Source: Pseudonocardiaceae bacterium (GTDB taxonomy: Bacteria; Actinomycetota; Actinomycetes; Mycobacteriales; Pseudonocardiaceae). Taken from it: a stretch of 64,000 nt of DNA. Made by a program: the position numbers and the translations under genes. The stretch spans positions 11,041-75,040 of the forward strand of contig DASUGU010000036.1 in the NCBI GenBank assembly GCA_036273855.1, written 5' to 3'. Shown here in pieces: positions 1 through 64,000 of the stretch (position 1 is its first letter; every line of letters starts with the position of its first letter). The notes under the pieces were generated by a model that was given only the letters and a program-made list of their open reading frames with translations, was not told the DNA's origin and did not search any database.

Positions 1-53
1 GGCGACCTTGAACCACCGACAGGCGAGCCGTTGACTCCACGTCCAGATGCCGG

Positions 54-281
54 TCACTGGTCGTCACCTGACCCTTGCCGCTCCTGGTCGTGATAGGCGC
101 GAGCCAGGTCGAACTCGTCCGCGTAGGCGTTGGCGACCTCCACGACGGCGGCAGCCTCACGGGCGATCTCGCGGTACAGCCATCCAGCCTGACCACCGCT
201 GTTCTCGATCGATTCGAGCTCCTCACCCAGGTAGCCCAGGTGGTAGAGGCGGTCACACAGGTTTTCCCAAGTTTCCAACAT
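54..281 (-). CDS. small hypothetical protein (75 aa from internal ATG; ORF open to 383)
   Basis: ORF 54..383 (-). The ATG at 281 gives MLETWENLCDRLYHLGYLGEELESIE... No family recognised. Confidence 0.3.
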   Translation of the reverse strand: MLETWENLCDRLYHLGYLGEELESIENSGGQAGWLYREIAREAAAVVEVANAYADEFDLARAYHDQERQGSGDDQ

Positions 282-370
282 GGTTGATTCCGATCTACTC
301 GATTGACGGCTCCGCGGTTGCGGTTCCGCGCTATCGAGTAGACGGCGAAACAAGGCCCAATAGCAGAAAG

Positions 371-395
371 CCTCCGCATACAAAATATGCGGAGG
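371..395 (-). terminator. hairpin downstream of the creatininase-family gene
   Basis: Perfect 10-bp inverted repeat cctccgcata/tatgcggagg with a 5-nt loop, 57 nt past the stop at 452. It is followed on the minus strand by CTTTCT. Confidence 0.45.
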
Positions 396-451
396 TCAGA
401 TTCGCTTCACGCTATTACTGCATATCGGCTATGCGCGGTCAGAATGGCGCA

Positions 452-1165
452 TCAATCACTCTGGAGAAGGAGGCTCAGCAACGCCTCGAACGACTCGGTC
501 AAGCTGGCCAGCGCAAGCCGGCCCTTCTCTGCTGTCGCCAGCGAAGGACGCCCAATGATGCCAGCGTCGGCGTAGCCGGCCGTCCCGAGAAGATGCAGGT
601 ACGGACGCTGCGGTACGTCGTGGTCGGCGTCCAGGTAGCCGTCCCGCACCAGGTCAGGGCAGCCGTCGAGGAGGATTGAGGTCTCCCACTCGCCGCCGTG
701 CATGTCCTCGCTCGTGGTGGTCACCATGCCGGCAGCCTGCCGGGCGGTGGCCATGTCCTCACGACCGGGGAACAGCCCGACCGCGCGCCTTTTAACGTTC
801 GCCTGTTGGGCGATATTGGAGAGAACGTAATTGCCGCCGTGCCCGTTCACGATGACAAGCTGCTCAATTCCCTGTCGCTTCAACGACGCACGAATATCCG
901 ACACCACCGCAATGAGCGTCTGAGCGTCGATGCTGACCGTGCCGGTGAATCCCTCGTGTTCGTGAGAACAAGAGAACGTCAGCGGCGCGAGTCGAAACAA
1001 TCCGTAGTGTTCGGCAACTCTCTCGGCGATCAGGGATGCGACAATCGTGTCGGTCGCCAGCGGCAGGTGCCGGCCGTGTTGCTCGAAGCTCCCCACCGGT
1101 AGAACGGCCACGCGCGCATCGCGGACAGTGTCATCGCTGGACACTGCGCCAGTAATGACCTCCAT
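452..1165 (-). CDS. creatininase-family amidohydrolase (creatinine amidohydrolase / MftE / ArfB fold)
   Basis: 237-aa ORF with family signatures VGSFEQHGRHLPL, IVNGHGGN and HGGEWETS. Confidence 0.8.
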   Translation of the reverse strand: MEVITGAVSSDDTVRDARVAVLPVGSFEQHGRHLPLATDTIVASLIAERVAEHYGLFRLAPLTFSCSHEHEGFTGTVSIDAQTLIAVVSDIRASLKRQGIEQLVIVNGHGGNYVLSNIAQQANVKRRAVGLFPGREDMATARQAAGMVTTTSEDMHGGEWETSILLDGCPDLVRDGYLDADHDVPQRPYLHLLGTAGYADAGIIGRPSLATAEKGRLALASLTESFEALLSLLLQSD

Positions 1166-2530
1166 CTAGCTCTCTTTCGAGGATCGGAGCAGAGTCAGCA
1201 GCGACCGGATGTGCCTGGCCTGGTCGTTCTCTCCTGACTCGTCCAGGAGTTTGGGGATGCGGACAAGTTGCGACTCGATCCTAAACGAGCGAGTTTCGAT
1301 ACCGATCGCGAAGGCACGTTCGGCCACGAACACCGCATGGTCGGCCTGTTCCTTCGCCGCGTGCGCGACCGACAGCCGAGCCAGGCATAGCCCCAGGTCA
1401 CGACGGTACTCAGGCCGCCACTCCGCGAGTCCCTGCTGCAATGTCACGACGGCGTCATCCGCCCTGCCCAGAGCTACCCAGCACTGAGCGGCCTCCATCT
1501 CCAGGTACTCGCGGGTGCAGTAGTGCGCCAGGTCGGTCTCCGTGTCGGGACCGTGCTCGGCCGGGCTGAACGCGGTTTCCAGTACGCGAGTGCATGACTC
1601 GGCGTCACCGGCCTGCATGTAGGCGTTCGCTTGCTGTCGAAGTACCACAGCACGCATCCGGGGCGACAAGATCGCCGCTCGGCGCAAGGCTGTGTTGACC
1701 AGTTTCAGCGCGAGGTCGGGCCGGCCGGCATCGGAGGCGATGTTGCTCTTGCGCATGAGGACGTAGGCCGCCAGGGAGTCATCCTCGGTCTCCTCGGCGA
1801 AGTCGAGGCCAGCGTTGGATAGTTGCATAGCGGTGTCCAGCGACCCTGTGTCCTGATACAGCCACCCAACAAACTCGGCGTAACGCGCGCCCACGTACAG
1901 CAGACGGGACCGATCCTTGCCGCGTGCGCTCGTCAGCAGGTTCTCGACGAACCTGAGCTGCTGCGGAGCGACATGCACGAGCGAGTGCGGACCTACCAGG
2001 TTGTCCGTGATGACGTAATGCTCCAGGGTCCTCAGCAGAGTGTCCGCGATGGTCGAGCCGATGCTCACACTCGCCGCAGGCACCAGTGGCCCATCGGGAA
2101 GCGCGAGGATCGCATCGACGCGCGGCAGTGGATCGCTGGAACTATTGGGCAGCGGGAACCACAGCAGGTCCGCCGGCATCTTCAACGCCTGCGCGTAGTG
2201 GACCAGCTTGCCCAGTGTGTCGACGCGGTTCCGGCCAGATTCTATGCGGCTCAATTGAGGTTGGGTGATGCCGAGCCAGCGGCTTACGGCGTCCTGTGGC
2301 AACGGCTTATGGCCGTGGCCCGGGTGATATCGATACGTCCGGACAACGGTGCCCATGTCGTGATTCGCGAAGGCATCCCGCATCTGGTCGGTAAACCAGA
2401 AGTCACGACCGAAATCCGGCGCCCGATCCGTGCCGATGCCGCTCACCTGCCGGCACGGGCCGCACATGCTCGCCTGACTGTCTCGCGCCAGCCTTCCGCC
2501 GCACCGCATGCAGTACCGGCCGGCCGTCAT
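1166..2530 (-). CDS. Zn-ribbon + XRE-type HTH + TPR-like helical-repeat transcriptional regulator
   Basis: ORF 1166..2647. The ATG at 2530 is preceded by AGGTGGAG. It has an N-terminal CMRCGG...CGPC ribbon, the HTH ITQPQLSRIESGRNRVDTLGKLVHYAQAL, and a long alpha-helical repeat C-terminus. Its TAG stop directly abuts the ATG of 452..1165. Confidence 0.7.
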   Translation of the reverse strand: MTAGRYCMRCGGRLARDSQASMCGPCRQVSGIGTDRAPDFGRDFWFTDQMRDAFANHDMGTVVRTYRYHPGHGHKPLPQDAVSRWLGITQPQLSRIESGRNRVDTLGKLVHYAQALKMPADLLWFPLPNSSSDPLPRVDAILALPDGPLVPAASVSIGSTIADTLLRTLEHYVITDNLVGPHSLVHVAPQQLRFVENLLTSARGKDRSRLLYVGARYAEFVGWLYQDTGSLDTAMQLSNAGLDFAEETEDDSLAAYVLMRKSNIASDAGRPDLALKLVNTALRRAAILSPRMRAVVLRQQANAYMQAGDAESCTRVLETAFSPAEHGPDTETDLAHYCTREYLEMEAAQCWVALGRADDAVVTLQQGLAEWRPEYRRDLGLCLARLSVAHAAKEQADHAVFVAERAFAIGIETRSFRIESQLVRIPKLLDESGENDQARHIRSLLTLLRSSKES

Positions 2531-2743
2531 CGCTCCACCTGTCTGCCTCGCCCCCGAACGCTCACGTCGATACGCAGCGTCAATCAGACTGTAGCCACGT
2601 GAGGGACTATATGCCCGGCGCGCATAGAACTCATGCGTCTGAGGCACTTACGCCCCTCAAGCCGACTCCATAGCGTCACAGCAGGTGGGCCGCATACCCG
2701 CACTGATGCCACGAGACGCCGGAGGACGCGAAGGTGCTTCACA

Positions 2744-3127
2744 ATGGATGACTTGTCGTACGGGCACAGGCGCACTGTGCGCGACTATCGCCTGGCACTT
2801 GGGCTGGCTATCACCCACATGAGGGAATCTGCCGACTGCTCCGTGAAGCAGATCTCTGCTCGCACGCGGATTCCAGAGCAAACGTTGCGCAGCTACGAGC
2901 ATGGAGACTCTCAACCGCCGCTGCCTCGACTGCTCCAGGTGGCGCGGGTGCTCAGCGCATCTGCATTCGATCTCCTGACCGACACGTCGAAATACATCTA
3001 CCGAACACGCGGTCGGCCGTTTCCGGAACCTGATAGCGCATGTCGGGCGAAACTGTCGGCCATATTGCTGTACTGCGGAGCATCACTAGATGACATTGAT
3101 GAGATGCTGAACCACGAGAACTTTTGA
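2744..3127 (+). CDS. XRE-family HTH protein
   Basis: The ATG at 2744 is in frame with ORF 2633..3127. HTH-like segment: CSVKQISARTRIPEQTLRSYEHGDSQPPLPRLLQVARVL. It is divergent from the 1166..2530 regulator. Confidence 0.6.
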   Translation: MDDLSYGHRRTVRDYRLALGLAITHMRESADCSVKQISARTRIPEQTLRSYEHGDSQPPLPRLLQVARVLSASAFDLLTDTSKYIYRTRGRPFPEPDSACRAKLSAILLYCGASLDDIDEMLNHENF

Positions 3128-3189
3128 CATGAAATGACGTCCATTCGACGCCTACCAATACCTTTCTCCACCTGCGAGATTGGACACGA

Positions 3190-3372
3190 ATGAACGTGCT
3201 ATGCCCATTGAACAGCCAGGTATGGCCCACGCCGTGGGCATTCGCTGCAATACGGCTCGTTGTCTGGCTGGCCTCGCTCAGCCCAGAACAAGTGCAAGCG
3301 GCAAACGACGCCCTGTCTCCTGATGACATCCCGCAGCAGGGCGACCACACCCCGCAAGGGAGGACGTCGTGA
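3190..3372 (+). CDS. small hypothetical ORF (60 aa), first of four overlapping ORFs
   Basis: ORF in track. Its TGA (3370-3372) overlaps the GTG (3369-3371) of the next ORF. No clear RBS. Confidence 0.25.
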   Translation: MNVLCPLNSQVWPTPWAFAAIRLVVWLASLSPEQVQAANDALSPDDIPQQGDHTPQGRTS

Positions 3373-3545
3373 TCGACCCGGTCTCCTTGGTCTTCCTTCT
3401 GATCATCGCCGTGTGCGTGCCTGCCGTGGCCTATCTGGCTCCACAGGACCCGACAGTGGTCCGACTTGTCAGCGCAGTGAGCCAGCGGCGCCGACACCGC
3501 CGGACGCGACGGTGGGTCGCCCATCAGCGAGGTGACCGACGATGA
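3369..3545 (+). CDS. small predicted membrane protein (58 aa)
   Basis: Hand-translated: VIDPVSLVFLLIIAVCVPAVAYLAPQ... followed by an Arg-rich tail. One hydrophobic helix. It has a GTGA overlap upstream and an ATGA overlap (3542-3545) downstream. It is below the size cut-off of the ORF track. Confidence 0.3.
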   Translation: MIDPVSLVFLLIIAVCVPAVAYLAPQDPTVVRLVSAVSQRRRHRRTRRWVAHQRGDRR

Positions 3546-3778
3546 GCTTCGACACCGGTGGCTACCGGACGCGGTGGACGGTGCCCTGTGCGGATTTGAT
3601 CGGCCACGAACGACGGGTCGTGATCAGTCCAGCCAGCGACGGGTCAGCCCTGTTGATTGCACTGCCGTCCGACACCGTCCGAGTCACCGAGGAACAGGCG
3701 CTGGAGATGGCCGCAGACCTGGTGAAAGCCGTGCACGAGATCCTTCCGGACAACGAAGAAGCGGAGAGAACGCCGTGA
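3542..3778 (+). CDS. hypothetical protein (78 aa)
   Basis: ORF in track (MSFDTGGYRTRWTVPCADLIGHERRVVISPASDG...). It is overlap-coupled on both sides. Confidence 0.4.
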   Translation: MSFDTGGYRTRWTVPCADLIGHERRVVISPASDGSALLIALPSDTVRVTEEQALEMAADLVKAVHEILPDNEEAERTP

Positions 3779-4062
3779 GCCGACCATTGGATGACGGCGC
3801 AATCGCCGCGATACTCGCCTCGATCGGTGCCCAGGTCCGTGACGCGCGCAAGGCGCGTGGGTGGTTCCTCGCCGACATTGCGGCGTTGCTTGGCCTGTCC
3901 CCCTCGGTGCTCTGCCGTCTGGAGCTGGCACGACGTGAGCCGAGCCTGCACCAGGTGATCAGCGCCTGCGCTGTGCTAGGGAAGCGATTCAGCGACGTGG
4001 TCCGACAGGCCGAAGACGACGCGTTCCCGCTCGGCTCCGGCCCATGGGACACGCCAATCTGA
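3775..4062 (+). CDS. XRE-family HTH protein (95 aa)
   Basis: The GTG at 3775 overlaps the TGA of the preceding ORF. HTH-like segment: WFLADIAALLGLSPSVLCRLELARREPSLHQVISACAVLG. Confidence 0.6.
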   Translation: MSRPLDDGAIAAILASIGAQVRDARKARGWFLADIAALLGLSPSVLCRLELARREPSLHQVISACAVLGKRFSDVVRQAEDDAFPLGSGPWDTPI

Positions 4063-4252
4063 GGTTGATTCAGCGTTCTCCACCGGAACCGGTGCCGGAC
4101 CGTTCCATGATTCCGCGATGGCCTGTTGCGCGGCAGCTGCACTACCGACGTCGCCTCATTTCACCCGTTCGGCCGGCGACTATCCCTACGAGCGCATTCG
4201 ATGATGGTCTGTACTAGTGCCTCTGGCTCATCAAAGAAAAGGAAGGTACAAG

Positions 4253-5182
4253 ATGACATCGCCCTTGTCTTTCGTGTGGCTAGAGGTAACGGGAAAATGC
4301 CAGCTCACGTGTGCGCATTGTTACGCCGACTCCGGGCCGCGTGGAACGCATGGGAATATGAAAGGTCGGGACTGGCTTCGGGTGATCAATGAGGCTGCCA
4401 CATTGGGCGTTCAAATGGTGCAGTTCATCGGCGGGGAACCGACGATGCATCCGGAACTTCCCGATCTGATCAACGGTGCACTCGCGAGTGGCCTTGAAGT
4501 CGAGGTCTACACCAACCTCGTTCATGTGCGCCAGGAGCTTTGGGAGACCTTCGAACAACCAGGCGTGCGCCTCGCCACGAGCTACTATTCAGATGAACGC
4601 TCTCAGCACGAGACGATTACGAAGCGGCGCGGCAGTTACTCGCGCACCAAGGCCAACGTCATCGAAGCGTTGCGGCGGTCAATTCCCATTCGAGTCGGAA
4701 TAGTGGAGACCCATGACGATCAGCGGGTCGAGCAGGCCCGTGCGGAACTAGAATCCCTCGGCCTGACCGATATCGGCAGTGACAGACTGCGGCAGGTCGG
4801 ACGCGGCATCCGTGACCAAGCCGCCGGCCTCGCCCAGTTATGCGGCAACTGCGCTTCCGGTGTCCTAGCTGTGTCTCCACATGGCTTTGTGTGGCCCTGC
4901 GTATTCTCTCGTTGGTTGTCCATAGGCAACGTACGGGATTCTTCGCTGACTGAGATACTGGCGGGTAGTCGACTTAGCAACGTACGCAGAGACCTGTTGG
5001 AACACTTCCAACAACGGCCAACACACTCCACCTTCTCGGCGTGTAACCCGGATTGCAACCCTCATTGCAACCCATGTAACCCAGGGTGCTCGCCCTATAA
5101 CGCGCCATGCAATCCTGCATGTTCGCCAAGTTGTAGTCCCACCTGCAACCCGACCAATTGCCGACCGCGCTGTTTACCCTAA
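4253..5182 (+). CDS. radical SAM / SPASM-type enzyme with Cys-rich C-(N/S)-P-x repeat tail
   Basis: The ATG at 4253 follows AAAGGAAGG. It has CQLTCAHC (CX3CX2C), the GGEP motif, and the SPASM first half C-x10-G-x4-C (CASGVLAVSPHGFVWPC). The last 46 residues carry 11 Cys. Confidence 0.85.
   Translation: MTSPLSFVWLEVTGKCQLTCAHCYADSGPRGTHGNMKGRDWLRVINEAATLGVQMVQFIGGEPTMHPELPDLINGALASGLEVEVYTNLVHVRQELWETFEQPGVRLATSYYSDERSQHETITKRRGSYSRTKANVIEALRRSIPIRVGIVETHDDQRVEQARAELESLGLTDIGSDRLRQVGRGIRDQAAGLAQLCGNCASGVLAVSPHGFVWPCVFSRWLSIGNVRDSSLTEILAGSRLSNVRRDLLEHFQQRPTHSTFSACNPDCNPHCNPCNPGCSPYNAPCNPACSPSCSPTCNPTNCRPRCLP
5042..5179 (+). repeat. 12-nt periodic coding repeat (TGY-AAY/TCN-CCN-NNN) encoding the Cys tail
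   Basis: tgtaacccggat tgcaaccctcat tgcaaccca tgtaacccaggg tgctcgccc... encodes CNPD CNPH CNP CNPG CSPYNAP CNPA CSPS CSPT CNPTN CRPR CLP. Confidence 0.8.
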
Positions 5183-5835
5183 GTAACGACGAAACCGATC
5201 TCGGCTGCCAGTTGGCCGGACAATGCCATCGCTTGCTCTCCAGTGATCACGGCACCAGTCATAGTCAACAAGCCAGACGCGCCCCTGAGAAACGAGCGCG
5301 TCAGGTCACAATTCATTGCGTTCCGTGCCTGAAATTCCGCGCCCTTGAAGTCGCATTCGGAGAACACCATCTTGGATAGATCACCGCCGAGCACAGCCTC
5401 CTTGAAGGTACAGCGATAGAAGACAATTATCCCACGGTGCTGCTCGATGTCAACATTTGAGTAATCGAGCCGGCAGCCTTCGAAGTAGAAATCCTCTGCC
5501 CTCGTCACGCCAAGTTGCAGGCCGACCGCTTGACAATCGATCACTTCCACTCGACGCGCCGTGACCCGTTCCCAAGACGAGTTGGGCAACGAAACCTGCC
5601 GAAACGCAACATCCATCAATTCGAGATCGGTGAATCGCGACTCCGCCAAGGATCCTTGTGACAAAACCACATGCCGCAGCGAGCCCTGACCCCTAACCCC
5701 GACCTGATCGACATCTTCAACCTGGCATTCGTCATAGTCAAAATGACCAGACAACGAGATGTCAGAAGGCGACAGCTCCTCGATATCGAGGATAGGACAC
5801 CTTATTGACTCGTCACCGACCGTGCGGAACTCCAT
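5179..5835 (-). CDS. pentapeptide-repeat protein
   Basis: 218-aa ORF with runs fitting A(D/N)(L/F)xx, for example CTFKEAVLGGDLSKMVFSECDFKGAEFQARNAMNCDLTRSFLRGASGL. Its stop overlaps the stop of the convergent radical SAM gene. Confidence 0.75.
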   Translation of the reverse strand: MEFRTVGDESIRCPILDIEELSPSDISLSGHFDYDECQVEDVDQVGVRGQGSLRHVVLSQGSLAESRFTDLELMDVAFRQVSLPNSSWERVTARRVEVIDCQAVGLQLGVTRAEDFYFEGCRLDYSNVDIEQHRGIIVFYRCTFKEAVLGGDLSKMVFSECDFKGAEFQARNAMNCDLTRSFLRGASGLLTMTGAVITGEQAMALSGQLAAEIGFVVT

Positions 5836-6205
5836 GTCCGCATTCTACAACTCGTGACGGACTCAGGTGAGCCAAGTACAAGACCTCGGCGGTCAGTTGG
5901 CACGGCGGTGCAGCAGGCAGCACTCAACAGGACGTGCTTCACCGGCGCCGCGCCTTGAGTGCGCTCAGCCGCCTCGCACCGGCGGAATCTCCGCCTAACG
6001 GTAGGCGTCAATGGCGATAAGGCTTATGGGGCACCACAAACGGAGAATAGTGCTCCAAGCTATGACAATACGGCCCACCTCCGCAGACACAGCGTTATAC
6101 GCCGGTGTCGATGCCAGCACCACACGAAGCCATGGTCCGCTGACCCATGATCCGCATCACCAGCAGACGTCTCACCAAACTCGGTATAGGAACGGACGCT
6201 GACTG

Positions 6206-7171
6206 CTACTCGGCCAGAATACATCGAGCAAATTTATCCAAGCCACTGTCAGGACGGAAAAATACGTGTTCAGCGGCAGCTTTAACCTGGATTCGATTCA
6301 GCCGATCAACTGCCGATTGGGGTACCTTGCCGACCAAATTTTTAGGCCCGATCGCAGCGCAGATAGTCGGGCTCAACGGCATGAAAACTGAATTTGCTTT
6401 ACCGAGAGGAACACCCTCTAGTGGCCCAACCGCGGCACTGTCCGATCGGATGGTTAACGCGGGTGCATCACCAATCAGGAACTCGCCACTCGTAGACCGC
6501 AAGATCTCTAGTCCCATCCTACGCAAGAAATCACGAGCCGCCTTGAAGATATCTTCGATGCGAACTCGCAGCAACCCATCGTTGCGAAAGTCCTCAGTGA
6601 TTTCCGCCATCAACAGGCCAGCTGCACGAGTGAGTCCACTTGCACCTTCTAGTAACAACCCGGTTCGTTGAAAGTAGAAATCGGTTAGCAACCCTGGTGT
6701 TTTGAATAGGCTCTTTCGAGTGTCGAGAGTCGTCTTATCCCGGGCTATATCGCTAACCCGTCGTACCAAATGGCTTCTGCAATAATGCAGTGCGATTGCA
6801 TCCTTAATTAGAAGGACGGCGGCAGGGTCATTAAACGGGTCCTCCGAATGCATCTCTATGATTGCGGCGCCCAGGTGGTCCTCTACAGCCTTCCAAACCA
6901 TCTCAAGCGATCGCGAAGCATACTTGACGAAATGGGGCACCTTCGCGCATTCTCTCGGACTGCGCCTTTTTGGTGTCGCATTCGGATACTTGAGGCTTAG
7001 ATCTTGAAGCCTGTAACCGCTTGGCCCATCATTCACGGTAAATTGCTTAAGCAGAACTTGTGAGACTATGTGTTGGTCCTGAACGAGGTCGCCAGCAAAT
7101 GGGCGCAGCCGTTCGACCCGATTAAGCAGATCCTCCGGGTCGGGTGGAACGTCTTCATGCTGACTGGCCAT
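6206..7171 (-). CDS. DUF4238-like protein
   Basis: 321-aa ORF. The N-terminal HIVSQVLLKQF resembles the H-[YF]-V-P-x-F-Y-L-x-x-F signature I associate with DUF4238. A later LIGDAPAL resembles its SDNP-type motif. Lowest G+C in the window. Confidence 0.5.
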   Translation of the reverse strand: MASQHEDVPPDPEDLLNRVERLRPFAGDLVQDQHIVSQVLLKQFTVNDGPSGYRLQDLSLKYPNATPKRRSPRECAKVPHFVKYASRSLEMVWKAVEDHLGAAIIEMHSEDPFNDPAAVLLIKDAIALHYCRSHLVRRVSDIARDKTTLDTRKSLFKTPGLLTDFYFQRTGLLLEGASGLTRAAGLLMAEITEDFRNDGLLRVRIEDIFKAARDFLRRMGLEILRSTSGEFLIGDAPALTIRSDSAAVGPLEGVPLGKANSVFMPLSPTICAAIGPKNLVGKVPQSAVDRLNRIQVKAAAEHVFFRPDSGLDKFARCILAE

Positions 7172-7183
7172 ACTGCCATCTTG

Positions 7184-7211
7184 CCACTTGGCTGTTGATC
7201 ACGCCAAGTGG
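7184..7211 (-). other. 9-bp stem hairpin between the KwaB-like and DUF4238-like genes
   Basis: ccacttggc / gccaagtgg with a 10-nt loop, 13 nt upstream of the DUF4238-like ATG. Confidence 0.4.
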
Positions 7212-7350
7212 TTTACCACTGCCATAACAAAAGATGAAGGTTGGCGAAGCATTCCGGCGGACGCTGGAGCCTCGCCAACGAGACGCCAGCGGAACAGATG
7301 AAGCCCCGCCCAGACACGACCTCACGTGAGCCGGCGGCGAACGGTGCGGC

Positions 7351-8250
7351 CTACCTTCTACGCGCTTTGCGGGCAGCAGCATATTGCTCGCCTGAGAAGT
7401 CACCGGTCCAGAGGTCTTCGTTGAGCAACAAGAGAATGTCTTTCTCTGTGTCTCTGGTGATGACAAGCTCATCGTCGCTCATGAGAAGACTAGGATCGAG
7501 CCCTCTTTCGCGCATCTTCACCTTCAGTACATCCGGCGTCAATGTAGGAAGGTAGTCACTCTTCAGAATACTGAGCACCTTACGGCGCATCACGCTAGTT
7601 TCGCGAAGTCGCTTCGCCAACCATTCCTTTCCCTCACCGGAGATCGGCAAGGCCCTTGCGAGGTCGCCCACCCACTCGGCTGTCTTCGCGAGAACCGCTT
7701 CACTTTCCTTAAAGATGGCTTCAAAATTGTTTTGGTTTAGAATTGACACGGAACCGGGAAAGATTACGACGTCGTAAGTGTCATCGAAGGCAAGCAACGG
7801 CTGTTCAACCCGAGTCAATGTCTGGTCAAACAGAGCCACAAGGCCCTTCCTGGCAAGCTGGACTGGATTCCGTCGTCTCACGAAGGCAGCCAGATTTTCT
7901 GGATCACGCCCTATGACAAGCGCATACAGCGCCAAGGACCGAGTCCGCAAATCATCCAATGAAACCAACGGCAGTGAGGCGCCTCGCTGAATCACCTCAA
8001 GAAGTGCGGTGTCCAGGAGTTCGTCAAGGCCAGCGTCCAGATGAACAGTTTCGTCATCTTGCTCATCGTTGGGATCGTAGGCTCTTCCTTCATTAGAGGC
8101 GATCTTCGCTAAAGCATCGTTGGCGTACTGTCGCAAGCTCGCAAGTACAGACCCTCCAGCTTTCACAACCCGTCCGTGGGCGTTCTTGCCCGTGCGCCAA
8201 GCCACCACGAGCGATGCCGGAGCACTCAAGTCAAGTTCAGCAACTGCCAT
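7351..8250 (-). CDS. kwaB: KwaB-like protein (DUF4868) of a Kiwa-type defence pair
   Basis: 299-aa ORF placed 18 nt after a 4-TM protein gene. The segment PLLAFDDTYDVVIFPGSVSILNQNNFEAIF matches my recollection of the DUF4868 core. The size and gene order fit kwaA-kwaB. Confidence 0.5.
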   Translation of the reverse strand: MAVAELDLSAPASLVVAWRTGKNAHGRVVKAGGSVLASLRQYANDALAKIASNEGRAYDPNDEQDDETVHLDAGLDELLDTALLEVIQRGASLPLVSLDDLRTRSLALYALVIGRDPENLAAFVRRRNPVQLARKGLVALFDQTLTRVEQPLLAFDDTYDVVIFPGSVSILNQNNFEAIFKESEAVLAKTAEWVGDLARALPISGEGKEWLAKRLRETSVMRRKVLSILKSDYLPTLTPDVLKVKMRERGLDPSLLMSDDELVITRDTEKDILLLLNEDLWTGDFSGEQYAAARKARRR

Positions 8251-8268
8251 GCCCGTCCTGTCGACTGC

Positions 8269-8796
8269 CTACACCCCAGTTGATAGCGCACGTTGGCCTC
8301 GTGGCGTCCGGTCGATCAGTACGTCGTCTCGGAACCGCGTAGCTTCGATAAGTTGGCCCGAGTCTAGGCGCCGCCGCGTAACCAGATAGGCACGTAGCCC
8401 GTGCGTGTCCGTCACTTGTAGCACACGGTAGCCGCAAACGTATAGCAGCGGGTTGATCTGCACTACGGAAGAGTGAAGGTGGATTGACGCGGCCACGGCC
8501 AAGAACGCTCCGTAAGCAACCACGTCGCGGACACTGGGTGTAGAAACCGTCAAAAACGGCAACAGATAGCCGCCCAGGTACGCTCCGGCCTCGGACCCCG
8601 CATCTCGAATCATCTTCAGTTCGTGTGCACCCGGTGCCGATCGCGAGTCCAGTTTAAAGAGCAAGAACAGTGCAGCCACGCCCAGAGCGGCCATGCTGCC
8701 ACAGACGATCACTAGCCAGCCCTGCGTGAACCGGATAGCCAACAGTGCAAAAAGGGGAGAATAGGATGAAAGGAACATCAGCGGCTTGCCAAGCAT
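8269..8796 (-). CDS. kwaA: KwaA-like four-helix membrane protein
   Basis: ORF 8269..8823. The ATG at 8796 is preceded by CCGGAGGGGCC. There are four hydrophobic helices and then a soluble tail of about 60 aa. It lies immediately upstream of the DUF4868-like gene. Confidence 0.45.
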   Translation of the reverse strand: MLGKPLMFLSSYSPLFALLAIRFTQGWLVIVCGSMAALGVAALFLLFKLDSRSAPGAHELKMIRDAGSEAGAYLGGYLLPFLTVSTPSVRDVVAYGAFLAVAASIHLHSSVVQINPLLYVCGYRVLQVTDTHGLRAYLVTRRRLDSGQLIEATRFRDDVLIDRTPRGQRALSTGV

Positions 8797-8822
8797 GGCC
8801 CCTCCGGCGTCTGCGCTGCACA

Positions 8823-8838
8823 TCGAACGTATGTTCGA
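8823..8838 (-). promoter_or_regulatory. perfect actinobacterial LexA (SOS) box upstream of the kwaA-like gene
   Basis: TCGAACGTATGTTCGA equals the consensus TCGAAC-N4-GTTCGA and lies 27 nt upstream of the ATG at 8796. A CATAAT -10-like hexamer (minus strand, 8843..8838) overlaps its edge. Confidence 0.7.
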
Positions 8839-8975
8839 TTATGCTGGTCTGGTCCGACAGAGATCGGGGGAACAGTGCAGAGGCGTTTGGACCCTGCATG
8901 AGCATCCGAGCACCAGGGAGTGTGCCATCCCGTTCACCGAAGGAAGGACAACGACCGACCCCATGGCGACACCTG

Positions 8976-9113
8976 TCAAGGGCGGTAACAATAGGGTTTC
9001 AAATACAAGTCGGTCTCGGTGAAGTCGCAGCGTTCGAACGTGACGCCTCGCCACTCGTGACCGGGCAGTTCGGCGTCGGTGAACAGTTCGTCGACGATGG
9101 TCTCGTCGGTCAC
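8976..9113 (-). pseudogene. 5' fragment of a host pentapeptide-repeat gene truncated by the island
   Basis: The GTG at 9113 overlaps the USP stop (GTGA). It reads VTDETIVDELFTDAELPGHEWRGVTFERCDFTETDL in GC-rich codons. It then runs into AT-rich sequence (YLKPYCYRP) and stops. Confidence 0.6.
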
Positions 9114-9559
9114 GGCACGACCACGACCGGGCGGGTGGCGTGGGCCAGCAGGGATTTCGGGACCGTGCCGAGTAGTCCACCGCGGTGGCGGGATCGGCCG
9201 ACCACGATGCAGTCGGCCCGCCGCTGTTCGGCGATCGCCTCCAGCACCAGTGCCGGTTCACCCTGCCCGTAGAGCATCTCCCAGGCGACACCGCGCTCGT
9301 CGAGCAGCGGCCCGGCCTGCTCACGCAACTCCTGGACGTACTCGGCGGCCGCGTCGGTCGCGGCGGCGCCGCTCATCGCGGTCCAGTAGGCCGGGCTGGA
9401 CAGCACCTCGACGTAGACCACCAGCAGCACACCGCGTTCCCGGCGGGCCAGGCCGGCCGCCCAGGCCGCCGCGTGGGTGGACGGTGGGCTGCCGTCATAG
9501 CCGAGCACGACGGCGCCGACGCCGTCCTTGCCGATCTCGAAAGGAGTCTCCGCGGCCAC
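9110..9559 (-). CDS. universal stress protein (UspA family)
   Basis: 149-aa ORF with VVLGYDGSPPS...ADCIVVGRSRHRGGLLGTVPKSLLAHATRPVVVVP, typical of the USP ATP-binding fold. Confidence 0.85.
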   Translation of the reverse strand: MAAETPFEIGKDGVGAVVLGYDGSPPSTHAAAWAAGLARRERGVLLVVYVEVLSSPAYWTAMSGAAATDAAAEYVQELREQAGPLLDERGVAWEMLYGQGEPALVLEAIAEQRRADCIVVGRSRHRGGLLGTVPKSLLAHATRPVVVVP

Positions 9560-9620
9560 GGGAGCGATCGTAGATGGCGGGCGGAAAATCCGGCGACGGC
9601 CCGATGATCACGATGCCACG

Positions 9621-10334
9621 ATGGCCACCATGACCAGCACCGAACCGAGCGCCTACGACGAGATGGCCGCCGACTACGCCGAGTCCAACACCACCAACGC
9701 GTACAACGGACTGTACGAACGACCGGCATCGCTCGCCCTGCTCGGCGACGTCGCCGGGCAGCGGGTGCTGGACGCCGGGTGCGGGCCGGGCCGGCACGCG
9801 GCGGAGCTGGTCGCCAGGGGCGCCACCGTCACCGGGCTGGACGCCAGCGCCGGGTTGCTGGCCGAGGCCCGCAAGGTGCTCGGCCAGGACGCCGACCTGC
9901 GCGTCGCCGACCTGGTCGAGCCGCTTCCGTTGCCGGACAACACTTTCGACGCGGTGCTGGGATCGCTGGTGATGCACTACATCGAGGACTGGGTACCGAC
10001 TCTGCGGGAGTTCCACCGGGTGCTGGTGCCCGGCGGGCGGTTCGTCATGTCCACCCATCACCCGGCGATGGACCACGCACTGTCCGGTCGGGACAACTAC
10101 TTCGAGACCTACCTGTGGTCCGAGGTGTGGCAGCGGGGTGGGCGGGACGTGACGATGTCGTTCTGGCACCGGCCGCTGCACGCCATCACGGACGCACTGA
10201 CCGCCGGGGGCTTCCAGCTCGACGTGTTGAGCGAGCCGCAGCCGGTGCCGGCCGCGAAGGAACTGTTCCCCAGGGACTGGGCGGTGCTCACCACCGCACC
10301 CCGGTTCCTGTTCCTCGCGGCCCACGCGAGCTGA
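9621..10334 (+). CDS. class I SAM-dependent methyltransferase
   Basis: The ATG at 9621 is in frame with ORF 9528..10334. It has motif I VLDAGCGPGRH and the post-I motif VTGLDAS. Confidence 0.85.
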   Translation: MATMTSTEPSAYDEMAADYAESNTTNAYNGLYERPASLALLGDVAGQRVLDAGCGPGRHAAELVARGATVTGLDASAGLLAEARKVLGQDADLRVADLVEPLPLPDNTFDAVLGSLVMHYIEDWVPTLREFHRVLVPGGRFVMSTHHPAMDHALSGRDNYFETYLWSEVWQRGGRDVTMSFWHRPLHAITDALTAGGFQLDVLSEPQPVPAAKELFPRDWAVLTTAPRFLFLAAHAS

Positions 10335-10337
10335 CCC

Positions 10338-10517
10338 CTACCGGGGCACGATGACCATGCGCAGGCCGACCTCGACGAGCAGCCAGCCGATGCGCTGTCG
10401 GGAGGGCGATCGGGGATGTCGTCGGGTCAGGCGGGGCAGCGATCGCGCTGCCATCGCCGCCGTTCGGACTTCGGCGTAGCGCTCGCGGGCCAGGGCTTCG
10501 GTGCAGGCGGGATTCAT
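10338..10517 (-). CDS. small hypothetical protein (59 aa)
   Basis: The ATG at 10517 lies within ORF 10338..10790 and is divergent from the ArsR-type gene. No family recognised. Confidence 0.25.
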   Translation of the reverse strand: MNPACTEALARERYAEVRTAAMAARSLPRLTRRHPRSPSRQRIGWLLVEVGLRMVIVPR

Positions 10518-10536
10518 CACGTTGTGCAAACTACTC

Positions 10537-10570
10537 CTTGCAAGCCGATGCTTGCAAGCATATATTTGCA
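10537..10570. promoter_or_regulatory. tandem palindromic operator-like repeats in a divergent promoter
   Basis: CTTGCAAG at 10537-10544 and again at 10551-10558 (the second sits in the 10-bp palindrome GCTTGCAAGC). A TTTGCAT follows at 10565-10571 in an AT-rich stretch just upstream of the ATG at 10574. Confidence 0.4.
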
Positions 10571-10573
10571 TAC

Positions 10574-11224
10574 ATGACGGGAGAGATGCCGCAACGCCAC
10601 CACCCCTGGCTCGAGTCGGCGGACGACACGGTGCTCGCGGACACCGCGATCCTGCAGGCAGTCGCCCACCCGCTGCGGATCCGGCTGCTCGGCCTGTTGC
10701 GGCTGCACGGCCCGTCGACCGCCACGAAACTGGCGGCCCAGGTCGGCGAATCCTCCGGCCTGACCAGCTACCACCTGCGCAACCTGGCATCCGCCGGGCT
10801 CGTCACCGACGCCGAACCGGACGATCTCGCCGGCATCCGGCAGACCGGCGGCCGCGAGCGATGGTGGAAGGCGGTCCACCGGTTCACCTCTGTGCCGGCC
10901 ACCCCGGCGCCCGGCGACGAGACGTCCGAGGCGGTCCGGGAGGACTACGTGCGGACCATGCTGGCGAACTACTCGGGCGCGTCGCAGCGCTGGCTGGCGA
11001 CCGCCCACGCCTGGCCCAAACAATGGCGGGACACGGCCGGGTTCAGCGACGTGATCCTCCAGCTCACCCCGGACGAAGCGATCCGCCTGCAGCAGGAGAT
11101 CTACGAGCTCACCGCCAAGTACCGCAGGCACCAGCCCGGTGGGACCGTCGAACCGGACCAGGCGATCATCGCGGCGCAGTTCCTGGTGTTCCCCCACCCG
11201 GACCAGGAGCCGCCGCCCGGCTGA
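10574..11224 (+). CDS. ArsR-type winged-helix transcriptional regulator
   Basis: ATG at 10574. It has ILQAVAHPLRIRLLGLLRLHGPSTATKLAAQVGESSGLTSYHLRNLASAGLV (ArsR HTH_20-like) plus a C-terminal extension. Confidence 0.75.
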   Translation: MTGEMPQRHHPWLESADDTVLADTAILQAVAHPLRIRLLGLLRLHGPSTATKLAAQVGESSGLTSYHLRNLASAGLVTDAEPDDLAGIRQTGGRERWWKAVHRFTSVPATPAPGDETSEAVREDYVRTMLANYSGASQRWLATAHAWPKQWRDTAGFSDVILQLTPDEAIRLQQEIYELTAKYRRHQPGGTVEPDQAIIAAQFLVFPHPDQEPPPG

Positions 11225-11230
11225 ACCGGA

Positions 11231-14200
11231 TCAGCGGAAGTCCCGCGACTTGGTCATGGCCACCTTCATGTCCAGCGGCCGCAACTGGTCGGCGACCAGG
11301 CTCAGCGCCCCGTCCACGTTCTCCAGCACGCCACGCACCAGCAGCGCCTTGCTGTTCCTGGCGGTCCTGCGGTACCGGGTCCACAGGCCGGGCGAGCAGA
11401 CCACGTTGACCATGCCGGTCTCGTCCTCCAGGTTCACGAACGTCACGCCGCCCGCGGTGGCCGGGCGCTGCCGGTGGGTGACGGCACCACCGACCAGCAC
11501 CCGGGTACCGGACGGCACGCCGAGCAGTTCGGCCGCGCGCAGCGCACCGATCTCGGTGAGGTGTTCGCGGACGAACTCGGTGGGGAAACTGGTCGGCGAC
11601 AGGCCCAGCGCCCACACGTCGGCGGCCGCCGTCTCCACCACGTCCATGCCGGGCAGCACCGGGGCGTCGACGCCGACGGCCGTGCCGGGCAACCGGTCCG
11701 GCCGGTCCTGGGCCGCGGCACCCGCCGCCCACAGCGCGGCCCGGCGGCCCACGCCCAGACAGTCGAACGCACCCGCCGTGGCCAGCGACTCCCATTGTGG
11801 CGTGGTCATCCGCACCCTGCGGGCCAGGTCGATCAGGCCGGTGTACGGGCCGTGTGCCGCACGTTCCGCGACGATCGTGTCGGCGAGCTGCTCACCGATC
11901 CGGCGCACCCCGGCCAGGCCGAGCCGGACCGCCTGCCCGCCGGTGCTGTCGGCGGCCGGTTCCAGCATGGGATGGGTGCGGCTGGTGTTCAGGTCGGGGT
12001 TGCGCACCACGACACCGTGCCGGCGGGCATCGGCCACCAGCGACTGCGGCGAGTAGAACCCCATCGGCTGGGCGCGCAGCAACGCGGCGCAGAACGCGGC
12101 CGGGTGGTAGAGCTTGAACCAGGCACTGGCGAACACCAGGTGGGCGAAGCTGAACGCGTGGCTCTCCGGGAAGCCGAAATTGGCGAACGCCAACAGCTTC
12201 TGGTAGATCCGCTCGGCCAGGTCGCCGGTGATCCCGTTGCGGGCCATGCCGTTGAACAACCGGTCCCGCAACCGTTCCATCCGGGCCGTGGACCGTTTGG
12301 CGCCCATCGCCCTGCGCAGCTCGTCGGCGTCCCCGGCGCTGAACCCGGCCACGTCCACCGCGATCTGCATCAACTGCTCCTGGAACAGCGGCACGCCCTT
12401 GGTCTTCTCCAGCGCGTTGCGCATCAGCGGATGGTCGTAGTCCCACTTCTCTTCCTCGTTGTGCCGCCGGATGTACGGGTGCACCGAGCCGCCCTGGATC
12501 GGGCCGGGCCGGATCAGCGCCACCTCGACCACCAGATCGTAGAACTTGCGTGGCTTCAGCCGGGGCAGGGTGGCCATCTGCGCCCTGCTCTCCACCTGGA
12601 ACACGCCCACCGAGTCGGCCCGGCACAACATGTCGTAGACCTCGCTGTTCTTGAGGTCCAGCGCGGCGATGTCGACCGGGATGCCCTCGTGTTCGGCGAC
12701 CAGCTCGGTGGCGTAGCGCAGGGCGGACAGCATGCCCAGGCCGAGCAGGTCGAACTTGACCAGACCGGCGGCGGCGCAGTCGTCCTTGTCCCACTGCAGC
12801 ACGCTGCGGTCGGCCATCCGCGCCCACTCCACCGGGCACACCTCGCTGACCGGCTGGTCGCAGATCACCATGCCGCCGGAGTGGATGCCCAGGTGCCGGG
12901 GGAAGTCCTCGACGTCGGTGGCCAGCCGCACCACGTCCGCCGGGACGTCGTCGAAGTCCTGCTGCGCCTGCCGGACCGGACCCCAGCGGTCCACCTGCCG
13001 GGACCAGGCGTCCTGCTGCCCGGTGGAGTAGCCCAGCGCCTTCGCCATGTCCCGCAGCGCGGACCGGCCCCGGTAGGTGACGACGTTGGCCACCTGGGCG
13101 GTGCAGAGCCGGCCGTACGTCCGGTAGACGTGCTGGATGGCCTCCTCCCGCCGGTCGGACTCGATGTCCAGGTCGATGTCCGGGTAACCGGCGCGTTCCG
13201 GCGACAGGAACCGCTCGAACAGCAGCTTGTGCTCGACCGCGTCCACCTTGGTGATGCCCAGCGCGTAGCAGACGGCCGAGTTCGCGGCCGAACCCCTGCC
13301 CTGGCAGAAGATGCCGTTGCTCTCGCAGAACCGGACGATGTCCCAGACGATCAGGAAGTAGCCGGGGAAGCCCAGGTCCTTGATCACCTTGAGCTCGTGT
13401 TCCAGCTGCCGGTACGCCTCCGGACTGTCCACCGTCGTGCCGTAGCGGGCGCGGGCCCGCTCGTAGACCAGGTAGGTCAGGAACGTGTCCTCGTCGTGGC
13501 CGTCCGGCACCGGGAACGGCGGCAGCTTCGGCGCGACCAGCGTCAGGTCGAACGCGCACTCCAGGCCCAGCTGGGCGGCCCGGTGCACGGCACCGGGATA
13601 GCGGCGGAACCGGTCGGCCATCTCGGCGCCGGACCGCAGGTAGGCCATCGGTGCCGGCGGCAGCCAACCGTCCATTTCGGACAGACTGCGGCGGGCCCTG
13701 ACCGCGGCCAGTGCGGCGGCCAGCCGACCCCGGGCCGGGTGCGAGTAGTGCACGGCGTTGCTGGCCACCGTGGGCAGGCGCAGGTCGGCGGCGATGCCGG
13801 CGAGCAGGTCGTTGCGCTCGGTGTCCCCCGGCACGCCGTGGTCGACGAGCTCCACGTAGACGTGGTCGCGGCCGAACCGGTCGGCGAGGAAGCGCAGCTC
13901 GTCGGCAGCGGCGGCCGGACCGGACTCGGCCAGCGCCCTGCGGACCGGGCCCTTGCGGCAACCGGTCAGCACGGCGCAGTAGTCGCGCATCTCCTCCACG
14001 ACCTCGTCGTCGACCACCACCTCCTCGACGTCGACCATCTCGTCCACGATCTCGTCCACGTAGTAGAGCGGTCTGCCCTTCTCGGTGTCCTTGGTGTCCG
14101 GCAGGTCCGGGGTGCGGCCGAGATGGCCGGTGGTGATGGTGCGGCACAGTCGCCGGTAGCCCTCCTGGCCCCTGGCCAGCAGCACGAGATGGTCACCGAC

Positions 14201-14623
14201 CGGGTCGGCGACGCCGTTCTGCGGTTCGGGCAGGCCGAAGCTCAGCTCGGCGCCGTACGCGGTGTGCACACCCAGTTCCTTGGCCGCCTCGGCGAACCGC
14301 ACCACCCCGTACATGCCGTCGTGGTCGGTCAGCGCGATCGCGTCCAGGCCCAGCCGGGCGGCCTGCTCCACCAGTTCCTCGGGGTGGCTGGCGCCGTCCA
14401 GGAAACTGAAGTTGGAGTGGCAGTGCAGTTCGGCGTAGGGGACGCGCTCGGCGCCCGGGCGGTCCGTCGCCGTCGGCCGGATCTCCGGCGGCGACTCGTA
14501 CTCGGTGCGCCTGCGCGTCCAGGCGGGGCTGTCCCCGCCGTCACCCGAACCGGGCGGTGCGGGCCGACCGGACAGCGCGCGTTCCAGGTCGGCCCACCGC
14601 ACGGGCGGGTTGTTCCAGCCCAT
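11231..14623 (-). CDS. dnaE2: error-prone DNA polymerase III alpha subunit DnaE2
   Basis: The start MGWNNPPVRWADLERAL matches the DnaE2 N-terminus. It has the PHP motif YAELHCHSNFSFLDGAS and polIII alpha motifs throughout. The ORF is open to 14839. Confidence 0.9.
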   Translation of the reverse strand: MGWNNPPVRWADLERALSGRPAPPGSGDGGDSPAWTRRRTEYESPPEIRPTATDRPGAERVPYAELHCHSNFSFLDGASHPEELVEQAARLGLDAIALTDHDGMYGVVRFAEAAKELGVHTAYGAELSFGLPEPQNGVADPVGDHLVLLARGQEGYRRLCRTITTGHLGRTPDLPDTKDTEKGRPLYYVDEIVDEMVDVEEVVVDDEVVEEMRDYCAVLTGCRKGPVRRALAESGPAAAADELRFLADRFGRDHVYVELVDHGVPGDTERNDLLAGIAADLRLPTVASNAVHYSHPARGRLAAALAAVRARRSLSEMDGWLPPAPMAYLRSGAEMADRFRRYPGAVHRAAQLGLECAFDLTLVAPKLPPFPVPDGHDEDTFLTYLVYERARARYGTTVDSPEAYRQLEHELKVIKDLGFPGYFLIVWDIVRFCESNGIFCQGRGSAANSAVCYALGITKVDAVEHKLLFERFLSPERAGYPDIDLDIESDRREEAIQHVYRTYGRLCTAQVANVVTYRGRSALRDMAKALGYSTGQQDAWSRQVDRWGPVRQAQQDFDDVPADVVRLATDVEDFPRHLGIHSGGMVICDQPVSEVCPVEWARMADRSVLQWDKDDCAAAGLVKFDLLGLGMLSALRYATELVAEHEGIPVDIAALDLKNSEVYDMLCRADSVGVFQVESRAQMATLPRLKPRKFYDLVVEVALIRPGPIQGGSVHPYIRRHNEEEKWDYDHPLMRNALEKTKGVPLFQEQLMQIAVDVAGFSAGDADELRRAMGAKRSTARMERLRDRLFNGMARNGITGDLAERIYQKLLAFANFGFPESHAFSFAHLVFASAWFKLYHPAAFCAALLRAQPMGFYSPQSLVADARRHGVVVRNPDLNTSRTHPMLEPAADSTGGQAVRLGLAGVRRIGEQLADTIVAERAAHGPYTGLIDLARRVRMTTPQWESLATAGAFDCLGVGRRAALWAAGAAAQDRPDRLPGTAVGVDAPVLPGMDVVETAAADVWALGLSPTSFPTEFVREHLTEIGALRAAELLGVPSGTRVLVGGAVTHRQRPATAGGVTFVNLEDETGMVNVVCSPGLWTRYRRTARNSKALLVRGVLENVDGALSLVADQLRPLDMKVAMTKSRDFR

Positions 14624-14798
14624 CAGCGCCTCAGGCTCCGGTAGCCGTCCTCCGGGCGGCGCTGACGCGGTAACACCAGCGGATGCGGCGTGTCCACGGC
14701 CGGCAGCCAGACAACAGCCGAACCGTCCACATCGGACGTCTCGTCGGCGAGTTCGTGGAACCACCGGACGTCCCGCCGCCGCGGCTCGTCGAATCTCA

Positions 14799-16391
14799 TC
14801 AGTCGTACATCCCTTCCACCAGCCATCGACCACCTGCACGCAGTAACAAGAGGGCCCGCTCGCCGTCGGCGTCGCTCAGCAACACCTGCAGCCGGGCGAC
14901 CCGCCGGCCGCCGTCCGGGTCCCACCAGCGCTCCACCACCGGCCACGGCCCGGCCCAGCCGCGCACCTCGCGGCCGTCGACGCGGTGCGGAATGCCGGTG
15001 AGCAGGTGCCAACCGGTGACCTCGACCGGCCTACCGGCGTCGTCCACCACCTCGGCGCGGGGCGGCGTGATGGGCACCTTCGTCGGCGCCGGGCGCAGCA
15101 ACCGGCCCGGCCACGGCGGTTCCGGGTCGGCGCCCGGCGCCCGCTCGTCACCCCACGGCACCATGCGCACCTGGTCGGCCGGCCCCCGCCCGCCGCCGAG
15201 CACCGCGGTGCACACCCCCGACGGACCGAGCAGACCCTGCACCCGGACCAGCGCCCGCCCGGCCCGCGCGGCTGCCTCGACCGGATCGGTGCCGCCGAAC
15301 CACATGCCGAACTGGAGCCCCCGACCGTCCACCACCTCTTCCGGGGCCAGCCGCAGCAGGTTCACGCCCGCCGTGGGCCGGTCGGACTCGGCGGCACGCA
15401 GCCAGCCGTCCAGTTGCCAACGCACCCGGTCCGCGATACCGGCCAGGGTGAGCGGCTCGGCGCACCGCCAGACCCGGTCGCGTTCCTCGCCGGCCTCGGT
15501 GCGGGCGTGGATGGCCAGGCGGGTGCAGGCCAGGCCGTGGTCGACCAGGCCGGTGTAGAGGCGTTGGGCGGCGGTCTTCGCGGCGAAGGCGGCGGCGTCC
15601 ACACGGTCGGCGGGCGGGTCGAGTTCGACGTCGACGATCAGTTCCGGCGGTGGGCGGCGACGGGCCAGCGGGCGGTCGGTGCGGCCGGCGGCCAGCCGGT
15701 GGGCGAGTACTGCGGCGCCACCGAACCGGGACGCCACGTCCTTTTCGGACAGTGTGGCGAACGCGCCCAGGGTGCGGATACCCAAGCGGCACAACAGGTC
15801 GACCAGCTCGGTGCGATCGGCGTTGTCCACCCGGCCGGCGCGGACCAGCCCGGTCGGATCGTCGGGCTGGTTGAGTTCGCCGACCGACAGCGGAGCCAGG
15901 AACGCCGGCGTGCCGCCCGGTGGCACGAGGGTGGCGCGGCGGGCGGCCAGGAGCGCGGCGAAGAGGCCGTCCGCGATGCCGACCTGGCATTCCACGCCGG
16001 TACGGGTGGCGACGTGGTCGATCACGTGCTCGGCGGCGGCTTCCGGGGTGCCGAAGTAGCTCAGCGGTCCCTGCACGGGCACGGCGATCACACCCGGCCG
16101 CACCACGTCGATCCCGGGCGCGAGCTCCTCGACGGCCGAGGCGACCGGCTCGAACAGCCGCGCGTCCCGGTCCGCGTCGTAGGGGAAGACGGTCAGTTCA
16201 GGGCAGCGCGACTGGGCGTCCCGGCGGCGGGTGCCCCGCCGGATCCCGTCCGCCCTGGCCGACGCCGAGCAGGCCACGACCCGGTGCGCGGCCACGACCG
16301 CGATGGGCAGGTGCATCGACATCCCGGCCACGGCAGCCGCGGCCATCGCCGGCCAGTCCGGGCACCAGACCGCGAGGAGTCGGGCCTCCAT
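14799..16391 (-). CDS. imuB: ImuB, Y-family-polymerase-like mutasome subunit
   Basis: ATG at 16391 (MEARLLAVWCPDWPAMAAAAV...), the typical ImuB start. That ATG shares 1 nt with the TGA of the upstream gene. Confidence 0.85.
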   Translation of the reverse strand: MEARLLAVWCPDWPAMAAAAVAGMSMHLPIAVVAAHRVVACSASARADGIRRGTRRRDAQSRCPELTVFPYDADRDARLFEPVASAVEELAPGIDVVRPGVIAVPVQGPLSYFGTPEAAAEHVIDHVATRTGVECQVGIADGLFAALLAARRATLVPPGGTPAFLAPLSVGELNQPDDPTGLVRAGRVDNADRTELVDLLCRLGIRTLGAFATLSEKDVASRFGGAAVLAHRLAAGRTDRPLARRRPPPELIVDVELDPPADRVDAAAFAAKTAAQRLYTGLVDHGLACTRLAIHARTEAGEERDRVWRCAEPLTLAGIADRVRWQLDGWLRAAESDRPTAGVNLLRLAPEEVVDGRGLQFGMWFGGTDPVEAAARAGRALVRVQGLLGPSGVCTAVLGGGRGPADQVRMVPWGDERAPGADPEPPWPGRLLRPAPTKVPITPPRAEVVDDAGRPVEVTGWHLLTGIPHRVDGREVRGWAGPWPVVERWWDPDGGRRVARLQVLLSDADGERALLLLRAGGRWLVEGMYD

Positions 16392-17962
16392 CAGCCCACC
16401 TCCACGACGTCTTCGGCGGGGCGGGCCGGCGGGCGGGGTTTCCTGGCGCGGCCTCGGCTCCAGTGGGGTGGAGCGGCCAGGTGCGGCCGGGCCGCCTCGG
16501 CTTCGGGACCGGCCTCGATCGATCCGGCGGGCGAGAGAGGCGGGCGCGGCCGAGCTTCGCCTGCGCCGGCCGGCGCGGGGGCGGCATGCCGTTGAACGGC
16601 GCCGATGCTCGCCAAGCCCGGACCGCTTGTCGGGCCAGGCGGCGGGCCTGCCGGGCGCGACGAGCTGGCCAGGCTCGGCGAGCTGGCCGGGCTCGGCGGG
16701 CTGGCAGCGGCGGCAGGCGAGAGAGCTGGACGCGACCGAGCGGACGAGGAACCTGAGCACGGCGAGCTGGCCGGGCTCAATGAGTTGGCGGCTGCGGCGG
16801 GCGAGAAAGCCGGGCGCGGCGAGTTGGCCGGGCGCGGCGAGCCGATCGGGCTCGGCGGGTTGGTTGCGGCGGCGGGTGAGGGAGCTGGGCGCGGCCGGGC
16901 GGACGGTTCATTGGCCGGCTCGGGGACGCTGGCCAACCCCGGCCGCCGCCCAGCGAGGCGCGCCGCATCGGCCGTTTCGTCGGCCGGTGCCGGCGCGCTG
17001 GTCTGCGCGGCGGGAGCGATCGGATGGATGTCGGAGGCAGCGCGACCGGCCGGGCTCGGCTGGGTGGCCGGCGGTGCGGCGGGAACGGTCGGGTGGGTTG
17101 TGTCCCGGGTTTCGGGGAGGCGGGGGTGATGTGCGGGGAGCAGGACAGGTGGCGACGGCGCGGGGAGGGTCAGGGTGGCTTGGGTGGGGCGGGTGGCGGA
17201 GCCTCGGCCGGTGGTGGTGATGGTCAGGGTGCGGGACTCCAGGTGGCCGTGGCCGTTGCCCAGGCCGGTCCAGCGGCTTTCCCTACAGTCCAGTTCCAGG
17301 TCGGCGCCGGGCCACGGGTCCGCCGTCAGCAGCACCGACTCCCGGTGTCTTGCCCTGGCGGACAGGCGCCTGGCCAGGGGTGCGGGGACGCCGGTGGCCA
17401 CCACCAGGTCCAGCCCGTCCAGCAGGGCCGACACCACGCCACCCAGCTCCGCCCCGGGATCGGGCACCAGGGCCAACCGGGACAGGGCGACACCCAACTC
17501 GGCCGCGGCCAGCAGCCCCAGGTCGGGCATGCCGACCACCGCCGCCCACGAACCGTCCGCCGTGGCCTCGGCGAGCAGCGCCAGCAGCACGGTGGTGGAC
17601 CCGCGCACCACCACCGTGCTGCCCCGCCGCAAACCCCGGTACGGCAACAGGTCCGCCAGCTCCGCGCGAACCGGCAACACCCGGCCCACCGGGCCGACTT
17701 CCACTCCCCGCTGGTGCTGGTCCAGGACCAGCCGGGCCCGCTGCCACTTCAGCGACCCGGCAGCACCATCGGGCTCCGGGACTCCCGGAGCCGACACCGC
17801 GTGCGGCGCCGTGAGCGACGCCAGCGGCGCCACCGCAGACCCGGACACCGGCCACCTCCACCACACAGTCGTGCGCACGCCCCATGCGCACGGACCGCCG
17901 TGGGGAGACGGCGGTGCCGGCTGGTCGAACCCCGACGCCGACCAGACCTCGGTATCGAACAT
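16391..17962 (-). CDS. imuA: ImuA'-like protein with long Pro/Ala/Ser-rich C-terminal extension
   Basis: The RecA-fold-like core LPYRGLRRGSTVVVRGSTTVLLALLAEATADGSWAAVVGMPDLGLLAAAELGVALSRLALVP is typical of ImuA'. The position is first in the imuA'-imuB-dnaE2 cassette. The exact start is uncertain. Confidence 0.7.
   Translation of the reverse strand: MFDTEVWSASGFDQPAPPSPHGGPCAWGVRTTVWWRWPVSGSAVAPLASLTAPHAVSAPGVPEPDGAAGSLKWQRARLVLDQHQRGVEVGPVGRVLPVRAELADLLPYRGLRRGSTVVVRGSTTVLLALLAEATADGSWAAVVGMPDLGLLAAAELGVALSRLALVPDPGAELGGVVSALLDGLDLVVATGVPAPLARRLSARARHRESVLLTADPWPGADLELDCRESRWTGLGNGHGHLESRTLTITTTGRGSATRPTQATLTLPAPSPPVLLPAHHPRLPETRDTTHPTVPAAPPATQPSPAGRAASDIHPIAPAAQTSAPAPADETADAARLAGRRPGLASVPEPANEPSARPRPAPSPAAATNPPSPIGSPRPANSPRPAFSPAAAANSLSPASSPCSGSSSARSRPALSPAAAASPPSPASSPSLASSSRPAGPPPGPTSGPGLASIGAVQRHAAPAPAGAGEARPRPPLSPAGSIEAGPEAEAARPHLAAPPHWSRGRARKPRPPARPAEDVVEVG
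16677..16895 (-). repeat. three degenerate tandem copies (period about 76-84 bp) inside the imuA' 3' half
   Basis: ggcgagctggccgggctc..gcggcggc.ggcgaga.agc recurs starting near 16677, 16761 and 16837. It encodes repeated ...RP.SPAAA..PPSP..SP... units. Confidence 0.65.
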
Positions 17963-17970
17963 ACGTTCGA
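17955..17970 (-). promoter_or_regulatory. perfect LexA (SOS) box at the head of the imuA'-imuB-dnaE2 cassette
   Basis: TCGAACATACGTTCGA equals TCGAAC-N4-GTTCGA. It overlaps the longest-ORF ATG at 17960-17962. Confidence 0.8.
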
Positions 17971-18174
17971 ACCGGGGTCCAACTTACCGTCCGGACCCCT
18001 GGTGTTGTCAACCCGATCACTCGGGCGAGTGAGGAAGTAGCTGCTGGTCAGGGACTCAGCGGGCGAAATGCCTGGTGCCGATCGGGCAGCGAGTGACGCC
18101 AGGCGCTCGACGCCGGGCCGCCCGGCCGGTACCGCTCAGTGAGCGACGGCCCGGTCCCGGTCGGCGGTCAGGAC

Positions 18175-19743
18175 TCAGTGGGCGAAGTGCCGCGTCCCGG
18201 TGAGATACAGGGTGACGCCGGCCCGCTCGGCCGCCGCGATGACCTCGGCGTCCCGGACCGAACCGCCCGGCTGGACCACGGCCCGCACGCCGGCCTCGGT
18301 CAGCACGTCGAGGCCGTCCGGGAACGGGAAGTAGGCGTCCGACGCGGCCACCGAACCGGCCGCCCGGTCGCCGGCCCGGCCGACCGCGAGCCGGGACGCG
18401 TCGACCCGGTTGACCTGGCCCATGCCGGCACCGACCGTGGCACCGTCGTGGACCAGCAGGATCGCGTTGGACTTCACCGCCCGCACCGACCGCCAGGCGA
18501 ACGCGAGATCGGCCAGCGTCGCCGCATCGGCCGGTGCACCGCAGGCCAGGCGCCAGTTGGCCGGGTCGTCGCCGTCCGTGTCGACCGCGTCGACGTCCTG
18601 CAGGAGCAGTCCGCCGCTCACCGGGCGCATCTCCACACCGTGCCGGACGGGTGGCTCGGCGACCAGGATGCGCAGGTTCTTCCTGCGGGCCAGCACGTCC
18701 AGCGCACCGTCCGCATAGGACGGAGCGAGGACGACCTCGGTGAAGATCTCGGCGATCTGCTCGGCCAACTCCACCGTGACCTCGCGGTTGGCCGCGATGA
18801 TGCCGCCGAACGCGCTGGACGGGTCGCAGGCGTGGGCCTTGCGGTGCGCGTCGGCGATGGCCGACGGTTCGTCCATAGTAGACACAGCGATGCCACACGG
18901 GTTGGCGTGCTTGACGATCGCGACGCACGGCAGGGTGTGGTCGTGGGCGGCACGCCAGGCGGCGTCCGCGTCGGTGTAGTTGTTGTACGACATCTCCTTG
19001 CCGTGCAACTGCCGCGCGGTGGCCAGGCCGGGACGGCGGTGGTCGGCCAGGTAGAGGGCGGCGCGCTGGTGCGGGTTCTCGCCGTAGCGCAGCACGTCCT
19101 GCCGCTGCCAGGTCGCGCCGACCCAGGACGGGAACACCTCGGCCTCGGGGGCCAGCACGCTGCCCATCCACGAGGCGACCGCGACGTCGTAGGACGCGGT
19201 GTGCCGGAACGCGGCGACGGCCAGCGAGCGGCGGTCGGCCAGGGTGAACCCGCCTGCCTTGACCTGCGCGGCGACCCAACCGTAACGGCTCGGGTCGACG
19301 ACGACCGCCACGCTGGCGTGGTTCTTGGCGGCGGCACGGACCATGGCCGGGCCGCCGATGTCGATCTGCTCGACGCACTCGTCCGGGCCGGCACCGGACG
19401 CGACGGTCCCGGTGAACGGGTACAGGTTGACCACGAGCAGGTCGAACGGCTCGATTCCCAAACCCCGCAACTGTTCCGCGTGCTCGGCGTTGGTCATGTC
19501 GGCGAGCAGGCCGGCGTGCACGTTCGGATGCAGGGTCTTGACCCGGCCGTCCAGGCTCTCCGGGAAACCGGTGAGCTCCTCGACCGGGGTGACGGGGATA
19601 CCGGCGTCGGCCAGGGCCTTGGCGGTGCCACCGGTGGACACGATCTGGACGCCCGCCGAGTGCAGCGCGGTGCCCAGTTCCAGCAGGCCCGACTTGTCGG
19701 AGACACCGATCAGTGCCCGGCGCACCGGTTTGCGATCACTCAC
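18175..19743 (-). CDS. purH: bifunctional AICAR formyltransferase / IMP cyclohydrolase
   Basis: GTG at 19743 ([20 protein letters not shown]...). Conserved throughout: GGTAKAL, KTLHP, YGENPHQ, and the ending TGTRHFAH. The track ORF 18175..21339 is an artefactual upstream extension. Confidence 0.95.
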
Positions 19744-20417
19744 GGGATGCTCACCTTTCGTCCGTTGACCGTGCAACCCTCTCTGGCCAGCCTGCCGACG
19801 ACGTCGACGAGCATCCGGCGTTCCGCCACCTTGATCCGCTCGTGCAGTTCGGCCACCGAGTCGTCCGGTTCGACCGTCACCGCGCGCTGCGCCACGATCG
19901 GCCCGGTGTCCGTACCGGCGTCGACCAGGTGCGCCGTGCAGCCGGTGACCTTGACGCCGTGGGCCAGCGCGTCGGCGACCGGGTGCACACCGGGGAAGGA
20001 GGGCAGCAGCGCGGGGTGGGTGTTGAGGATGCGACCACCGAACGCGGCGAGGAACGACGGTCCGATGATCTTCATGAAACCGGCCAGCACCACCAGATCC
20101 GGCCGGTAGGCGTCGACGGCGTTGGTCAGCGCGTCGTCCCAGGCGGCCCGGTCCGGGTGGTCGGACAGGCGCACCGAGAAGTTCGGGATGGTGGCCTTCT
20201 CCGCCCGCGCCAGGCCCTCGATACCGAGCCGGTCCGCACCGACGGCGACGACCCGCACCGGGTAGTCGGTGGCGGCCGCGGCGTCGATCAGCGCCTGCAA
20301 CAGGGTGCCGGTGCCGGACACGAGCACGGCGACCCGTACGGGTAGGGCAAAGCTCAGCCGGTGGACCGTGGGGGTGTCGGACAGGCTCAGCGTGGTCTCC
20401 TGACAGCCGGTGCGCAT
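19740..20417 (-). CDS. purN: phosphoribosylglycinamide formyltransferase
   Basis: [19 protein letters not shown]...LAGFMKI...[12 protein letters not shown]...[16 protein letters not shown]. Its stop overlaps the purH GTG (GTGA). The true start may be downstream of 20417. Confidence 0.9.
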
Positions 20418-20444
20418 GCCCGTCCAGCCTAGGCGGTGCCAGGT

Positions 20445-21674
20445 TCAGGCCGGTGAGGGGCCCGAATCCGGCTCCGGTTCGTCCTCGAAGTCGTCCTCGA
20501 CGACCGGTTCGGGTTCGGCCCGACCGGCCACCCGGACGGTCACCGCCGCCGGCACACCGATGAGCAGGCACACCGCCACACCCAGCGATCCGGCCGGCAC
20601 GGTCACCGGGTCGAACGGGCCACCGGCCAACGCGCCACCGGCCAGGGCCGCCGCGACCAGGCTGACGGCGCCGGCCATCAGAGCCGCGACGCCGACCGCG
20701 CGCAACCGATCGGTGAGCAGGCCGTCGAACCGGCGGCACACCAGACCGACGAGCACGCCGACGGCGAGCGGCAGCAACATCAGGAACACCCACCAGTCGC
20801 CGACCGCGTCCGGCAGCGGCCCCAGCACCGGCACGGCGGGCAGCGGGCCGTCGTGGAACCGCCACTGCGCCAACGCGAACGACCCCACCGAGAACCCCGG
20901 ACCGGCGGCGAACGACAGGGCGCCGATCAGCACGTTGGGCAGGTACGCCAGGCACAGCAGGGCCATGCCCAACCCCCCACCGGCACCGGGTGCGGCCGCA
21001 CCGAACAGCCGCACCACCGTGGGCAGCGATCCGACCAACCCGATCGCGAACACGAGTGCGCCGACGACGGCCAGCGCCACCAGGGCGAGCCGGCCGGCGC
21101 GCAACCCGGCCTCGGTGGCACCGTCCGCCCTGGACAGCACGGCGGCCAGCAGCCCGCACTGCCGGGCCGTGCCGACGGCGGCGGCGAACGCGGCCAGGAG
21201 GCCGGCGACGAAGAACGCGACCACCGGCGGTGCCGTGACCGTCCAGCCGAGACACGGCAGGGCGACGAGCAATCCGAACACGCCGTGTGCGGCGCCGACC
21301 GTGCCGATCACCTTCGCCGCGCCACGCGGGGTGTCCCACTCCAGGCGCCGTGCCGCGTTGCCGGCCGACCGGGCCACCAGGGCCAGCACGCCGATGGTGG
21401 GCAGCAGCGGCAGCACGCCCAGCTCGTGCCCGGCGATGCTGACCGGCACGTGGTGGACGGCCAACCAGGCCGGTCCGGCCGCGCGCAACACCCCGCCGGT
21501 GGACAGCGTCGCGCCGGGCGCCGTCGCGGTGACCAGGGCGAGGACTGCCGCGATGCCGGCGTAACCGGCGACCGGCGAGCCGACCGCGGCGACGAGCAGC
21601 ACCCGTGCCGGCCGGTCAGCCCGGCCGGCCCGCCCGGGCGCCGCTGGTCGCGGGACCGACTGCAGGGTGGGCAT
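20445..21674 (-). CDS. polytopic membrane protein, PerM-like (DUF6350)
   Basis: 409 aa, many TM helices and an acidic C-terminus. The position between sucD and purN matches mycobacterial Rv0955 (perM). Confidence 0.55.
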
Positions 21675-21743
21675 GCACCCACTCTGACAAAGCCGTTGGG
21701 CCGTTCGGCCGAGCCACGCCGCGTCCGATCCGCCCCGAACGGC

Positions 21744-22430
21744 TTATTCCATGCCGCTGCCGCCGGGCGGGGTCTGCGGGTGGCTGATCTGGCCGGGGTG
21801 CTGCAGGAACTGGGTCGACTGCGGGCCGCCCTGCTGGCCCCCCTGCTGGCCGCCCTGCTGGCCGCCCATGTACTGGGTGGCCTGCTGGTGCTGCGGGTGC
21901 GGCTGCTGGTGGTGCTGGCCGCCGGGGGGCGGGCCGTAGCCGCCAGCGGTCGGGTAGGTGGGCGCGGCCGGGTGCGGCACGGCCTGCCGGGGGGCGAGCT
22001 TGACCAGGCCGAAGTCCATGAGCACCACGACGACGGCGACGATGGCCTGCAGCAGGCCGAGCACCAGGATCAGGATCGCCGTGGTGGGCAGGCCGCCCTG
22101 GGAGTTGTTGATCACCGCGTCGAGGAAGCCGAGGCCGCCGACCAGGGACAGCACCGCCACGAAGGGCAGCAGCGCCTGGTTGGGGCGCAGCAGGGTCAGG
22201 CCGGCCAGCAGGCCGCCGGCGAGCAGGGAGAGCACCTCGAAGCCGGAGCCACCGCCGAAGCTGCAGAAGTAGGCGGCCAGCGAGAGCACGAACACGGCGA
22301 GGGTGAGCAGGCCGGGGATGCCGAGCCGGCTCAGCGGGTTGGGGGCGGAGGGCGGCTGACCGAAGACGGAGGGCCCCTGCTGCTGGTGTTGGCCGGGGTA
22401 TCCACCGGGCGGGCCGCTGGGGTAGGACAT
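21744..22430 (-). CDS. Pro/Gln/Gly-rich membrane protein (Rv0954 / DUF5336-like)
   Basis: Starts MSYPSGPPGGYPGQHQQQG. It has a central block of 4 TM helices and a C-terminal (GGQQ)n low-complexity region. The synteny fits. Confidence 0.5.
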   Translation of the reverse strand: MSYPSGPPGGYPGQHQQQGPSVFGQPPSAPNPLSRLGIPGLLTLAVFVLSLAAYFCSFGGGSGFEVLSLLAGGLLAGLTLLRPNQALLPFVAVLSLVGGLGFLDAVINNSQGGLPTTAILILVLGLLQAIVAVVVVLMDFGLVKLAPRQAVPHPAAPTYPTAGGYGPPPGGQHHQQPHPQHQQATQYMGGQQGGQQGGQQGGPQSTQFLQHPGQISHPQTPPGGSGME

Positions 22431-22575
22431 CGGGTTCACTCCTCGATCGGTCGGTGACTCGGACTAGCTAGCACAGCACGGTTGGCACGGCAGCGGAACA
22501 GTAGCGAATCGTGACCGTGTTAGGCATGGGGGTGAAGACCAGAGACCGGACGAATGACGCCAACCGCCGAAACGC

Positions 22576-22613
22576 ACACGAGGTGGGACGCTGAGTAGCG
22601 CCCCACCTCGTGT
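22576..22613 (-). terminator. hairpin terminator after sucD
   Basis: Perfect 12-bp inverted repeat acacgaggtggg/cccacctcgtgt, 16 nt past the sucD stop. It is followed on the minus strand by GCGTTTCGG. Confidence 0.5.
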
Positions 22614-22628
22614 CCGGGTAACGGATCG

Positions 22629-23525
22629 TCAGAGCGACGCCACGATCTCCCTGGCCAACGCCGCCGTCTCGCTCGGCGTCCGGCCGACGCGTACGCCGGC
22701 CGCCTCCAGGGCCTCCTTCTTCGCCTGCGCCGTGCCGGACGAGCCGGACACGATGGCGCCCGCGTGGCCCATCGTCTTGCCCTCGGGCGCGGTGAAACCG
22801 GCGACATAGCCGATGACCGGCTTGGTGATGTTGGCCCGGATGTAGTCGGCGGCCCGCTCCTCGGCGTCGCCGCCGATCTCGCCGATCATCACGATCGCCG
22901 CCGTGTCCGGGTCGTCCTGGAACGCCTGGAGCGCGTCGATGTGCGTGGTGCCGATGACCGGGTCGCCGCCGATGCCGACCGCGCTGGAGAAGCCGACGTC
23001 CCGCAGCTCGTACATCATCTGGTAGGTCAGCGTGCCGGACTTGGACACCAGGCCCATCCGGCCCGGGCCGGTGATGTCGGCCGGGATGATGCCCGCGTTG
23101 GACTTGCCGGGGCTGATCAGGCCGGGGCAGTTCGGGCCGATGATCCGGGTCCGGTTGCCGGTGGCGCAGGCGTGGGCCCAGAAGTAGGCGGTGTCGTGCA
23201 CCGGGATGCCCTCGGTGATCACCACGCACAGCGGGATGCCGGCGTCGATCGCCTCGATGGCGCCCGCCTTGGCGAACGCCGGGGGGACGAACCCGACCGA
23301 CACGTCGGCACCCGTCTCGGCCATGGCCTCGGCGACGGTGGCGAACACCGGCAGCACCGTGCCGTCGAAGTCGACGTGCTGGCCCGCCTTGCGCGGGTTC
23401 ACGCCACCCACGACGTTGGTGCCGGACTTGAGCATCCGCTTGGTGTGCTTGGTGCCCTCGGAGCCGGTGATGCCCTGGACGATGACCTTGCTGTTCTCGT
23501 TGAGGAAAATTGCCATCTGTGTCAC
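22629..23525 (-). CDS. sucD: succinate--CoA ligase subunit alpha
   Basis: [28 protein letters not shown]..., [11 protein letters not shown] and MGHAGAIV motifs. Confidence 0.95.
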
Positions 23526-24700
23526 GCCCCCGCGGCGGCGAGTTCGGCGGCCTTGTCGGCCGCGCTGTCCATGGTGTCCACCTGCTGCACGCCGGGCAGG
23601 GCGGCGTCCACGAGGATGCGGCGGCCCTCCTCGGCGTTGTTGCCGTCCAGCCGGACGACGATCGGCTTGTCGACCGGTTCACCCGCGTCGGACAGCAGCG
23701 CGAACGCCTGCACGATGCCGTTGGCCACCGCGTCGCACGCGGTGATGCCGCCGAAGACGTTGACGAAGACGCTGCGCACGTCCGGGTCGGACAGGATGAT
23801 CTCCAGGCCGTTGGCCATCACCTCGGCGGAGGCGCCGCCGCCGATGTCCAGGAAGTTGGCCGGTTTCACGCCGGAGTGCCGCTCACCCGCGTAGGCCACG
23901 ACGTCCAAAGTGGACATCACGAGACCCGCGCCGTTGCCGATGATGCCGACCTGGCCGTCGAGCTTGACGTAGTTGAGGTGCTTGGCCTTCGCCCTGGCCT
24001 CCAGCGGGTCCTCCGCCTGCTGGTCGACCAGCTCGGCGTGGCCCGGGTGCCGGAAGCCGGCGTTGTCGTCCAGGGTGACCTTGCCGTCCAGGGCGACGAT
24101 CGCGTCCTGTGGGTCGCGCACCAGCGGGTTGACCTCGACCAGGGTGGCGTCCTCGGCGACGAAGGTCTCCCACAGCTTGACCAGCGTGGCCACCACGCCG
24201 TCGACCACCTCGGCGGGGAACTTCGCGGCGGCGGCGATCGCGCGGGCCTTCGCCTCGTCGACACCGGCGATCGGGTCGACCGGGATGCGGGCCAGTGCCT
24301 CGGGGCGCTCCACGGCCAACTGCTCGATCTCCATGCCGCCCTCGTAGGACGCCATGGCGAGGAACGTGCGGTTGGTGCGGTCCAGCAGGAAGGAGACGTA
24401 GTACTCCTCCGCGATGTCGCTGGCCGGCGTGACCAGCACGCGGTGCACGGTGTGGCCCTTGATGTCCATGCCCAGGATGGCCGCTGCCTTCTCCTGGGTC
24501 TCGTCCGGCGTCCCGGCCAGCTTCACGCCGCCCGCCTTGCCCCGGCCGCCGGTCTTCACCTGGGCCTTGACCACGACGGTCTGGCCGTACTGTTCGGCCG
24601 CCGCCCGCGCCTGCTCCGGGGTGGTCGCCACGGTGCCGGGCAGCACCGGCACGCCGTGGGCGGCGAAGAGATCCTTCGCCTGGTACTCGTACAGGTCCAC
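23522..24700 (-). CDS. sucC: succinate--CoA ligase subunit beta (ADP-forming)
   Basis: [19 protein letters not shown]..., an ATP-grasp domain, and a 4-nt overlap with sucD. Confidence 0.95.
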
Positions 24701-24863
24701 TCTTCAGTCTCTCCTGACTACGCCAACTAAGCGGCGAACGAGGTCGAACACGTAGCTGCGGGCTGACACGGGGCGCCGCGGAACCGCGTCGACCCTATCG
24801 ACCTGGATCGAAACGGGTGCCGGTCGGACCGGTGAGGTCCGTCACCGACGGTGGTGAGTTCGG

Positions 24864-25280
24864 TCACGGAACGGTGGCTGAGTCCGCACCGCCGACCGTG
24901 GCCCGCACCCAGTCGACGATCTCCTGGGTGGGCGAGCCCGGCGTGAACACCCGCGCGACACCGAGTTCGGTCAGCTTCGGGATGTCCTCGTCCGGGATGA
25001 TCCCGCCGCCGAACACGACGACGTCCTGGGCACCGCGTTCGGCGAGCAGTTCGACCACCCGGGCGAACAGCGTCATGTGAGCGCCGGACAGGACGGAGAG
25101 CCCGACGGCGTCGGCGTCCTCCTGCAGCGCGGTCTCCACGATCTGTTCGGGTGTCTGGTGCAGACCGGTGTAGACGACCTCGATGCCGGCGTCGCGCAGG
25201 GCTCTCGCCACCACCTTGACACCTCTGTCGTGCCCGTCCAGACCGGGCTTGGCCACCACGACGCGGATCCGGCCACTCAT
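24864..25280 (-). CDS. stand-alone cobalamin (B12)-binding domain protein, acyl-CoA mutase small-subunit-like
   Basis: ATG at 25280. [65 protein letters not shown] carries the DxHxxG-type B12 motif, as in IcmB or the MCM C-terminus. Confidence 0.8.
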
Positions 25281-25361
25281 GACCGCAGGGTAGGCCATCG
25301 GCAGCAGGCCGGAGCCGGCCGCCACCGTCATGTGACCAGGGTCCCGCCGGGGTTCACCCGG

Positions 25362-27209
25362 TCAGCGCCGTGGCTCCGGCAGCAGCATGGCCAGCACCCC
25401 GCCGACACCGAGCGCGACCAGCCCGGCCAGGGCGAGTACGAATCCCGGACCGAAGGTGACGTGGGCGCCCGCGATGTGGTGGGTCAGCGGGAACGTCAGC
25501 ACCCGCACCAGCAGCACGCCCGCGGCGCCGAACAGCAGTGCGGCCGCCCGCTGCGGCCGGCAGCGCGGGGCCAGCAGCGCGGCGGCGACCACCGCGACGA
25601 CGCCGAACACCAGGCCCAGGGACGCGAACGTGAAATGCGACCACAGCCCGGGTTCGGTGAAACCGGGTGCCTCCAGGGCGGGCAGGCCGAACGCGCCGAC
25701 GGCGAGCAGCGCCCCGGCGACGGCGGGCCCGACGACCCCGGGGTGCCACCGCAACCGGCTCAGGTCGACGTCGTCCCGCTCGACACCGCCGGCCAGCCCG
25801 GCGCAGCAGGCACCGGCGAGAGCGGCGAGCATGGCCAGGGCGCTGGCCCAGAACCCGGGGCCGATGCGGACGCCGGTGATCTGGTTTGCGGTCAGCGCGG
25901 TGTCGAACGCCGTCGTGCCGGCGAGCACCACGCCGGCCCAGGCGACCGCGAAGGCCGGCCGGACGGCGGGCGCCCAGCGCGGCACGAGCATGCCGACCGC
26001 GCAGATCCCGATCAGCGCGGCCGCCGGGATGAGCAGCCGGCCGGCCACATCGGTGGTGGGCGGCAGGTCCGGTGGCAGCAGGAACAGCGAGGTGTCCGCG
26101 CCGACCAGCGCGGCGCCCGCGGCCAGCAGGCCGGCCACGCCGGTGGCCAGGTGCAGCCGGGACTGGGTGGGCAGGGTGAGATCGGCCGGTTCGGCGGTGT
26201 CCCCGCCGGGCGCCACCGCGCGGTCGGTGATCAGGCCGAACACCACCAGCGCGGCGGCCGCGACGACGGCCGCGTACGGGCCCCAGGCCGGGCCCAGGTC
26301 GGGGACGGCGATGCCGGACACCAGCCGGGGCAGCGCGATCGCGAGCACGGCGGCCGCGGCGCCGAGCAGCCAGCCCTTGGCGATGGCCGGGTCGGTGGAG
26401 GTCACCGCGATGGTGGCGGCCAGGGGCACGGCGACGGCGATCAGCAGGCCGCCGATCAGTGGCGTGGCCGGCAGGTCGAGCACGCCCCTGGCGAGCAGGA
26501 ACGGCGAGGACGACGTGAACGGCGCGGCCACCAGGCCGACGGCGGCGACGGCACCGAGCCCGAGCGCGAGCAGGACCGGGCCCTGGTAGCTGCCCGGGGT
26601 GCGCTCGGTGCGGTCGGCCGGGTCACCGAGGTCGCCGACGCCGGTGGCGAGCACGCCGCCGAGGAGGGTGAGCAGGTGGCCGGCCAGCAGCAGCCACAGT
26701 CCGATGCCGCCGTGCAGATGCACCAGCGAGGTGGGCATGGCGAACTCGGGCCGGGCGGCGGCGCTGCCCTCGATGCCGAGCTGGGCGTCGGCCAGGGCGC
26801 GGCCGGGCGCGAACAGCGCGGCGGCCAGCAGCACACCGCCGACGGCGGCGGCCGATCCCCTGGCGGCCAGCACGACGGCGACACCGGCGGGCAGCAGGCC
26901 CAGGACGAACAGGAGTGGACCGGCGGCGAAACCGGCGGGCGTCGCCGGACTCACCACCGGCAGCAGGGCGCCGACGGCCAGCAGCAGGCCTCCGGCGACG
27001 CCGGAGGCGAGCGCGGCCAGCAGCCGGGGCGGCAGTACCGCCCACCGGGTGAGCGGCCCGGTCACCTCGTTGCCGGGTCTCACGTGCTGTGCTGGGGTCC
27101 GCGCGGTCACTTGGCTGACGCTAGCAAGGGTGGCGCCGCCTGCCCGGTAGGTCCGGCTGGCTCGATTCGGCCCGTGCCGGCGACCTCGGACCTGTTCACG
27201 AACCCGCAC
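25362..27209 (-). CDS. large polytopic integral membrane protein, family unknown
   Basis: 615-aa ORF made almost entirely of Ala/Gly/Leu/Val-rich hydrophobic segments. The start is uncertain. Confidence 0.5.
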   Translation of the reverse strand: MRVREQVRGRRHGPNRASRTYRAGGATLASVSQVTARTPAQHVRPGNEVTGPLTRWAVLPPRLLAALASGVAGGLLLAVGALLPVVSPATPAGFAAGPLLFVLGLLPAGVAVVLAARGSAAAVGGVLLAAALFAPGRALADAQLGIEGSAAARPEFAMPTSLVHLHGGIGLWLLLAGHLLTLLGGVLATGVGDLGDPADRTERTPGSYQGPVLLALGLGAVAAVGLVAAPFTSSSPFLLARGVLDLPATPLIGGLLIAVAVPLAATIAVTSTDPAIAKGWLLGAAAAVLAIALPRLVSGIAVPDLGPAWGPYAAVVAAAALVVFGLITDRAVAPGGDTAEPADLTLPTQSRLHLATGVAGLLAAGAALVGADTSLFLLPPDLPPTTDVAGRLLIPAAALIGICAVGMLVPRWAPAVRPAFAVAWAGVVLAGTTAFDTALTANQITGVRIGPGFWASALAMLAALAGACCAGLAGGVERDDVDLSRLRWHPGVVGPAVAGALLAVGAFGLPALEAPGFTEPGLWSHFTFASLGLVFGVVAVVAAALLAPRCRPQRAAALLFGAAGVLLVRVLTFPLTHHIAGAHVTFGPGFVLALAGLVALGVGGVLAMLLPEPRR

Positions 27210-27386
27210 CGTTTCGATAGGGCCGTGGTCACCGGCATCGAACGATGTTTGTGAGGTAAATCACACCTGGCCGTGTGACCGGCATCGGTTGCCGGGACAA
27301 CCGTTCCGGTTGTTGCCCGGGCACTGATCGCTTCGTTACTGTCCCCTCATTCTTCGTCACGTTCCGATCACGGAGGGGAACCGGTC

Positions 27387-28088
27387 TTGCCCGCACGCCG
27401 GCTGAACGCGCCGTCCGTCGCGACCCGCGGCCGGGTCCTGTTCGCCGCCGTGGCGATCGGCGCGGTGGCCGCCGCCGTGACCGGCAGGTCCCTGCTGCCC
27501 TCGGCGACACCGACGGCGCTGGCCGAGTCCGGCGGGATGGCCGTCGTCGGCACCAACGCCGACGACTCCCGGTCGCTGGAGGTGCAGCCGGTGCGGCGCG
27601 GGCTGAGCGCGTCCGCCGAGGCCCGGCAACTGGCCACCAGCCAGCAGATCACCGGGCAGCAGAGCGTCGACACGTCGGTCGAGCCGGGCCGGACCGCGGG
27701 CGCCACGTTCACCAGCCCGGCCAAGGGCACGGTCGTCGCCACGTTCGGCGGCCAGTACGGGTCCTTCCACTACGGCATCGAGATCGCCGGCGTGAAGGAC
27801 ACCCCGATCGTCGCGGTCGCCGACGGCGTGATCATCGCGGCCGGGCCGGCCAGCGGCTTCGGCCTGTGGGTCAAGGAACAGCTGTCCGACGGCACGACCC
27901 TGGTCTACGCCCGGATGGACACCTTCTCCGTGCAGATGGGCCAGCACGTCGACGCCGGCCAGCGGATCGCGCTGATGGGCGACCGGGGCTTCGGCACCGG
28001 CTACACGCTGCACTTCGAGGTATGGGACCCGACCGGGAAGAAGATCGACCCGGAGTCCTGGCTCAACGAACGCGGTGTGACCGTCTAG
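27387..28088 (+). CDS. secreted M23-family metallopeptidase
   Basis: The TTG at 27387 follows GGAGGGGA. It has an N-terminal signal/TM segment. The catalytic region reads FHYGIEIAG...DGVIIAAG...GTGYTLHFEV (HxxxD and HxH-type motifs). It is syntenic with Rv0950c. Confidence 0.8.
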   Translation: MPARRLNAPSVATRGRVLFAAVAIGAVAAAVTGRSLLPSATPTALAESGGMAVVGTNADDSRSLEVQPVRRGLSASAEARQLATSQQITGQQSVDTSVEPGRTAGATFTSPAKGTVVATFGGQYGSFHYGIEIAGVKDTPIVAVADGVIIAAGPASGFGLWVKEQLSDGTTLVYARMDTFSVQMGQHVDAGQRIALMGDRGFGTGYTLHFEVWDPTGKKIDPESWLNERGVTV

Positions 28089-30433
28089 AGCTTCACCAGC
28101 GGCACGCTGCCGATCAGCATCAGCTTGATCGTCCCGGACGAGCCGAAGTCGATCGTCGCCGTCGCCCTCGGACCGGTGCCCTCGGCGGCGACCACCGTGC
28201 CCAGGCCGTACTTGTCGTGGCTGACCCGGTCACCGACCTCCAGACTGATCGCCGGCGTGTTCTGCCAGCCCTTGAACGGCGTGCTGCGCATGCCGCGCGC
28301 GGCCAGGTCGGCCTGCGCCGAGTCGTTGCCGCTGCGCCGCCAGGTGGTCTGCGCGGTCGGGGCCGAACGGTCCGGCTCCGTGCGGCGCCACTCGATGAGC
28401 TGGTCCGGGATCTCGTCCAGGAACCGGCTGGCCGGATTGGCCATCGGCTGGCCCCACGCCGAGCGGACCAGCGCCCGGGACAGGTAGAGCCGCTGCCGGG
28501 CACGGGTGATGCCGACGTAGGCGAGCCTGCGTTCCTCGGCCAGTTCGGTCGGATCGCCCAGGGCCCGCATGTGCGGGAAGATCCCGTCCTCCCAACCGGT
28601 GCAGAACACGACCGGGAACTCCAGGCCCTTCGCGGTGTGCAGGGTCATCAGGGTGACCACGCCGTCGTCGGAGTCGGGCACCTGGTCGGAGTCGGCCACC
28701 AGCGAGACCCGCTCCAGGAACGCGGCCAGCGGGGACAGCGCAGGCGTGTCCGCCTCGCCCTCCAGCACCGGGGCGCCCGCGTCCATCGCGGCGAACTCCC
28801 TGGCCATCGTGACCAGCTCGGTCAGGTTGTCCAGCCGGCTGGCGTCCTGCGTGTCCTCGCTGGCCTCCAGCTCGGCCCGGTAGCCGGTGCGGTCGACGAT
28901 CGCCTCGATCAGGTCACCCACGTCGGCGTCCTCGGCGACCAGCTCGCCCAGCTCGTCCAGCAGGTCGACGAAACCGGTGATGGCGTTGCGGGACCGCGGG
29001 TTCAGCAGCGGCACGCGGTCGGCGACGGCGTCGCGCAGCGCGGCGGTGAACGAGATCCGCTGCTGCTCGGCGTGGTTGGCGACGACCGCCTCGGCGCGCT
29101 CGCCGATGCCCCGCTTGGGCACGTTGACGATCCGCCGCAGGCTGACCGTGTCCTCCGGATTGGCCAGCACCTTCAGGTAGGCCAACGCGTCCTTGATCTC
29201 CCGGCGCTCGTAGAAGCGCACGCCACCGACCACCCGGTAGGGCAGGCCGAGGCGGATGAAGATCTCCTCGAACACCCTGGACTGGTTGTTGGTGCGGTAG
29301 AAGACGGCGATGTCGGCGTTGTTGGCCTCGCCGGTGTCCACCAGGCGGTCGATCTCGCCCGCCACGAACGCGGCCTCGTCGTGCTGGTTGTCGCCGACGT
29401 AGCCGACGATCTTCTCGCCGTCGCCGGACTCGGTCCACAGCCGCTTGTCGCGCCGGTTCGGGTTGCGCGAGATCACCGCGTTGGCCGCGGTCAGGATCGT
29501 CTGCGTGGAGCGGTAGTTCTGCTCCAGCATGATCGTGCGGGCCTGCGGGTAGTCCCGCTCGAACTCCACGATGTTGCGGATCGTGGCGCCGCGGAAGGCG
29601 TAGATCGACTGGTCGGCGTCGCCGACCACGCACAGCTCGCCCGGTTCCACGTCACCGTCGCCGGTGCCCACCAGTTCGCGGACCAGGGAGTACTGGGCGT
29701 GGTTGGTGTCCTGGTACTCGTCCACCAGCACGTGCCGGAACCGGCGGCGGTAGTACTCGGCGGCCGCCGGGAAGTCCCGCAGCAGCCCGACCGTGCGCAT
29801 GATCAGGTCGTCGAAGTCCAGCGCGTTGGCCAGGGCAAGGCGCCGCTGGTAGCTGTCGTAGACCTCGGCGACCCGCCGCTCCAGGTCGCCGGTGGCCGCG
29901 TCAACCGCCTCGACGGGCGTGATCAGCTCGTTCTTCAGGTTCGACACGTGCACCGCGAGAGTGCGGGCCCCGTACCGCTTGGGGTCCAGGTCCAGGTCGC
30001 GGGCCACCAGGGTGATCAGCCGCCGGGTGTCGTCGGCGTCGTACACCGAGAAGTTGGACCCCATGCCGATCGTCTTGGCATCCCGGCGCAGCACGCGCAC
30101 GCACATGGAGTGGAAGGTGGACACCCACATCGAGCGGGCGCGGTTGCCGACCAGGTCGGACACGCGCTCCTTCATCTCGGCGGCGGCCTTGTTGGTGAAC
30201 GTGATCGCCATGATCTGGCCGGGATGCACGTCCCGCTCGGCCAGCAGGTAGGCGATCCGCCGGGTCAGCACCCTGGTCTTGCCGGAGCCGGCGCCCGCGA
30301 CCACCAGCAGCGGCGAACCGGCGTGGGTCACAGCCTCCCGCTGCTGCGGATTCAGGTCGTCCAGCGAGGTGTCCCGGTGACTCCGGGTACGGGCGGGCAG
30401 GGTGTCTCCCGACAGTTCGAACAGCGCGCTCAT
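28085..30433 (-). CDS. pcrA: ATP-dependent DNA helicase PcrA / UvrD1
   Basis: ATG at 30433 (MSALFELSGD...). It has Walker A AGAGSGKTRVLT, the DEYQDT box and the TLHTAKGLEF motif, with a C-terminal Tudor-like tail DRVSHDKYGLGTVV. Confidence 0.95.
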   Translation of the reverse strand: MSALFELSGDTLPARTRSHRDTSLDDLNPQQREAVTHAGSPLLVVAGAGSGKTRVLTRRIAYLLAERDVHPGQIMAITFTNKAAAEMKERVSDLVGNRARSMWVSTFHSMCVRVLRRDAKTIGMGSNFSVYDADDTRRLITLVARDLDLDPKRYGARTLAVHVSNLKNELITPVEAVDAATGDLERRVAEVYDSYQRRLALANALDFDDLIMRTVGLLRDFPAAAEYYRRRFRHVLVDEYQDTNHAQYSLVRELVGTGDGDVEPGELCVVGDADQSIYAFRGATIRNIVEFERDYPQARTIMLEQNYRSTQTILTAANAVISRNPNRRDKRLWTESGDGEKIVGYVGDNQHDEAAFVAGEIDRLVDTGEANNADIAVFYRTNNQSRVFEEIFIRLGLPYRVVGGVRFYERREIKDALAYLKVLANPEDTVSLRRIVNVPKRGIGERAEAVVANHAEQQRISFTAALRDAVADRVPLLNPRSRNAITGFVDLLDELGELVAEDADVGDLIEAIVDRTGYRAELEASEDTQDASRLDNLTELVTMAREFAAMDAGAPVLEGEADTPALSPLAAFLERVSLVADSDQVPDSDDGVVTLMTLHTAKGLEFPVVFCTGWEDGIFPHMRALGDPTELAEERRLAYVGITRARQRLYLSRALVRSAWGQPMANPASRFLDEIPDQLIEWRRTEPDRSAPTAQTTWRRSGNDSAQADLAARGMRSTPFKGWQNTPAISLEVGDRVSHDKYGLGTVVAAEGTGPRATATIDFGSSGTIKLMLIGSVPLVKL

Positions 30434-30690
30434 CGTCTCGTTACGGTACCCGTCCGCCAGGACAACGACGGCATCAACTCGCGCCCGACAGGCCGCGGCG
30501 GCGCCGAGTGTGCGAAGATGACGTGGTGCGCGACCGCTCGTACTCGTACGTCTTTTTTTACGGGATCCGGACTCCGGCTCCCGTGGTCGAGTAGCGCGCA
30601 CAGGCCACAGCAAGCCCCGGAGTCCACGCGGACCCGGGGCTTTGTCGGGTCCAGGACCGGACTCCTCGTGACGACCCGGAGGACCACACC

Positions 30691-30996
30691 ATGAACACCA
30701 GCCCGAACACCACGGACAACGCGGCCGGGCAGCCCGAGGCGCGGCCGGCGAACCCGCCCGAGATCAGCCAGCTGCGCCGGGAGATCGACGAGTTGGACGC
30801 CGAGATCCTGCGGCTGGTCAAGCGGCGCACCGAGGTCTCCCGCATGGTCGGCGCCACCCGGATGGCCTCCGGTGGCACGCGGATAGTGGTCAACCGGGAG
30901 ATGGACGTGCTGGCCCGCTACCGCGAGCTGGGCCCGGAGGGCCGAGCACTGGCGATGGTGCTGCTCAACCTCGGCCGCGGCCGGATGGGCCGCTGA
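30691..30996 (+). CDS. AroQ-class chorismate mutase
   Basis: 101 aa. LRREIDELDAEILRLVKRRTEVSRMVGATRMASGGTRIVVNREMDVLARY...LGRGRMGR closely resembles the Rv0948c-type enzyme. Confidence 0.85.
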   Translation: MNTSPNTTDNAAGQPEARPANPPEISQLRREIDELDAEILRLVKRRTEVSRMVGATRMASGGTRIVVNREMDVLARYRELGPEGRALAMVLLNLGRGRMGR

Positions 30997-31083
30997 CCGT
31001 CGGGTCGACCCGGGCGCACCCTGAGCCGGACTCGGGGTGGTCACTGATGGCGAGCCGGTGCCGGACGAGAGCACACTGGAAAC

Positions 31084-31401
31084 ATGCTCGAGGGACTGTT
31101 CGGCATCATCGCCTTCATCATCGCCATGGGCGGCCTCATCGCCGCGCTGGCTCACGACGGCTATCTCGCCATGCTCGGCTCGGCGGCGAACCGCCGCGCG
31201 GGCGGCGAGCCGATCGCGCAGTACGTCCGCAGCCGCTGGGCGGTCGCGGGTGGGACCACGGCCGCCGGCCTGGTCGGCCTCCTGCTGACCTCGGGCGGTG
31301 GCGTCGCGGACACGCTGGCGATCATCGTCGGCGTCGGCACGGCCGGGGTGGCCACCAAGGCCCTCCAGTCCACCCGCGAGAAGTTCCGCACCGGCGGCTG
31401 A
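31084..31401 (+). CDS. small membrane protein
   Basis: 105-aa ORF with three hydrophobic helices (GIIAFIIAMGGLIAAL, AAGLVGLLLT, LAIIVGVGTAGVA). Confidence 0.45.
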   Translation: MLEGLFGIIAFIIAMGGLIAALAHDGYLAMLGSAANRRAGGEPIAQYVRSRWAVAGGTTAAGLVGLLLTSGGGVADTLAIIVGVGTAGVATKALQSTREKFRTGG

Positions 31402-31717
31402 TCCGCCGCCGACGGCCGGCGACCGGTGGTCGCCGGCCAGCCGTGCCCGGCCGGACCGCGAAGTCACACGTCCGTGTGGAATACCGCGTGGAACAGGCCG
31501 GTCGGCGGCCCGCCACTTACCCTGGCGCGGGTGACCGTGGAGCTATCCGCTGCGGTGCGCCGCGCCTGTGTTCCGTGCCCGTCACCGGGCACGCCTTTCT
31601 CACTGAACGTGACCTCGGGTGCGGCCATCCGGCTGACCCGGCACACCAGACGGTGAATCCGCTCCACAGGAGCGGATTTCGGCGTCAGGGAGTCGGGTAA
31701 CGGGGGTCACACAGCAC

Positions 31718-32647
31718 ATGGGCAGCGGATCAGGTTCCGACCTGGCGCGACGACGGGGCCGGGGACGGCACCGGCGGTCGAGCGCGGGCGACACGGGCGA
31801 GACAGGCGAACCAGCAGCGGAAACCGGCCGGGCACGGCACCGGCGACCGGAGATCGGGCCGGGGGAACCGCCACCGCCGGATCCGTTGTACGACAGCGGT
31901 TCGACCGGCCTGCGCATGTTCGACCTGGGCACCATCCCGGCGTCGGTCACCCCGCCCCGGAGTTGGCGGCGCGCCGCCTGGTTCACCGTGGTGGCGTCGG
32001 TCGCGGCCCTCGCCGGACTGCTGGCGATGGGTGCGCTGCTGGTCGGGCCGGCGCGCGACACCGGCCGGATCACCGCGCTCCCGTACTTCCCGGACGGCAA
32101 GCCGCTGACCTCGCTCGGCGGCGAGACCAGCGGTGTGCCCGTCCGGTCGGCCCCGGTCACGGCGGACAGCACCCCGAGGACCGGGTCCGGGCACACCGCC
32201 ACCACGACGCGGCACGCCTGGTCCGGCACGGCGCCGACACACAGCCACGGCAACCCTCCCGGCCGGTCGACCACGACCCGCCCGCCGGCTCCGGTGGCCG
32301 GCACACCACCGGTGATCACCACGGTGACCAGCGTCGGCGAACCGGTGGTGGACCCGACCAAGCTGATCAAGCGGACCAGGACGTTCTTCGCCGAGGTCAC
32401 CTCGGACGCGCAGGCGGCCGCCGACCTGACCACCGGCACCGTGCACGACGAGGCGGTGGCCCTGATCCGGCAGGGGTACGGCGATTTGTCGACCATCGAC
32501 ATCCAGCGGATCTCGCTCGATCCGAGCAGTGGACTCACCGTGTGCGTCGTGCGCGCGACCGGAAAAGACGGCGATACCCACACCCGGCGGATCACCCTCC
32601 GATTCACACTGGACGGCGATCCCAAGATCATCAATCCGGGCGGTTGA
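31718..32647 (+). CDS. bitopic membrane protein: basic N-terminus, one TM, Pro/Thr linker, about 100-aa C-terminal ectodomain
   Basis: 309-aa ORF. TM segment: AAWFTVVASVAALAGLLAMGALLV. Confidence 0.5.
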   Translation: MGSGSGSDLARRRGRGRHRRSSAGDTGETGEPAAETGRARHRRPEIGPGEPPPPDPLYDSGSTGLRMFDLGTIPASVTPPRSWRRAAWFTVVASVAALAGLLAMGALLVGPARDTGRITALPYFPDGKPLTSLGGETSGVPVRSAPVTADSTPRTGSGHTATTTRHAWSGTAPTHSHGNPPGRSTTTRPPAPVAGTPPVITTVTSVGEPVVDPTKLIKRTRTFFAEVTSDAQAAADLTTGTVHDEAVALIRQGYGDLSTIDIQRISLDPSSGLTVCVVRATGKDGDTHTRRITLRFTLDGDPKIINPGG

Positions 32648-32804
32648 CCCGTGCCGACCTCTGATTATTCAAGCGTTGCTCCAAGTGAGTGATACGTTCG
32701 ACCGTTTGTCGCCACAAAAGTGTGATCCACCGACAGACCCTGGCATCAGGCAATGGCCACACGGTACGAGTTGCCCCGAGCACAACGCGCACGGAGGCGA
32801 ACGC

Positions 32805-33650
32805 GTGGATCGTCCGACCACCGGACACCGGCGACATGACGCCGGTTCGATCACCGTCGTGGATCTGATCAGACGCCAGCAGGCCGGCCCGGTCCGGATC
32901 CCGTCGGCCGATGAGGCTGCGACCGTCCAACTGACGGACGAGCTGCTGGGCGACCTACCCGAGCAGCCGGTCGACCGTCCCCGGAGCTGGCTGGCCCGCG
33001 GCGCCAAACTGGCCGGCCTGGCGCTCGGCTCGCTGGCGCTGTGCGGATCGGTGTACGCGGCGTCCACGCTGACCCACCACCGGTCCGGCTCGGCGAGTGC
33101 CGACGGCCAGGGCAACACGGTGCTGACCGGGATCGGCGCGCTGCGCCCGGACACCCTCGCCGGCCAGTTGGGCGCCCACCAGGGCGTCGCCGCACCGGCA
33201 CCGACCAGGGCACGCGCCACACCGGACACCGCAACGGTGGCGAGCGGTCGGGCCACCGGCAGCATCGTCGGCGAGTCGGCGCCCAGCACGTCCACGACGG
33301 CCACGGTGCCGCCGCCGAGCAGCGGTCCGGCCGGCGCGCTGTCGCCCGCCGACCTGGTGCGCAGCTTCTACCGCCTGGTGGCCACCGACCCCGGCCTGGC
33401 CACGCAGCTGCTCTCGCCGTCGCTGCTGCACGGCGACGGTGCGAACCGCGGCTTCGACGACGCCTGGTCCGCGCTGAGCGGCCTCCAGGTGGAGAGCGTG
33501 CGGCAGTTGTCGCCGCACTCGGTCCAGGCCGTGGTGCGGCTGCGCGAGCCGGACGGTACGTGGCTGCGCGTGGTCGAACTACTGCACGTGACCGGCGGTC
33601 ACCATCCGCTCATCAACGGCGCCGAGCTGCTCTCCGCCCAACGCGGCTGA
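32805..33650 (+). CDS. bitopic membrane protein with similar architecture to the preceding gene
   Basis: The GTG at 32805 is in frame with ORF 32529..33650. TM segment: LAGLALGSLALCGSVYAA. It has a Pro/Ala/Thr linker and a C-terminal domain. Confidence 0.45.
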   Translation: MDRPTTGHRRHDAGSITVVDLIRRQQAGPVRIPSADEAATVQLTDELLGDLPEQPVDRPRSWLARGAKLAGLALGSLALCGSVYAASTLTHHRSGSASADGQGNTVLTGIGALRPDTLAGQLGAHQGVAAPAPTRARATPDTATVASGRATGSIVGESAPSTSTTATVPPPSSGPAGALSPADLVRSFYRLVATDPGLATQLLSPSLLHGDGANRGFDDAWSALSGLQVESVRQLSPHSVQAVVRLREPDGTWLRVVELLHVTGGHHPLINGAELLSAQRG

Positions 33651-33845
33651 CGATTCGGGTAGCCTGACGGACCCGAACAGCTAGACCGTCCGGGCGAGTC
33701 CGGGGTAGTGCGCTGGGCACGGTGGGTAAGCCAATACTCTTGTCACGTGACTCGACCGGGTACCTGTCACGCGGCCGGCCGCAGTGGCCGGCGGCCGGCG
33801 GACACTCGCCGGCGCGGCCGGAGACCTCGTTGGGGGCTGTAGAAG

Positions 33846-35240
33846 GTGACGTCTGCGGAAGGACGCCTCGTCGGTGGCCGGTACCGCCTGGACAGGCGGA
33901 TCGGTAGTGGCGCCATGGGCGTCGTATGGCAGGCGTACGACGAGCGCCTGCGGCGGGCCGTCGCGGTCAAGCAGCTCCGGCTGGAGCCGGGCCTGGACCC
34001 GGAGGACGCCAACGAGGCCAGAGAACGCGCCATGCGCGAGGGCCGGATCGCGGCCCGCCTGCACCATCCCAACGCGGTCAGCGTGTTCGACGTCGTGGAC
34101 GAGGACGACGCGCCCTGGCTGGTCATGGAGTACGTGCCCTCCCGCAGCCTGGCCGCCGAGATGGCCGAGCGCGGTGTCCTGCATCCCGACGAGGTCGGCC
34201 GGATCGGCGCGCAGGTAGCGCACGCCCTGGTCGCCGCCCACCAGGCCGGCATCGTGCACCGGGACATCAAGCCGGCCAACGTGCTGCTCGGCGAGGACGG
34301 CACGGTGAAGATCACCGACTTCGGCATCTCGCGGGCCTCCGGCGACGTCGCGGTGACCAAGACCGGCCTGATCGCCGGCACCCCCGCCTACCTGGCGCCC
34401 GAGGTGGCCTACGGCCGCCCGCCCGAGGCGCCGGCCGACGTCTTCTCCCTCGGCTCCACGCTCTACGCGGCGGTGGAGGGCGAGCCGCCGTTCGGTATGA
34501 GCGAGAACACCCTCGGCCTGCTGCACGCGGTCGCCGCCGGCCGGATCAACCCGCCGCAGCAGGCCGGCATCCTCACCGACGTGCTGATCCGGCTCCTCAA
34601 CGCCGATCCGGACGCCCGCCCGTCATCGGCCACGGCCGCCCGCTGGCTGGACGCGGTGGCCAGGGGCCAGCGCCCGGACCTGGCGGCGATGAGCCCGGAC
34701 TCGCTGGCCAGGATGGCCGCCGCCACCGCGATCGCACCCGGTTTCGGGCCGACCATCACCGATCGGACGCGAGCGATGACCACCGCCACCACCGGTCCGT
34801 ACCTGGGTGGCACGGGCCGCACCCAGGCCGTCCGGCCCTACGCTCCGCCCAACCGCAACCGTCGCGGCCTGATCGTGGCCGGGTTGAGCATCCTGGCCGT
34901 CGCCGCAGTGGCCGGCATACTGCTGCTGTCCGGCGTGCTGGATCATCACCAGAACCCGACGACCGAGCAGCCGCCCGCGTCGAACCCCACCCAGCCGGCC
35001 TTCCACAACGTGCCACCGCCCGCCTCCGTCAGCTTCTCCACGCCGCCGCAGACGTTGCAGCGCACGCAGCAGTCCACGCCCAGGCAGACCACCACCACCC
35101 CGCCGCCCACGACGACCACCCCGCCACCGGTCACGACGACCACGCCGCCGCCCGTCACGACCACGTCGCCGCCCGCTGCCACCACGACGTCCGCTGTCGA
35201 TGCGACGACCACGGGCAACGCCAACAACCTGAAGCCATGA
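33846..35240 (+). CDS. Ser/Thr protein kinase with TM segment and Pro/Thr-rich tail
   Basis: Hanks motifs: GSGAMGVV, AVK, HRDIKPANVLL, DFGISR and GTPAYLAPE. TM segment: LIVAGLSILAVAAVAGILLL. Confidence 0.9.
   Translation: MTSAEGRLVGGRYRLDRRIGSGAMGVVWQAYDERLRRAVAVKQLRLEPGLDPEDANEARERAMREGRIAARLHHPNAVSVFDVVDEDDAPWLVMEYVPSRSLAAEMAERGVLHPDEVGRIGAQVAHALVAAHQAGIVHRDIKPANVLLGEDGTVKITDFGISRASGDVAVTKTGLIAGTPAYLAPEVAYGRPPEAPADVFSLGSTLYAAVEGEPPFGMSENTLGLLHAVAAGRINPPQQAGILTDVLIRLLNADPDARPSSATAARWLDAVARGQRPDLAAMSPDSLARMAAATAIAPGFGPTITDRTRAMTTATTGPYLGGTGRTQAVRPYAPPNRNRRGLIVAGLSILAVAAVAGILLLSGVLDHHQNPTTEQPPASNPTQPAFHNVPPPASVSFSTPPQTLQRTQQSTPRQTTTTPPPTTTTPPPVTTTTPPPVTTTSPPAATTTSAVDATTTGNANNLKP
35089..35190 (+). 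repeat. coding low-complexity (TTTPPPV)n repeat
   Basis: Iterated ACC/ACG-CCG runs encoding TTTTPPPTTTTPPPVTTTTPPPVTTTSPPAATTT. Confidence 0.7.
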
Positions 35241-35267
35241 CCACCGACCGATTACTGAGGAGCGCTG

Positions 35268-36854
35268 GTGACTGAGGTTGGTCGGCTCATCGCCGACCGC
35301 TACCGGTTGACCGAACACATCGGTAGCGGCGCGATGGGCGTGGTCTGGCAGGCGCACGACGAGCGCCTGCACCGCACGGTCGCGCTCAAGCAACTGCTGC
35401 TGTCCCCCGGCTTGTCTTCCGCCGAGGCGCACGAGGCCCGGGAGCGGGCCATGCGCGAGGGCCGGATCGCGGCCCGGTTGCAGCACCCCAACGCGGTCGC
35501 CGTCTACGACGTGGTGGAGGACGCCGGTCAGCCGGTGCTGATCATGGAGTACGTGCCGTCGCAGAGCCTGTCGGCGGTGCTGGACTCGCGCGGTCCGCTG
35601 CCGCCGCACGAGGTGGCCCGGATCGGCGCGCAGGTCGCGACCGCGCTCACCGTCGCCCACCAGGCCGGCATCGTGCACCGGGACATCAAGCCGGGCAATG
35701 TGCTGCTGGCCGACGACGGCATCGTCAAGATCACCGACTTCGGCATCTCCCGGGCCACCGGCGACGTCACGGTGACCGCGACCGGCATGCTCGCCGGCAC
35801 TCCCGCGTACCTGGCGCCCGAGGTGGCCAAGGGCGAGAACCCCGGGCCGCCGTCGGACGTGTTCTCGCTGGCCTCCACCGTCTACGCGGCCGTGGAGGGC
35901 CACCCGCCGTTCGGCACCGGCGAGAACACGCTGGCGCTGCTGCACGCCGTGGCCGCCTGCCGGACCATGCCGCCGCGCAAGGCGGGTCCGCTGACCGCGT
36001 TGCTGATGGCGATGCTGCGGGCCAACCCGAACGACCGGCCCACCATGACCGAGGTGTCCCGCGCGCTGGCCGCGGTCGCCGCCGGTCAGGCCGCGGTCAA
36101 CCTCGGCCCGAGCACCGGGCCGAACCCGATGGCCGAGCCCAGCCCGCCGACGCCGCCGAGGCCGGACATCCTGGCGCCCGAGCCGTCCACGGTGCGCACC
36201 TGGCAGCCGGCCATGCATCCGCAGACCCCGTCCCGGGGCTACCCGGTGGGTCCGGCCGCGTACGCCGGTCCACCCTCGCCCGCAGGGCCGGTGTGGCGGC
36301 GCAGGGTGCTGACCGCGGTGGCGATCATCGTGGCCGCGCTGATCGGCATCCTGGTGGCCAACACGTTCGTCGACACCTCGGGTGACAACTCGGGCGCGGC
36401 GGCCGCCACGACCACGCCGGACCCGTCGGTGCTCAACGCGCCGCTGCCCAGCGCCCTGCCGACGTTCAGCGCACCGCCCGTGGTGACGGTGACGTCGAAC
36501 CCGGTGACGCAGACCCCGCAGGACGGCAAGGCGCAGACCCAGGCGGAACTGGCCGTGCTGCACGCCTACGTCGGCCTGCTGCCCGACCACGCGGGCCAGG
36601 CGTTCGCCCTGCTCACCCCGGCCGAGCAGGCGCGCAGCGGTGGCATCGGCGGCTACCTGCGGACCTGGGGCGCCGTCAAGCAGGTCGACCTGGGCGGCAC
36701 CGACCAGCGCGCCGGCGCACTGCTGGCGAAGATCAAGGTGTCGCCGAAGGTCGGCAAGTCCACCGACAACACCTACCGGTTCACGTTCGCCCAGCAGAAC
36801 GGCGGCCTGCTGATCAACAGCATCACCCTGGTCGGCCGGTCCCGGCACGACTAG
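35268..36854 (+). CDS. Ser/Thr protein kinase (tandem paralogue) with TM and C-terminal ectodomain
   Basis: GTG at 35268. Motifs: GSGAMGVV, ALK, HRDIKPGNVLL, DFGISR and GTPAYLAPE. TM segment: VLTAVAIIVAALIGILVA. Confidence 0.9.
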   Translation: MTEVGRLIADRYRLTEHIGSGAMGVVWQAHDERLHRTVALKQLLLSPGLSSAEAHEARERAMREGRIAARLQHPNAVAVYDVVEDAGQPVLIMEYVPSQSLSAVLDSRGPLPPHEVARIGAQVATALTVAHQAGIVHRDIKPGNVLLADDGIVKITDFGISRATGDVTVTATGMLAGTPAYLAPEVAKGENPGPPSDVFSLASTVYAAVEGHPPFGTGENTLALLHAVAACRTMPPRKAGPLTALLMAMLRANPNDRPTMTEVSRALAAVAAGQAAVNLGPSTGPNPMAEPSPPTPPRPDILAPEPSTVRTWQPAMHPQTPSRGYPVGPAAYAGPPSPAGPVWRRRVLTAVAIIVAALIGILVANTFVDTSGDNSGAAAATTTPDPSVLNAPLPSALPTFSAPPVVTVTSNPVTQTPQDGKAQTQAELAVLHAYVGLLPDHAGQAFALLTPAEQARSGGIGGYLRTWGAVKQVDLGGTDQRAGALLAKIKVSPKVGKSTDNTYRFTFAQQNGGLLINSITLVGRSRHD

Positions 36855-37758
36855 CGGGCGCCACGGCCAAGGCGGCGGTGCGCAGCGCCTCCACCATGCC
36901 GAGCACGGCCGGCTGGCCGGATGCGGCGTCGGCGACGGCCGCGTAGATCGACCGCACCGGACGCGGATTCGTCAGTTCCCGTACCAGCACCCCGGGATGG
37001 ACGCTGCCCAGGCCGAGTCCGGGCACCATGGTCACGCCCAGCCCGGCGGCGACGAAGCCCTGGGCGGTCGGGTAGTCGTCGGACTCGACGACGAACTTCG
37101 GCACGAAGCCGGCGGCCGCGAAGGCGTCCAGCATGATCTCCCGGCAGACGCCCGGCGGCATCTCGTTGTCCACCCACGGGTCGTCGGCCAGTTCGGTCAG
37201 GTCGATCGCGGCCCGGTCGGCCAGCCGGTGTCCTCGGGGCAGCACCAGGTGGTAGACGTCGTCCAGCAGGTGCACCAGGGTGACCCGCTGGCGGGCCACG
37301 GCGTCCGGGCGCAGCACCACGAGCTGGATGTCGGCCTCGCCGCTGCTGGCCTGGTCCGGGCTGTAGGCCGGGTCGTGCAGCCGCAGGTCCAGGCGGATGC
37401 CGGGGTAGCGGTCGATGAACGCGGCCACGGCGGGCGGCACGAGCGCGGCGCCCGCGGTGGCGAAGTAGTGCACCCGCAGCCGGCCGGCCCGCCCTGAGCG
37501 CAGGTCGGCCAGTTCGTTCTCCGCCGAGGTCAGCCGGCTCATGATCTCGTCGGCGTGCCTGGCCAGCAGCCGCCCGGCCGCGGTGGGCCGCACGCCCCGG
37601 CCGGCCTTCTCCAGCAGCGGCATGCCGGCCTCCCGTTCCAGCACGCCGATCTGCTGGCTCACGGCCGACGGTGTGTAGCCGAGATTCGCCGCCGCCGCGC
37701 TGATGGAACCGCTGGTCACGACCGATCGGAGCACCCTGAGCCTGCGTACGTCCAACAT
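36823..37758 (-). CDS. LysR-family transcriptional regulator
   Basis: MLDVRRLRVLRSVVTSGSISAAAANLGYTPSAVSQQIGVLERE is the LysR HTH. A substrate-binding domain follows. Confidence 0.9.
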   Translation of the reverse strand: MLDVRRLRVLRSVVTSGSISAAAANLGYTPSAVSQQIGVLEREAGMPLLEKAGRGVRPTAAGRLLARHADEIMSRLTSAENELADLRSGRAGRLRVHYFATAGAALVPPAVAAFIDRYPGIRLDLRLHDPAYSPDQASSGEADIQLVVLRPDAVARQRVTLVHLLDDVYHLVLPRGHRLADRAAIDLTELADDPWVDNEMPPGVCREIMLDAFAAAGFVPKFVVESDDYPTAQGFVAAGLGVTMVPGLGLGSVHPGVLVRELTNPRPVRSIYAAVADAASGQPAVLGMVEALRTAALAVAPASRAGTGRPG

Positions 37759-37840
37759 GCCGAGACGATATAGGCGAACTTAAGCATTCAGAAGCAGATA
37801 TCGCTTGTGCTTACACATCGGGCGTTCGACAGTGGAGGAC

Positions 37841-38770
37841 ATGCGGTCCTGGGGCAGCCTGGCGCGCTTCGTCGCGCTGGCACTGATGTGGGGATCCAGC
37901 TTCCTCTGGATCAAGATCGGGCTCGGTGGGTTGTCACCGGTGCAGATCACCCTGATCCGGCTGGTCCTGGGCGCCGCGCTGATGCTCGGGCTGGTGTTCG
38001 CCACGCGCGCGACGATGCCCAAGGGGTGGCGGTCGTGGGCGAAGATCCTGGTGCCGGCGTCGTTCGGCAGCTCGGTGCCGTTCACGCTGTTCGCCCTCGG
38101 CGAGCGCAGCGTCGACTCCGGTGTGGCGGGCGTGCTGAACGCGACCACCCCGCTGTGGGCGCTGCTGATCGCGCTGGTCCTGGGCACCGAGCGGCACCTG
38201 GGCGTGGTACGGACCATCGGGCTGCTGCTCGGGTTCGGCGGCACGCTGCTGATCTTCGCGCCGTGGCAGGCCGCCGGGCTGGCCAGCTGGGGTGCGCTGG
38301 CGTGCCTGATGGCGGCGATCTCATACGCGATCAGCTACACGTACATCGCGCGGTACCTGTCCGGCACGCTGTCCCCCGCCGCCCTGTCCGCCGCGCAACT
38401 GTCCGGCGGTGTGGTGCTGGTGCTGATCGTGTCGCCGGTGGCCGGCGGCCTGGACCCGATCCGGATCAGTGCCGCGCCGCTGATCGCGGTGACCGTGCTG
38501 GGCATTGCCAGCACCGGTGTGGCGTTCCTGCTGAACAACCGGCTGATCGCGGACGAGGGCGCGGTGACCGCCACGTCGGTGGGCTACCTGCTACCGGTGG
38601 TGTCGGTGCTGCTGGGCGCGCTGTTCCTGGGTGAGCACCTGAACATCCGCATCGTCGCCGGGATGCTGGTCGTCCTGGCGGGTGTGGCCCTGTCCCGCCG
38701 GCACGCCGCCCGCCGCCGGGCCGCGGACGGCGACCTGACCGACTCCGAGCAGAAGCCCGCCTTGTCGTAA
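37841..38770 (+). CDS. EamA/DMT-family transporter
   Basis: ATG at 37841. It has about ten TM helices and the start ALMWGSSFLWIKIGL typical of EamA repeats. It is divergent from the LysR gene. Confidence 0.85.
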   Translation: MRSWGSLARFVALALMWGSSFLWIKIGLGGLSPVQITLIRLVLGAALMLGLVFATRATMPKGWRSWAKILVPASFGSSVPFTLFALGERSVDSGVAGVLNATTPLWALLIALVLGTERHLGVVRTIGLLLGFGGTLLIFAPWQAAGLASWGALACLMAAISYAISYTYIARYLSGTLSPAALSAAQLSGGVVLVLIVSPVAGGLDPIRISAAPLIAVTVLGIASTGVAFLLNNRLIADEGAVTATSVGYLLPVVSVLLGALFLGEHLNIRIVAGMLVVLAGVALSRRHAARRRAADGDLTDSEQKPALS

Positions 38771-38804
38771 CGGCGTGCGGCCAGCCGGGTAAATCTGGCG
38801 AGAG

Positions 38805-39509
38805 TTGTTGGCGCGCAAGGTTCTTACGGCGCAGCCTGGACAGGTGGGGGACCCGCGGAGTTTCTGGGGACGGTTGGCGGCCGGCGAGCGGGACGCGCTG
38901 GTGGCCGCCGGGGTGCGGCGCGCCTTTCCGGCCGGTGCCGTGCTGTGCCGGCAGGGCGACACGTCACATCACGTGCTCGTGCTGCTGACCGGGCACGTGC
39001 GGGTGACCCGGGTGGCGATGGACGGCCGGCAGATCGTGGCCGGGGTGCGCGGGCCCGGTGACGTGCTGGGCGAACTGGCGGCGGTGGACGCGCGCCCGCG
39101 CTCGGCGACCGTGACGGCGCTGGTCGACGTGGGCACGCTCACCGTGTCCGGGCAGCGGTTCGCGGCGCTGTGCCAGACCCGGCCGAGGATCGCGTGGGTG
39201 CTGCTGGGCGTGGTGGCCGACCGGCTGCGCGAGTCCGGGCGGCAGTTCGCCGAGTTCGGCGGCGGGCACACCGCCCAGCGGGTGGCGGCGCTGCTGCTGG
39301 AACTGGCCGTGCGGGAAGGCAAACCGGCCGGAGACGCGGTGGAGATCACCCTGTGGAGCGGGCAGCGCGAGCTGGCCGCGGCCGCCGCGACGTCCCGCGA
39401 GTCGGTGGCCAGGGCGTTGCGGATGCTGCGCGAGCAGGGCCTGGTGAGCACCCGGCGCGGCCACGTCACCATCCACGACGTGGCGGGCCTGCGCCGGCTG
39501 GCCAGCTGA
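38805..39509 (+). CDS. Crp/Fnr-family transcriptional regulator
   Basis: It has a cNMP-binding-like beta-roll (GDVLGELAAVDARPRSATVTA) and the C-terminal HTH SRESVARALRMLREQGLV. The start is uncertain. Confidence 0.8.
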   Translation: MLARKVLTAQPGQVGDPRSFWGRLAAGERDALVAAGVRRAFPAGAVLCRQGDTSHHVLVLLTGHVRVTRVAMDGRQIVAGVRGPGDVLGELAAVDARPRSATVTALVDVGTLTVSGQRFAALCQTRPRIAWVLLGVVADRLRESGRQFAEFGGGHTAQRVAALLLELAVREGKPAGDAVEITLWSGQRELAAAAATSRESVARALRMLREQGLVSTRRGHVTIHDVAGLRRLAS

Positions 39510-39592
39510 CCGCCGCCTTGTGTGTCATCTGACGCAACACAGCGCGGGGCCTGCGGCTACACCTGGTACATCCCCACCCGAAGGAGCGGAAA

Positions 39593-39817
39593 GTGATGTA
39601 CCGCAGGGACTTCTACCTGACCGTGCTGATCATGGCGGCCACCATGGTCCAGGTGTGGGCGTTCATGGTGGTGCTGCGGACCGAACGTCCGGCCGGCACC
39701 GCCCATCTCGCCCTGACGGTGACCCTGATCAGCGCCGGCATCGCCGTCTTGGTCGGCTGGTACTACGTGATCCGGACGTCCCGCAGCCACGTCGACCGGT
39801 TCGATCGGGCCCGCTGA
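39593..39817 (+). CDS. small two-helix membrane protein
   Basis: 74-aa ORF with two hydrophobic segments. No family recognised. Confidence 0.35.
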   Translation: MMYRRDFYLTVLIMAATMVQVWAFMVVLRTERPAGTAHLALTVTLISAGIAVLVGWYYVIRTSRSHVDRFDRAR

Positions 39818-39935
39818 CCTGGGCGAACAGAAAGTTGGGGAAATCGCGCCCCTCGGTGTCGAAAGCGGCGGCAGCACTTCGTAGCTGGAGTGACAGGCCG
39901 AGACGGCCGCCACGAAGGACTCCGAAGGAGCGATC

Positions 39936-40490
39936 ATGCGTAAGATCATCAACTCGACCTACGTCACCCTCGACGGCGTCATCCAGGACCCGCAGGACTG
40001 GCCGAGCCTGGGCAGCTTCTCCACCGAGGGCTTCGCCATCCAGAACGAACTGCTGCAGAGCTGCGACGCGGTGATCATGGGCCGGCACACCTACGACGGC
40101 TTCGTGCCGGTGTGGACCAGCCGCTCGGGCGACCCGTACAGCGACCACATCAACTCGATGCCCAAGTACGTGGTCTCCACCACCCTGACCGACCCGGTGT
40201 GGAACAACACCACCGTCGTCGACAACGACCCGATCGGGACCATCCGCGACCTCAAGCAGCAGCCCGGTGGCGACATCGTCCAGTACGGCTTCGGCCGGCT
40301 CGCCCACGAGCTGATGGCCGAGGGCCTGCTCGACGAACTGCGCCTGTGGGTCCACCCCTTCTTCGTCGGCACCGGCAAGTCCGACGAGCTGCTCTTCCGC
40401 GGCGGCTCGGCCGGCACCTTCACCCACACCGGCACCATCACCCTGGACAGCGGCATCGTCATCCTCACCTACCAGGCCACCCACGCCTGA
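39936..40490 (+). CDS. dihydrofolate-reductase-like (RibD C-terminal domain) family protein
   Basis: The ATG follows AAGGAG. MRKIINSTYVTLDGVIQDP...MGRHTYDGF...PKYVVSTTL is typical of this family. Confidence 0.8.
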   Translation: MRKIINSTYVTLDGVIQDPQDWPSLGSFSTEGFAIQNELLQSCDAVIMGRHTYDGFVPVWTSRSGDPYSDHINSMPKYVVSTTLTDPVWNNTTVVDNDPIGTIRDLKQQPGGDIVQYGFGRLAHELMAEGLLDELRLWVHPFFVGTGKSDELLFRGGSAGTFTHTGTITLDSGIVILTYQATHA

Positions 40491-40492
40491 CA

Positions 40493-41023
40493 GTGCCGAC
40501 CGTGCCGACCGGAGAGGGATCCGCCAGGAACTACGACGGTCTCGTCAAGCGCCTGAACGTGCCGGACGAGTGGCCGGCACCCGCCGAGCTGACCTACCAG
40601 AACATCCGCGCCTCCGCGATCACCCGCGATCACCTCGACGACGACGTGCGCGGCATCAACGCCAGCATCGACCTGATCCGGCGGTCCCGGGGCGGCAGCT
40701 GGCCGACCGAACCGGTCACCGCCGACTTCAACTACGTCGACCTGGTCTGGCACGAGTGCGAGTTCCGCGAGAACGACTCGTACACCTACGCCGTGTACGC
40801 CGACGGCCGGTACCTCGGCTGCGCCTACCTGTACCCGATGGGACGGCGCACGCCCCTGACCGACGAGCTGATCAACCACGACGTCGACGTCAGTTGGTGG
40901 GTGACACCGGAGGCGTACGAGAAGGGCTACTACACCAAGGTGTACGCCGCGCTCCAGCAGTGGATCGACACGATGTTCCCGTTCTCGAAGCCGTTCTACT
41001 CGAACACCGAGATCCCGTCCTGA
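40493..41023 (+). CDS. GNAT-like acetyltransferase family protein (tentative)
   Basis: The GTG at 40493 is in frame with ORF 40112..41023. The pattern WPTEPVTADFNYVDLVWHECEFRENDSYTYAVY...YLGCAYLYP resembles small actinobacterial GNAT-fold proteins. Confidence 0.45.
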   Translation: MPTVPTGEGSARNYDGLVKRLNVPDEWPAPAELTYQNIRASAITRDHLDDDVRGINASIDLIRRSRGGSWPTEPVTADFNYVDLVWHECEFRENDSYTYAVYADGRYLGCAYLYPMGRRTPLTDELINHDVDVSWWVTPEAYEKGYYTKVYAALQQWIDTMFPFSKPFYSNTEIPS

Positions 41024-41099
41024 CTCACGGGTGATCGGCGGACAGTTCAGCGACGCGCCGAACGCCGTCGCGGCCGGCCACCCGTCCACCGGGCGGTGT

Positions 41100-41762
41100 C
41101 TAGACCAGGCGGCGGTCGGTGGCCCAGCGGGACAGTTCGTACCGGTTGGAGAGCTGAGTCTTGCGCAGGACGCTGGACACGTGGGTCTCGACCGTCTTCA
41201 CCGAGATGAACAGCTCGGACGCGATCTCCTTGTAGGCGTAGCCGCGGGCCAGCAGCCGCAGGACGTCCCGCTCCCTGGGGGTGAGCAGGTCGAGTTCCGG
41301 GTCGCTGATCGGCGCGGCACCCGGGCGGTCGGCGAAGGCGTCCAGGACGAAGCCGGCCAGGCGGGGTGAGAAGACGGCGTCGCCTGCGGCGACCCGGGTG
41401 ACGGCGGTGGCGAGTTCGCGGCTGGAGATCGTCTTGGTGACGTAGCCCCGGGCGCCCGCCCGGATGACCGCGATGACGTCCTCGGCCGCGTCGGACACCG
41501 ACAGGGCCAGGAACACCACGTCGGGCAGGTCGGGGCGGACCCGGCGGAGCACCTCGGCCCCGCCGCCGTCGGGCATGTGCACGTCCAGCAGCACGACGTC
41601 CGGCTTGGTGTGGGCGATGCCGACGACGGCCTCACCGACCGAACCGGCCTCGCCGACCAGGTCGACGTCGTCGGTCAGCGTGGACAGCTCCGCCCGCACG
41701 CCGGCGCGGAACAGCGCGTGGTCGTCGACCAGGTAGACCCGTACCGGCTTGTTGTCCGCCAT
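41100..41762 (-). CDS. NarL/LuxR-family response regulator
   Basis: The receiver has DD and D (VYLVDDH, DVVLLDVHMPDG). The C-terminal LuxR HTH reads TPRERDVLRLLARGYAYKEIASELFISVKTVETHVSSVLRK. Confidence 0.9.
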   Translation of the reverse strand: MADNKPVRVYLVDDHALFRAGVRAELSTLTDDVDLVGEAGSVGEAVVGIAHTKPDVVLLDVHMPDGGGAEVLRRVRPDLPDVVFLALSVSDAAEDVIAVIRAGARGYVTKTISSRELATAVTRVAAGDAVFSPRLAGFVLDAFADRPGAAPISDPELDLLTPRERDVLRLLARGYAYKEIASELFISVKTVETHVSSVLRKTQLSNRYELSRWATDRRLV

Positions 41763-43063
41763 CAGTTCCCGCCCTTCGCGGCCACCTTGGTCCTCGGCAT
41801 CGTCAGCTGGACCTCGGTGCCGTCACCGATCCGAGTCTTGAGCGTGACGACACCGCCGTGCCGCTCCATCCTCCCCCGGATCGAGTCGGCGAGCCCATGC
41901 CGGTCGGGTGAGACGCCGTCCGGGTCGAAACCCTTGCCCCTGTCCCGGACGAACACGGTGACGTTCTCGGCCTCGACCTCGGCGTACACGCTGATCTCGG
42001 CGGCGCCGGAGTGCTTGGCGGCGTTCACCGCCGCCTCGCGGGTGGCCTGCACCAGCGCGCCGACGTCCTTGTCCATCTGGCAGTCGCCGACCACGACCGG
42101 CCGCACGGCGATGGCGAACGCGTCCTCGACCTCGCCGCACGTCTCGGCGATCGCCTGGGACAGCGTGGTCGGGCCGGGCACGCCGTCGCGGGTCGCGGCG
42201 CCGTAGCCGTCCGGCCCGTAGAGCCAGCTGCGCAGCTGCCGTTCCTGGCCGCGGGCCAGCCGGAGCACCTCGCGCGACGCCTCGGGCTGCTTCTGGATCA
42301 GCGCAAGCGTTTGCAGCACGGAATCGTGCAGGTGGGCGGCGATCTCGGCGCGTTCCTCGGTGCGGATCCTGGCGCGCCGCTCGTCACCGAGGTCGCGGAC
42401 CAGGCGGATCCACCACGGCACGGTCAGCACCGCGACGCCGACCAGCGTGGCCAGCACGGCGGCCAGCGCGAACTGGACCTGGCCGAACGTGGTGGTACGC
42501 AGCACGACGACACCGATGCCGACCAGCACCAGCACCGCGCCGGTGAGCACCCGGGTGACCCCGGTCCAGCCACCGCCGCCGAGCGTGCCGGACCGGGCGC
42601 CGGTCATCCACCGGCGGCGCTGGGCCGAGTCGGCCTCGCGCCACACGACGGCCGCGCCGACCAGCGCGACACCGGTGGGCACCGCGACCCAGGTGCTCAC
42701 CACGCCGGACAGGGCGCCGACCGCCACCGCCAGGCTGATGCCCAGCGCGATCAGCGCGAACGCCTGCTGCCGTTCCTTCTGCGACGGCCGCGCCTCGGCG
42801 GCCTCGACCGACTCCTGCGGCACGAACACCCACAGCAGGGCGTACGCCACCAGGCCGGCCCCGGCGCAGGCGGCGAGCAGCGCGAACGCGGCCCGCACCC
42901 ACAGCACGTTGACGTTCAGGTGGTCGGCCAGGCCACTGGCCACGCCGCCGATGACCCGACCCGACCGGTGCCGGCGCATCATCGGCGTGCCGTCCGGCCG
43001 GGCGACCAGCGCGGCCGGCCGCCACCGGCCGGTGCCCGGCGCCCGAACCTTCCCGTCGCTCAC
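41762..43063 (-). CDS. PspC-domain sensor histidine kinase
   Basis: It has the N-terminal PspC motif GRVIGGVASGLADHLNVNVLWVRAAF, TM helices, the HisKA_3 H-box AAHLHDSVLQTL and an HATPase domain. The overlap with the regulator gene is of ATGA type. Confidence 0.8.
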   Translation of the reverse strand: MSDGKVRAPGTGRWRPAALVARPDGTPMMRRHRSGRVIGGVASGLADHLNVNVLWVRAAFALLAACAGAGLVAYALLWVFVPQESVEAAEARPSQKERQQAFALIALGISLAVAVGALSGVVSTWVAVPTGVALVGAAVVWREADSAQRRRWMTGARSGTLGGGGWTGVTRVLTGAVLVLVGIGVVVLRTTTFGQVQFALAAVLATLVGVAVLTVPWWIRLVRDLGDERRARIRTEERAEIAAHLHDSVLQTLALIQKQPEASREVLRLARGQERQLRSWLYGPDGYGAATRDGVPGPTTLSQAIAETCGEVEDAFAIAVRPVVVGDCQMDKDVGALVQATREAAVNAAKHSGAAEISVYAEVEAENVTVFVRDRGKGFDPDGVSPDRHGLADSIRGRMERHGGVVTLKTRIGDGTEVQLTMPRTKVAAKGGN

Positions 43064-43224
43064 CTCTACAGGGTCACACGTGGCGACCCCGGAATCATCC
43101 GGGATGCCCCGGAACGAACTCCGGGGCGTCTCCGGGGCGTCCCGGATGTCCCAGGTGACCGCCGGGCGGGATGCTCAGTGCTGTGAGTGCGACAGAGGGG
43201 AACTCGACCGGAAACGTCGAGGAC

Positions 43225-44466
43225 ATGATGAAGGACTTCGTGGCGACCCGGCCGCGTCGCCCCAAGTCGGGGCGCGTGATCGCCGGTGTCGCGGCCGGTA
43301 TCGGCCGCCGTTACGGCGTGGACCCGGTGATCGTCCGGGTCGCGCTGGTGGTCAGCGCCATCTACGGCGGCGCGGGGGTGCTGGCGTACCTGCTCGGCTG
43401 GTTGTTCCTGACCGCCGAACAGGATGAGGTGTCGCCGTTCGAGGCGCTGCTGGGCAGGGGACGCAGCAGCACGTCGAAGGGGCTCACGGTGGTGCTGTGC
43501 ATCGCCCTGATCCCGGCGGGCGATTTCGTGTTCGGGGGGCACTACAGCACGTTGGCGGGGGTCATCGTGCTGCTGGTCGCGCTGTACCTGCTGCACAGGT
43601 ACCGGGGGCATCTCGGCCAGGTCGACCCGCGTCCGGCCCCCACCGGCGGGAACCAGGAGGCCCGACCGATGACCGACACCAACCCGACCGGCGACGCCGA
43701 GGGCCCGCAGGACGCGCGCCCGGAGGACGCCGGGCCCGAGGACGCGGCGCCGACGACGCGGACCGAACCGCCGTCGTGGGATCCGCTGGGCGCGGCCCCG
43801 TTCGCCTGGGACCTGCCCGAACCCACCCCGGAGCAGCCCGACGAGCCGGCGCAGGCACCCCGCAGGCGCAAGTCGCGGGTCGGCCTGGCCACGGTCGGCG
43901 CGCTGTTCGTGACGGCCGCCCTGCTGGCGGTGTTCGGCCCGTCCGATGGTTGGGCCAGCGCGCCGCACGTGCTCGGCCTGCTCACCGCGATCGCCGGTGT
44001 CGGCCTGGTCGTCTCGGCCTTCCTGCACGGCGGCCGGGGCCTGATCTGGCTGGCGGCGCTGCTGTGCGCCGGCGCGTTCGCGGCCACGTCGGCGGGGATC
44101 AACGGCTGGCACGGCGCGGGTGACAACACCTTCCGGCCGACGTCGGTCACCGCGGTGCGGCCGGAGTACCAGCAGAGCGTGGGCAACCTGCGGGTCGACC
44201 TGAGCGACCTGCCGCCCGCCGGTGACGTGACCACGTCCGTGCAACTGGGCGCGGGCAACGTGACCGTGCTGGTGCCCAAGGACGCGCGGGTGCTGGCCAC
44301 CTGCACGACCAAGGTCGGCGACGTGGACTGCCTGGGAGTACGGACCAACGGGGCGGACAACCCGCCGGTCACGGCGACCCAGCAACCGGCGGCCGGTGAC
44401 CAACTGACCATCCATCTCGGCGTGCGGGACGGCGCCGGCCAGGTGAGGGTGACGACCAGTGGCTGA
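43225..44466 (+). CDS. PspC-domain membrane protein
   Basis: The ATG at 43225 follows GAGGA. It has GRVIAGVAAGIGRRYGVDPVIVRVALVV. It is divergent from the PspC-type kinase, as in the conserved actinobacterial cluster. Confidence 0.7.
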   Translation: MMKDFVATRPRRPKSGRVIAGVAAGIGRRYGVDPVIVRVALVVSAIYGGAGVLAYLLGWLFLTAEQDEVSPFEALLGRGRSSTSKGLTVVLCIALIPAGDFVFGGHYSTLAGVIVLLVALYLLHRYRGHLGQVDPRPAPTGGNQEARPMTDTNPTGDAEGPQDARPEDAGPEDAAPTTRTEPPSWDPLGAAPFAWDLPEPTPEQPDEPAQAPRRRKSRVGLATVGALFVTAALLAVFGPSDGWASAPHVLGLLTAIAGVGLVVSAFLHGGRGLIWLAALLCAGAFAATSAGINGWHGAGDNTFRPTSVTAVRPEYQQSVGNLRVDLSDLPPAGDVTTSVQLGAGNVTVLVPKDARVLATCTTKVGDVDCLGVRTNGADNPPVTATQQPAAGDQLTIHLGVRDGAGQVRVTTSG

Positions 44467-44692
44467 ACTGACTGATCACGACGACACGCAGATCGAACGG
44501 AAGCGGCGCTTTCCCGACCCGGTGAACCTGGTCGCGGGCCTGCTCACCCTGTGGGTGGCGGCCTACGCGCTGTCCGACGGCCGGCTGGGCTTCAGCGGTG
44601 TGGACCCGAGGTGGGTCATCGCCGGCATCGCCCTGCTGATCGGTGTGCTGCTGCTCGGCGCGTCGATGCGGCCGAACAGGCGCAGGCGGTAG
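44459..44692 (+). CDS. small membrane protein
   Basis: 77-aa ORF overlapping the preceding stop, with two hydrophobic helices. Confidence 0.4.
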   Translation: MAELTDHDDTQIERKRRFPDPVNLVAGLLTLWVAAYALSDGRLGFSGVDPRWVIAGIALLIGVLLLGASMRPNRRRR

Positions 44693-44705
44693 GCGGAAGG
44701 TCCAC

Positions 44706-46295
<1,590 letters not shown>

Positions 46296-46393
46296 GGGGC
46301 GGCGGATCCTCCCTGGTGTTCCTGCCGGAATCGTACCGGCCGACCGATGCCGACCTGGTGTGTGCGCGCTCGGCGACGGATCGGTAGCGTGGC

Positions 46394-47674
46394 GTGGTGC
46401 ACGAGGTGGACGCGATCGAGGTGCAGCCGCGGCCGTGCTGGGTCGCGGGCAGCGCGGAGCAGGGCGAACAGCTGCTGACGGTCCACCACCCCTATGACGG
46501 CACGGAGATCGCCGACGTCGCCGTGCCGGGAGCCGCCCAGGTGGAGCGCGCGGTCACCGCCGCCCACCGGAGCAGGCCGGTCCCGCCGGACGGGCGCGTC
46601 GCCGCGCTGCTGCGGGCGGCCGAACTGGTCGACGAGCGCACCGAGGAGATCGCCGAGACCGTCACCGCGGAGAACGCCAAGCCGCTGGCCGCCGCGCATG
46701 CCGAGGTGGCCGACGCGGTGGAGGTGCTGCGGACCGCGGCCGAGGAAGCCGCGCACGTGGGCGAGGTGCGGCCCGGTGCCGGCATGGTGTTGACCCGGCG
46801 GTGGCCGATCGGTCCGGTGCTGGCCGTCACGTCGCCGTCGTTCCCGCTGCTGGTGCCGACCGTCCAGGTGGCGGCGGCGATCGCGGCCGGGTCGCCGGTG
46901 GTGCTGGTGCCGTCGGTCGCGACTCCGATGACCGCGCTGCTGCTCGGTGAGGTGCTGGCCGACACGGCCCTGCCGGTGGGGGCCTTCTCGGTGCTGCCCG
47001 TCACGGGTGCGGCGCTCGCCGGGCTGGTCGGTGACGCCCGGCTGCCCGTGGTGTCGGTCACCGGGCCGTGGCCGGTCGGGGTGGCCGTGCCCGGTAAGCA
47101 CGTGGTGGCGGACGCCGGTGGGCTGACCGTGGTGGTGTGCCCGGACGCCGATCCGGCTGACGTGGCCGCCCGCGTGTCGACCGCTGGGCGGACGATCCGG
47201 GTCATTGTGCCCGCCGCACTGGCCGACCGGTACCTGCCGGCACTGGCCGGCGCCGCCGAATCCGTGCTGGTGGGCAATCCGCACGATCCGGCCGTCCAGG
47301 TGGGACCGATGATCGACGAGACGGCCGCCCGGCGCATGGTGGAGTGGCTGTCCGGCGGCCGGTTGCTGGCCGGTGGCACCACGTCCGGCGCGTGCGTCGC
47401 GCCCACCGTGGTCACCGACCTTACCGGCGATGGTGGTGACGGGCCGGTCGCCGTGGTGTCCGTTGTGGATGATGTGGCGGCCGCATTCCGGCTGGCCGGC
47501 ACGTTCGGTCACCGGACCGGCGTGCTCACCACCGACGTGGCCACGGCACTGGACGCCGCCGCCGACATCGACGCCGGCGAGGTGGTGATCGGTGGGTTGC
47601 CGTGGCCGCCCAGGGTGTCCGGCGTGCTGCGGGACTTCACCCGCGAGCAGGTGACGGTGCTCAGGAGCGGTTGA
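46394..47674 (+). CDS. aldehyde-dehydrogenase-superfamily protein lacking canonical catalytic residues
   Basis: 426 aa with ALDH-like architecture (…[13 protein letters not shown]…, [16 protein letters not shown]). The ELGGK-type motif reads DAGGL, and no Cys occupies the GQxC position (STAGRTIRV). Confidence 0.65.
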
Positions 47675-49229
47675 CCGCCTGGGCGAAGGTGAACACGCGG
47701 TCCGGGTCGTAGCGCTGGGCCGTGGTGCGCAGCCGGGGCAGGTTGTCGCCGTAGTACGCGGTGGCCCAGTCCGGCATGGCGGCGTCGATGTAGTTGACGT
47801 AGGCGCCACCACCGGTCACCGGCGTCAGCGCGTCCCGCACGGCGCTCACCTGGCGGGCCGCGGCGGCATGCCCGGCGACCGTGGTCTTCAGGTAGATCTG
47901 CACGCTGGCCAGGGCGGTCCGGTGGCCGAACGCGGTGGCCGTCGGCGCCACCCGGCCGACCGCGCCGCCGAGGCCATCCACGATCACGTGCAGGCCGGGG
48001 TGGCCGTCGGCGACGTCGGCCAGCCGGGCCGGAGCGGCCACCGGCGCGGCCAGCATCCGGGACGACGCCGCGAACGTCTCGCGCTTCCAGTCCGCACCAC
48101 GGGTTTCCGCCTCACACTGCGCCATCGACATGCCGGCACAGCCGGCGAAGTAGCGCATCGCGTTCAGGTAGCTCATCGGCAGCACCCGCCGGTACCTCGG
48201 GCCGCCCGTCGAGGCGACCAGCCGGTCCAGCATCGGATTGAGCGCCGCTGCGGAACCGACGAAACAGCCGGACACCGTGCACGTCGACCGCCCGGCGGCG
48301 CCCGTGACGTTCAGGTTGGTCCACAGCTCGTCCGGCGCCGAGCGCAGCCAGCGCTGCCAGGCGCCGAACACGTCCGGTACCGAACCGGCGGGGAAGCCGA
48401 GTTGGAACACGGTCAGCGCGGGCGCCGGCACCGTGGCGAACGTGAACGACGTGACGACACCGAAATTGCCGCCGCCACCGCCGCGCAGCGCCCAGAACAG
48501 GTCCGGCTCGGCACCCGCCGACACCGTGCGCGCCGCACCGTCCGCCGTGACGACGGTGGCCGCGGTGAGGTGATCGCAGGTGAGGCCGTACTTCCGGGCC
48601 AGTACGCCGATCCCGCCGCCCAGGGTGAGCCCGGCAACACCCACCGACGGGCACGACCCGGCCGGCAGGCACCGCCCCCGCGCGGCCAGTGCCGCGTACA
48701 CGTCGATCAGCCGCGCCCCCGCGCCGACCACGGCCGTCCCACCGCTGACCCGCACCGCGGACAGCCCGGCCAGGTCCACCACGAGCGCACCGTCCGGAGT
48801 GGAGTATCCGGCGTAGCTGTGCCCGCCGGACCGGGCCGCGACCGCCGTCCGAGACTGGGCCGCTGCCGTGACACACCGCTGCACGTCCGACGACGTCCGG
48901 CACAGCGCGATCGCGGCCGGCCGCCGGGTGTCGTAGAGCGGGTTGTAGGAGCGGCGGGCCAACGCGTAGCCGGCCGAGTCCGGCGTCAGCAGGGGGCCGC
49001 TCAGGCTCTTGGCCAGCGCCGGGAAGTCGATCGCGGTCGGAGTGGCGGCCGTGGTGGTGGTCGGCGCGGTCGTGGTGGTCGTGGTGGTCGTTGTGGTCGT
49101 GCTGGTCGTTGCGGTCGTGCTCGTCGACACCACGGCCGTCGCGCGCCCGCCCGTCGAGCAGCCGGCGGCGACCGACGCCGTCGCCGCCACACCGGCCGCC
49201 ACCAGGAACGATCTCCGGTTGATCACCAT
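47661..49229 (-). CDS. Tat-exported lipoprotein, FAD-linked oxidase (BBE/VAO family)
   Basis: ATG at 49229. It has the Tat motif NRRSFLVAAG, the lipobox AAGC and a poly-Thr linker. FAD-binding region: ARSGGHSYAGYS...GLTLGGGIG. BBE-like end: YVNY...RYDPDRVF. The track ORF up to 50075 is an artefactual extension. Confidence 0.85.
   Translation of the reverse strand: MVINRRSFLVAAGVAATASVAAGCSTGGRATAVVSTSTTATTSTTTTTTTTTTTAPTTTTAATPTAIDFPALAKSLSGPLLTPDSAGYALARRSYNPLYDTRRPAAIALCRTSSDVQRCVTAAAQSRTAVAARSGGHSYAGYSTPDGALVVDLAGLSAVRVSGGTAVVGAGARLIDVYAALAARGRCLPAGSCPSVGVAGLTLGGGIGVLARKYGLTCDHLTAATVVTADGAARTVSAGAEPDLFWALRGGGGGNFGVVTSFTFATVPAPALTVFQLGFPAGSVPDVFGAWQRWLRSAPDELWTNLNVTGAAGRSTCTVSGCFVGSAAALNPMLDRLVASTGGPRYRRVLPMSYLNAMRYFAGCAGMSMAQCEAETRGADWKRETFAASSRMLAAPVAAPARLADVADGHPGLHVIVDGLGGAVGRVAPTATAFGHRTALASVQIYLKTTVAGHAAAARQVSAVRDALTPVTGGGAYVNYIDAAMPDWATAYYGDNLPRLRTTAQRYDPDRVFTFAQAVNRS
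49041..49136 (-). repeat. coding poly-Thr low-complexity tract
   Basis: Iterated ggtggtcgt-type 9-mers on the plus strand encode STSTTATTSTTTTTTTTTTTAPTTTTAATPT. Confidence 0.7.
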
Positions 49230-49254
49230 GCCCCGACCCTCCCCGACACGAACA

Positions 49255-49284
49255 CCCCTCGCACGCTGGAGGACGTGCGAGGGG
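49255..49284 (-). terminator. hairpin between the secreted-protein gene and the FAD oxidase gene
   Basis: 11-bp perfect stem cccctcgcacg/cgtgcgagggg, 17 nt after the stop at 49301. It is followed on the minus strand by TGTTCGTGTC. Confidence 0.45.
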
Positions 49285-49300
49285 TGGTCGGGGTTGGCCG

Positions 49301-51001
49301 TCAGGACACGTTGAGCGAGGTGTCGTCCACGACGAACGACGTCTGCTTCTCGAAGTCCTCGACGCCGGTGAACTTCAGGGTCACCGACTGACCGGCGAAA
49401 CCGGCCAGGCTGAACGTGTGCTGCGCGAACCCGGTCACCGCGTTCTCGTTGCTGAACGTGCCCAACGTGGACAGCACGGTGCCGGCCGAGTTGAGCACCT
49501 GCACCTTCAACGTGTCGAACGCGCTGGTCGCCGGCTCCGCCGTGTCGATGTGCAGCCAGAAGCCGAACGTCGCCGTGGTGCAGCCCGCCGGGATCGTCAC
49601 CGTCTGGGACAGCGTGTCGGTGTGGGCCACGCCGTAACCGTCCAGCCAGGCCACGAACGAGCCGGTCCTGGCGGGTTCCTTGACACCGCTGAAGATCACG
49701 CTGGGCGACGTCGACCACGGGCTGGCCGTGCCGGTCTCGAAACCGGGATTGCCCAGCAGCTGGGCCGACGCGCACCCGGCACCCGGGTTCGACACCGTCC
49801 AGGTGAACGTGGCCGTGCCCGCCGTGCCGCCGGTGTCGGTCGCGGTGACTGTCACCGTGCCGGACCCCGCCGTCGTGGGCGTGCCGGAGATGACGCCGGT
49901 GGTGGCGCTGATGCTCAGGCCGGCCGGCAGCCCGGTGGCCTGGTAGGTGAGCGTGCCGCCCGCCGAGTCCGACGCGCTGATCGGCAGGCGCACCGCCGTG
50001 CCCACGGTCGAGCTCTGGTTGCCCGGATTGGTGACGGTCACGCCGCTGGCCGCCGCGCTGCCCTGGGCCAGCCACTGGGTGGCGTTCAGGCCCAGTGCCG
50101 CGTTGTCCGCCGTCGGGTCGGACCAGCCGTTGAACAGGGTGTTGCCCGCCTGGCCGGTGCCGTCGTCGATGGTGGAACTGTCATCCCAGAACGCCACCCG
50201 GCCGGTGCCGAACGTGCTGGTCACGAAGGTCGCGTTGGTGTTGCCCGGGGTCGCCGTGCTCAGGTACGCCAGCCCGGCCACGTTCGGGTTGTCCGCCGGC
50301 TTGAGGGTGAACGTGGTGCCGTCGGCGATCAGGCTGTGGTGCACCACGCCGAACGGACCGTTGAGCACCGGGTTGGACGGCGAGCTGATGGCCACGGGGT
50401 GGTCACTGCTGACGTCCTTCAGGTCGACCGACAGCCCGAACGGGTCGGTCGAGTCGACGGTGTTGTTGGTCATCAGGTCGTTCGCGATGTCCACCGCGTC
50501 GGCGCCGTCGTTGTTGCGGTCCGAACCGGTGTGGTCGGTGATGAAGAACAGGCCGCCGCCGTTCTGCACGAACTTCATGACGGCGGTCTTCTCGGCCGCG
50601 GTGAGCAGCACGTTCGGTTCGGGCAGCACGAAGACGTCGAAGTTCGACAGGTCGAGCGCGTTCGCGGTGCCGAACGTGATGCTGTTGCCCGGCGGCAACG
50701 TGTCCAGCTGGTACTGGCCGGTCTTCTGCAGCGCGACACCCCAGGACGAGAGCGCCCCGGTCCAGTCGGTGTCCTGCGTCGGCGCGGCGTCCTGCTGTGT
50801 CGGGTCCGGCATGCTGGTACTGATGATCCAGTCGGCGTTGCCGGCGGTCTCTGCTTTGGTGTCGTCGAAGAGGACACGGTGCACGCCGGTCGCGTGGGGT
50901 GTGACCGTGGGCGCAGGCGCCGCACCGGCCGGCAGCACGCCGACGGTGCCGCCCAACACCAGCGCGCCGCACGCGACGAACGCGGCTGTCCTGAAACGCA
51001 T
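49301..51001 (-). CDS. secreted multidomain protein (N-terminal alpha/beta domain, Ig-like domain, C-terminal beta-sandwich)
   Basis: The ATG at 51001 gives the signal peptide [27 protein letters not shown]. The central [39 protein letters not shown] is a putative-Ig (He_PIG-like) repeat. Confidence 0.6.
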
Positions 51002-51104
51002 CTGTCCCTCCCGGTGTCTGATCAAGACGATGTCCAGACTGACCGGGAATCACGAGCCCGCCAAGCGTAAAAAGGCGGAACAATCCGTTAACAATTGACC
51101 CGAA

Positions 51105-52799
51105 TTAACCGTTGCCAGTTTTCGCGATGATCGGCAGGCGTAACGCGGCCGGTGCACTTGACGGGACCGCTGGCCGTTGCGGCGCAACCGGAGTAACTCG
51201 CTGGTACCGGGCGCTCTGGGCCGGCCGGGGATCGGGCTCGCCCTTGTTCGGCCACAGGGCGAAAGCACGTTCCGCCTGTGCGGCAATGGTCAACGCCGGA
51301 TTCACTCCGAGGTTCGCCGAAATGGCGGAGCCGTCGACCACGGAAATGCCGGGATAATTGTGGACCCGGTGATACGGGTCGATCACGCCGTGCTCGGCGT
51401 CCAACCCGATCGGGCAGCCGCCGATGAAATGAGCGGTCAGCGGGACGTTCGCCAGTTCGCCCCACGTACCGCCCGCGACGCCACCGATGTGCGCCGCGGT
51501 CCGCTGGTTCGCCTCGTGGCCGGCCGGGATGAACGCCGGGTTCGGCTCGCCGTGGCCCTGCCGGGACGTGTAGCGCCTGCGGCCGAACAGCCCGGGCCTG
51601 GTGTACGTGGTGATCGAGTTGTCCAGGCTCTGCATCACCAGCAGGATCACGGTCCGCTCGCTCCACCGGTACGTGGACAGCAGGCCCGCGGTGAGCAGCG
51701 GATGGGTCGCCATGAACCGCAGCGCCTGCCGCCACCTCGGCACCGGCGACGAGCCGTCCGTGGCGACGGTCTGCAGCAGGCCCATCGCGTTGCTGCCCTT
51801 GCCGTAGCGGACCGGTTCGATGTGCGTGGTGTCGTCCGGGTGGATCGACGAGGTGATCGCCACACCCCGGCTGAAGTCGCGGTCCGGGTCGACCCTGGTC
51901 CGGCCGGCGCCGATGATCGCCTCCGAGTTGGTCCGGGTCAGTTCGCCCAGCCGGGGTGACAGCGCGGGCAGCGTCCCGGTGTCCCGCATGGCGTGCAGCA
52001 GGTGCTGGGTGCCCCAGGTACCGGCTGCCAGCACCACGTGCTCGGCCGTGATCGTGCCGCGCTGGTGCTTGCCGGTGCGCCGCAGGCCGACGTCGAACGT
52101 GCCGCCCTCGCGCTGCCGCACCGAGGTGACCGTGGTCAGCGGCAACACCTTCGCGCCCGCCCGCTCGGCCAGGTACAGGTAGTTCTTCACCAGCGTGTTC
52201 TTCGCGCCGACCCGGCAGCCGGTCATGCACGAGCCGCATTCGGTGCAGCCGGTGCGTTCCGGCCCGGCACCGCCGAAGAACGGGTCCGGTGTCCGCCGTC
52301 CCGGCTCGCCGAAGAACACGCCCACCGGTGTCGGGTGGTAGGTGTCCTCGATGCCCATGTCGCTGGCGACGTCGCGCATCACCTCGTCGGCCGGCGTGGT
52401 CGACGGGTTGGTGACCACGCCGAGCATCGTGCTCGCCTGGTCGTAGTAGGGCGCGAGTTCCGCCGCCCAGTCGGTGATGTGCGCCCACTGGCGGTCGGCG
52501 TAGAACCGCTTGAGCGGCCGGTACAGCGTGTTGGCGTAGTTCAACGAACCGCCGCCGACCCCGGCACCGGCCAGCACCACCACGTTGTTCAGCAGGTGGA
52601 TGCGCTGGATGCCGAAGCATCCGACCGTCGGCGCCCACAGGTAGCGGCGCAGGTCCCAGGACGTGCGGGCGAACTCGTCGTCGGCGAACCGGCGGCCTGC
52701 TTCGACGACCGCGACGCGGTACCCCTTCTCGGTCAGCCGGAGCGCGGCGACACTGCCGCCGAACCCGGAGCCGACCACCACCACGTCGTAGTCAGTCAT
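51105..52799 (-). CDS. GMC-family FAD oxidoreductase (cholesterol-oxidase-like, ChoD-type)
   Basis: It has the FAD motif YDVVVVGSGFGGSVAALRLTEKGYRVAVVEAG. The position next to guaB3 and guaB matches Rv3409c. Confidence 0.8.
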   Translation of the reverse strand: MTDYDVVVVGSGFGGSVAALRLTEKGYRVAVVEAGRRFADDEFARTSWDLRRYLWAPTVGCFGIQRIHLLNNVVVLAGAGVGGGSLNYANTLYRPLKRFYADRQWAHITDWAAELAPYYDQASTMLGVVTNPSTTPADEVMRDVASDMGIEDTYHPTPVGVFFGEPGRRTPDPFFGGAGPERTGCTECGSCMTGCRVGAKNTLVKNYLYLAERAGAKVLPLTTVTSVRQREGGTFDVGLRRTGKHQRGTITAEHVVLAAGTWGTQHLLHAMRDTGTLPALSPRLGELTRTNSEAIIGAGRTRVDPDRDFSRGVAITSSIHPDDTTHIEPVRYGKGSNAMGLLQTVATDGSSPVPRWRQALRFMATHPLLTAGLLSTYRWSERTVILLVMQSLDNSITTYTRPGLFGRRRYTSRQGHGEPNPAFIPAGHEANQRTAAHIGGVAGGTWGELANVPLTAHFIGGCPIGLDAEHGVIDPYHRVHNYPGISVVDGSAISANLGVNPALTIAAQAERAFALWPNKGEPDPRPAQSARYQRVTPVAPQRPAVPSSAPAALRLPIIAKTGNG

Positions 52800-52844
52800 G
52801 CGACAACGGTAGTGCCGAGGCCATGTTTCTGACCAGTAGTAAGT

Positions 52845-54005
52845 TCACGCCCGGACGGTCAGGCCGACCTTCTGGAACTCCTTGAGATCCGAGTAGCCGG
52901 TCTTGGCCATCGCCCGGCGCAGCGCGCCGAACAGGTTCACCCGGCCGGCCGCGTCGCTGGACGGCCCGAACAGCAGCGTCCGCAGATCCACCCGCTGGTC
53001 GACCGGGCAACCCCGGACGATGCTGCGCGGCAGCGACGGATGCGCGGCCGCGGCCGTCCAGTACATGCCCCGGCCCGGGCTGTCCACGGCCTGGGACAAC
53101 GGTTCGCCGAGCATCACCGCGTCCGCACCGCAGGCGATCGACTTGGCCAGGTCACCACTGAACCGCGCGCCGCCGTCGGCGATCACGTGCACGTACCGGC
53201 CGCCGGTCTCGTCCAGGTAGTCCCGCCGAGCGGCCGCCGCGTCCACGATGGCGGTGGCCATCGGCACGCCGATGCCCAGTACGGAGTTCGTCGCCGTCAC
53301 GCCCTCGCTGTGGCCGTGCCCGACCAGCACGCCCGCCGCTCCGGTCCGCATCAGGTGCATGGCCGTGCGGTAGTCGGCGACCCCGCCGGCGATCACCGGC
53401 ACGTCCAGCTCGGCGATGAACCGCTTGAGGTTCAACGGTTCCTCGTCGTCGGTGGTCACGTGCTCGGCGGACACGATGGTGCCCTGCACGACCAGGATCT
53501 CCACGCCCGCGGCGAGCAGGTCGGGGGTGAGCTCACCGGCCCACTGCGGGCTGACCCGCACCGCCACCGTCACACCGGACTCGCGGATCCGCTTGATCGA
53601 CTCGGCCAGCAGGTCCGGCTGGATCGGCGCCGCGTGCAGCTCCTGCAACACCCGCACGGCGGCCGACGGATCACTCCCGTCGGCGGCCGCGGCCAACCGG
53701 TCCAGCGCCTCGTCGACGTTGGGGTGCCGCGCCCACAGGCCCTCCGCGTTGAGCACCGCCAACCCGCCGAGCTCCCCGATCGCCACCGCGGACGCGGGCG
53801 ACACCAGGGCGTCGGTGGGGTGGGTGATCAGCGGGATGTCGAACCGGTAGGCGTCGATCTGCCACGCCGTGGACACCACCTGGGACGAGCGGGTCCGCCG
53901 GGACGGCACGATCTCGATGTCGTGCAGCTCGTACGCCGGCCGTGCGGTACGACCCATCCCGATCTCGACGAGGTCGCGCACGGCGCCCCTTCCTGGTGTG
54001 CCCAC
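52845..54005 (-). CDS. GuaB3-family IMP-dehydrogenase-related protein
   Basis: 386 aa with an IMPDH barrel but no CBS pair. YELHDIEIVPSRRTRSS...PVIAGGV...ADGGARFSGDLAKSIACGADAVMLG. Confidence 0.85.
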   Translation of the reverse strand: MGTPGRGAVRDLVEIGMGRTARPAYELHDIEIVPSRRTRSSQVVSTAWQIDAYRFDIPLITHPTDALVSPASAVAIGELGGLAVLNAEGLWARHPNVDEALDRLAAAADGSDPSAAVRVLQELHAAPIQPDLLAESIKRIRESGVTVAVRVSPQWAGELTPDLLAAGVEILVVQGTIVSAEHVTTDDEEPLNLKRFIAELDVPVIAGGVADYRTAMHLMRTGAAGVLVGHGHSEGVTATNSVLGIGVPMATAIVDAAAARRDYLDETGGRYVHVIADGGARFSGDLAKSIACGADAVMLGEPLSQAVDSPGRGMYWTAAAAHPSLPRSIVRGCPVDQRVDLRTLLFGPSSDAAGRVNLFGALRRAMAKTGYSDLKEFQKVGLTVRA

Positions 54006-54009
54006 GTGG

Positions 54010-56096
<2,087 letters not shown>

Positions 56097-56131
56097 CCTG
56101 GTCGGTCAGCGGGCGCCGTGCTGGTCGGGAC

Positions 56132-57313
56132 CTAATTGGCTGCCGACGTCGCTCCGGCATCGGTGCTGCTGGCGTCCGGCGTCGCCGGGTTGAGCACCGG
56201 CTGGTCCTGCGGTGCGTTGCCGGCCGGCGGCTGGTTCGGCTGCTGCGGGGCGTCGCCCGCAGTGCCGGTGCTGCCGGTGTCCGGCGGCGGGGTGTCCTCG
56301 GTGGTCGTGGGCGGCGGTTCGTCGGTGGTGGTCGGCGGCGGGTTGTCCGTCGTGGTGTCCGGCGACTGCGGGGACGACGGAGCCGTCGCCGAGTCGACCG
56401 ACGAACTCGGCGGCGCGGCCGTGGTCGGCGCGCCCGGGTTGCCCTGCTGGGGTGTCGACGGCTGCGTGGTCAGCGTCGTGCTGTCCAGCTGGATGAGCAG
56501 ATTCTGTTGCTGTGCTTGGAGATTCGCCTTGCCGTCCGCAGTGTCCACGGACGGCAGCGATGCCCCGGCCTGCACCAGCGCGGAGCGCGCCTCGTCGAAG
56601 TGGCCCTGCTGCAACGCCTGGCTGGCGTAGTGCAGGTCGTTGCGGACCAGCGCCGCGGCCTCGACGGACTTGGCGTGGTCGGTGTAGAGCACCTGCGAGA
56701 TTCCCCACAGTGCGTCCCCGGGCACCGCGTTGCGCGCGGCCAGGCCCATGCCGGTGACCATGATCACCAGCGCGGCGGCCGCCGTCGCGAGCGGTACCAG
56801 GTAGCGCGGCCTGCGGCGGCGCAGCTTCGCGCCGACGGCGATGGTGGCCATCGCGGTGTCGGCGTCGACGAGCTCGCCGATCGGCTCGGCGTCCACGTCC
56901 AGCCGCCAGGACAGCAGTAGGGACTTCAACTCCGGGTCCTGGTCCGGCCCGGTCATCGAGTTGTCGAACGAGACCAGTGCCGACAGGAGTGCGTCGTCGG
57001 AGTGCACGGCGGACAGGTCGACGGGACCGTCCTGTTCCGTGCCGTCCGACCAACCGGTCGGGGTGGGCAACACGCCGAACCGCCGGGTGTCCGCACCGGC
57101 GTTGGTTCGATCGGTACTGTCAGGACTGTCACTATCGCCGGCACGGTCGTACCCGGCACCGCCGTCCTCGCCCCGCACGGCGGGGAACACGGTTGTCGCG
57201 TCGTCGGGCGCCCCCATCGCACCCGTCGACGGCACCAGCGGTTCGTCCGGGGTTCGTGCCGGCTGGTCTCTCCACTCGAGCCCGCCAACCCCGTGCTCTC
57301 GCTGGTCTGCCAC
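56132..57313 (-). CDS. rsdA: anti-sigma-D factor RsdA-like membrane protein
   Basis: It lies immediately downstream of the ECF sigma gene. It has the conserved DDALLSAL...DPELKSLLLSWRLDVDAEP segment, one TM and a Pro/Thr-rich extracytoplasmic tail. Confidence 0.6.
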   Translation of the reverse strand: MADQREHGVGGLEWRDQPARTPDEPLVPSTGAMGAPDDATTVFPAVRGEDGGAGYDRAGDSDSPDSTDRTNAGADTRRFGVLPTPTGWSDGTEQDGPVDLSAVHSDDALLSALVSFDNSMTGPDQDPELKSLLLSWRLDVDAEPIGELVDADTAMATIAVGAKLRRRRPRYLVPLATAAAALVIMVTGMGLAARNAVPGDALWGISQVLYTDHAKSVEAAALVRNDLHYASQALQQGHFDEARSALVQAGASLPSVDTADGKANLQAQQQNLLIQLDSTTLTTQPSTPQQGNPGAPTTAAPPSSSVDSATAPSSPQSPDTTTDNPPPTTTDEPPPTTTEDTPPPDTGSTGTAGDAPQQPNQPPAGNAPQDQPVLNPATPDASSTDAGATSAAN

Positions 57314-57871
57314 TCAGACCACCTCCTCTGCCGCGAGCGCCCTTCGCAGCATCGCCAGCGCGTGGTGCTGGATGACCCGCACCGCACTCGGCGTGGAACC
57401 AACAGCGTCGGCGGTGTCGTCCGCCGACAGTCCGACCACCAGTCGCAGCACCAGGATCTCCCGGTACCGGGCCGGCAAAACCCGTAGCAGCGAAGCCATC
57501 CGGGCCGGCAACCCGTTCCGGGTCGCCTGCTGCTCGGGCTGGGTATCCATGTCCGGTCGATCGGGGACCGCGGCCACCCGGTCGCGCGCCGCAACCTTCT
57601 GCGCCGCGATTCCGTACACGAATGCCACGAACGGCCGCTCCTGGCGTCGATAACCAGGCAGCGCCGTCAGCACCGCGAGACACACCTCCTGCGCCACGTC
57701 GTCCGCCGAGGCGAACGACCCTTCCTGCCTGCCCAGACGGGCGCGGCAGTACCGCACGGCCAACGGCCGGACCCACGCGAGCAGACGCTCCACCGACGAT
57801 CGGTCGCCGCCGACCGCGGCGCCCACCACCGCGGCGCCCAGTCCGTCCCCCAAGTTGGTCATCGCAGGCAA
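57314..57871 (-). CDS. sigD: ECF sigma factor, SigD-like
   Basis: It has a sigma-70 region 2 (DDVAQEVCLAVL) and region 4 (REILVLRLVVGLSADDTADAVGSTPSAVRVIQHHAL). The synteny is with guaB and rsdA. Confidence 0.8.
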   Translation of the reverse strand: MPAMTNLGDGLGAAVVGAAVGGDRSSVERLLAWVRPLAVRYCRARLGRQEGSFASADDVAQEVCLAVLTALPGYRRQERPFVAFVYGIAAQKVAARDRVAAVPDRPDMDTQPEQQATRNGLPARMASLLRVLPARYREILVLRLVVGLSADDTADAVGSTPSAVRVIQHHALAMLRRALAAEEVV

Positions 57872-57914
57872 CAGTCCTGGTGTTACGTCTCAGCGGTCAC
57901 TACAGACCGAATCA

Positions 57915-57931
57915 GGTGACACAGCGTCACC
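57915..57931. promoter_or_regulatory. palindrome GGTGAC-ACAGC-GTCACC upstream of the sigD-like gene
   Basis: Perfect 6+6 inverted repeat, 44 nt upstream of the sigD-like start. The core TGAC-N5-GTCA fits TNAC-N5-GTNA. Confidence 0.35.
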
Positions 57932-58041
57932 CACACCGACCCCATCACCGTACTCGCTGAGGTCATCTTTCGTCGATCCCGACTTGATCATGGCTGGTGA
58001 GCAGGGTGAGAGGTCCGTCCACAGGTGACCCGGACAGACGA

Positions 58042-58072
58042 ATCCGGTCCGATGGCAACCACCGGACCGGAT
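58042..58072 (-). terminator. hairpin downstream of the BldM-like gene
   Basis: 10-bp stem atccggtccg/cggaccggat with an 11-nt loop, about 65 nt after the stop at 58138. It is followed on the minus strand by TTCGTCTG. Confidence 0.4.
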
Positions 58073-58137
58073 GCGCTGTGTCACCGATCTCCGTGCGCTT
58101 CCGTGCGCGCAGCACGGCCGTTCGGCCTAATCCCCTA

Positions 58138-58734
58138 CTACGAAACGAGGCCGCGGCGGAAGCCATGCGCCACCGCCTGTGCCCGGTCGCGCACGCCCAG
58201 CTTGCGGAACAGCCGGCGGGCGTGGGTCTTCACCGTGTCCTCGGACAGGTACAGCTCGCGGCCGATCTGGCCGTTGCTCTTGCCCTGGCTCATCCCGCGC
58301 AGCACCTGCAGCTCGCGGTCGGTGAGCTGGACACCGGGGTCCGAGGGCTGCCGGGGCGCCGGCACCGAGGTGCTGGCCAGGGTGTGTGCCAGGGCGGCGA
58401 CCAGTTCCGGCCGGGACGCGTCCCAGCGGAGGTAGCCACGGGCGCCGCCGGCGATGGCGGCGGCGATGCTCCCGGCGTCGTCGGGTGCGCCGAACACGAT
58501 GACGTTCGCCTGTGGGTTGGCCGAGACGAGACGGCGGGTGGCCTCCACGCCTGTCGGAACGGCGCGCTGGGTACCGACCAGCACGACGTCCACCGGCTGC
58601 CGAGTGAACCGAGCCAACAACTCGTCACCGTGCGCTACACAGTCGATGCGACTGACCCCTGGCACAGCAGACATCACGCGCGTCAAACCTTCCCGCACGC
58701 TGCGCCGGTCGTCGCAGATCAAGACCGTCGTCAC
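58138..58734 (-). CDS. BldM-like atypical (pseudo-receiver) NarL/LuxR-family regulator
   Basis: The GTG at 58734 gives VTTVLICDD... The LuxR HTH is LTDRELQVLRGMSQGKSNGQIGRELYLSEDTVKTHARRLFRKLG. The position between the sigD-like and whiD-like genes matches Streptomyces bldM. Confidence 0.7.
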   Translation of the reverse strand: MTTVLICDDRRSVREGLTRVMSAVPGVSRIDCVAHGDELLARFTRQPVDVVLVGTQRAVPTGVEATRRLVSANPQANVIVFGAPDDAGSIAAAIAGGARGYLRWDASRPELVAALAHTLASTSVPAPRQPSDPGVQLTDRELQVLRGMSQGKSNGQIGRELYLSEDTVKTHARRLFRKLGVRDRAQAVAHGFRRGLVS

Positions 58735-58822
58735 GGGGACTCCTTCCAGCGGCCGTGTGCCGTTCCATCTCCGGTATCGGCCACCAGGGGGCAGACCTTG
58801 ACACGATCTGGTGCTGAATCCG

Positions 58823-59728
58823 TCAAGTAATTCGTCCGCAACCCGTTCGGGTTGGTTCACCGGAATGGATCAGCGTCCCCGGCAACCACGGGGACGCGGC
58901 CGCGATTCTCCGTTTTGCCGGGTCTGACCATGAGAATAACCTGGTCAAGGCGTCGGCCGCCACCGCCGTGTGCTGAGCGGCCCGATCCGGGGCCAATTCG
59001 GCCAGTTGCAGCGCGCAAGGCCAGGCCAGCGGAAATATCCCCCGTGTGAGGGATACGGCCTCCGCCTCCGTGAGTAGCCGCCTCGCCTGCCGCCGCCCGT
59101 CCGGGGTTCCCCCGGTCGCCAGCGAGACACCCAACATCATGGTCGACTTCACGGTGTGTCGCGTCGCGCCCGCCGCTTCGGCGAAGCGCTTCGACCGATC
59201 GGCGTGAGCCGCGGCGGCCGCCGGCCGGTCCGTCGCCAGGGCCAACTCGGTCGCCACCCAGCCGATACGGACGGTAACCCGCCAGGAGGTCGCGCCCCTC
59301 ACCTGGCGGGCGGCGTCGAGCAACCGGGTGGCTTCCGCGGGACGGCCCAGGCCGATCGCGTCGGCCGCCAGGCCGAGCAGCACGTCGACCGTCGCACCGA
59401 CCCGGTCGATGCCGTGCTCCTGGGCGGGTTCCCGCTGGTCAGGGGCCACGGCCAGCCGGCGGGCGGCCTCGGCGTCGTGGCGGCGGGCTTCGGCGTGGCC
59501 GCCGATCTGGCGCAGGTGGGAGGCCAGCGTGGTGCCGGCGAGCGCGGCCACGACCGGGTCCGGCGAACCGAGCAGGCGGGACAGGTGGGCGGTCGCCGCC
59601 GCGTAGCGCCCCTGACCGCCCAGGACGACACCCGCCAGCCACCGATCCAGTGGCGGTGCGTCCGCCGCCACCCGCACCACGGCCTCCGGTCGCCCGCCGA
59701 AGGCCGCGGCCAGCAGTGCGTCATCCAC
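58823..59728 (-). CDS. hypothetical alpha-helical repeat protein
   Basis: 301-aa Ala/Leu/Arg-rich ORF with a TPR-like periodicity. No family recognised. Confidence 0.4.
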   Translation of the reverse strand: MDDALLAAAFGGRPEAVVRVAADAPPLDRWLAGVVLGGQGRYAAATAHLSRLLGSPDPVVAALAGTTLASHLRQIGGHAEARRHDAEAARRLAVAPDQREPAQEHGIDRVGATVDVLLGLAADAIGLGRPAEATRLLDAARQVRGATSWRVTVRIGWVATELALATDRPAAAAAHADRSKRFAEAAGATRHTVKSTMMLGVSLATGGTPDGRRQARRLLTEAEAVSLTRGIFPLAWPCALQLAELAPDRAAQHTAVAADALTRLFSWSDPAKRRIAAASPWLPGTLIHSGEPTRTGCGRIT

Positions 59729-59776
59729 AGCGCACCATCTTCACCGCCGCCCGACCGCGGCCCGGCGGCGGGCGGC

Positions 59777-60754
59777 TCACAGCACGGCGTGCTCGATGTC
59801 GTCGGCCGCCGGGCCGATGCCGTCCGGCAGGACCAGCGCCGGGTCCACGTCGAGGACCCGCCACCCGGGCCCGGCGACGAACAGGCGGGTGCGCTGCCGG
59901 CTGCGCGGCGATGTCGCGACCAGTGCCGGGTCGGCGCTGCCGGGCAGTTGCGCCCACAGCACCACGGCGGCCGGGGACGTGCGGCGAATGGCGCCGGCCA
60001 GCGCGTCGGCCGGCACGGCGGCGCCGAGCATCCTGGTGCCCAGATCGCGGTGCGCCAGGGTCGCGACCAGCCCGTACAGCGGCAGCGTGTGCTGTTCACC
60101 GGGCGCGGCGGCCAGCAGGATCGGGCGCGGGTTGCGCGGCCGGGTGACCAGCGGCGTGGCCCGGATCAGCGCCGACCGGACGCACTCGTGCAGCAGTTGC
60201 TCCAACTCGGCCGACCCCGGGTGCCCCCAGCGCCTGCTCAACGCGCTGAGCACCGGCCGGATCACCTCGTCCCACACCCTCGGCACGCCACTGGCCTCGA
60301 TCGCCTCGGCCAGCAACCGCTGCGCCGCCACCGAGTCCATCGCCAGCACCGCCCGGCCGAACCCCTTGGCCAGCCGGCCCGCACCGGGCAGCCGCAGCGC
60401 CCGGGCACCGGTGACCAGGTCGGACCGGTCCTCGACGGGCGTCTCGGCCAGCGCGTACCTGGCCGCCTCGGCCGGTGACGCGCCCCGCAGCAGCGCATGC
60501 TGCATCAGTTCCAGCCGGGCCACGTCCTGGCCCGCGTACCTGCGGTGCCGGCCGGTGGCGTGACCGCTGGGGCCCACGCCGTACCGGCGGTCCCAGGTGC
60601 GCAGCGTCGCGGGGGCGATGCCCAGCCGCCGCGCGACCGCGGCGACCGTGAGGAACGGTTCGTGCGGGTCCGGGTCCGGACCGTCACCCACTTGCCCCGT
60701 CGGCTCCGTTGGCGCGCAACCGTTCGGTTCCGGTCGCGACATCACGGCGACCAT
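59777..60754 (-). CDS. MerR-family regulator with C-terminal B12-binding-like domain
   Basis: MerR HTH: FLTVAAVARRLGIAPATLRTWDRRYGV. C-terminus: ILLAAAPGEQHTLPLYGLVATLAHRDLGTRMLGAAVPADAL resembles the Rossmann-like B12-binding domain of CarH/LitR-type proteins. Start at 60754 or 60742. Confidence 0.7.
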   Translation of the reverse strand: MVAVMSRPEPNGCAPTEPTGQVGDGPDPDPHEPFLTVAAVARRLGIAPATLRTWDRRYGVGPSGHATGRHRRYAGQDVARLELMQHALLRGASPAEAARYALAETPVEDRSDLVTGARALRLPGAGRLAKGFGRAVLAMDSVAAQRLLAEAIEASGVPRVWDEVIRPVLSALSRRWGHPGSAELEQLLHECVRSALIRATPLVTRPRNPRPILLAAAPGEQHTLPLYGLVATLAHRDLGTRMLGAAVPADALAGAIRRTSPAAVVLWAQLPGSADPALVATSPRSRQRTRLFVAGPGWRVLDVDPALVLPDGIGPAADDIEHAVL

Positions 60755-60977
60755 CGTCCGGCCCGTGTGCCGCACCGGCAACCGGTGCCGAACAGGGCCC
60801 TGCCTGCCTGCGTGAATCCGATCGACCACGGCGTGCAAGTACGCCACACCCCCGATTGGATGAAAATGTCGACGTTGGGGCACAACGACTCTTGAACAAG
60901 TTTTGACACGCTTCTACTGTCGATCACGCTGGGCCGAATGGAGTAGCGCCAATGGCCCGGCGGAGGGAGGCGGTGAG

Positions 60978-61298
60978 ATGGCGGACACCCGGAGGCTGCC
61001 CGGCCCCAACGCCGACGTGTGGGACTGGCAGCTCGAAGGATCCTGCCGAGGCATGGACAGCGCGTTCTTCTTCCACCCCGACGGGGAACGCGGTCCCGCC
61101 AGGGCTCGGCGCGAGGCGCGGGCGAAGGCGGTCTGCCAGTCGTGCCCGGTACTGCAACTGTGTCGTCAGCACGCGCTCGCCGTGCAGGAGCCGTACGGGA
61201 TTTGGGGTGGGCTTTCGGAGTCCGAGCGGGACTCCATCATCAAGTCGCGCAAGCGGCAGCTCGCGCTGGACCGGATTCCGGTGCAGTCGCGGCGGTAA
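60978..61298 (+). CDS. whiD: WhiB-family Fe-S transcription factor (WhiD / WhiB3 type)
   Basis: The ATG at 60978 follows GGAGGGAGG. It has four Cys in C-x22-C-x2-C-x5-C (GSCRG...VCQSCPVLQLC) and then the GIWGG turn. Confidence 0.9.
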   Translation: MADTRRLPGPNADVWDWQLEGSCRGMDSAFFFHPDGERGPARARREARAKAVCQSCPVLQLCRQHALAVQEPYGIWGGLSESERDSIIKSRKRQLALDRIPVQSRR

Positions 61299-61325
61299 CG
61301 ACGCCCCGGGGTGGGTCGGGAGGCA

Positions 61326-61363
61326 GTCGAAGGGCGGCATCCGCGTGGATGCCGCCCTTCGAC
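61326..61363. terminator. bidirectional hairpin terminator between whiD and groEL1
   Basis: Perfect 17-bp inverted repeat gtcgaagggcggcatcc/ggatgccgcccttcgac with a 4-nt loop, lying between two convergent stops. Confidence 0.7.
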
Positions 61364-61379
61364 GTGTACCGGCGGTTCG

Positions 61380-63384
<2,005 letters not shown>

Positions 63385-63495
63385 CGGAATGACCTCCACG
63401 GGTCGTCGAAAGCGTTGGCAGGTACCTGTTGTTGCATTGTTCGACGCCTGCCACCCCGCCGTCGCGGGAGCCGGGGCGGTGCTGGTGCCGTGCGA

Positions 63496-63522
63496 CTGGC
63501 ACTCTACCCATGCGAGTGCTAA
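63496..63522 (-). promoter_or_regulatory. CIRCE operator (HrcA site) upstream of groES
   Basis: The minus strand reads TTAGCACTC-GCATGGGTA-GAGTGCCAG against the consensus TTAGCACTC-N9-GAGTGCTAA (16/18). It lies 112 nt upstream of the groES start. Confidence 0.85.
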
Positions 63523-63626
63523 CCCTTCAAGGAGGGGTCCCCCACGGGTGCCGGGAGCGTCGAACCCGCTCGTCGACCGGCGCACCGGGGAATTGCGGTC
63601 GCCCTGTCGACGCCGGATGGTGGATC

Positions 63627-64000
63627 ATGGAAGTCATGGTGGCCGGACCTGCTGTCGTCGACTACGACCCCTCGTGGCCTGCCGTGTTCGACCAGCTCCG
63701 GCGGCCCGTCGCCGCCGCGGTCGGCGATCTCGCGCTGGCCATCGAGCACGTGGGCAGCACGTCGGTGCCGGGCCTGGCCGCGAAGCCGATCATCGACATG
63801 GACGTGGTGGCCGGGCAGGCGTCGGACGTGCCAGAGCTGATCGGCAGGCTGGCCTCGCTGGGCTACCGGCACAACGGTGATCAGGGCGTTCCCGGCCGGG
63901 AGGCGTTCCAGGAACCCGCCGGGCTGCCGCCGCACCACCTGTACGTCGTGGTGGCCGGCACCGCCCCGCACACCGATCATGTGCTGTTCCGGGATTACCT
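63627..64000 (+). CDS. GrpB-family protein (partial, continues past window end)
   Basis: Hand translation from the ATG at 63627: MEVMVAGPAVVDYDPSWPAVFDQLRRPVAAAVGDLALAIEHVGSTSVPGLAAKPIIDMDVV... This is typical of GrpB/UPF0157. Confidence 0.7.
   Translation, partial: MEVMVAGPAVVDYDPSWPAVFDQLRRPVAAAVGDLALAIEHVGSTSVPGLAAKPIIDMDVVAGQASDVPELIGRLASLGYRHNGDQGVPGREAFQEPAGLPPHHLYVVVAGTAPHTDHVLFRDY

Follow-up and report, generated by a model that had tools for sequence, protein, structure and literature searches.

A radical SAM enzyme with a Cys-x-Pro repeat tail represents a large mobile family and may carry a substrate at its own C-terminus

SkfB of Bacillus subtilis (PDB 6EFN), the twitch-type radical SAM sactisynthase that matures the sporulation killing factor, is a useful starting point for the enzyme described here. 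Auxiliary cluster domains of such enzymes are of the SPASM type, with 7-8 conserved cysteines and two auxiliary clusters, or of the twitch type, with 3-4 cysteines (PMC10452713). The twitch type, seen in SkfB, BtrN and MoaA, binds a single auxiliary cluster. That of SkfB is held by three Cys and has an open site that is thought to take a substrate cysteine, and in CteB the open iron of Aux I binds a substrate cysteine (PMC8326336). In anSME, which turns Cys (or Ser) into formylglycine, both auxiliary clusters are fully Cys-ligated (PMC8326336). Outside the radical SAM enzymes, the OphMA-type N-methyltransferases of the borosins modify their own C-terminal core peptide in an iterative and autocatalytic manner (PMC7878506).

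The enzyme studied here is encoded in the window, by which we mean the whole 64-kb stretch of DNA that was analysed. Its gene and the parts of it discussed below are listed here, with residues counted from the Met at 4253 as 1.

4253-5182, + strand: gene for a radical SAM / half-SPASM protein with a Cys-x-Pro tail, 309 amino acids; stop codon 5180-5182
4240-4246, + strand: Shine-Dalgarno-like AGGAAGG, 6 nt 5' of the ATG at 4253, read from the sequence
4298-4321, + strand: radical SAM cluster motif CX3CX2C (CQLTCAHC; C16, C20, C23), read from the sequence
4430-4441, + strand: SAM-binding motif GGEP (residues 60-63), read from the sequence
4841-4900, + strand: first SPASM/twitch half, C197-x2-C200-x10-G211-x4-C216, from alignments and AlphaFold
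4946-5041, + strand: helices (residues 232-254; H232-237 and H239-254 by AlphaFold) and a variable linker (255-263) before the tail
5042-5179, + strand: Cys-x-Pro repeat tail, residues 264-309, 11 units at spacings of 3 to 7 residues, from the sequence

The open reading frame offers GTG 4217 as an alternative start, but ATG 4253 is the likely one because it is preceded by AGGAAGG; this Met lies only 15 residues ahead of CX3CX2C. Matches to Pfam Radical_SAM (PF04055; 55 bits, cut-off 29.5) and SPASM (PF13186; 35 bits over residues 199-268, cut-off 21.5) place the protein in the radical SAM superfamily and, together with the sequence itself, bear out the CX3CX2C, GGEP and first SPASM half named in an earlier note on this DNA. 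In a 40-sequence alignment of relatives (A1), C16, C23 and G60 G61 E62 P63 are invariant and C20 is kept in at least 90%. The first SPASM half, a CX9-15GX4C hairpin with an upstream Cys, is present as C197-G-N-C200 followed by C200-x10-G211-x4-C216; AlphaFold predicts a high-confidence beta-hairpin at residues 204-214, and the residues concerned align with the twitch/SPASM hairpin of SkfB, BtrN and anSME. C197, G198, C200, G211, W214, P215 and C216 are invariant in the alignments of relatives, and C197, C200 and C216 are presumably the ligands of one predicted auxiliary cluster. With three invariant cysteines before the helix and SkfB as the top PDB match (sequence E=3e-15; fold E=9.6e-13, TM 0.67), the protein may have a twitch-type domain. 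The second SPASM half, CX2CX5CX3C plus a final Cys, is replaced by C-x3-C-x3-C-x2-C-x3-C..., a non-canonical pattern that had been recognised correctly before. The alignment with anSME is restricted to the SPASM hairpin region (E=2.6e-5), and the SkfB model TIGR04403 (50 bits, cut-off 300) and the PapB model NF047865 (40.6 bits, cut-off 340) stay far below their cut-offs. No specific NCBIfam family fits the window protein (top match TIGR04053, 70.9 bits against a cut-off of 395), and PHROGs returned generic radical SAM families only.

The last 46 residues, whose 11 cysteines had also been reported correctly, read CNPD CNPH CNP CNPG CSPYNAP CNPA CSPS CSPT CNPTN CRPR CLP. Each of the 11 Cys is followed by x-Pro. 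The six-frame translation of the entire 64-kb window yields 0.19 CxP per 46 residues, and its runner-up stretch has six. A 12-nt DNA repeat had been described for 5042-5179, which is a weak one and of which the periodic signal stands (lag-12 identity 0.48 against 0.29 +/- 0.045, reached by 0 of 2000 codon shuffles) and the array does not, as Tandem Repeats Finder reported none at 4900-5300. The periodicity is therefore mainly at the protein level. In the AlphaFold model the core of the window protein forms a beta/alpha barrel at a pLDDT of more than 90; from residue 258 on, the tail included, the value is under 50, and the tail is not placed in the active site. In the subgroup with the best-conserved tail of seven Cys the tail reaches a pLDDT of 26-37 and forms no compact Cys cluster, next to a core above 90.

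The window protein has 1532 homologues at E<1e-5, and its family comprises 1014 clusters (50% identity) at E<1e-30, with such tails in more than 1000 clusters. Judged from these sequences, the radical SAM enzyme with a Cys-x-Pro tail is the ordinary architecture of a very large family and not a lone fusion; the unusual one-off event envisaged before has to be given up. Among 245 sampled members with 2065 tail cysteines, Pro stands at +2 after 97% of the Cys (2001 CxP), and the number of units (0 to 55 per protein) and the Cys-Cys spacing (mostly 4-9 residues, range 3 to 20) vary freely. Some tails consist of 9- or 18-residue repeats with a single CxP each, for example ECGPDRAIAKKKADLKNI repeated six times. 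Because the x positions and the tail DNA have diverged between members, C and P are under purifying selection in every unit, and at the level of sequence it is the Cys-x-Pro unit only, not the spacing or the number, that is kept by selection. As relatives hold between 0 and 55 tail Cys, two SPASM auxiliary clusters do not explain the number of cysteines; a full account by these clusters had been named in the earlier note as grounds for abandoning its proposal. One could still read the tail as meaningless low complexity, produced by replication slippage or by translation in a wrong frame: its first four units, CNPD CNPH CNP CNPG, are alike at the DNA level, and tail length differs even among close relatives. 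However, more than 1000 clusters have the tail in frame, C and P are retained at 97% despite the divergence around them, and a 97%-identical metagenomic copy has a tail identical to that of the window. We consider slippage or a wrong frame extremely improbable and rejected this explanation.

Known repeat peptides do not account for the tail. Five NxxC units are present, as had been noted, while the CxxxD motif also claimed was an error: C264-N-P-D267 is CxxD, and the window is without CxxxD. The analogies drawn earlier to PapB (CxxxD) and NxxcB (NxxC) fall for the same reason and because Asn occupies +1 in only 13% of units family-wide. A sulfatase-type CxPxR reading was rejected since no more than 85 of the 2001 CxP continue as CxPxR, with Arg at +4 in 5% of units. 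The tail scores 10.6 bits (E=0.45) against NCBIfam TIGR04117, far from the cut-off of 50, so the suggestion of a CXXX-repeat-type target is not sustained; when three tails were compared with NCBIfam, two touched only TIGR04117/TIGR04118 (CXXX-repeat targets) and the third matched nothing. Pfam C_tripleX reaches 13.9 bits with the window tail and exceeds its threshold in one relative, a likeness of pattern to a nematode C-x3-C repeat and not homology.

We also looked for the parts of a conventional RiPP pathway. A six-frame scan outside the radical SAM reading frame found no separate CxP-rich open reading frame in 76 genome loci and 22 further loci; the sole CxP run in these loci (L072, 2690-2734) is probably due to chance. 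Accordingly, the tail split off as a small gene, for which the earlier note proposed to look in homologues, was not found in about 100 related loci. The flanks are heterogeneous apart from the two genes discussed below: 483 neighbouring open reading frames fell into 382 clusters, among which there was no recurrent protease, exporter or RRE near the radical SAM gene, and none of the Pfam families that recur in 139 representatives of these neighbours is an RRE family. The combination of a fused or neighbouring RRE (PqqD-like) and a separate precursor gene that characterises RRE-type RiPP maturases (sacti- and ranthipeptide synthases, SuiB, PqqE/PqqD) is thus not found. From the earlier idea of a cis-fused core, the lack of an RRE and of a separate peptide gene remains in its favour; its ranthipeptide motifs and a RiPP cluster in the surroundings do not.

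We tentatively favour the reading that the enzyme resembles SkfB, has an auxiliary cluster with three Cys ligands and acts on the Cys-x-Pro units of its own tail; the chemistry proposed for it is wholly inferred. C197, C200 and C216 would ligate a single auxiliary Fe-S cluster and leave one iron free, comparable to the cluster of SkfB and to Aux I of CteB. The thiolates of the tail units would bind this iron one by one, which would place each unit near SAM, and the 5'-deoxyadenosyl radical would take a hydrogen from the unit, at the Cys C-beta, the Pro ring or a neighbouring C-alpha. This would close a small ring through a thioether or leave the cysteine oxidised. The tail would then be a tethered multi-site substrate in an enzyme-substrate fusion without leader peptide or RRE, and its copy number would be free to drift because each unit is independent. 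The conservation of the unit only, the lack of a predicted fold, of an RRE and of a separate precursor favour a tethered substrate as far as sequences can tell, as do Cys counts unlike those of SPASM, SkfB as the nearest solved relative, the otherwise inconstant flanks and the distant members, which occur as lone genes. Self-modification would limit the turnovers to the number of units. Neither a conserved release protease nor AlphaFold docking of the tail was found, which also speaks against a tethered substrate.

Alternatively, the tail could be a cofactor module, i.e. a diverged and expanded SPASM second half that binds extra Fe-S clusters, metal ions or persulfide sulfur and serves electron transfer, cluster supply or repair, the true substrate being a separate molecule. 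The tail occupies the exact place of the SPASM ligand cysteines (CX2CX5CX3C...C), which also counts against a tethered substrate; the Pfam SPASM alignment extends to residue 268 and so covers the first two tail Cys, and anSME and BtrN align at profile positions 191-276. Likewise, SkfB takes two of its three cluster ligands from the segment after the helix (our own alignment and PMC8326336). Spacing is not free everywhere: in the tail of subgroup A2 five CxP units are invariant and two more are nearly so, a Tyr ends the tail and spacing is well conserved, in the close clade the last ~7 CxP units are aligned and invariant, and a terminal CxPxY is widespread. The well-conserved spacing in A2 goes against a tethered substrate and suits a cofactor-binding segment equally well. 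On the other hand, copy numbers from 0 to 55 and single Cys up to 18 residues apart are difficult to reconcile with cluster binding, and we know of no Fe-S motif that features a strict Pro at +2, as these tails do. Subfamilies with only 2-3 CxP units are too short to complete two clusters, and a tail-less prophage copy retains all core motifs. Canonical SPASM domains can be modelled reliably (PMC10452713), in contrast to the tail, for which AlphaFold predicts nothing compact, although the low tail pLDDT may be an effect of the missing metal only. Taken together, we regard a cofactor module as less likely than not, but as the main rival of a tethered substrate.

Returning to the tethered substrate, members with little or no tail bear on it directly and count against it. 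In gp78 of a Mycobacterium abscessus prophage the tail is absent and all core motifs are kept, and the Herbihabitans copy (L068) has one tail Cys left in the presence of the two accompanying genes. The enzyme should therefore be able to act without the tail, unless such copies are decaying.

The genomic setting of the family points in a different direction from that of a natural product pathway. Copies are located on prophages (in moron positions), plasmids, defence islands and large phage-like contigs, often several per genome, and the mobile cassette travels as a single gene or together with a small ABC-type ATPase and an APH-like kinase, the three-gene form being present for instance on pSCL4 of S. 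clavuligerus. The latter two adjoin the radical SAM gene in 62 of 75 genome loci and in most actinobacterial copies; archaeal, non-actinobacterial and phage-like members are solo. In PADLOC the adjoining ATPase matches mad3 (68-70 bits) and AriA (47-50 bits), and the kinase has no match. Both are absent from the entire 64-kb window. Here the radical SAM gene lies within a low-GC island, with Kiwa adjoining, and has two other neighbours.

5179-5835, - strand: convergent gene for a pentapeptide-repeat protein, 218 amino acids; Pfam Pentapeptide_4, 58 bits; its stop overlaps the radical SAM stop
3532-4062, + strand: XRE-type HTH gene upstream of the radical SAM gene; Pfam HTH_31, 34.7 bits; the real gene is probably shorter

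The convergent pair recurs at other loci, namely L084 (98% identical), L081-L083 (62%) and an Actinophytocola locus (L001, 56%), and the surroundings of the pair differ each time. In the window's radical SAM subclade the cassette thus moves together with the pentapeptide-repeat gene, whose protein is the likely partner. The HTH protein is a possible regulator and is not conserved across the subclade: in L084 a 95-aa HTH gene is called at the matching upstream place, and in L081 a TetR gene is found there instead. Rfam had no matches in 1-12000, the window has no tRNAs, and a promoter/terminator scan of 3400-6300 gave nothing beyond shuffles.

This setting also invites the reading of the tail as a regulatory or docking element that is neither substrate nor cofactor site, the enzyme acting in trans. 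As a pseudo-substrate, the tail could keep the active site closed until ATPase, kinase or a phage trigger frees it, or its repeated short motif could bind a target, with a small molecule, a nucleotide or another protein as substrate. Repeats of short linear motifs in disordered tails would be typical for binding or auto-inhibition, the ATPase is akin to the sensor ATPases of PARIS, Gabija, Septu and MADS and is joined by the kinase at those same 62 loci, and tail-less copies as well as prophage moron, plasmid and defence-island locations would fit such a role. In fold comparison the core is similar, too, to DesII, BlsE, MoaA and viperin, which are small-molecule enzymes. However, the viperin model NF038283 is far under its cut-off (41.7 bits against 180), and PADLOC pVip (53 bits) covers the N-terminal half only. 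Solo copies in phage-like contigs, archaea and other genomes, which have neither ATPase nor kinase, bear the longest or most regular tails, and no candidate for a trans-substrate is conserved nearby. A regulatory or docking tail thus seems doubtful to us.

The mobile-element setting suggests that the family takes part in conflicts between host and phage or between elements, rather than producing a natural product for export. In antibiotic-producing actinomycetes and Mycobacterium abscessus prophages it is probably the sign of a conflict module that has gone unrecognised. Joining this with the tethered substrate, we speculate that the CxP units would be converted one by one to thioether-stapled or aldehyde-bearing residues and that, once processed, the whole protein or a piece of it would have an intracellular part in phage-host conflict. 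In the window's subclade the pentapeptide-repeat protein would serve as the immunity partner, the ABC-ATPase and APH-like kinase would sense or control the radical SAM enzyme in most Actinomycetota, and large phages would bring their own 42- and 55-unit versions. That all of this holds together is unlikely; if true, it would be the first radical SAM enzyme-substrate fusion. A tethered substrate would in itself mean a radical SAM peptide-modifying enzyme independent of leader peptide and RRE, and a simple one-protein system in which to study how a substrate Cys engages an open auxiliary cluster. Should the tail bind cofactors instead, it would represent a new type of Fe-S or metal-binding segment with great scope for expansion. 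In either case the gap is large: this family of 1014 clusters did not turn up in literature searches on Cys-x-Pro tails, on radical SAM enzymes in defence or on precursors fused to radical SAM enzymes, and no curated model was found for it.

Compared with described systems, the cassette shares its mobility and PADLOC-matching ATPase with PARIS (AriA), Gabija (GajA), Septu (PtuA) and MADS (Mad3), but the matches are confined to generic ATPase motifs and the window copy is without both ATPase and kinase. We know of no two-part defence of this type with a radical SAM or APH-like partner. The peptides of TIGR04117/TIGR04118 resemble the tail as Cys-x3 repeats and predicted radical SAM targets, yet they are separate small genes handled by RRE-type maturases. 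Cys about every four residues is also seen in the substrates of CteB, PapB and NxxcB (SCIFF, freyrasin with its six Cys-Asp thioethers, and NxxcA); these enzymes differ in having a full two-cluster SPASM domain, an RRE and a separate precursor gene, and their acceptor Asp/Asn is not conserved in Cys-x-Pro tails. Like the window protein, anSME (AtsB) is a radical SAM-SPASM enzyme without RRE, and its target Cys sits in C-x-P-x-R, the first three positions of which equal a tail unit; its substrate, however, is a separate protein, and the Cys-x-Pro family has no SPASM second half. The likeness to borosins, by analogy only, is the substrate at the enzyme's own C-terminus; chemistry and fold are unrelated, and the borosin core is later excised, whereas no protease is linked to the window family. 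SkfB has an N-terminal RRE, a separate precursor, SkfA, and no Cys-x-Pro tail, and in our alignment two pre-helix Cys against three in the window family; what it shares with the window protein is the radical SAM barrel followed by a truncated SPASM domain, which is of the twitch type in SkfB and may be so in the window protein.

The radical SAM (rSAM) gene of the window most likely starts at ATG 4253, because AGGAAGG precedes it at 4240-4246; the earlier note had chosen the same start. The motifs named there (CQLTCAHC, GGEP and a first SPASM half) are present, as is the C-terminal tail of 46 residues and 11 Cys, in which, additionally, each Cys is followed by x-Pro (11/11). Within the 309-aa product, Pfam matches Radical_SAM with 55 bits and SPASM with 35 bits over residues 199-268. 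The features, with residues numbered from the Met at 4253, are:

4217/4253-5182, plus strand: rSAM open reading frame, 309-aa product from ATG 4253
C16, C20 and C23, plus strand: CQLTCAHC
Residues 60-63, plus strand: GGEP
Residues 197-216, plus strand: C197-G-N-C200, then C200-x10-G211-x4-C216
5042-5179, plus strand: Cys-x-Pro (CxP) tail of 46 residues, CNPD CNPH CNP CNPG CSPYNAP CNPA CSPS CSPT CNPTN CRPR CLP

The density of CxP in the tail is far above chance: the six-frame translation of the window has a background of 0.19 units per 46 residues, and the runner-up stretch holds 6. Of the 12-nt DNA repeat described earlier, the periodicity stands (lag-12 identity 0.48 vs 0.29 ± 0.045 in codon shuffles), whereas Tandem Repeats Finder reported no tandem array in the tail region; the repeat belongs mostly to the protein sequence.

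At E<1e-5, a word-indexed search returned 1532 relatives. The 120 top-scoring ones are all about 290-350 aa long with a core identity of about 55-68%; they belong for the most part to Pseudonocardiales, Streptomyces and other Actinomycetota, and end in a full CxP run of differing length in all cases except one, the relative P0089 (272 aa), whose sequence stops early within the tail. When all 1.84 billion cluster representatives were scanned with an HMM, 1014 clusters scored E<1e-30, so that the tail is a family trait and not an unusual one-off fusion. Among 245 sampled members with 2065 tail Cys, x-Pro follows 97% of the Cys. Position +1 is G in 15%, N in 13% and S in 12%, and position +4 is C in 38% and R in 5%; the commonest Cys-Cys spacing is 4, with 5, 6, 7 and up to 20 occurring too, and the number of tail Cys per member runs from 0 to 55 (median 8). 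The longest tails have 34, 42 and 55 units, all CxP, and some subfamilies have only 2-3. Other tails are built of 18-residue repeats (ECGPDRAIAKKKADLKNI, six copies) or of 9-residue repeats (RCHPEGVMQ), with a single CxP in each. The unit under selection is thus Cys-x-Pro and no fixed cysteine pattern, because x-Pro is kept at 97% while spacing, number and other positions vary. The proposed analogy to NxxC and CxxxD chemistry is peculiar to the single window sequence and fails family-wide (N at +1 in 13%), and the supposed CxxxD is really C264-N-P-D267, a CxxD. In the best-conserved subgroup, with 7 tail Cys, five CxP units are invariant and two nearly so, followed by a terminal Tyr. Slippage junk as an explanation is ruled out by this tail conservation.

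Recombination between tail units evidently happens, judging from the sequences of three decayed or rearranged copies:

L065, 3758-4546, strand not given: deletion fusing the rSAM core to the ATPase end
L068 (Herbihabitans), 8004-8801, strand not given: internal tail deletion joining PCVP to CVPTEY
L073, 7992-8732, strand not given: truncation

The Herbihabitans locus has one tail Cys left and retains its ATPase and kinase.

In the AlphaFold2 model of the window protein (40-sequence alignment as input), the core has pLDDT >90, including the hairpin 204-214 and the helices 232-254, while residues 258-291 and 304-309 fall below 50 and residues 292-303 lie just marginally above. A second run on the best-conserved 7-Cys-tail subgroup gave a tail pLDDT of 26-37; for the tail no fold is predicted. 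The solved structure nearest to the core is SkfB (sequence E=3e-15, fold E=9.6e-13), followed by SuiB, PqqE, EpeE, DesII, BlsE, MoaA, viperin and anSME. A SPASM domain binds two auxiliary clusters through 7-8 conserved Cys, and the truncated twitch form binds one through 3-4 (PMC10452713). In SkfB the auxiliary cluster has three Cys ligands and an open coordination site, and in CteB a cysteine of the substrate peptide is bound by the free iron of Aux I (both reviewed in PMC8326336). Family-wide, three invariant Cys (C197, C200 and C216) stand ahead of the helix, followed by none to 55 more.

We tentatively propose that the tail is a tethered substrate, a reading that we regard as possible. The three invariant Cys would ligate a single auxiliary cluster, one iron of which stays open as it does in SkfB and CteB; the thiolates of the tail would bind this iron one after another, and the bound unit would then be modified by the radical SAM site. 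Somewhat unlikely in our view is the main alternative, in which the tail is an expanded cofactor-binding stand-in for the second SPASM half. Its position is that of this half, its spacing is conserved within subgroups and two SkfB ligands come from the equivalent segment; however, such a role fits poorly with 0-55 tail Cys, with 18-residue repeats carrying a single Cys and with subfamilies of 2-3 units, and it leaves the strict Pro unexplained. The two models are not fully exclusive, as one and the same tail Cys might act as fourth ligand in the resting enzyme and become the substrate in turnover. For any particular chemistry, sequence logic is the sole present support, and a mass spectrum of the protein is what a radical SAM specialist would want.

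In 62 of 75 genome loci whose homologue is intact, a small ABC-type ATPase (about 247 aa; AAA_21 and AAA_15 matches; PADLOC mad3 68-70 bits, AriA 47-50 bits) and an APH-like kinase (about 275 aa, weak PF01636 match) both lie beside the gene; eight loci have only one of them, several of these at contig ends, and five have neither. Order and orientation vary, with rSAM, ATPase and kinase on a single strand in 41 loci. Laceyella (Bacillota) has the trio too, adjoining ORFs that look like phage-lysis genes (holin and amidase types, judged by eye), and so does Streptomyces clavuligerus pSCL4, with three matching places in the record. The remaining flanks are heterogeneous (483 neighbouring ORFs in 382 clusters), and among the Pfam families of 139 neighbour representatives are those of housekeeping genes, integrases and transposases, but no recurrent protease, exporter or RRE, the leader-binding domain of RiPP maturases. 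An N-terminal RRE is also absent from the enzyme itself, because it begins only 15 residues before the cluster motif. No locus examined has a separate small CxP-rich gene, which answers the earlier suggestion to look for homologues with the tail split off. The cassette is self-contained and mobile.

The sole recurrent neighbours are HTH_31-DUF5753 regulators (27-31 loci), an HTH-TPR regulator (10-18 loci) and integrases. Genes like the window's own HTH-TPR gene lie ≤6 kb from the rSAM family in 10-18 of the 75 loci, and a cluster of ~77-aa ORFs recurs nearby in 16 of 75. These two regulator types and the ~77-aa ORF may be linked regulators or mere markers of actinomycete accessory islands. A PCMT-like protein methyltransferase lies near the cassette in four loci (L058, 11637-12851, and three more).

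Several genomes carry two to four family copies, and IMG/VR holds fourteen contigs with the gene, mostly near prophage ends. The longest tails are found here:

L088, 6001-7938, and L106/L107, 6001-7758, strand not given: longest-tail members (55 and 42 CxP units)

The contigs that carry these members measure 150, 117 and 115 kb. TROVE/Ro60-like genes adjoin the members on both contig types; a gene for a major capsid protein is present on the 150-kb contig, and RlaP on the 117-kb contig. Large phages are suggested by the numerous ORFs that share a strand and have no annotation. Between integrase and lysis cassette, the prophages prophi68-1 and prophiGD04-1 of Mycobacterium abscessus have gp78, a copy with 54.5% identity; for prophi68-1 genes 78/77 this is a typical moron or defence position. 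gp78 keeps all core motifs and wholly lacks the tail, and no frameshifted tail was found downstream. In prophi68-1 (L085, 2071-3516, genes 78 and 77) gp78 is annotated as 'oxidoreductase' and adjoins a 128-aa protein annotated 'RNA demethylase', whose likeness to AlkB is only faint (E=0.1). A tail that is a pseudo-substrate or docking element, the real substrate lying elsewhere, would fit the tail-less copies and the ATPase/kinase partners; we consider this reading improbable.

As on the phage-like contigs, neither ATPase nor kinase accompanies the copies on an archaeal-looking contig and in a further low-GC genome; both genes are also missing from the 64 kb of the window. Across the whole family the sole constant is the enzyme plus its tail. 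In the window's subclade the likely partner is a pentapeptide-repeat gene, listed here with other genes of the window:

1166-2647, minus strand: HTH and NsdA-family TPR regulator (164.5 bits vs cut-off 75)
5179-5835, minus strand: pentapeptide-repeat gene (Pentapeptide_4, 58 bits)
6206-7171, strand not given: DUF4238 gene
7351-8250, minus strand: KwaB of Kiwa
8269-8823, minus strand: KwaA of Kiwa

The rSAM and pentapeptide-repeat genes are convergent with overlapping stop codons. The convergent pair recurs in L084, a metagenomic contig with 97% identity, in L081-L083 amid other genes (TetR, glyoxalase, pyridoxal decarboxylase) and in Actinophytocola xinjiangensis (L001), and all these pair-bearing relatives share the tail end CRPNCLPP(R/K)R, the window tail ending CRPRCLP; the pair is thus a co-inherited two-gene cassette. 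The best-known role of pentapeptide-repeat proteins is that of DNA mimics shielding gyrase (MfpA, Qnr), and they also serve as self-immunity factors of gyrase-poison producers (McbG, AlbG), a precedent that may serve as a lead. The pair lies in a low-GC island at about 2500-9000 (51-66% GC, mostly 51-61%, vs roughly 70% beyond 9000) together with three HTH genes, DUF4238 and Kiwa; no tRNA or integrase marks its borders within the window. The Kiwa pair is 2 kb from the rSAM gene, and the order rSAM, pentapeptide, DUF4238, KwaB, KwaA is common to the window and L084. At the window edge, 452-1165 (minus strand) encodes a creatininase-family protein with MftE (mycofactocin peptidase) as top NCBIfam match (128 bits vs cut-off 172), and the high-GC part holds error-prone DNA polymerase DnaE2 (11231-14839, minus strand; NF004225, 1479 bits), an ordinary chromosomal context.

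No curated NCBIfam model claims the window protein: the top match, TIGR04053, scores 70.9 bits vs a cut-off of 395, and the models for SkfB, PqqE, MftC, PapB and viperin each score far under their cut-offs. NCBIfam and literature searches found no curated model or paper on the family. Its protein falls outside SkfB (model score below cut-off), PapB/NxxcB, anSME, the CXXX-repeat system and viperin. A sulfatase-motif (C-x-P-x-R) reading of the tail unit was rejected, because with Arg at +4 in only 5% the likeness stops at the Pro. The domains are familiar; new is the expandable CxP string in place of the second SPASM half, and an rSAM-CxP cassette on mobile elements is likewise not familiar. In its mode of working the enzyme probably most resembles a twitch-type thioether synthase.

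What the first reader, a model, noticed from the sequence alone, without database searches (positions are those of the whole stretch)
8823..8844. Perfect SOS (LexA) box overlapping a -10-like element directly upstream of the Kiwa-like operon
**Seen:**
- TCGAACGTATGTTCGA at 8823-8838 is a perfect match to the actinobacterial LexA consensus TCGAAC-N4-GTTCGA.
- It sits 27 nt upstream of the kwaA-like ATG (which has the GGAGGGG RBS). It abuts CATAAT on the coding strand.
- The only other perfect box in the window heads the imuA'-imuB-dnaE2 mutasome (17955-17970). That box is the exact reverse complement of this 16-mer.

**Inference:**
- A horizontally acquired defence operon appears to be wired into the host DNA-damage regulon.
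- This is noteworthy because Kiwa function has been linked to DNA-end/RecBCD biology.
- I am not aware of SOS control of Kiwa having been described.
Basis: partly seen in the sequence, partly recalled or inferred. Interest (0 to 1): 0.7.

Follow-up and report, generated by a model that had tools for sequence, protein, structure and literature searches.

The report
DNA-damage-controlled promoter of Kiwa defence operon
A two-gene Kiwa anti-phage cassette in an actinobacterium carries a perfect binding site for the DNA-damage repressor LexA on its promoter, and relatives in at least six genera keep it, so this defence is probably switched on by DNA damage.

Summary
TCGAACGTATGTTCGA at 8823-8838 is a perfect actinobacterial LexA box. 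It is one of two in the window, where 100 shuffles gave none. The other precedes imuA'-imuB-dnaE2.

The box starts on the last base of a -10-like CATAAT and lies 26 nt before the kwaA ATG. It sits inside a low-GC island (56% against 72.5%).

I compared 32 non-redundant promoters of related kwaAB cassettes.
- 7 have a perfect box at the same position, 4 have one mismatch and 3 have two.
- The N4 spacers and flanks differ. In seven loci the arms show 0.96 majority identity against 0.48 for flanks.
- All 7 perfect boxes in 238 kb of locus sequence lie upstream of kwaA.
- The neighbouring genes differ, so the box travels with the cassette.

There is a second element. TGTCGG-N10-CATAAT at 8859-8838 matches the published PafBC motif tGTCgg(N10)tA(N3)T, with no -35. 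About 28 of the 32 promoters keep this geometry.

My reading is that kwaAB has a portable DNA-damage promoter. LexA represses it (about 0.8). PafBC activates it (about 0.55).

DUF4238 is not part of the conserved unit. I found no paper linking Kiwa to LexA, SOS or PafBC. Binding and induction are untested.

The parts
8823..8838 (-). LexA (SOS) box. Reads TCGAACATACGTTCGA on the gene strand. It spans about -7 to +9 relative to the predicted transcription start.
   Evidence: Perfect match. None expected in 100 shuffles. The same position is occupied by a box with 0-1 mismatch in 11 of 32 related promoters.
8838..8843 (-). -10 element CATAAT. Its last T is the first T of the LexA box.
   Evidence: Read directly. 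Conserved as (C/G)ATA(A/C)T across the family.
8854..8859 (-). PafBC-type -26 element TGTCGG, 10 nt upstream of the -10. No -35 element is present.
   Evidence: Matches tGTCgg(N10)tA(N3)T of PMC8635444. TGTC at this spacing is kept in 27 of 31 promoters and in four of the six new loci (a fifth has it at N9). No sigma-70-type -35/-10 pair was found.
8829..8833 (-). Predicted transcription start, 6-9 nt after the -10 and inside the LexA box.
   Evidence: Inference from promoter geometry only. It has not been mapped.
8799..8805 (-). Ribosome-binding site GGAGGGG.
   Evidence: Read directly. Purine-rich GGAGG-like sites sit at the same place in the homologues.
8269..8796 (-). kwaA, 175 aa. A membrane-protein component of Kiwa.
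   Evidence: PADLOC KwaA 7e-12. NCBIfam NF041622 at 45 bits, below the equivalog cut-off. Pfam PF28043 is recorded for the identical gene on L001.
7351..8250 (-). kwaB, 299 aa, DUF4868/KwaB domain. It starts 18 nt after kwaA ends.
   Evidence: Pfam PF16162 at 32.3 bits against a cut-off of 26.3. PADLOC KwaB 6e-10. 207 homologues.
17955..17970 (-). Reference LexA box of the host, upstream of imuA'-imuB-dnaE2. It serves as an internal positive control for the motif.
8976..9113 (-). 45-aa N-terminal stump of a pentapeptide-repeat gene that overlaps the stop of the Usp gene. It marks the right edge of the low-GC island.
   Evidence: and the GC profile.

Best explanation
The 22-bp finding is the operator part of a compact, portable DNA-damage-responsive promoter that drives the two-gene Kiwa cassette kwaA-kwaB.

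**Shown from sequence**
- Read on the minus strand, the order is TGTCGG (-28..-23), 10 nt, CATAAT (-12..-7), the LexA palindrome starting at -7, about 26 nt of leader with GGAGGGG, then the ATG.
- There is no -35 element.

**Inferred mechanism**
- In undamaged cells a LexA dimer sits on the palindrome. The palindrome covers the end of the -10 and the transcription start, so LexA blocks RNA polymerase.
- A promoter without a -35 is also not used by the SigA holoenzyme unless the WYL-domain activator PafBC, loaded with single-stranded DNA, bridges SigA region 4 to the -26 element. This is the 'sigma adaptation' mechanism.
- DNA damage or stalled forks, possibly including phage-derived ssDNA, produce RecA filaments that trigger LexA self-cleavage. 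They also produce ssDNA that activates PafBC.
- Because the operator overlaps the PafBC-type promoter itself, the two inputs would act as an AND gate: low basal Kiwa and strong induction under genotoxic stress.

**Likely rationale (speculative)**
- DNA damage triggers prophage induction in the community, so defence is raised in advance.
- KwaB binds DNA non-specifically, so it is kept low otherwise.

**Confidence by step**

| Step | Probability |
|---|---|
| Functional LexA operator | about 0.8 |
| PafBC dependence | about 0.55 |
| AND-gate logic | about 0.4 |
For: **LexA box**
- Perfect box, none expected by chance.
- The same 16-mer class heads the host's imuA'-imuB-dnaE2 operon, a classical LexA target (PMC8682763).
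- The box starts on the last base of the -10 in every related promoter.
- Among 32 non-redundant kwaA promoters, 7 boxes are perfect, 4 have one mismatch and 3 have two. Eleven keep the GAAC-N4-GTTC core.
- Spacers differ: ATAC, CTCT, ATGC, ACGT, GTAC, AGAT, ATGT, ATAG, CTAG.
- In seven box-bearing loci (0-1 mismatch) the arms have 0.96 majority identity against 0.48 in the 24 nt on either side.
- All 7 perfect boxes in 238 kb of locus DNA lie directly upstream of kwaA.
- On a KwaA tree, six of the seven loci then known with 0-1 mismatch fall in one clade of eight, where L004 and L006 have no box. The seventh, L013, lies in the sister clade.

**Cassette-borne, not host-borne**
- The flanking genes differ between loci: Usp here, ArdA, type I HsdR plus IS3, SNF2, XRE elsewhere. 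The box therefore belongs to the cassette.

**PafBC element**
- The geometry fits tGTCgg(N10)tA(N3)T, with the 5' part at -23 to -28 and no -35 (PMC8635444).
- GTC is almost invariant across the family.
- L007 lacks the TGTC element. It has TTGGCG-17 nt-TAAGAT in its place.
- Promoters carrying both LexA and PafBC sites are known for recA, imuA'/B and uvrA (PMC8682763; PMC8223512).
Against: - There is no experimental evidence of LexA or PafBC binding, of the transcription start, or of induction.
- The PafBC motif is weak in information. The relaxed pattern occurs 10 times in the window against 4 expected. Only its conservation and position support it.
- The -10 begins with C or G rather than T.
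- L061 has N9 spacing rather than N10.
- Two members of the box clade, L004/L060 (Nocardia-type) and L006 (Prauserella), and most of the sister clade lack a canonical box. LexA control is therefore not universal.
- Read-through from the upstream Usp gene is not excluded. No terminator was found between them, although the scan was simple.
- In M. tuberculosis some LexA sites bind without regulating, or activate (PMC3381160).
- An E. coli transcriptome survey reports that defence systems are on the whole negatively correlated with recA expression (bioRxiv 10.64898/2025.12.14.694197).
Confidence: 0.7

Rival explanations
1. The palindrome is the operator of another helix-turn-helix regulator, either carried by the cassette or island or belonging to a prophage-type LexA/CI-like repressor. 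It resembles the LexA box only by coincidence.
For: - Palindromes of 16 bp are typical of HTH dimers.
- A small double-HTH gene lies just upstream of kwaA in L003, L005 and L007.
- XRE-type genes occur near several loci, including this island.
Against: - The double-HTH gene is absent from the whole window and from L002 and L013, which carry the box. L014 has too little upstream sequence to tell.
- No regulator gene is consistently linked.
- All 12 specified positions equal the published LexA consensus, and the same 16-mer sits before imuA' in the same genome.
Confidence: 0.08
2. LexA alone controls the promoter. The conserved TGTC element is not a PafBC site. It would be a site for another factor, a UP-like or -35-substitute element, or the conserved left end of the mobile cassette.
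For: - The PafBC motif is information-poor and not enriched on its own in the window.
- Conservation begins abruptly at TTGTC, as expected for a cassette boundary.
- L061 has N9 spacing.
- The -10 starts with C or G.
Against: - The position (-28..-23), the N10 spacing, the lack of a -35 and a near-invariant GTC are the published hallmarks (PMC8635444).
- L007 lacks the element and has a -35-like hexamer, TTGGCG, at 17 nt in its place. This suggests the element does the job of a -35.
- Co-occurrence with a LexA box mirrors known dual DNA-damage promoters.
Confidence: 0.3
3. The box is a non-functional relic or chance palindrome. One version is a leftover promoter of the host gene that the island displaced.
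For: - The island edge, with a truncated pentapeptide-repeat gene, is only about 140 nt away.
- Some close relatives have lost the box (L004, L006).
Against: - None expected by chance.
- The box lies inside the low-GC DNA.
- It recurs at the same nucleotide relative to the -10 in at least 11 independent cassettes with unrelated neighbours.
- The arms are conserved while spacer and flanks are saturated with changes.
Confidence: 0.03
4. LexA binds but does not act as a simple damage switch for defence. It might set a constitutive low level, act positively, or couple Kiwa to a DNA-repair role of KwaB rather than to phage defence.
For: - M. tuberculosis LexA has sites with positive regulation or with no regulation (PMC3381160).
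- KwaB binds DNA, stalls replication forks and shares the Gam inhibitor with RecBCD (PMC11785009).
- The cassette lies 2.4 kb from the mutasome operon, but this adjacency is specific to this genome.
Against: - An operator spanning -7 to +9 is the classical repressing position.
- Kiwa homologues are experimentally anti-phage in E. coli (PMC11785009).
- The cassettes sit in defence or mobile contexts: type I restriction enzyme, ArdA, IS elements.
Confidence: 0.12

Closest known systems
Mycobacterial and Streptomyces SOS boxes (LexA operators), for example before lexA, recA P2, dnaE2 and imuA'
   Same: - Identical consensus TCGAAC-N4-GTTCGA.
- Promoter-proximal position.
- Conserved in orthologous promoters.
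- A box of the same class heads imuA'-imuB-dnaE2 in this very window.
   Different: The regulated genes are a horizontally mobile anti-phage cassette rather than DNA repair or mutagenesis genes. The operator also moves with the cassette between genera.
PafBC-dependent (RecA-NDp) hybrid promoters of Actinobacteria
   Same: A TGTCGG element at -28..-23, 10 nt, a SigA-type -10, and no -35. The GTC triplet is conserved across the family.
   Different: - It drives a defence system. [quoted passage not shown]
- The -10 starts with C or G.
- PafBC binding has not been tested.
- The LexA box overlaps the same promoter. In M. smegmatis recA the SOS box (P2) and the PafBC site (P1) are distinguished as separate promoter elements (PMC8682763).
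DdaA regulon of Moraxellaceae, and WYL regulators next to defence systems (BrxR, CapW/CapH-CapP)
   Same: A DNA-damage-sensing transcription system controls anti-phage systems: Zorya, RM and CRISPR-Cas for DdaA, BREX and CBASS for the others.
   Different: - Here no dedicated regulator gene accompanies the cassette. It appears to plug into the host's two global regulators through cis-elements only.
- The phylum, the defence system (Kiwa) and the motifs all differ.
E. coli Kiwa (KwaA-KwaB supercomplex)
   Same: A two-gene kwaA-kwaB arrangement, with KwaA and KwaB (DUF4868) family matches.
   Different: - The proteins are divergent, below the NCBIfam equivalog cut-offs.
- The mechanism paper (PMC11785009) contains no occurrence of 'SOS', 'LexA' or 'DNA damage' in a term search.

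Membership tests
Actinobacterial LexA operator (SOS box) | 16-bp palindrome TCGAAC-N4-GTTCGA | tested here: met
   12 of 12 specified positions match. Consensus as given in PMC3381160.
Actinobacterial LexA operator (SOS box) | Occurs more often than chance and lies in a promoter region | tested here: met
   No perfect box in 100 shuffles. The box overlaps the -10 and lies 26 nt before the kwaA ATG.
Actinobacterial LexA operator (SOS box) | Conserved in promoters of orthologous genes, with arms constrained and spacer free | tested here: met
   11 of 32 promoters have 0-1 mismatch. Arms 0.96, spacer 0.61, flanks 0.48.
Actinobacterial LexA operator (SOS box) | The host uses this motif for its SOS regulon | tested here: met
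   The same 16-mer class precedes imuA'-imuB-dnaE2 in the window. The lexA gene itself was not looked for in the window.
Actinobacterial LexA operator (SOS box) | LexA binds it, and the gene is induced by DNA damage in a RecA/LexA-dependent way | not testable with these tools
   Needs EMSA or ChIP, and RT-qPCR.
PafBC-dependent (RecA-NDp) promoter | tGTCgg at -28..-23, N10, then tA(N3)T | tested here: met
   TGTCGG-accagaccag-CATAAT at 8859..8838. Eight of nine specified letters match; the -12 position is C.
PafBC-dependent (RecA-NDp) promoter | No -35 consensus | tested here: met
   No sigma-70-type -35/-10 pair in 8200-9200. Columns upstream of TGTC are not conserved apart from an A-rich run.
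PafBC-dependent (RecA-NDp) promoter | GTC triplet strictly conserved among orthologous promoters | tested here: met
   27 of 31, plus four of six new loci at N10 and L061 at N9. L032 keeps cGTC. It is lacking in L007, L012 and L046.
PafBC-dependent (RecA-NDp) promoter | The motif alone is statistically distinctive in this genome | tested here: inconclusive
   The relaxed pattern occurs 10 times against 4.0 +/- 2.2 in shuffles. The strict pattern with TA occurs 0 times.
PafBC-dependent (RecA-NDp) promoter | PafBC occupancy and pafBC-dependent induction | not testable with these tools
   Needs ChIP-seq, a mutant or a reporter.
Kiwa defence system | KwaB with a DUF4868/KwaB domain | tested here: met
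   Pfam PF16162 at 32.3 bits against a gathering score of 26.3. PADLOC KwaB. NCBIfam equivalog NF041623 reaches only 22 bits against 200, so this is a divergent subfamily.
Kiwa defence system | KwaA membrane partner encoded immediately upstream, on the same strand | tested here: met
   13 PADLOC KwaA models hit, best 7e-12. NF041622 at 45 bits against 100. 18-nt gap to kwaB.
Kiwa defence system | Several (four) transmembrane helices in KwaA | tested here: inconclusive
   A simple hydropathy scan passed the threshold only for the N-terminal hydrophobic region, residues 13-50. No dedicated TM predictor was run.
Kiwa defence system | Protects against phage | not testable with these tools
   Needs plaque assays.

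The most novel reading that the evidence does not exclude
A mobile anti-phage cassette carries no regulator of its own. Instead it carries a roughly 40-bp dual-input promoter that plugs into the two conserved global DNA-damage regulators of Actinobacteria: PafBC activation through a -26 element, and a LexA veto through an operator overlapping -10/+1.

Kiwa would then become a member of the DNA-damage regulon in whichever actinomycete receives it. This would be the first case of PafBC, or any WYL factor, controlling phage defence in Actinobacteria. It would also be a natural AND gate for genotoxic stress on a defence system.
Probability: 0.4. Interest if true: 0.75.

Novelty: new variant of a known kind. 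Interest (0 to 1): 0.62.

Why it matters
How bacteria decide when to express costly or self-harmful defence systems is an open question. Known answers mostly involve dedicated neighbouring regulators such as BrxR and CapW, or one lineage-specific global activator, DdaA.

This locus suggests a different solution. Cis-elements for universal host DNA-damage regulators are built into the mobile cassette, so it is regulated correctly after transfer between genera.

It would also add an anti-phage system to the small actinobacterial LexA regulon and to the PafBC regulon. It would link Kiwa expression to genotoxic stress; KwaB binds DNA and shares the Gam inhibitor with RecBCD.

The idea is directly testable in cultured strains that carry a box with 0-1 mismatch: Actinoallomurus oryzae JCM 17933, Amycolatopsis sp. 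V23-08 and Amycolatopsis sp. NPDC052450. It can also be tested with reporter fusions in M. smegmatis, where lexA and pafBC mutants exist.

Tried and rejected
- **Copy of the imuA' box.** The two boxes share no similarity beyond the 16-mer and are in opposite orientation relative to their genes. The ATAC spacer recurs in unrelated cassettes L003, L057 and L058. Rejected.
- **Divergent gene on the + strand regulated by the box.** Only spurious ORFs overlap. The 8839-8975 gap is non-coding and the next real gene (Usp and the stump) is co-directional. Rejected.
- **kwaA start at the ATG at 8823.** The homologues align from the ATG at 8796. Rejected.
- **TTGTCR as a -35 hexamer.** The spacer to the -10 is 11 nt, too short. 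It fits the PafBC geometry instead.
- **DUF4238, pentapeptide and rSAM genes as part of the operon.** None is found next to kwaAB in any other locus.
- **tRNA or structured RNA at the island edge.** No tRNA was found and there were no Rfam hits in the whole window.
- **Phage or prophage origin.** There are no relatives in viral contigs or phage records.
- **A more distant actinobacterial Kiwa.** The Kocuria flava plasmid cassette (41% KwaB identity) has neither element. The promoter is specific to this clade.
- **Conserved 'RTGAT' in the sister clade as an upstream mini-ORF or an N-terminal extension of KwaA.** Frames and stops are inconsistent between loci when read. Not supported.
- **Literature.** Searches for Kiwa, KwaB or DUF4868 with LexA, SOS or DNA damage found nothing relevant. 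The published Cell version of the Kiwa paper is not held, so the preprint was used.

Full report
**1. The observation**

The + strand at 8823-8838 reads TCGAACGTATGTTCGA. A search for TCGAAC-N4-GTTCGA finds two perfect matches in the 64-kb window, this one and TCGAACATACGTTCGA at 17955-17970. None of 100 dinucleotide-preserving shuffles gave a perfect match. With up to two mismatches the count is not above chance, at 4 against 2.2. Only the perfect boxes are informative.

Nothing beyond the 16-mer is similar, and relative to their genes the two sites are in opposite orientation.

**2. The genes**

All relevant genes are on the minus strand.

| Gene | Coordinates | Evidence |
|---|---|---|
| kwaA (175 aa) | 8269..8796 | 13 PADLOC KwaA models, best 7e-12; NCBIfam NF041622 at 45 bits, below the equivalog cut-off |
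| kwaB (299 aa) | 7351..8250 | Pfam KwaB PF16162 above its gathering score; eight PADLOC KwaB models |

- The ATG at 8796 is the real start. The homologues align from this position with the same first residues, most starting with ATG.
- The box at 17955-17970 lies upstream of ImuA' (NF058630, 183 bits), a Y-family-like ImuB candidate and the error-prone polymerase DnaE2 (NF004225, 1479 bits). In mycobacteria this operon is a classical LexA target, co-regulated by PafBC (PMC8682763). It serves as an internal positive control for the motif in this organism.
- A source's name for the identical KwaB protein places the organism in a Pseudonocardiaceae MAG.

**3. Island context**

- GC falls from about 72.5% (9110-20000) to 56% in kwaAB.
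- A 45-aa ORF at 8976..9113 overlaps the stop of a Usp gene. It looks like the N-terminal stump of a pentapeptide-repeat gene. This is the edge of the foreign DNA.
- The box lies about 140 nt inside that edge. No tRNA and no Rfam family is present.

**4. Promoter anatomy**

On the gene strand the sequence reads:

...ctc TGTCGG accagaccag CATAAT CGAAC atac GTTCGA tgtgcagcgcagacgcc GGAGGGG cc ATG

- The last T of CATAAT is the first T of the LexA box.
- The box therefore covers about -7 to +9, if transcription starts 6-9 nt after the -10. This is an inference; the start is unmapped.
- A consensus scan finds no sigma-70-type -35/-10 pair.

**5. Comparative test**

Sources of related kwaAB loci:
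- KwaB has 207 homologues at E <= 1e-5, and the 120 listed are 57-68% identical apart from the query's own cluster and two shorter proteins. The named sources are Actinomycetes.
- A genome scan gave 12 loci.
- A metagenome scan gave 42 loci.
- Six look-ups by exact protein gave 7 more loci, 6 of them distinct.

Box status in the 32 non-redundant promoters with enough upstream sequence:

| Mismatches to the consensus | Loci |
|---|---|
| 0 | window/L001, L002 Actinoallomurus oryzae, L005 Mycobacterium MAG, L007 Amycolatopsis sp. V23-08, L056, L058, L062 |
| 1 | L003 Streptosporangiaceae MAG, L013, L014, L061 Amycolatopsis sp. NPDC052450 |
| 2 | three loci, one of them (L057) only at the outermost positions |

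- Eleven promoters keep the GAAC-N4-GTTC core.
- In every case the box begins on the last T of the -10.
- The N4 spacers differ: ATAC, CTCT, ATGC, ACGT, GTAC, AGAT, ATGT, ATAG, CTAG.
- In seven box-bearing loci the 12 arm positions have a mean majority fraction of 0.96. The spacer has 0.61 and the 24 nt on either side 0.48, which is about what unrelated sequences give. This is the signature of selection on the arms.
- In 238 kb of locus DNA all 7 perfect boxes lie directly upstream of kwaA.
- On a KwaA tree, six of the seven loci with 0-1 mismatch known at that point form one clade of eight, in which L004 (Nocardia) and L006 (Prauserella) have no box. The seventh, L013, lies in the sister clade.

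**6. The box belongs to the cassette**

- None of the window's neighbours (DUF4238, the 218-aa pentapeptide protein, the rSAM/SPASM protein, Usp) is found in any other locus. The MTase gave only one weak partial match, in L039.
- Other loci sit next to ArdA, a type I HsdR with an IS3 transposase, SNF2, XRE genes and others.
- Sequence conservation upstream of kwaA starts abruptly at TTGTC.
- The mobile unit is therefore promoter plus kwaA plus kwaB. DUF4238 is a separate neighbour with its own upstream inverted repeat.
- A small double-HTH gene precedes kwaA in L003, L005 and L007. It is absent from the whole window and from L002 and L013. It cannot be the general partner of the box.

**7. A second DNA-damage element**

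- Nearly all promoters share TGTC(G/A)(T/G)-N10-(C/G)ATA(A/C)T: 27 of 31, and four of six with L061 at N9.
- The published in vivo PafBC motif is tGTCgg(N10)tA(N3)T. Its 5' part lies at -23 to -28, there is no -35, and the GTC triplet is almost invariant across Actinobacteria. PafBC bridges SigA region 4 to this '-26 element' when activated by ssDNA (PMC8635444; PMC11804915).
- The window matches eight of the nine specified letters.
- On its own the motif is not distinctive. The relaxed pattern occurs 10 times against about 4 expected in the window. The argument rests on position and family-wide conservation.
- L007 lacks TGTC and has TTGGCG-17 nt-TAAGAT instead, a -35-like hexamer at canonical spacing. 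This is what one would expect if the element substitutes for a -35.
- Promoters with both a RecA-NDp/PafBC site and an SOS box are known for recA, uvrA, uvrC and imuA'/B.

**8. Mechanism proposed**

- LexA represses by occluding -10/+1.
- PafBC is needed to recruit the SigA holoenzyme.
- DNA damage or stalled forks remove the first block and activate the second.
- Because the operator overlaps the PafBC-type promoter itself, the inputs should combine as an AND gate. This is inferred.
- In M. smegmatis recA the SOS box (P2) and the PafBC site (P1) are distinguished and were mutated separately (PMC8682763).

My estimates are about 0.8 for a functional LexA operator, 0.55 for PafBC dependence and 0.4 for AND logic.

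**9. What remains odd**

- In the sister clade the left half TCGAA(C/T) is kept but the right half is G(C/T)(A/G)TGA.
- Against the strict consensus this is three or more mismatches. Against the S. venezuelae ChIP-seq motif tCGAAC-N4-GNNCGa (PMC9380542) it differs only at the C.
- These may be weak LexA sites, sites for a variant LexA, or something else. I could not decide.
- A Kocuria plasmid Kiwa at 41% KwaB identity has neither element.

**10. Novelty**

- The Kiwa mechanism preprint does not contain the terms SOS, LexA or DNA damage (PMC11785009).
- Full-text searches for Kiwa, KwaB or DUF4868 with LexA, SOS or DNA damage gave nothing relevant.
- DNA-damage control of defence is known elsewhere. 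DdaA controls Zorya, RM and CRISPR-Cas in Moraxellaceae (PMC12392091). WYL regulators sit beside BREX and CBASS. A transcriptome survey mentions LexA among global regulators associated with defence genes.
- This is therefore a new variant of a known kind, not a new category.

**11. Verdict**

Three refinements apply: the wiring is cassette-borne, there is a second PafBC-type element, and DUF4238 is not part of the unit. All functional steps remain to be tested.

Noticed in passing
window 8976-9113 (-): A 45-aa ORF, MTDETIVDELFTDAELPGHEWRGVTFERCDFTETDL..., overlaps the Usp stop codon. It looks like the N-terminal stump of a pentapeptide-repeat gene truncated by the low-GC island. A complete but low-GC pentapeptide gene lies at 5179..5835.
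   Followed up: partly
window 6044-6067 (-): ATTGTCATAGC, identical to the family's -26 element consensus, is followed by CACTAT at N9 or TATTCT at N12. It lies between DUF4238 and the pentapeptide gene. The same stretch was also called terminator-like (6057..6041). It may be a second PafBC-type promoter or the DUF4238 terminator.
   Followed up: no
window 7178-7208 (-): A perfect 9-bp inverted repeat, CCACTTGGC-N-GCCAAGTGG, lies just upstream of the DUF4238 start (7171). This suggests the gene has its own operator or hairpin and is not simply co-transcribed with kwaAB.
   Followed up: no
window 4217-5182 (+): A radical SAM/SPASM protein has an unusual Cys-, Asn- and Pro-rich C-terminal tail (CNPDCNPHCNPCNPGCSPYNAPCNPACSPSCSPTCNPTNCRPRC). 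Its PADLOC hits to pVip look like generic radical-SAM similarity.
   Followed up: no
L008 3-5231; L009 6898-10620; L010 6898-10614; L015 3743-6079 (-); L017 4773-8870: In the sister clade a very large gene (ORFs of about 1,240-1,740 aa where complete) adjoins kwaAB. L009 and L017, the two scanned against Pfam, have NACHT and pentapeptide-repeat domains. L009 also has WD40, and L017 has an N-terminal GntR/UTRA part. It may be a third component or a neighbouring STAND-type defence gene.
   Followed up: partly
L003 4811-5269; L005 3824-4435; L007 about 4917-5291: A small double helix-turn-helix protein (HTH_23, HTH_38 or Sigma70_r4 hits) lies upstream of kwaA on the same strand in three box-bearing loci only. 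It is absent from the window.
   Followed up: yes
sister-clade promoters, e.g. L016 2287-2302, L027 2643-2658, L009 5370-5385: At the LexA-box position the left half TCGAA(C/T) is kept, but the right half is a different conserved sequence, G(C/T)(A/G)TGA(T). This is unexplained. It may be a weak or variant LexA site or another function.
   Followed up: partly
window 17971-18030 (-): The imuA' promoter region has TTGACA, then 18-19 nt, then (G)TAAGT(T). An inverted repeat, GGGGTCC...GGACCCC, brackets the -10, just upstream of the LexA box. I saw no canonical PafBC motif.
   Followed up: no
L013 about 5365-5390: The kwaA leader contains a tandem duplication, gctcacgagat gctcacgagat. This pushes the box to 67 nt from the ATG while it keeps its position relative to the -10.
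   Followed up: no
window 1166-2647 (-) and 2633-3127, 3532-4062 (+): Several XRE-type helix-turn-helix proteins, one of them long and possibly repeat-containing, and a possible creatininase-like ORF fill the left part of the lower-GC region. No integrase was noticed in the part examined. These labels rest on reading the translations and on HTH_31/HTH_3 calls on L001, not on a Pfam scan of these ORFs.
   Followed up: no
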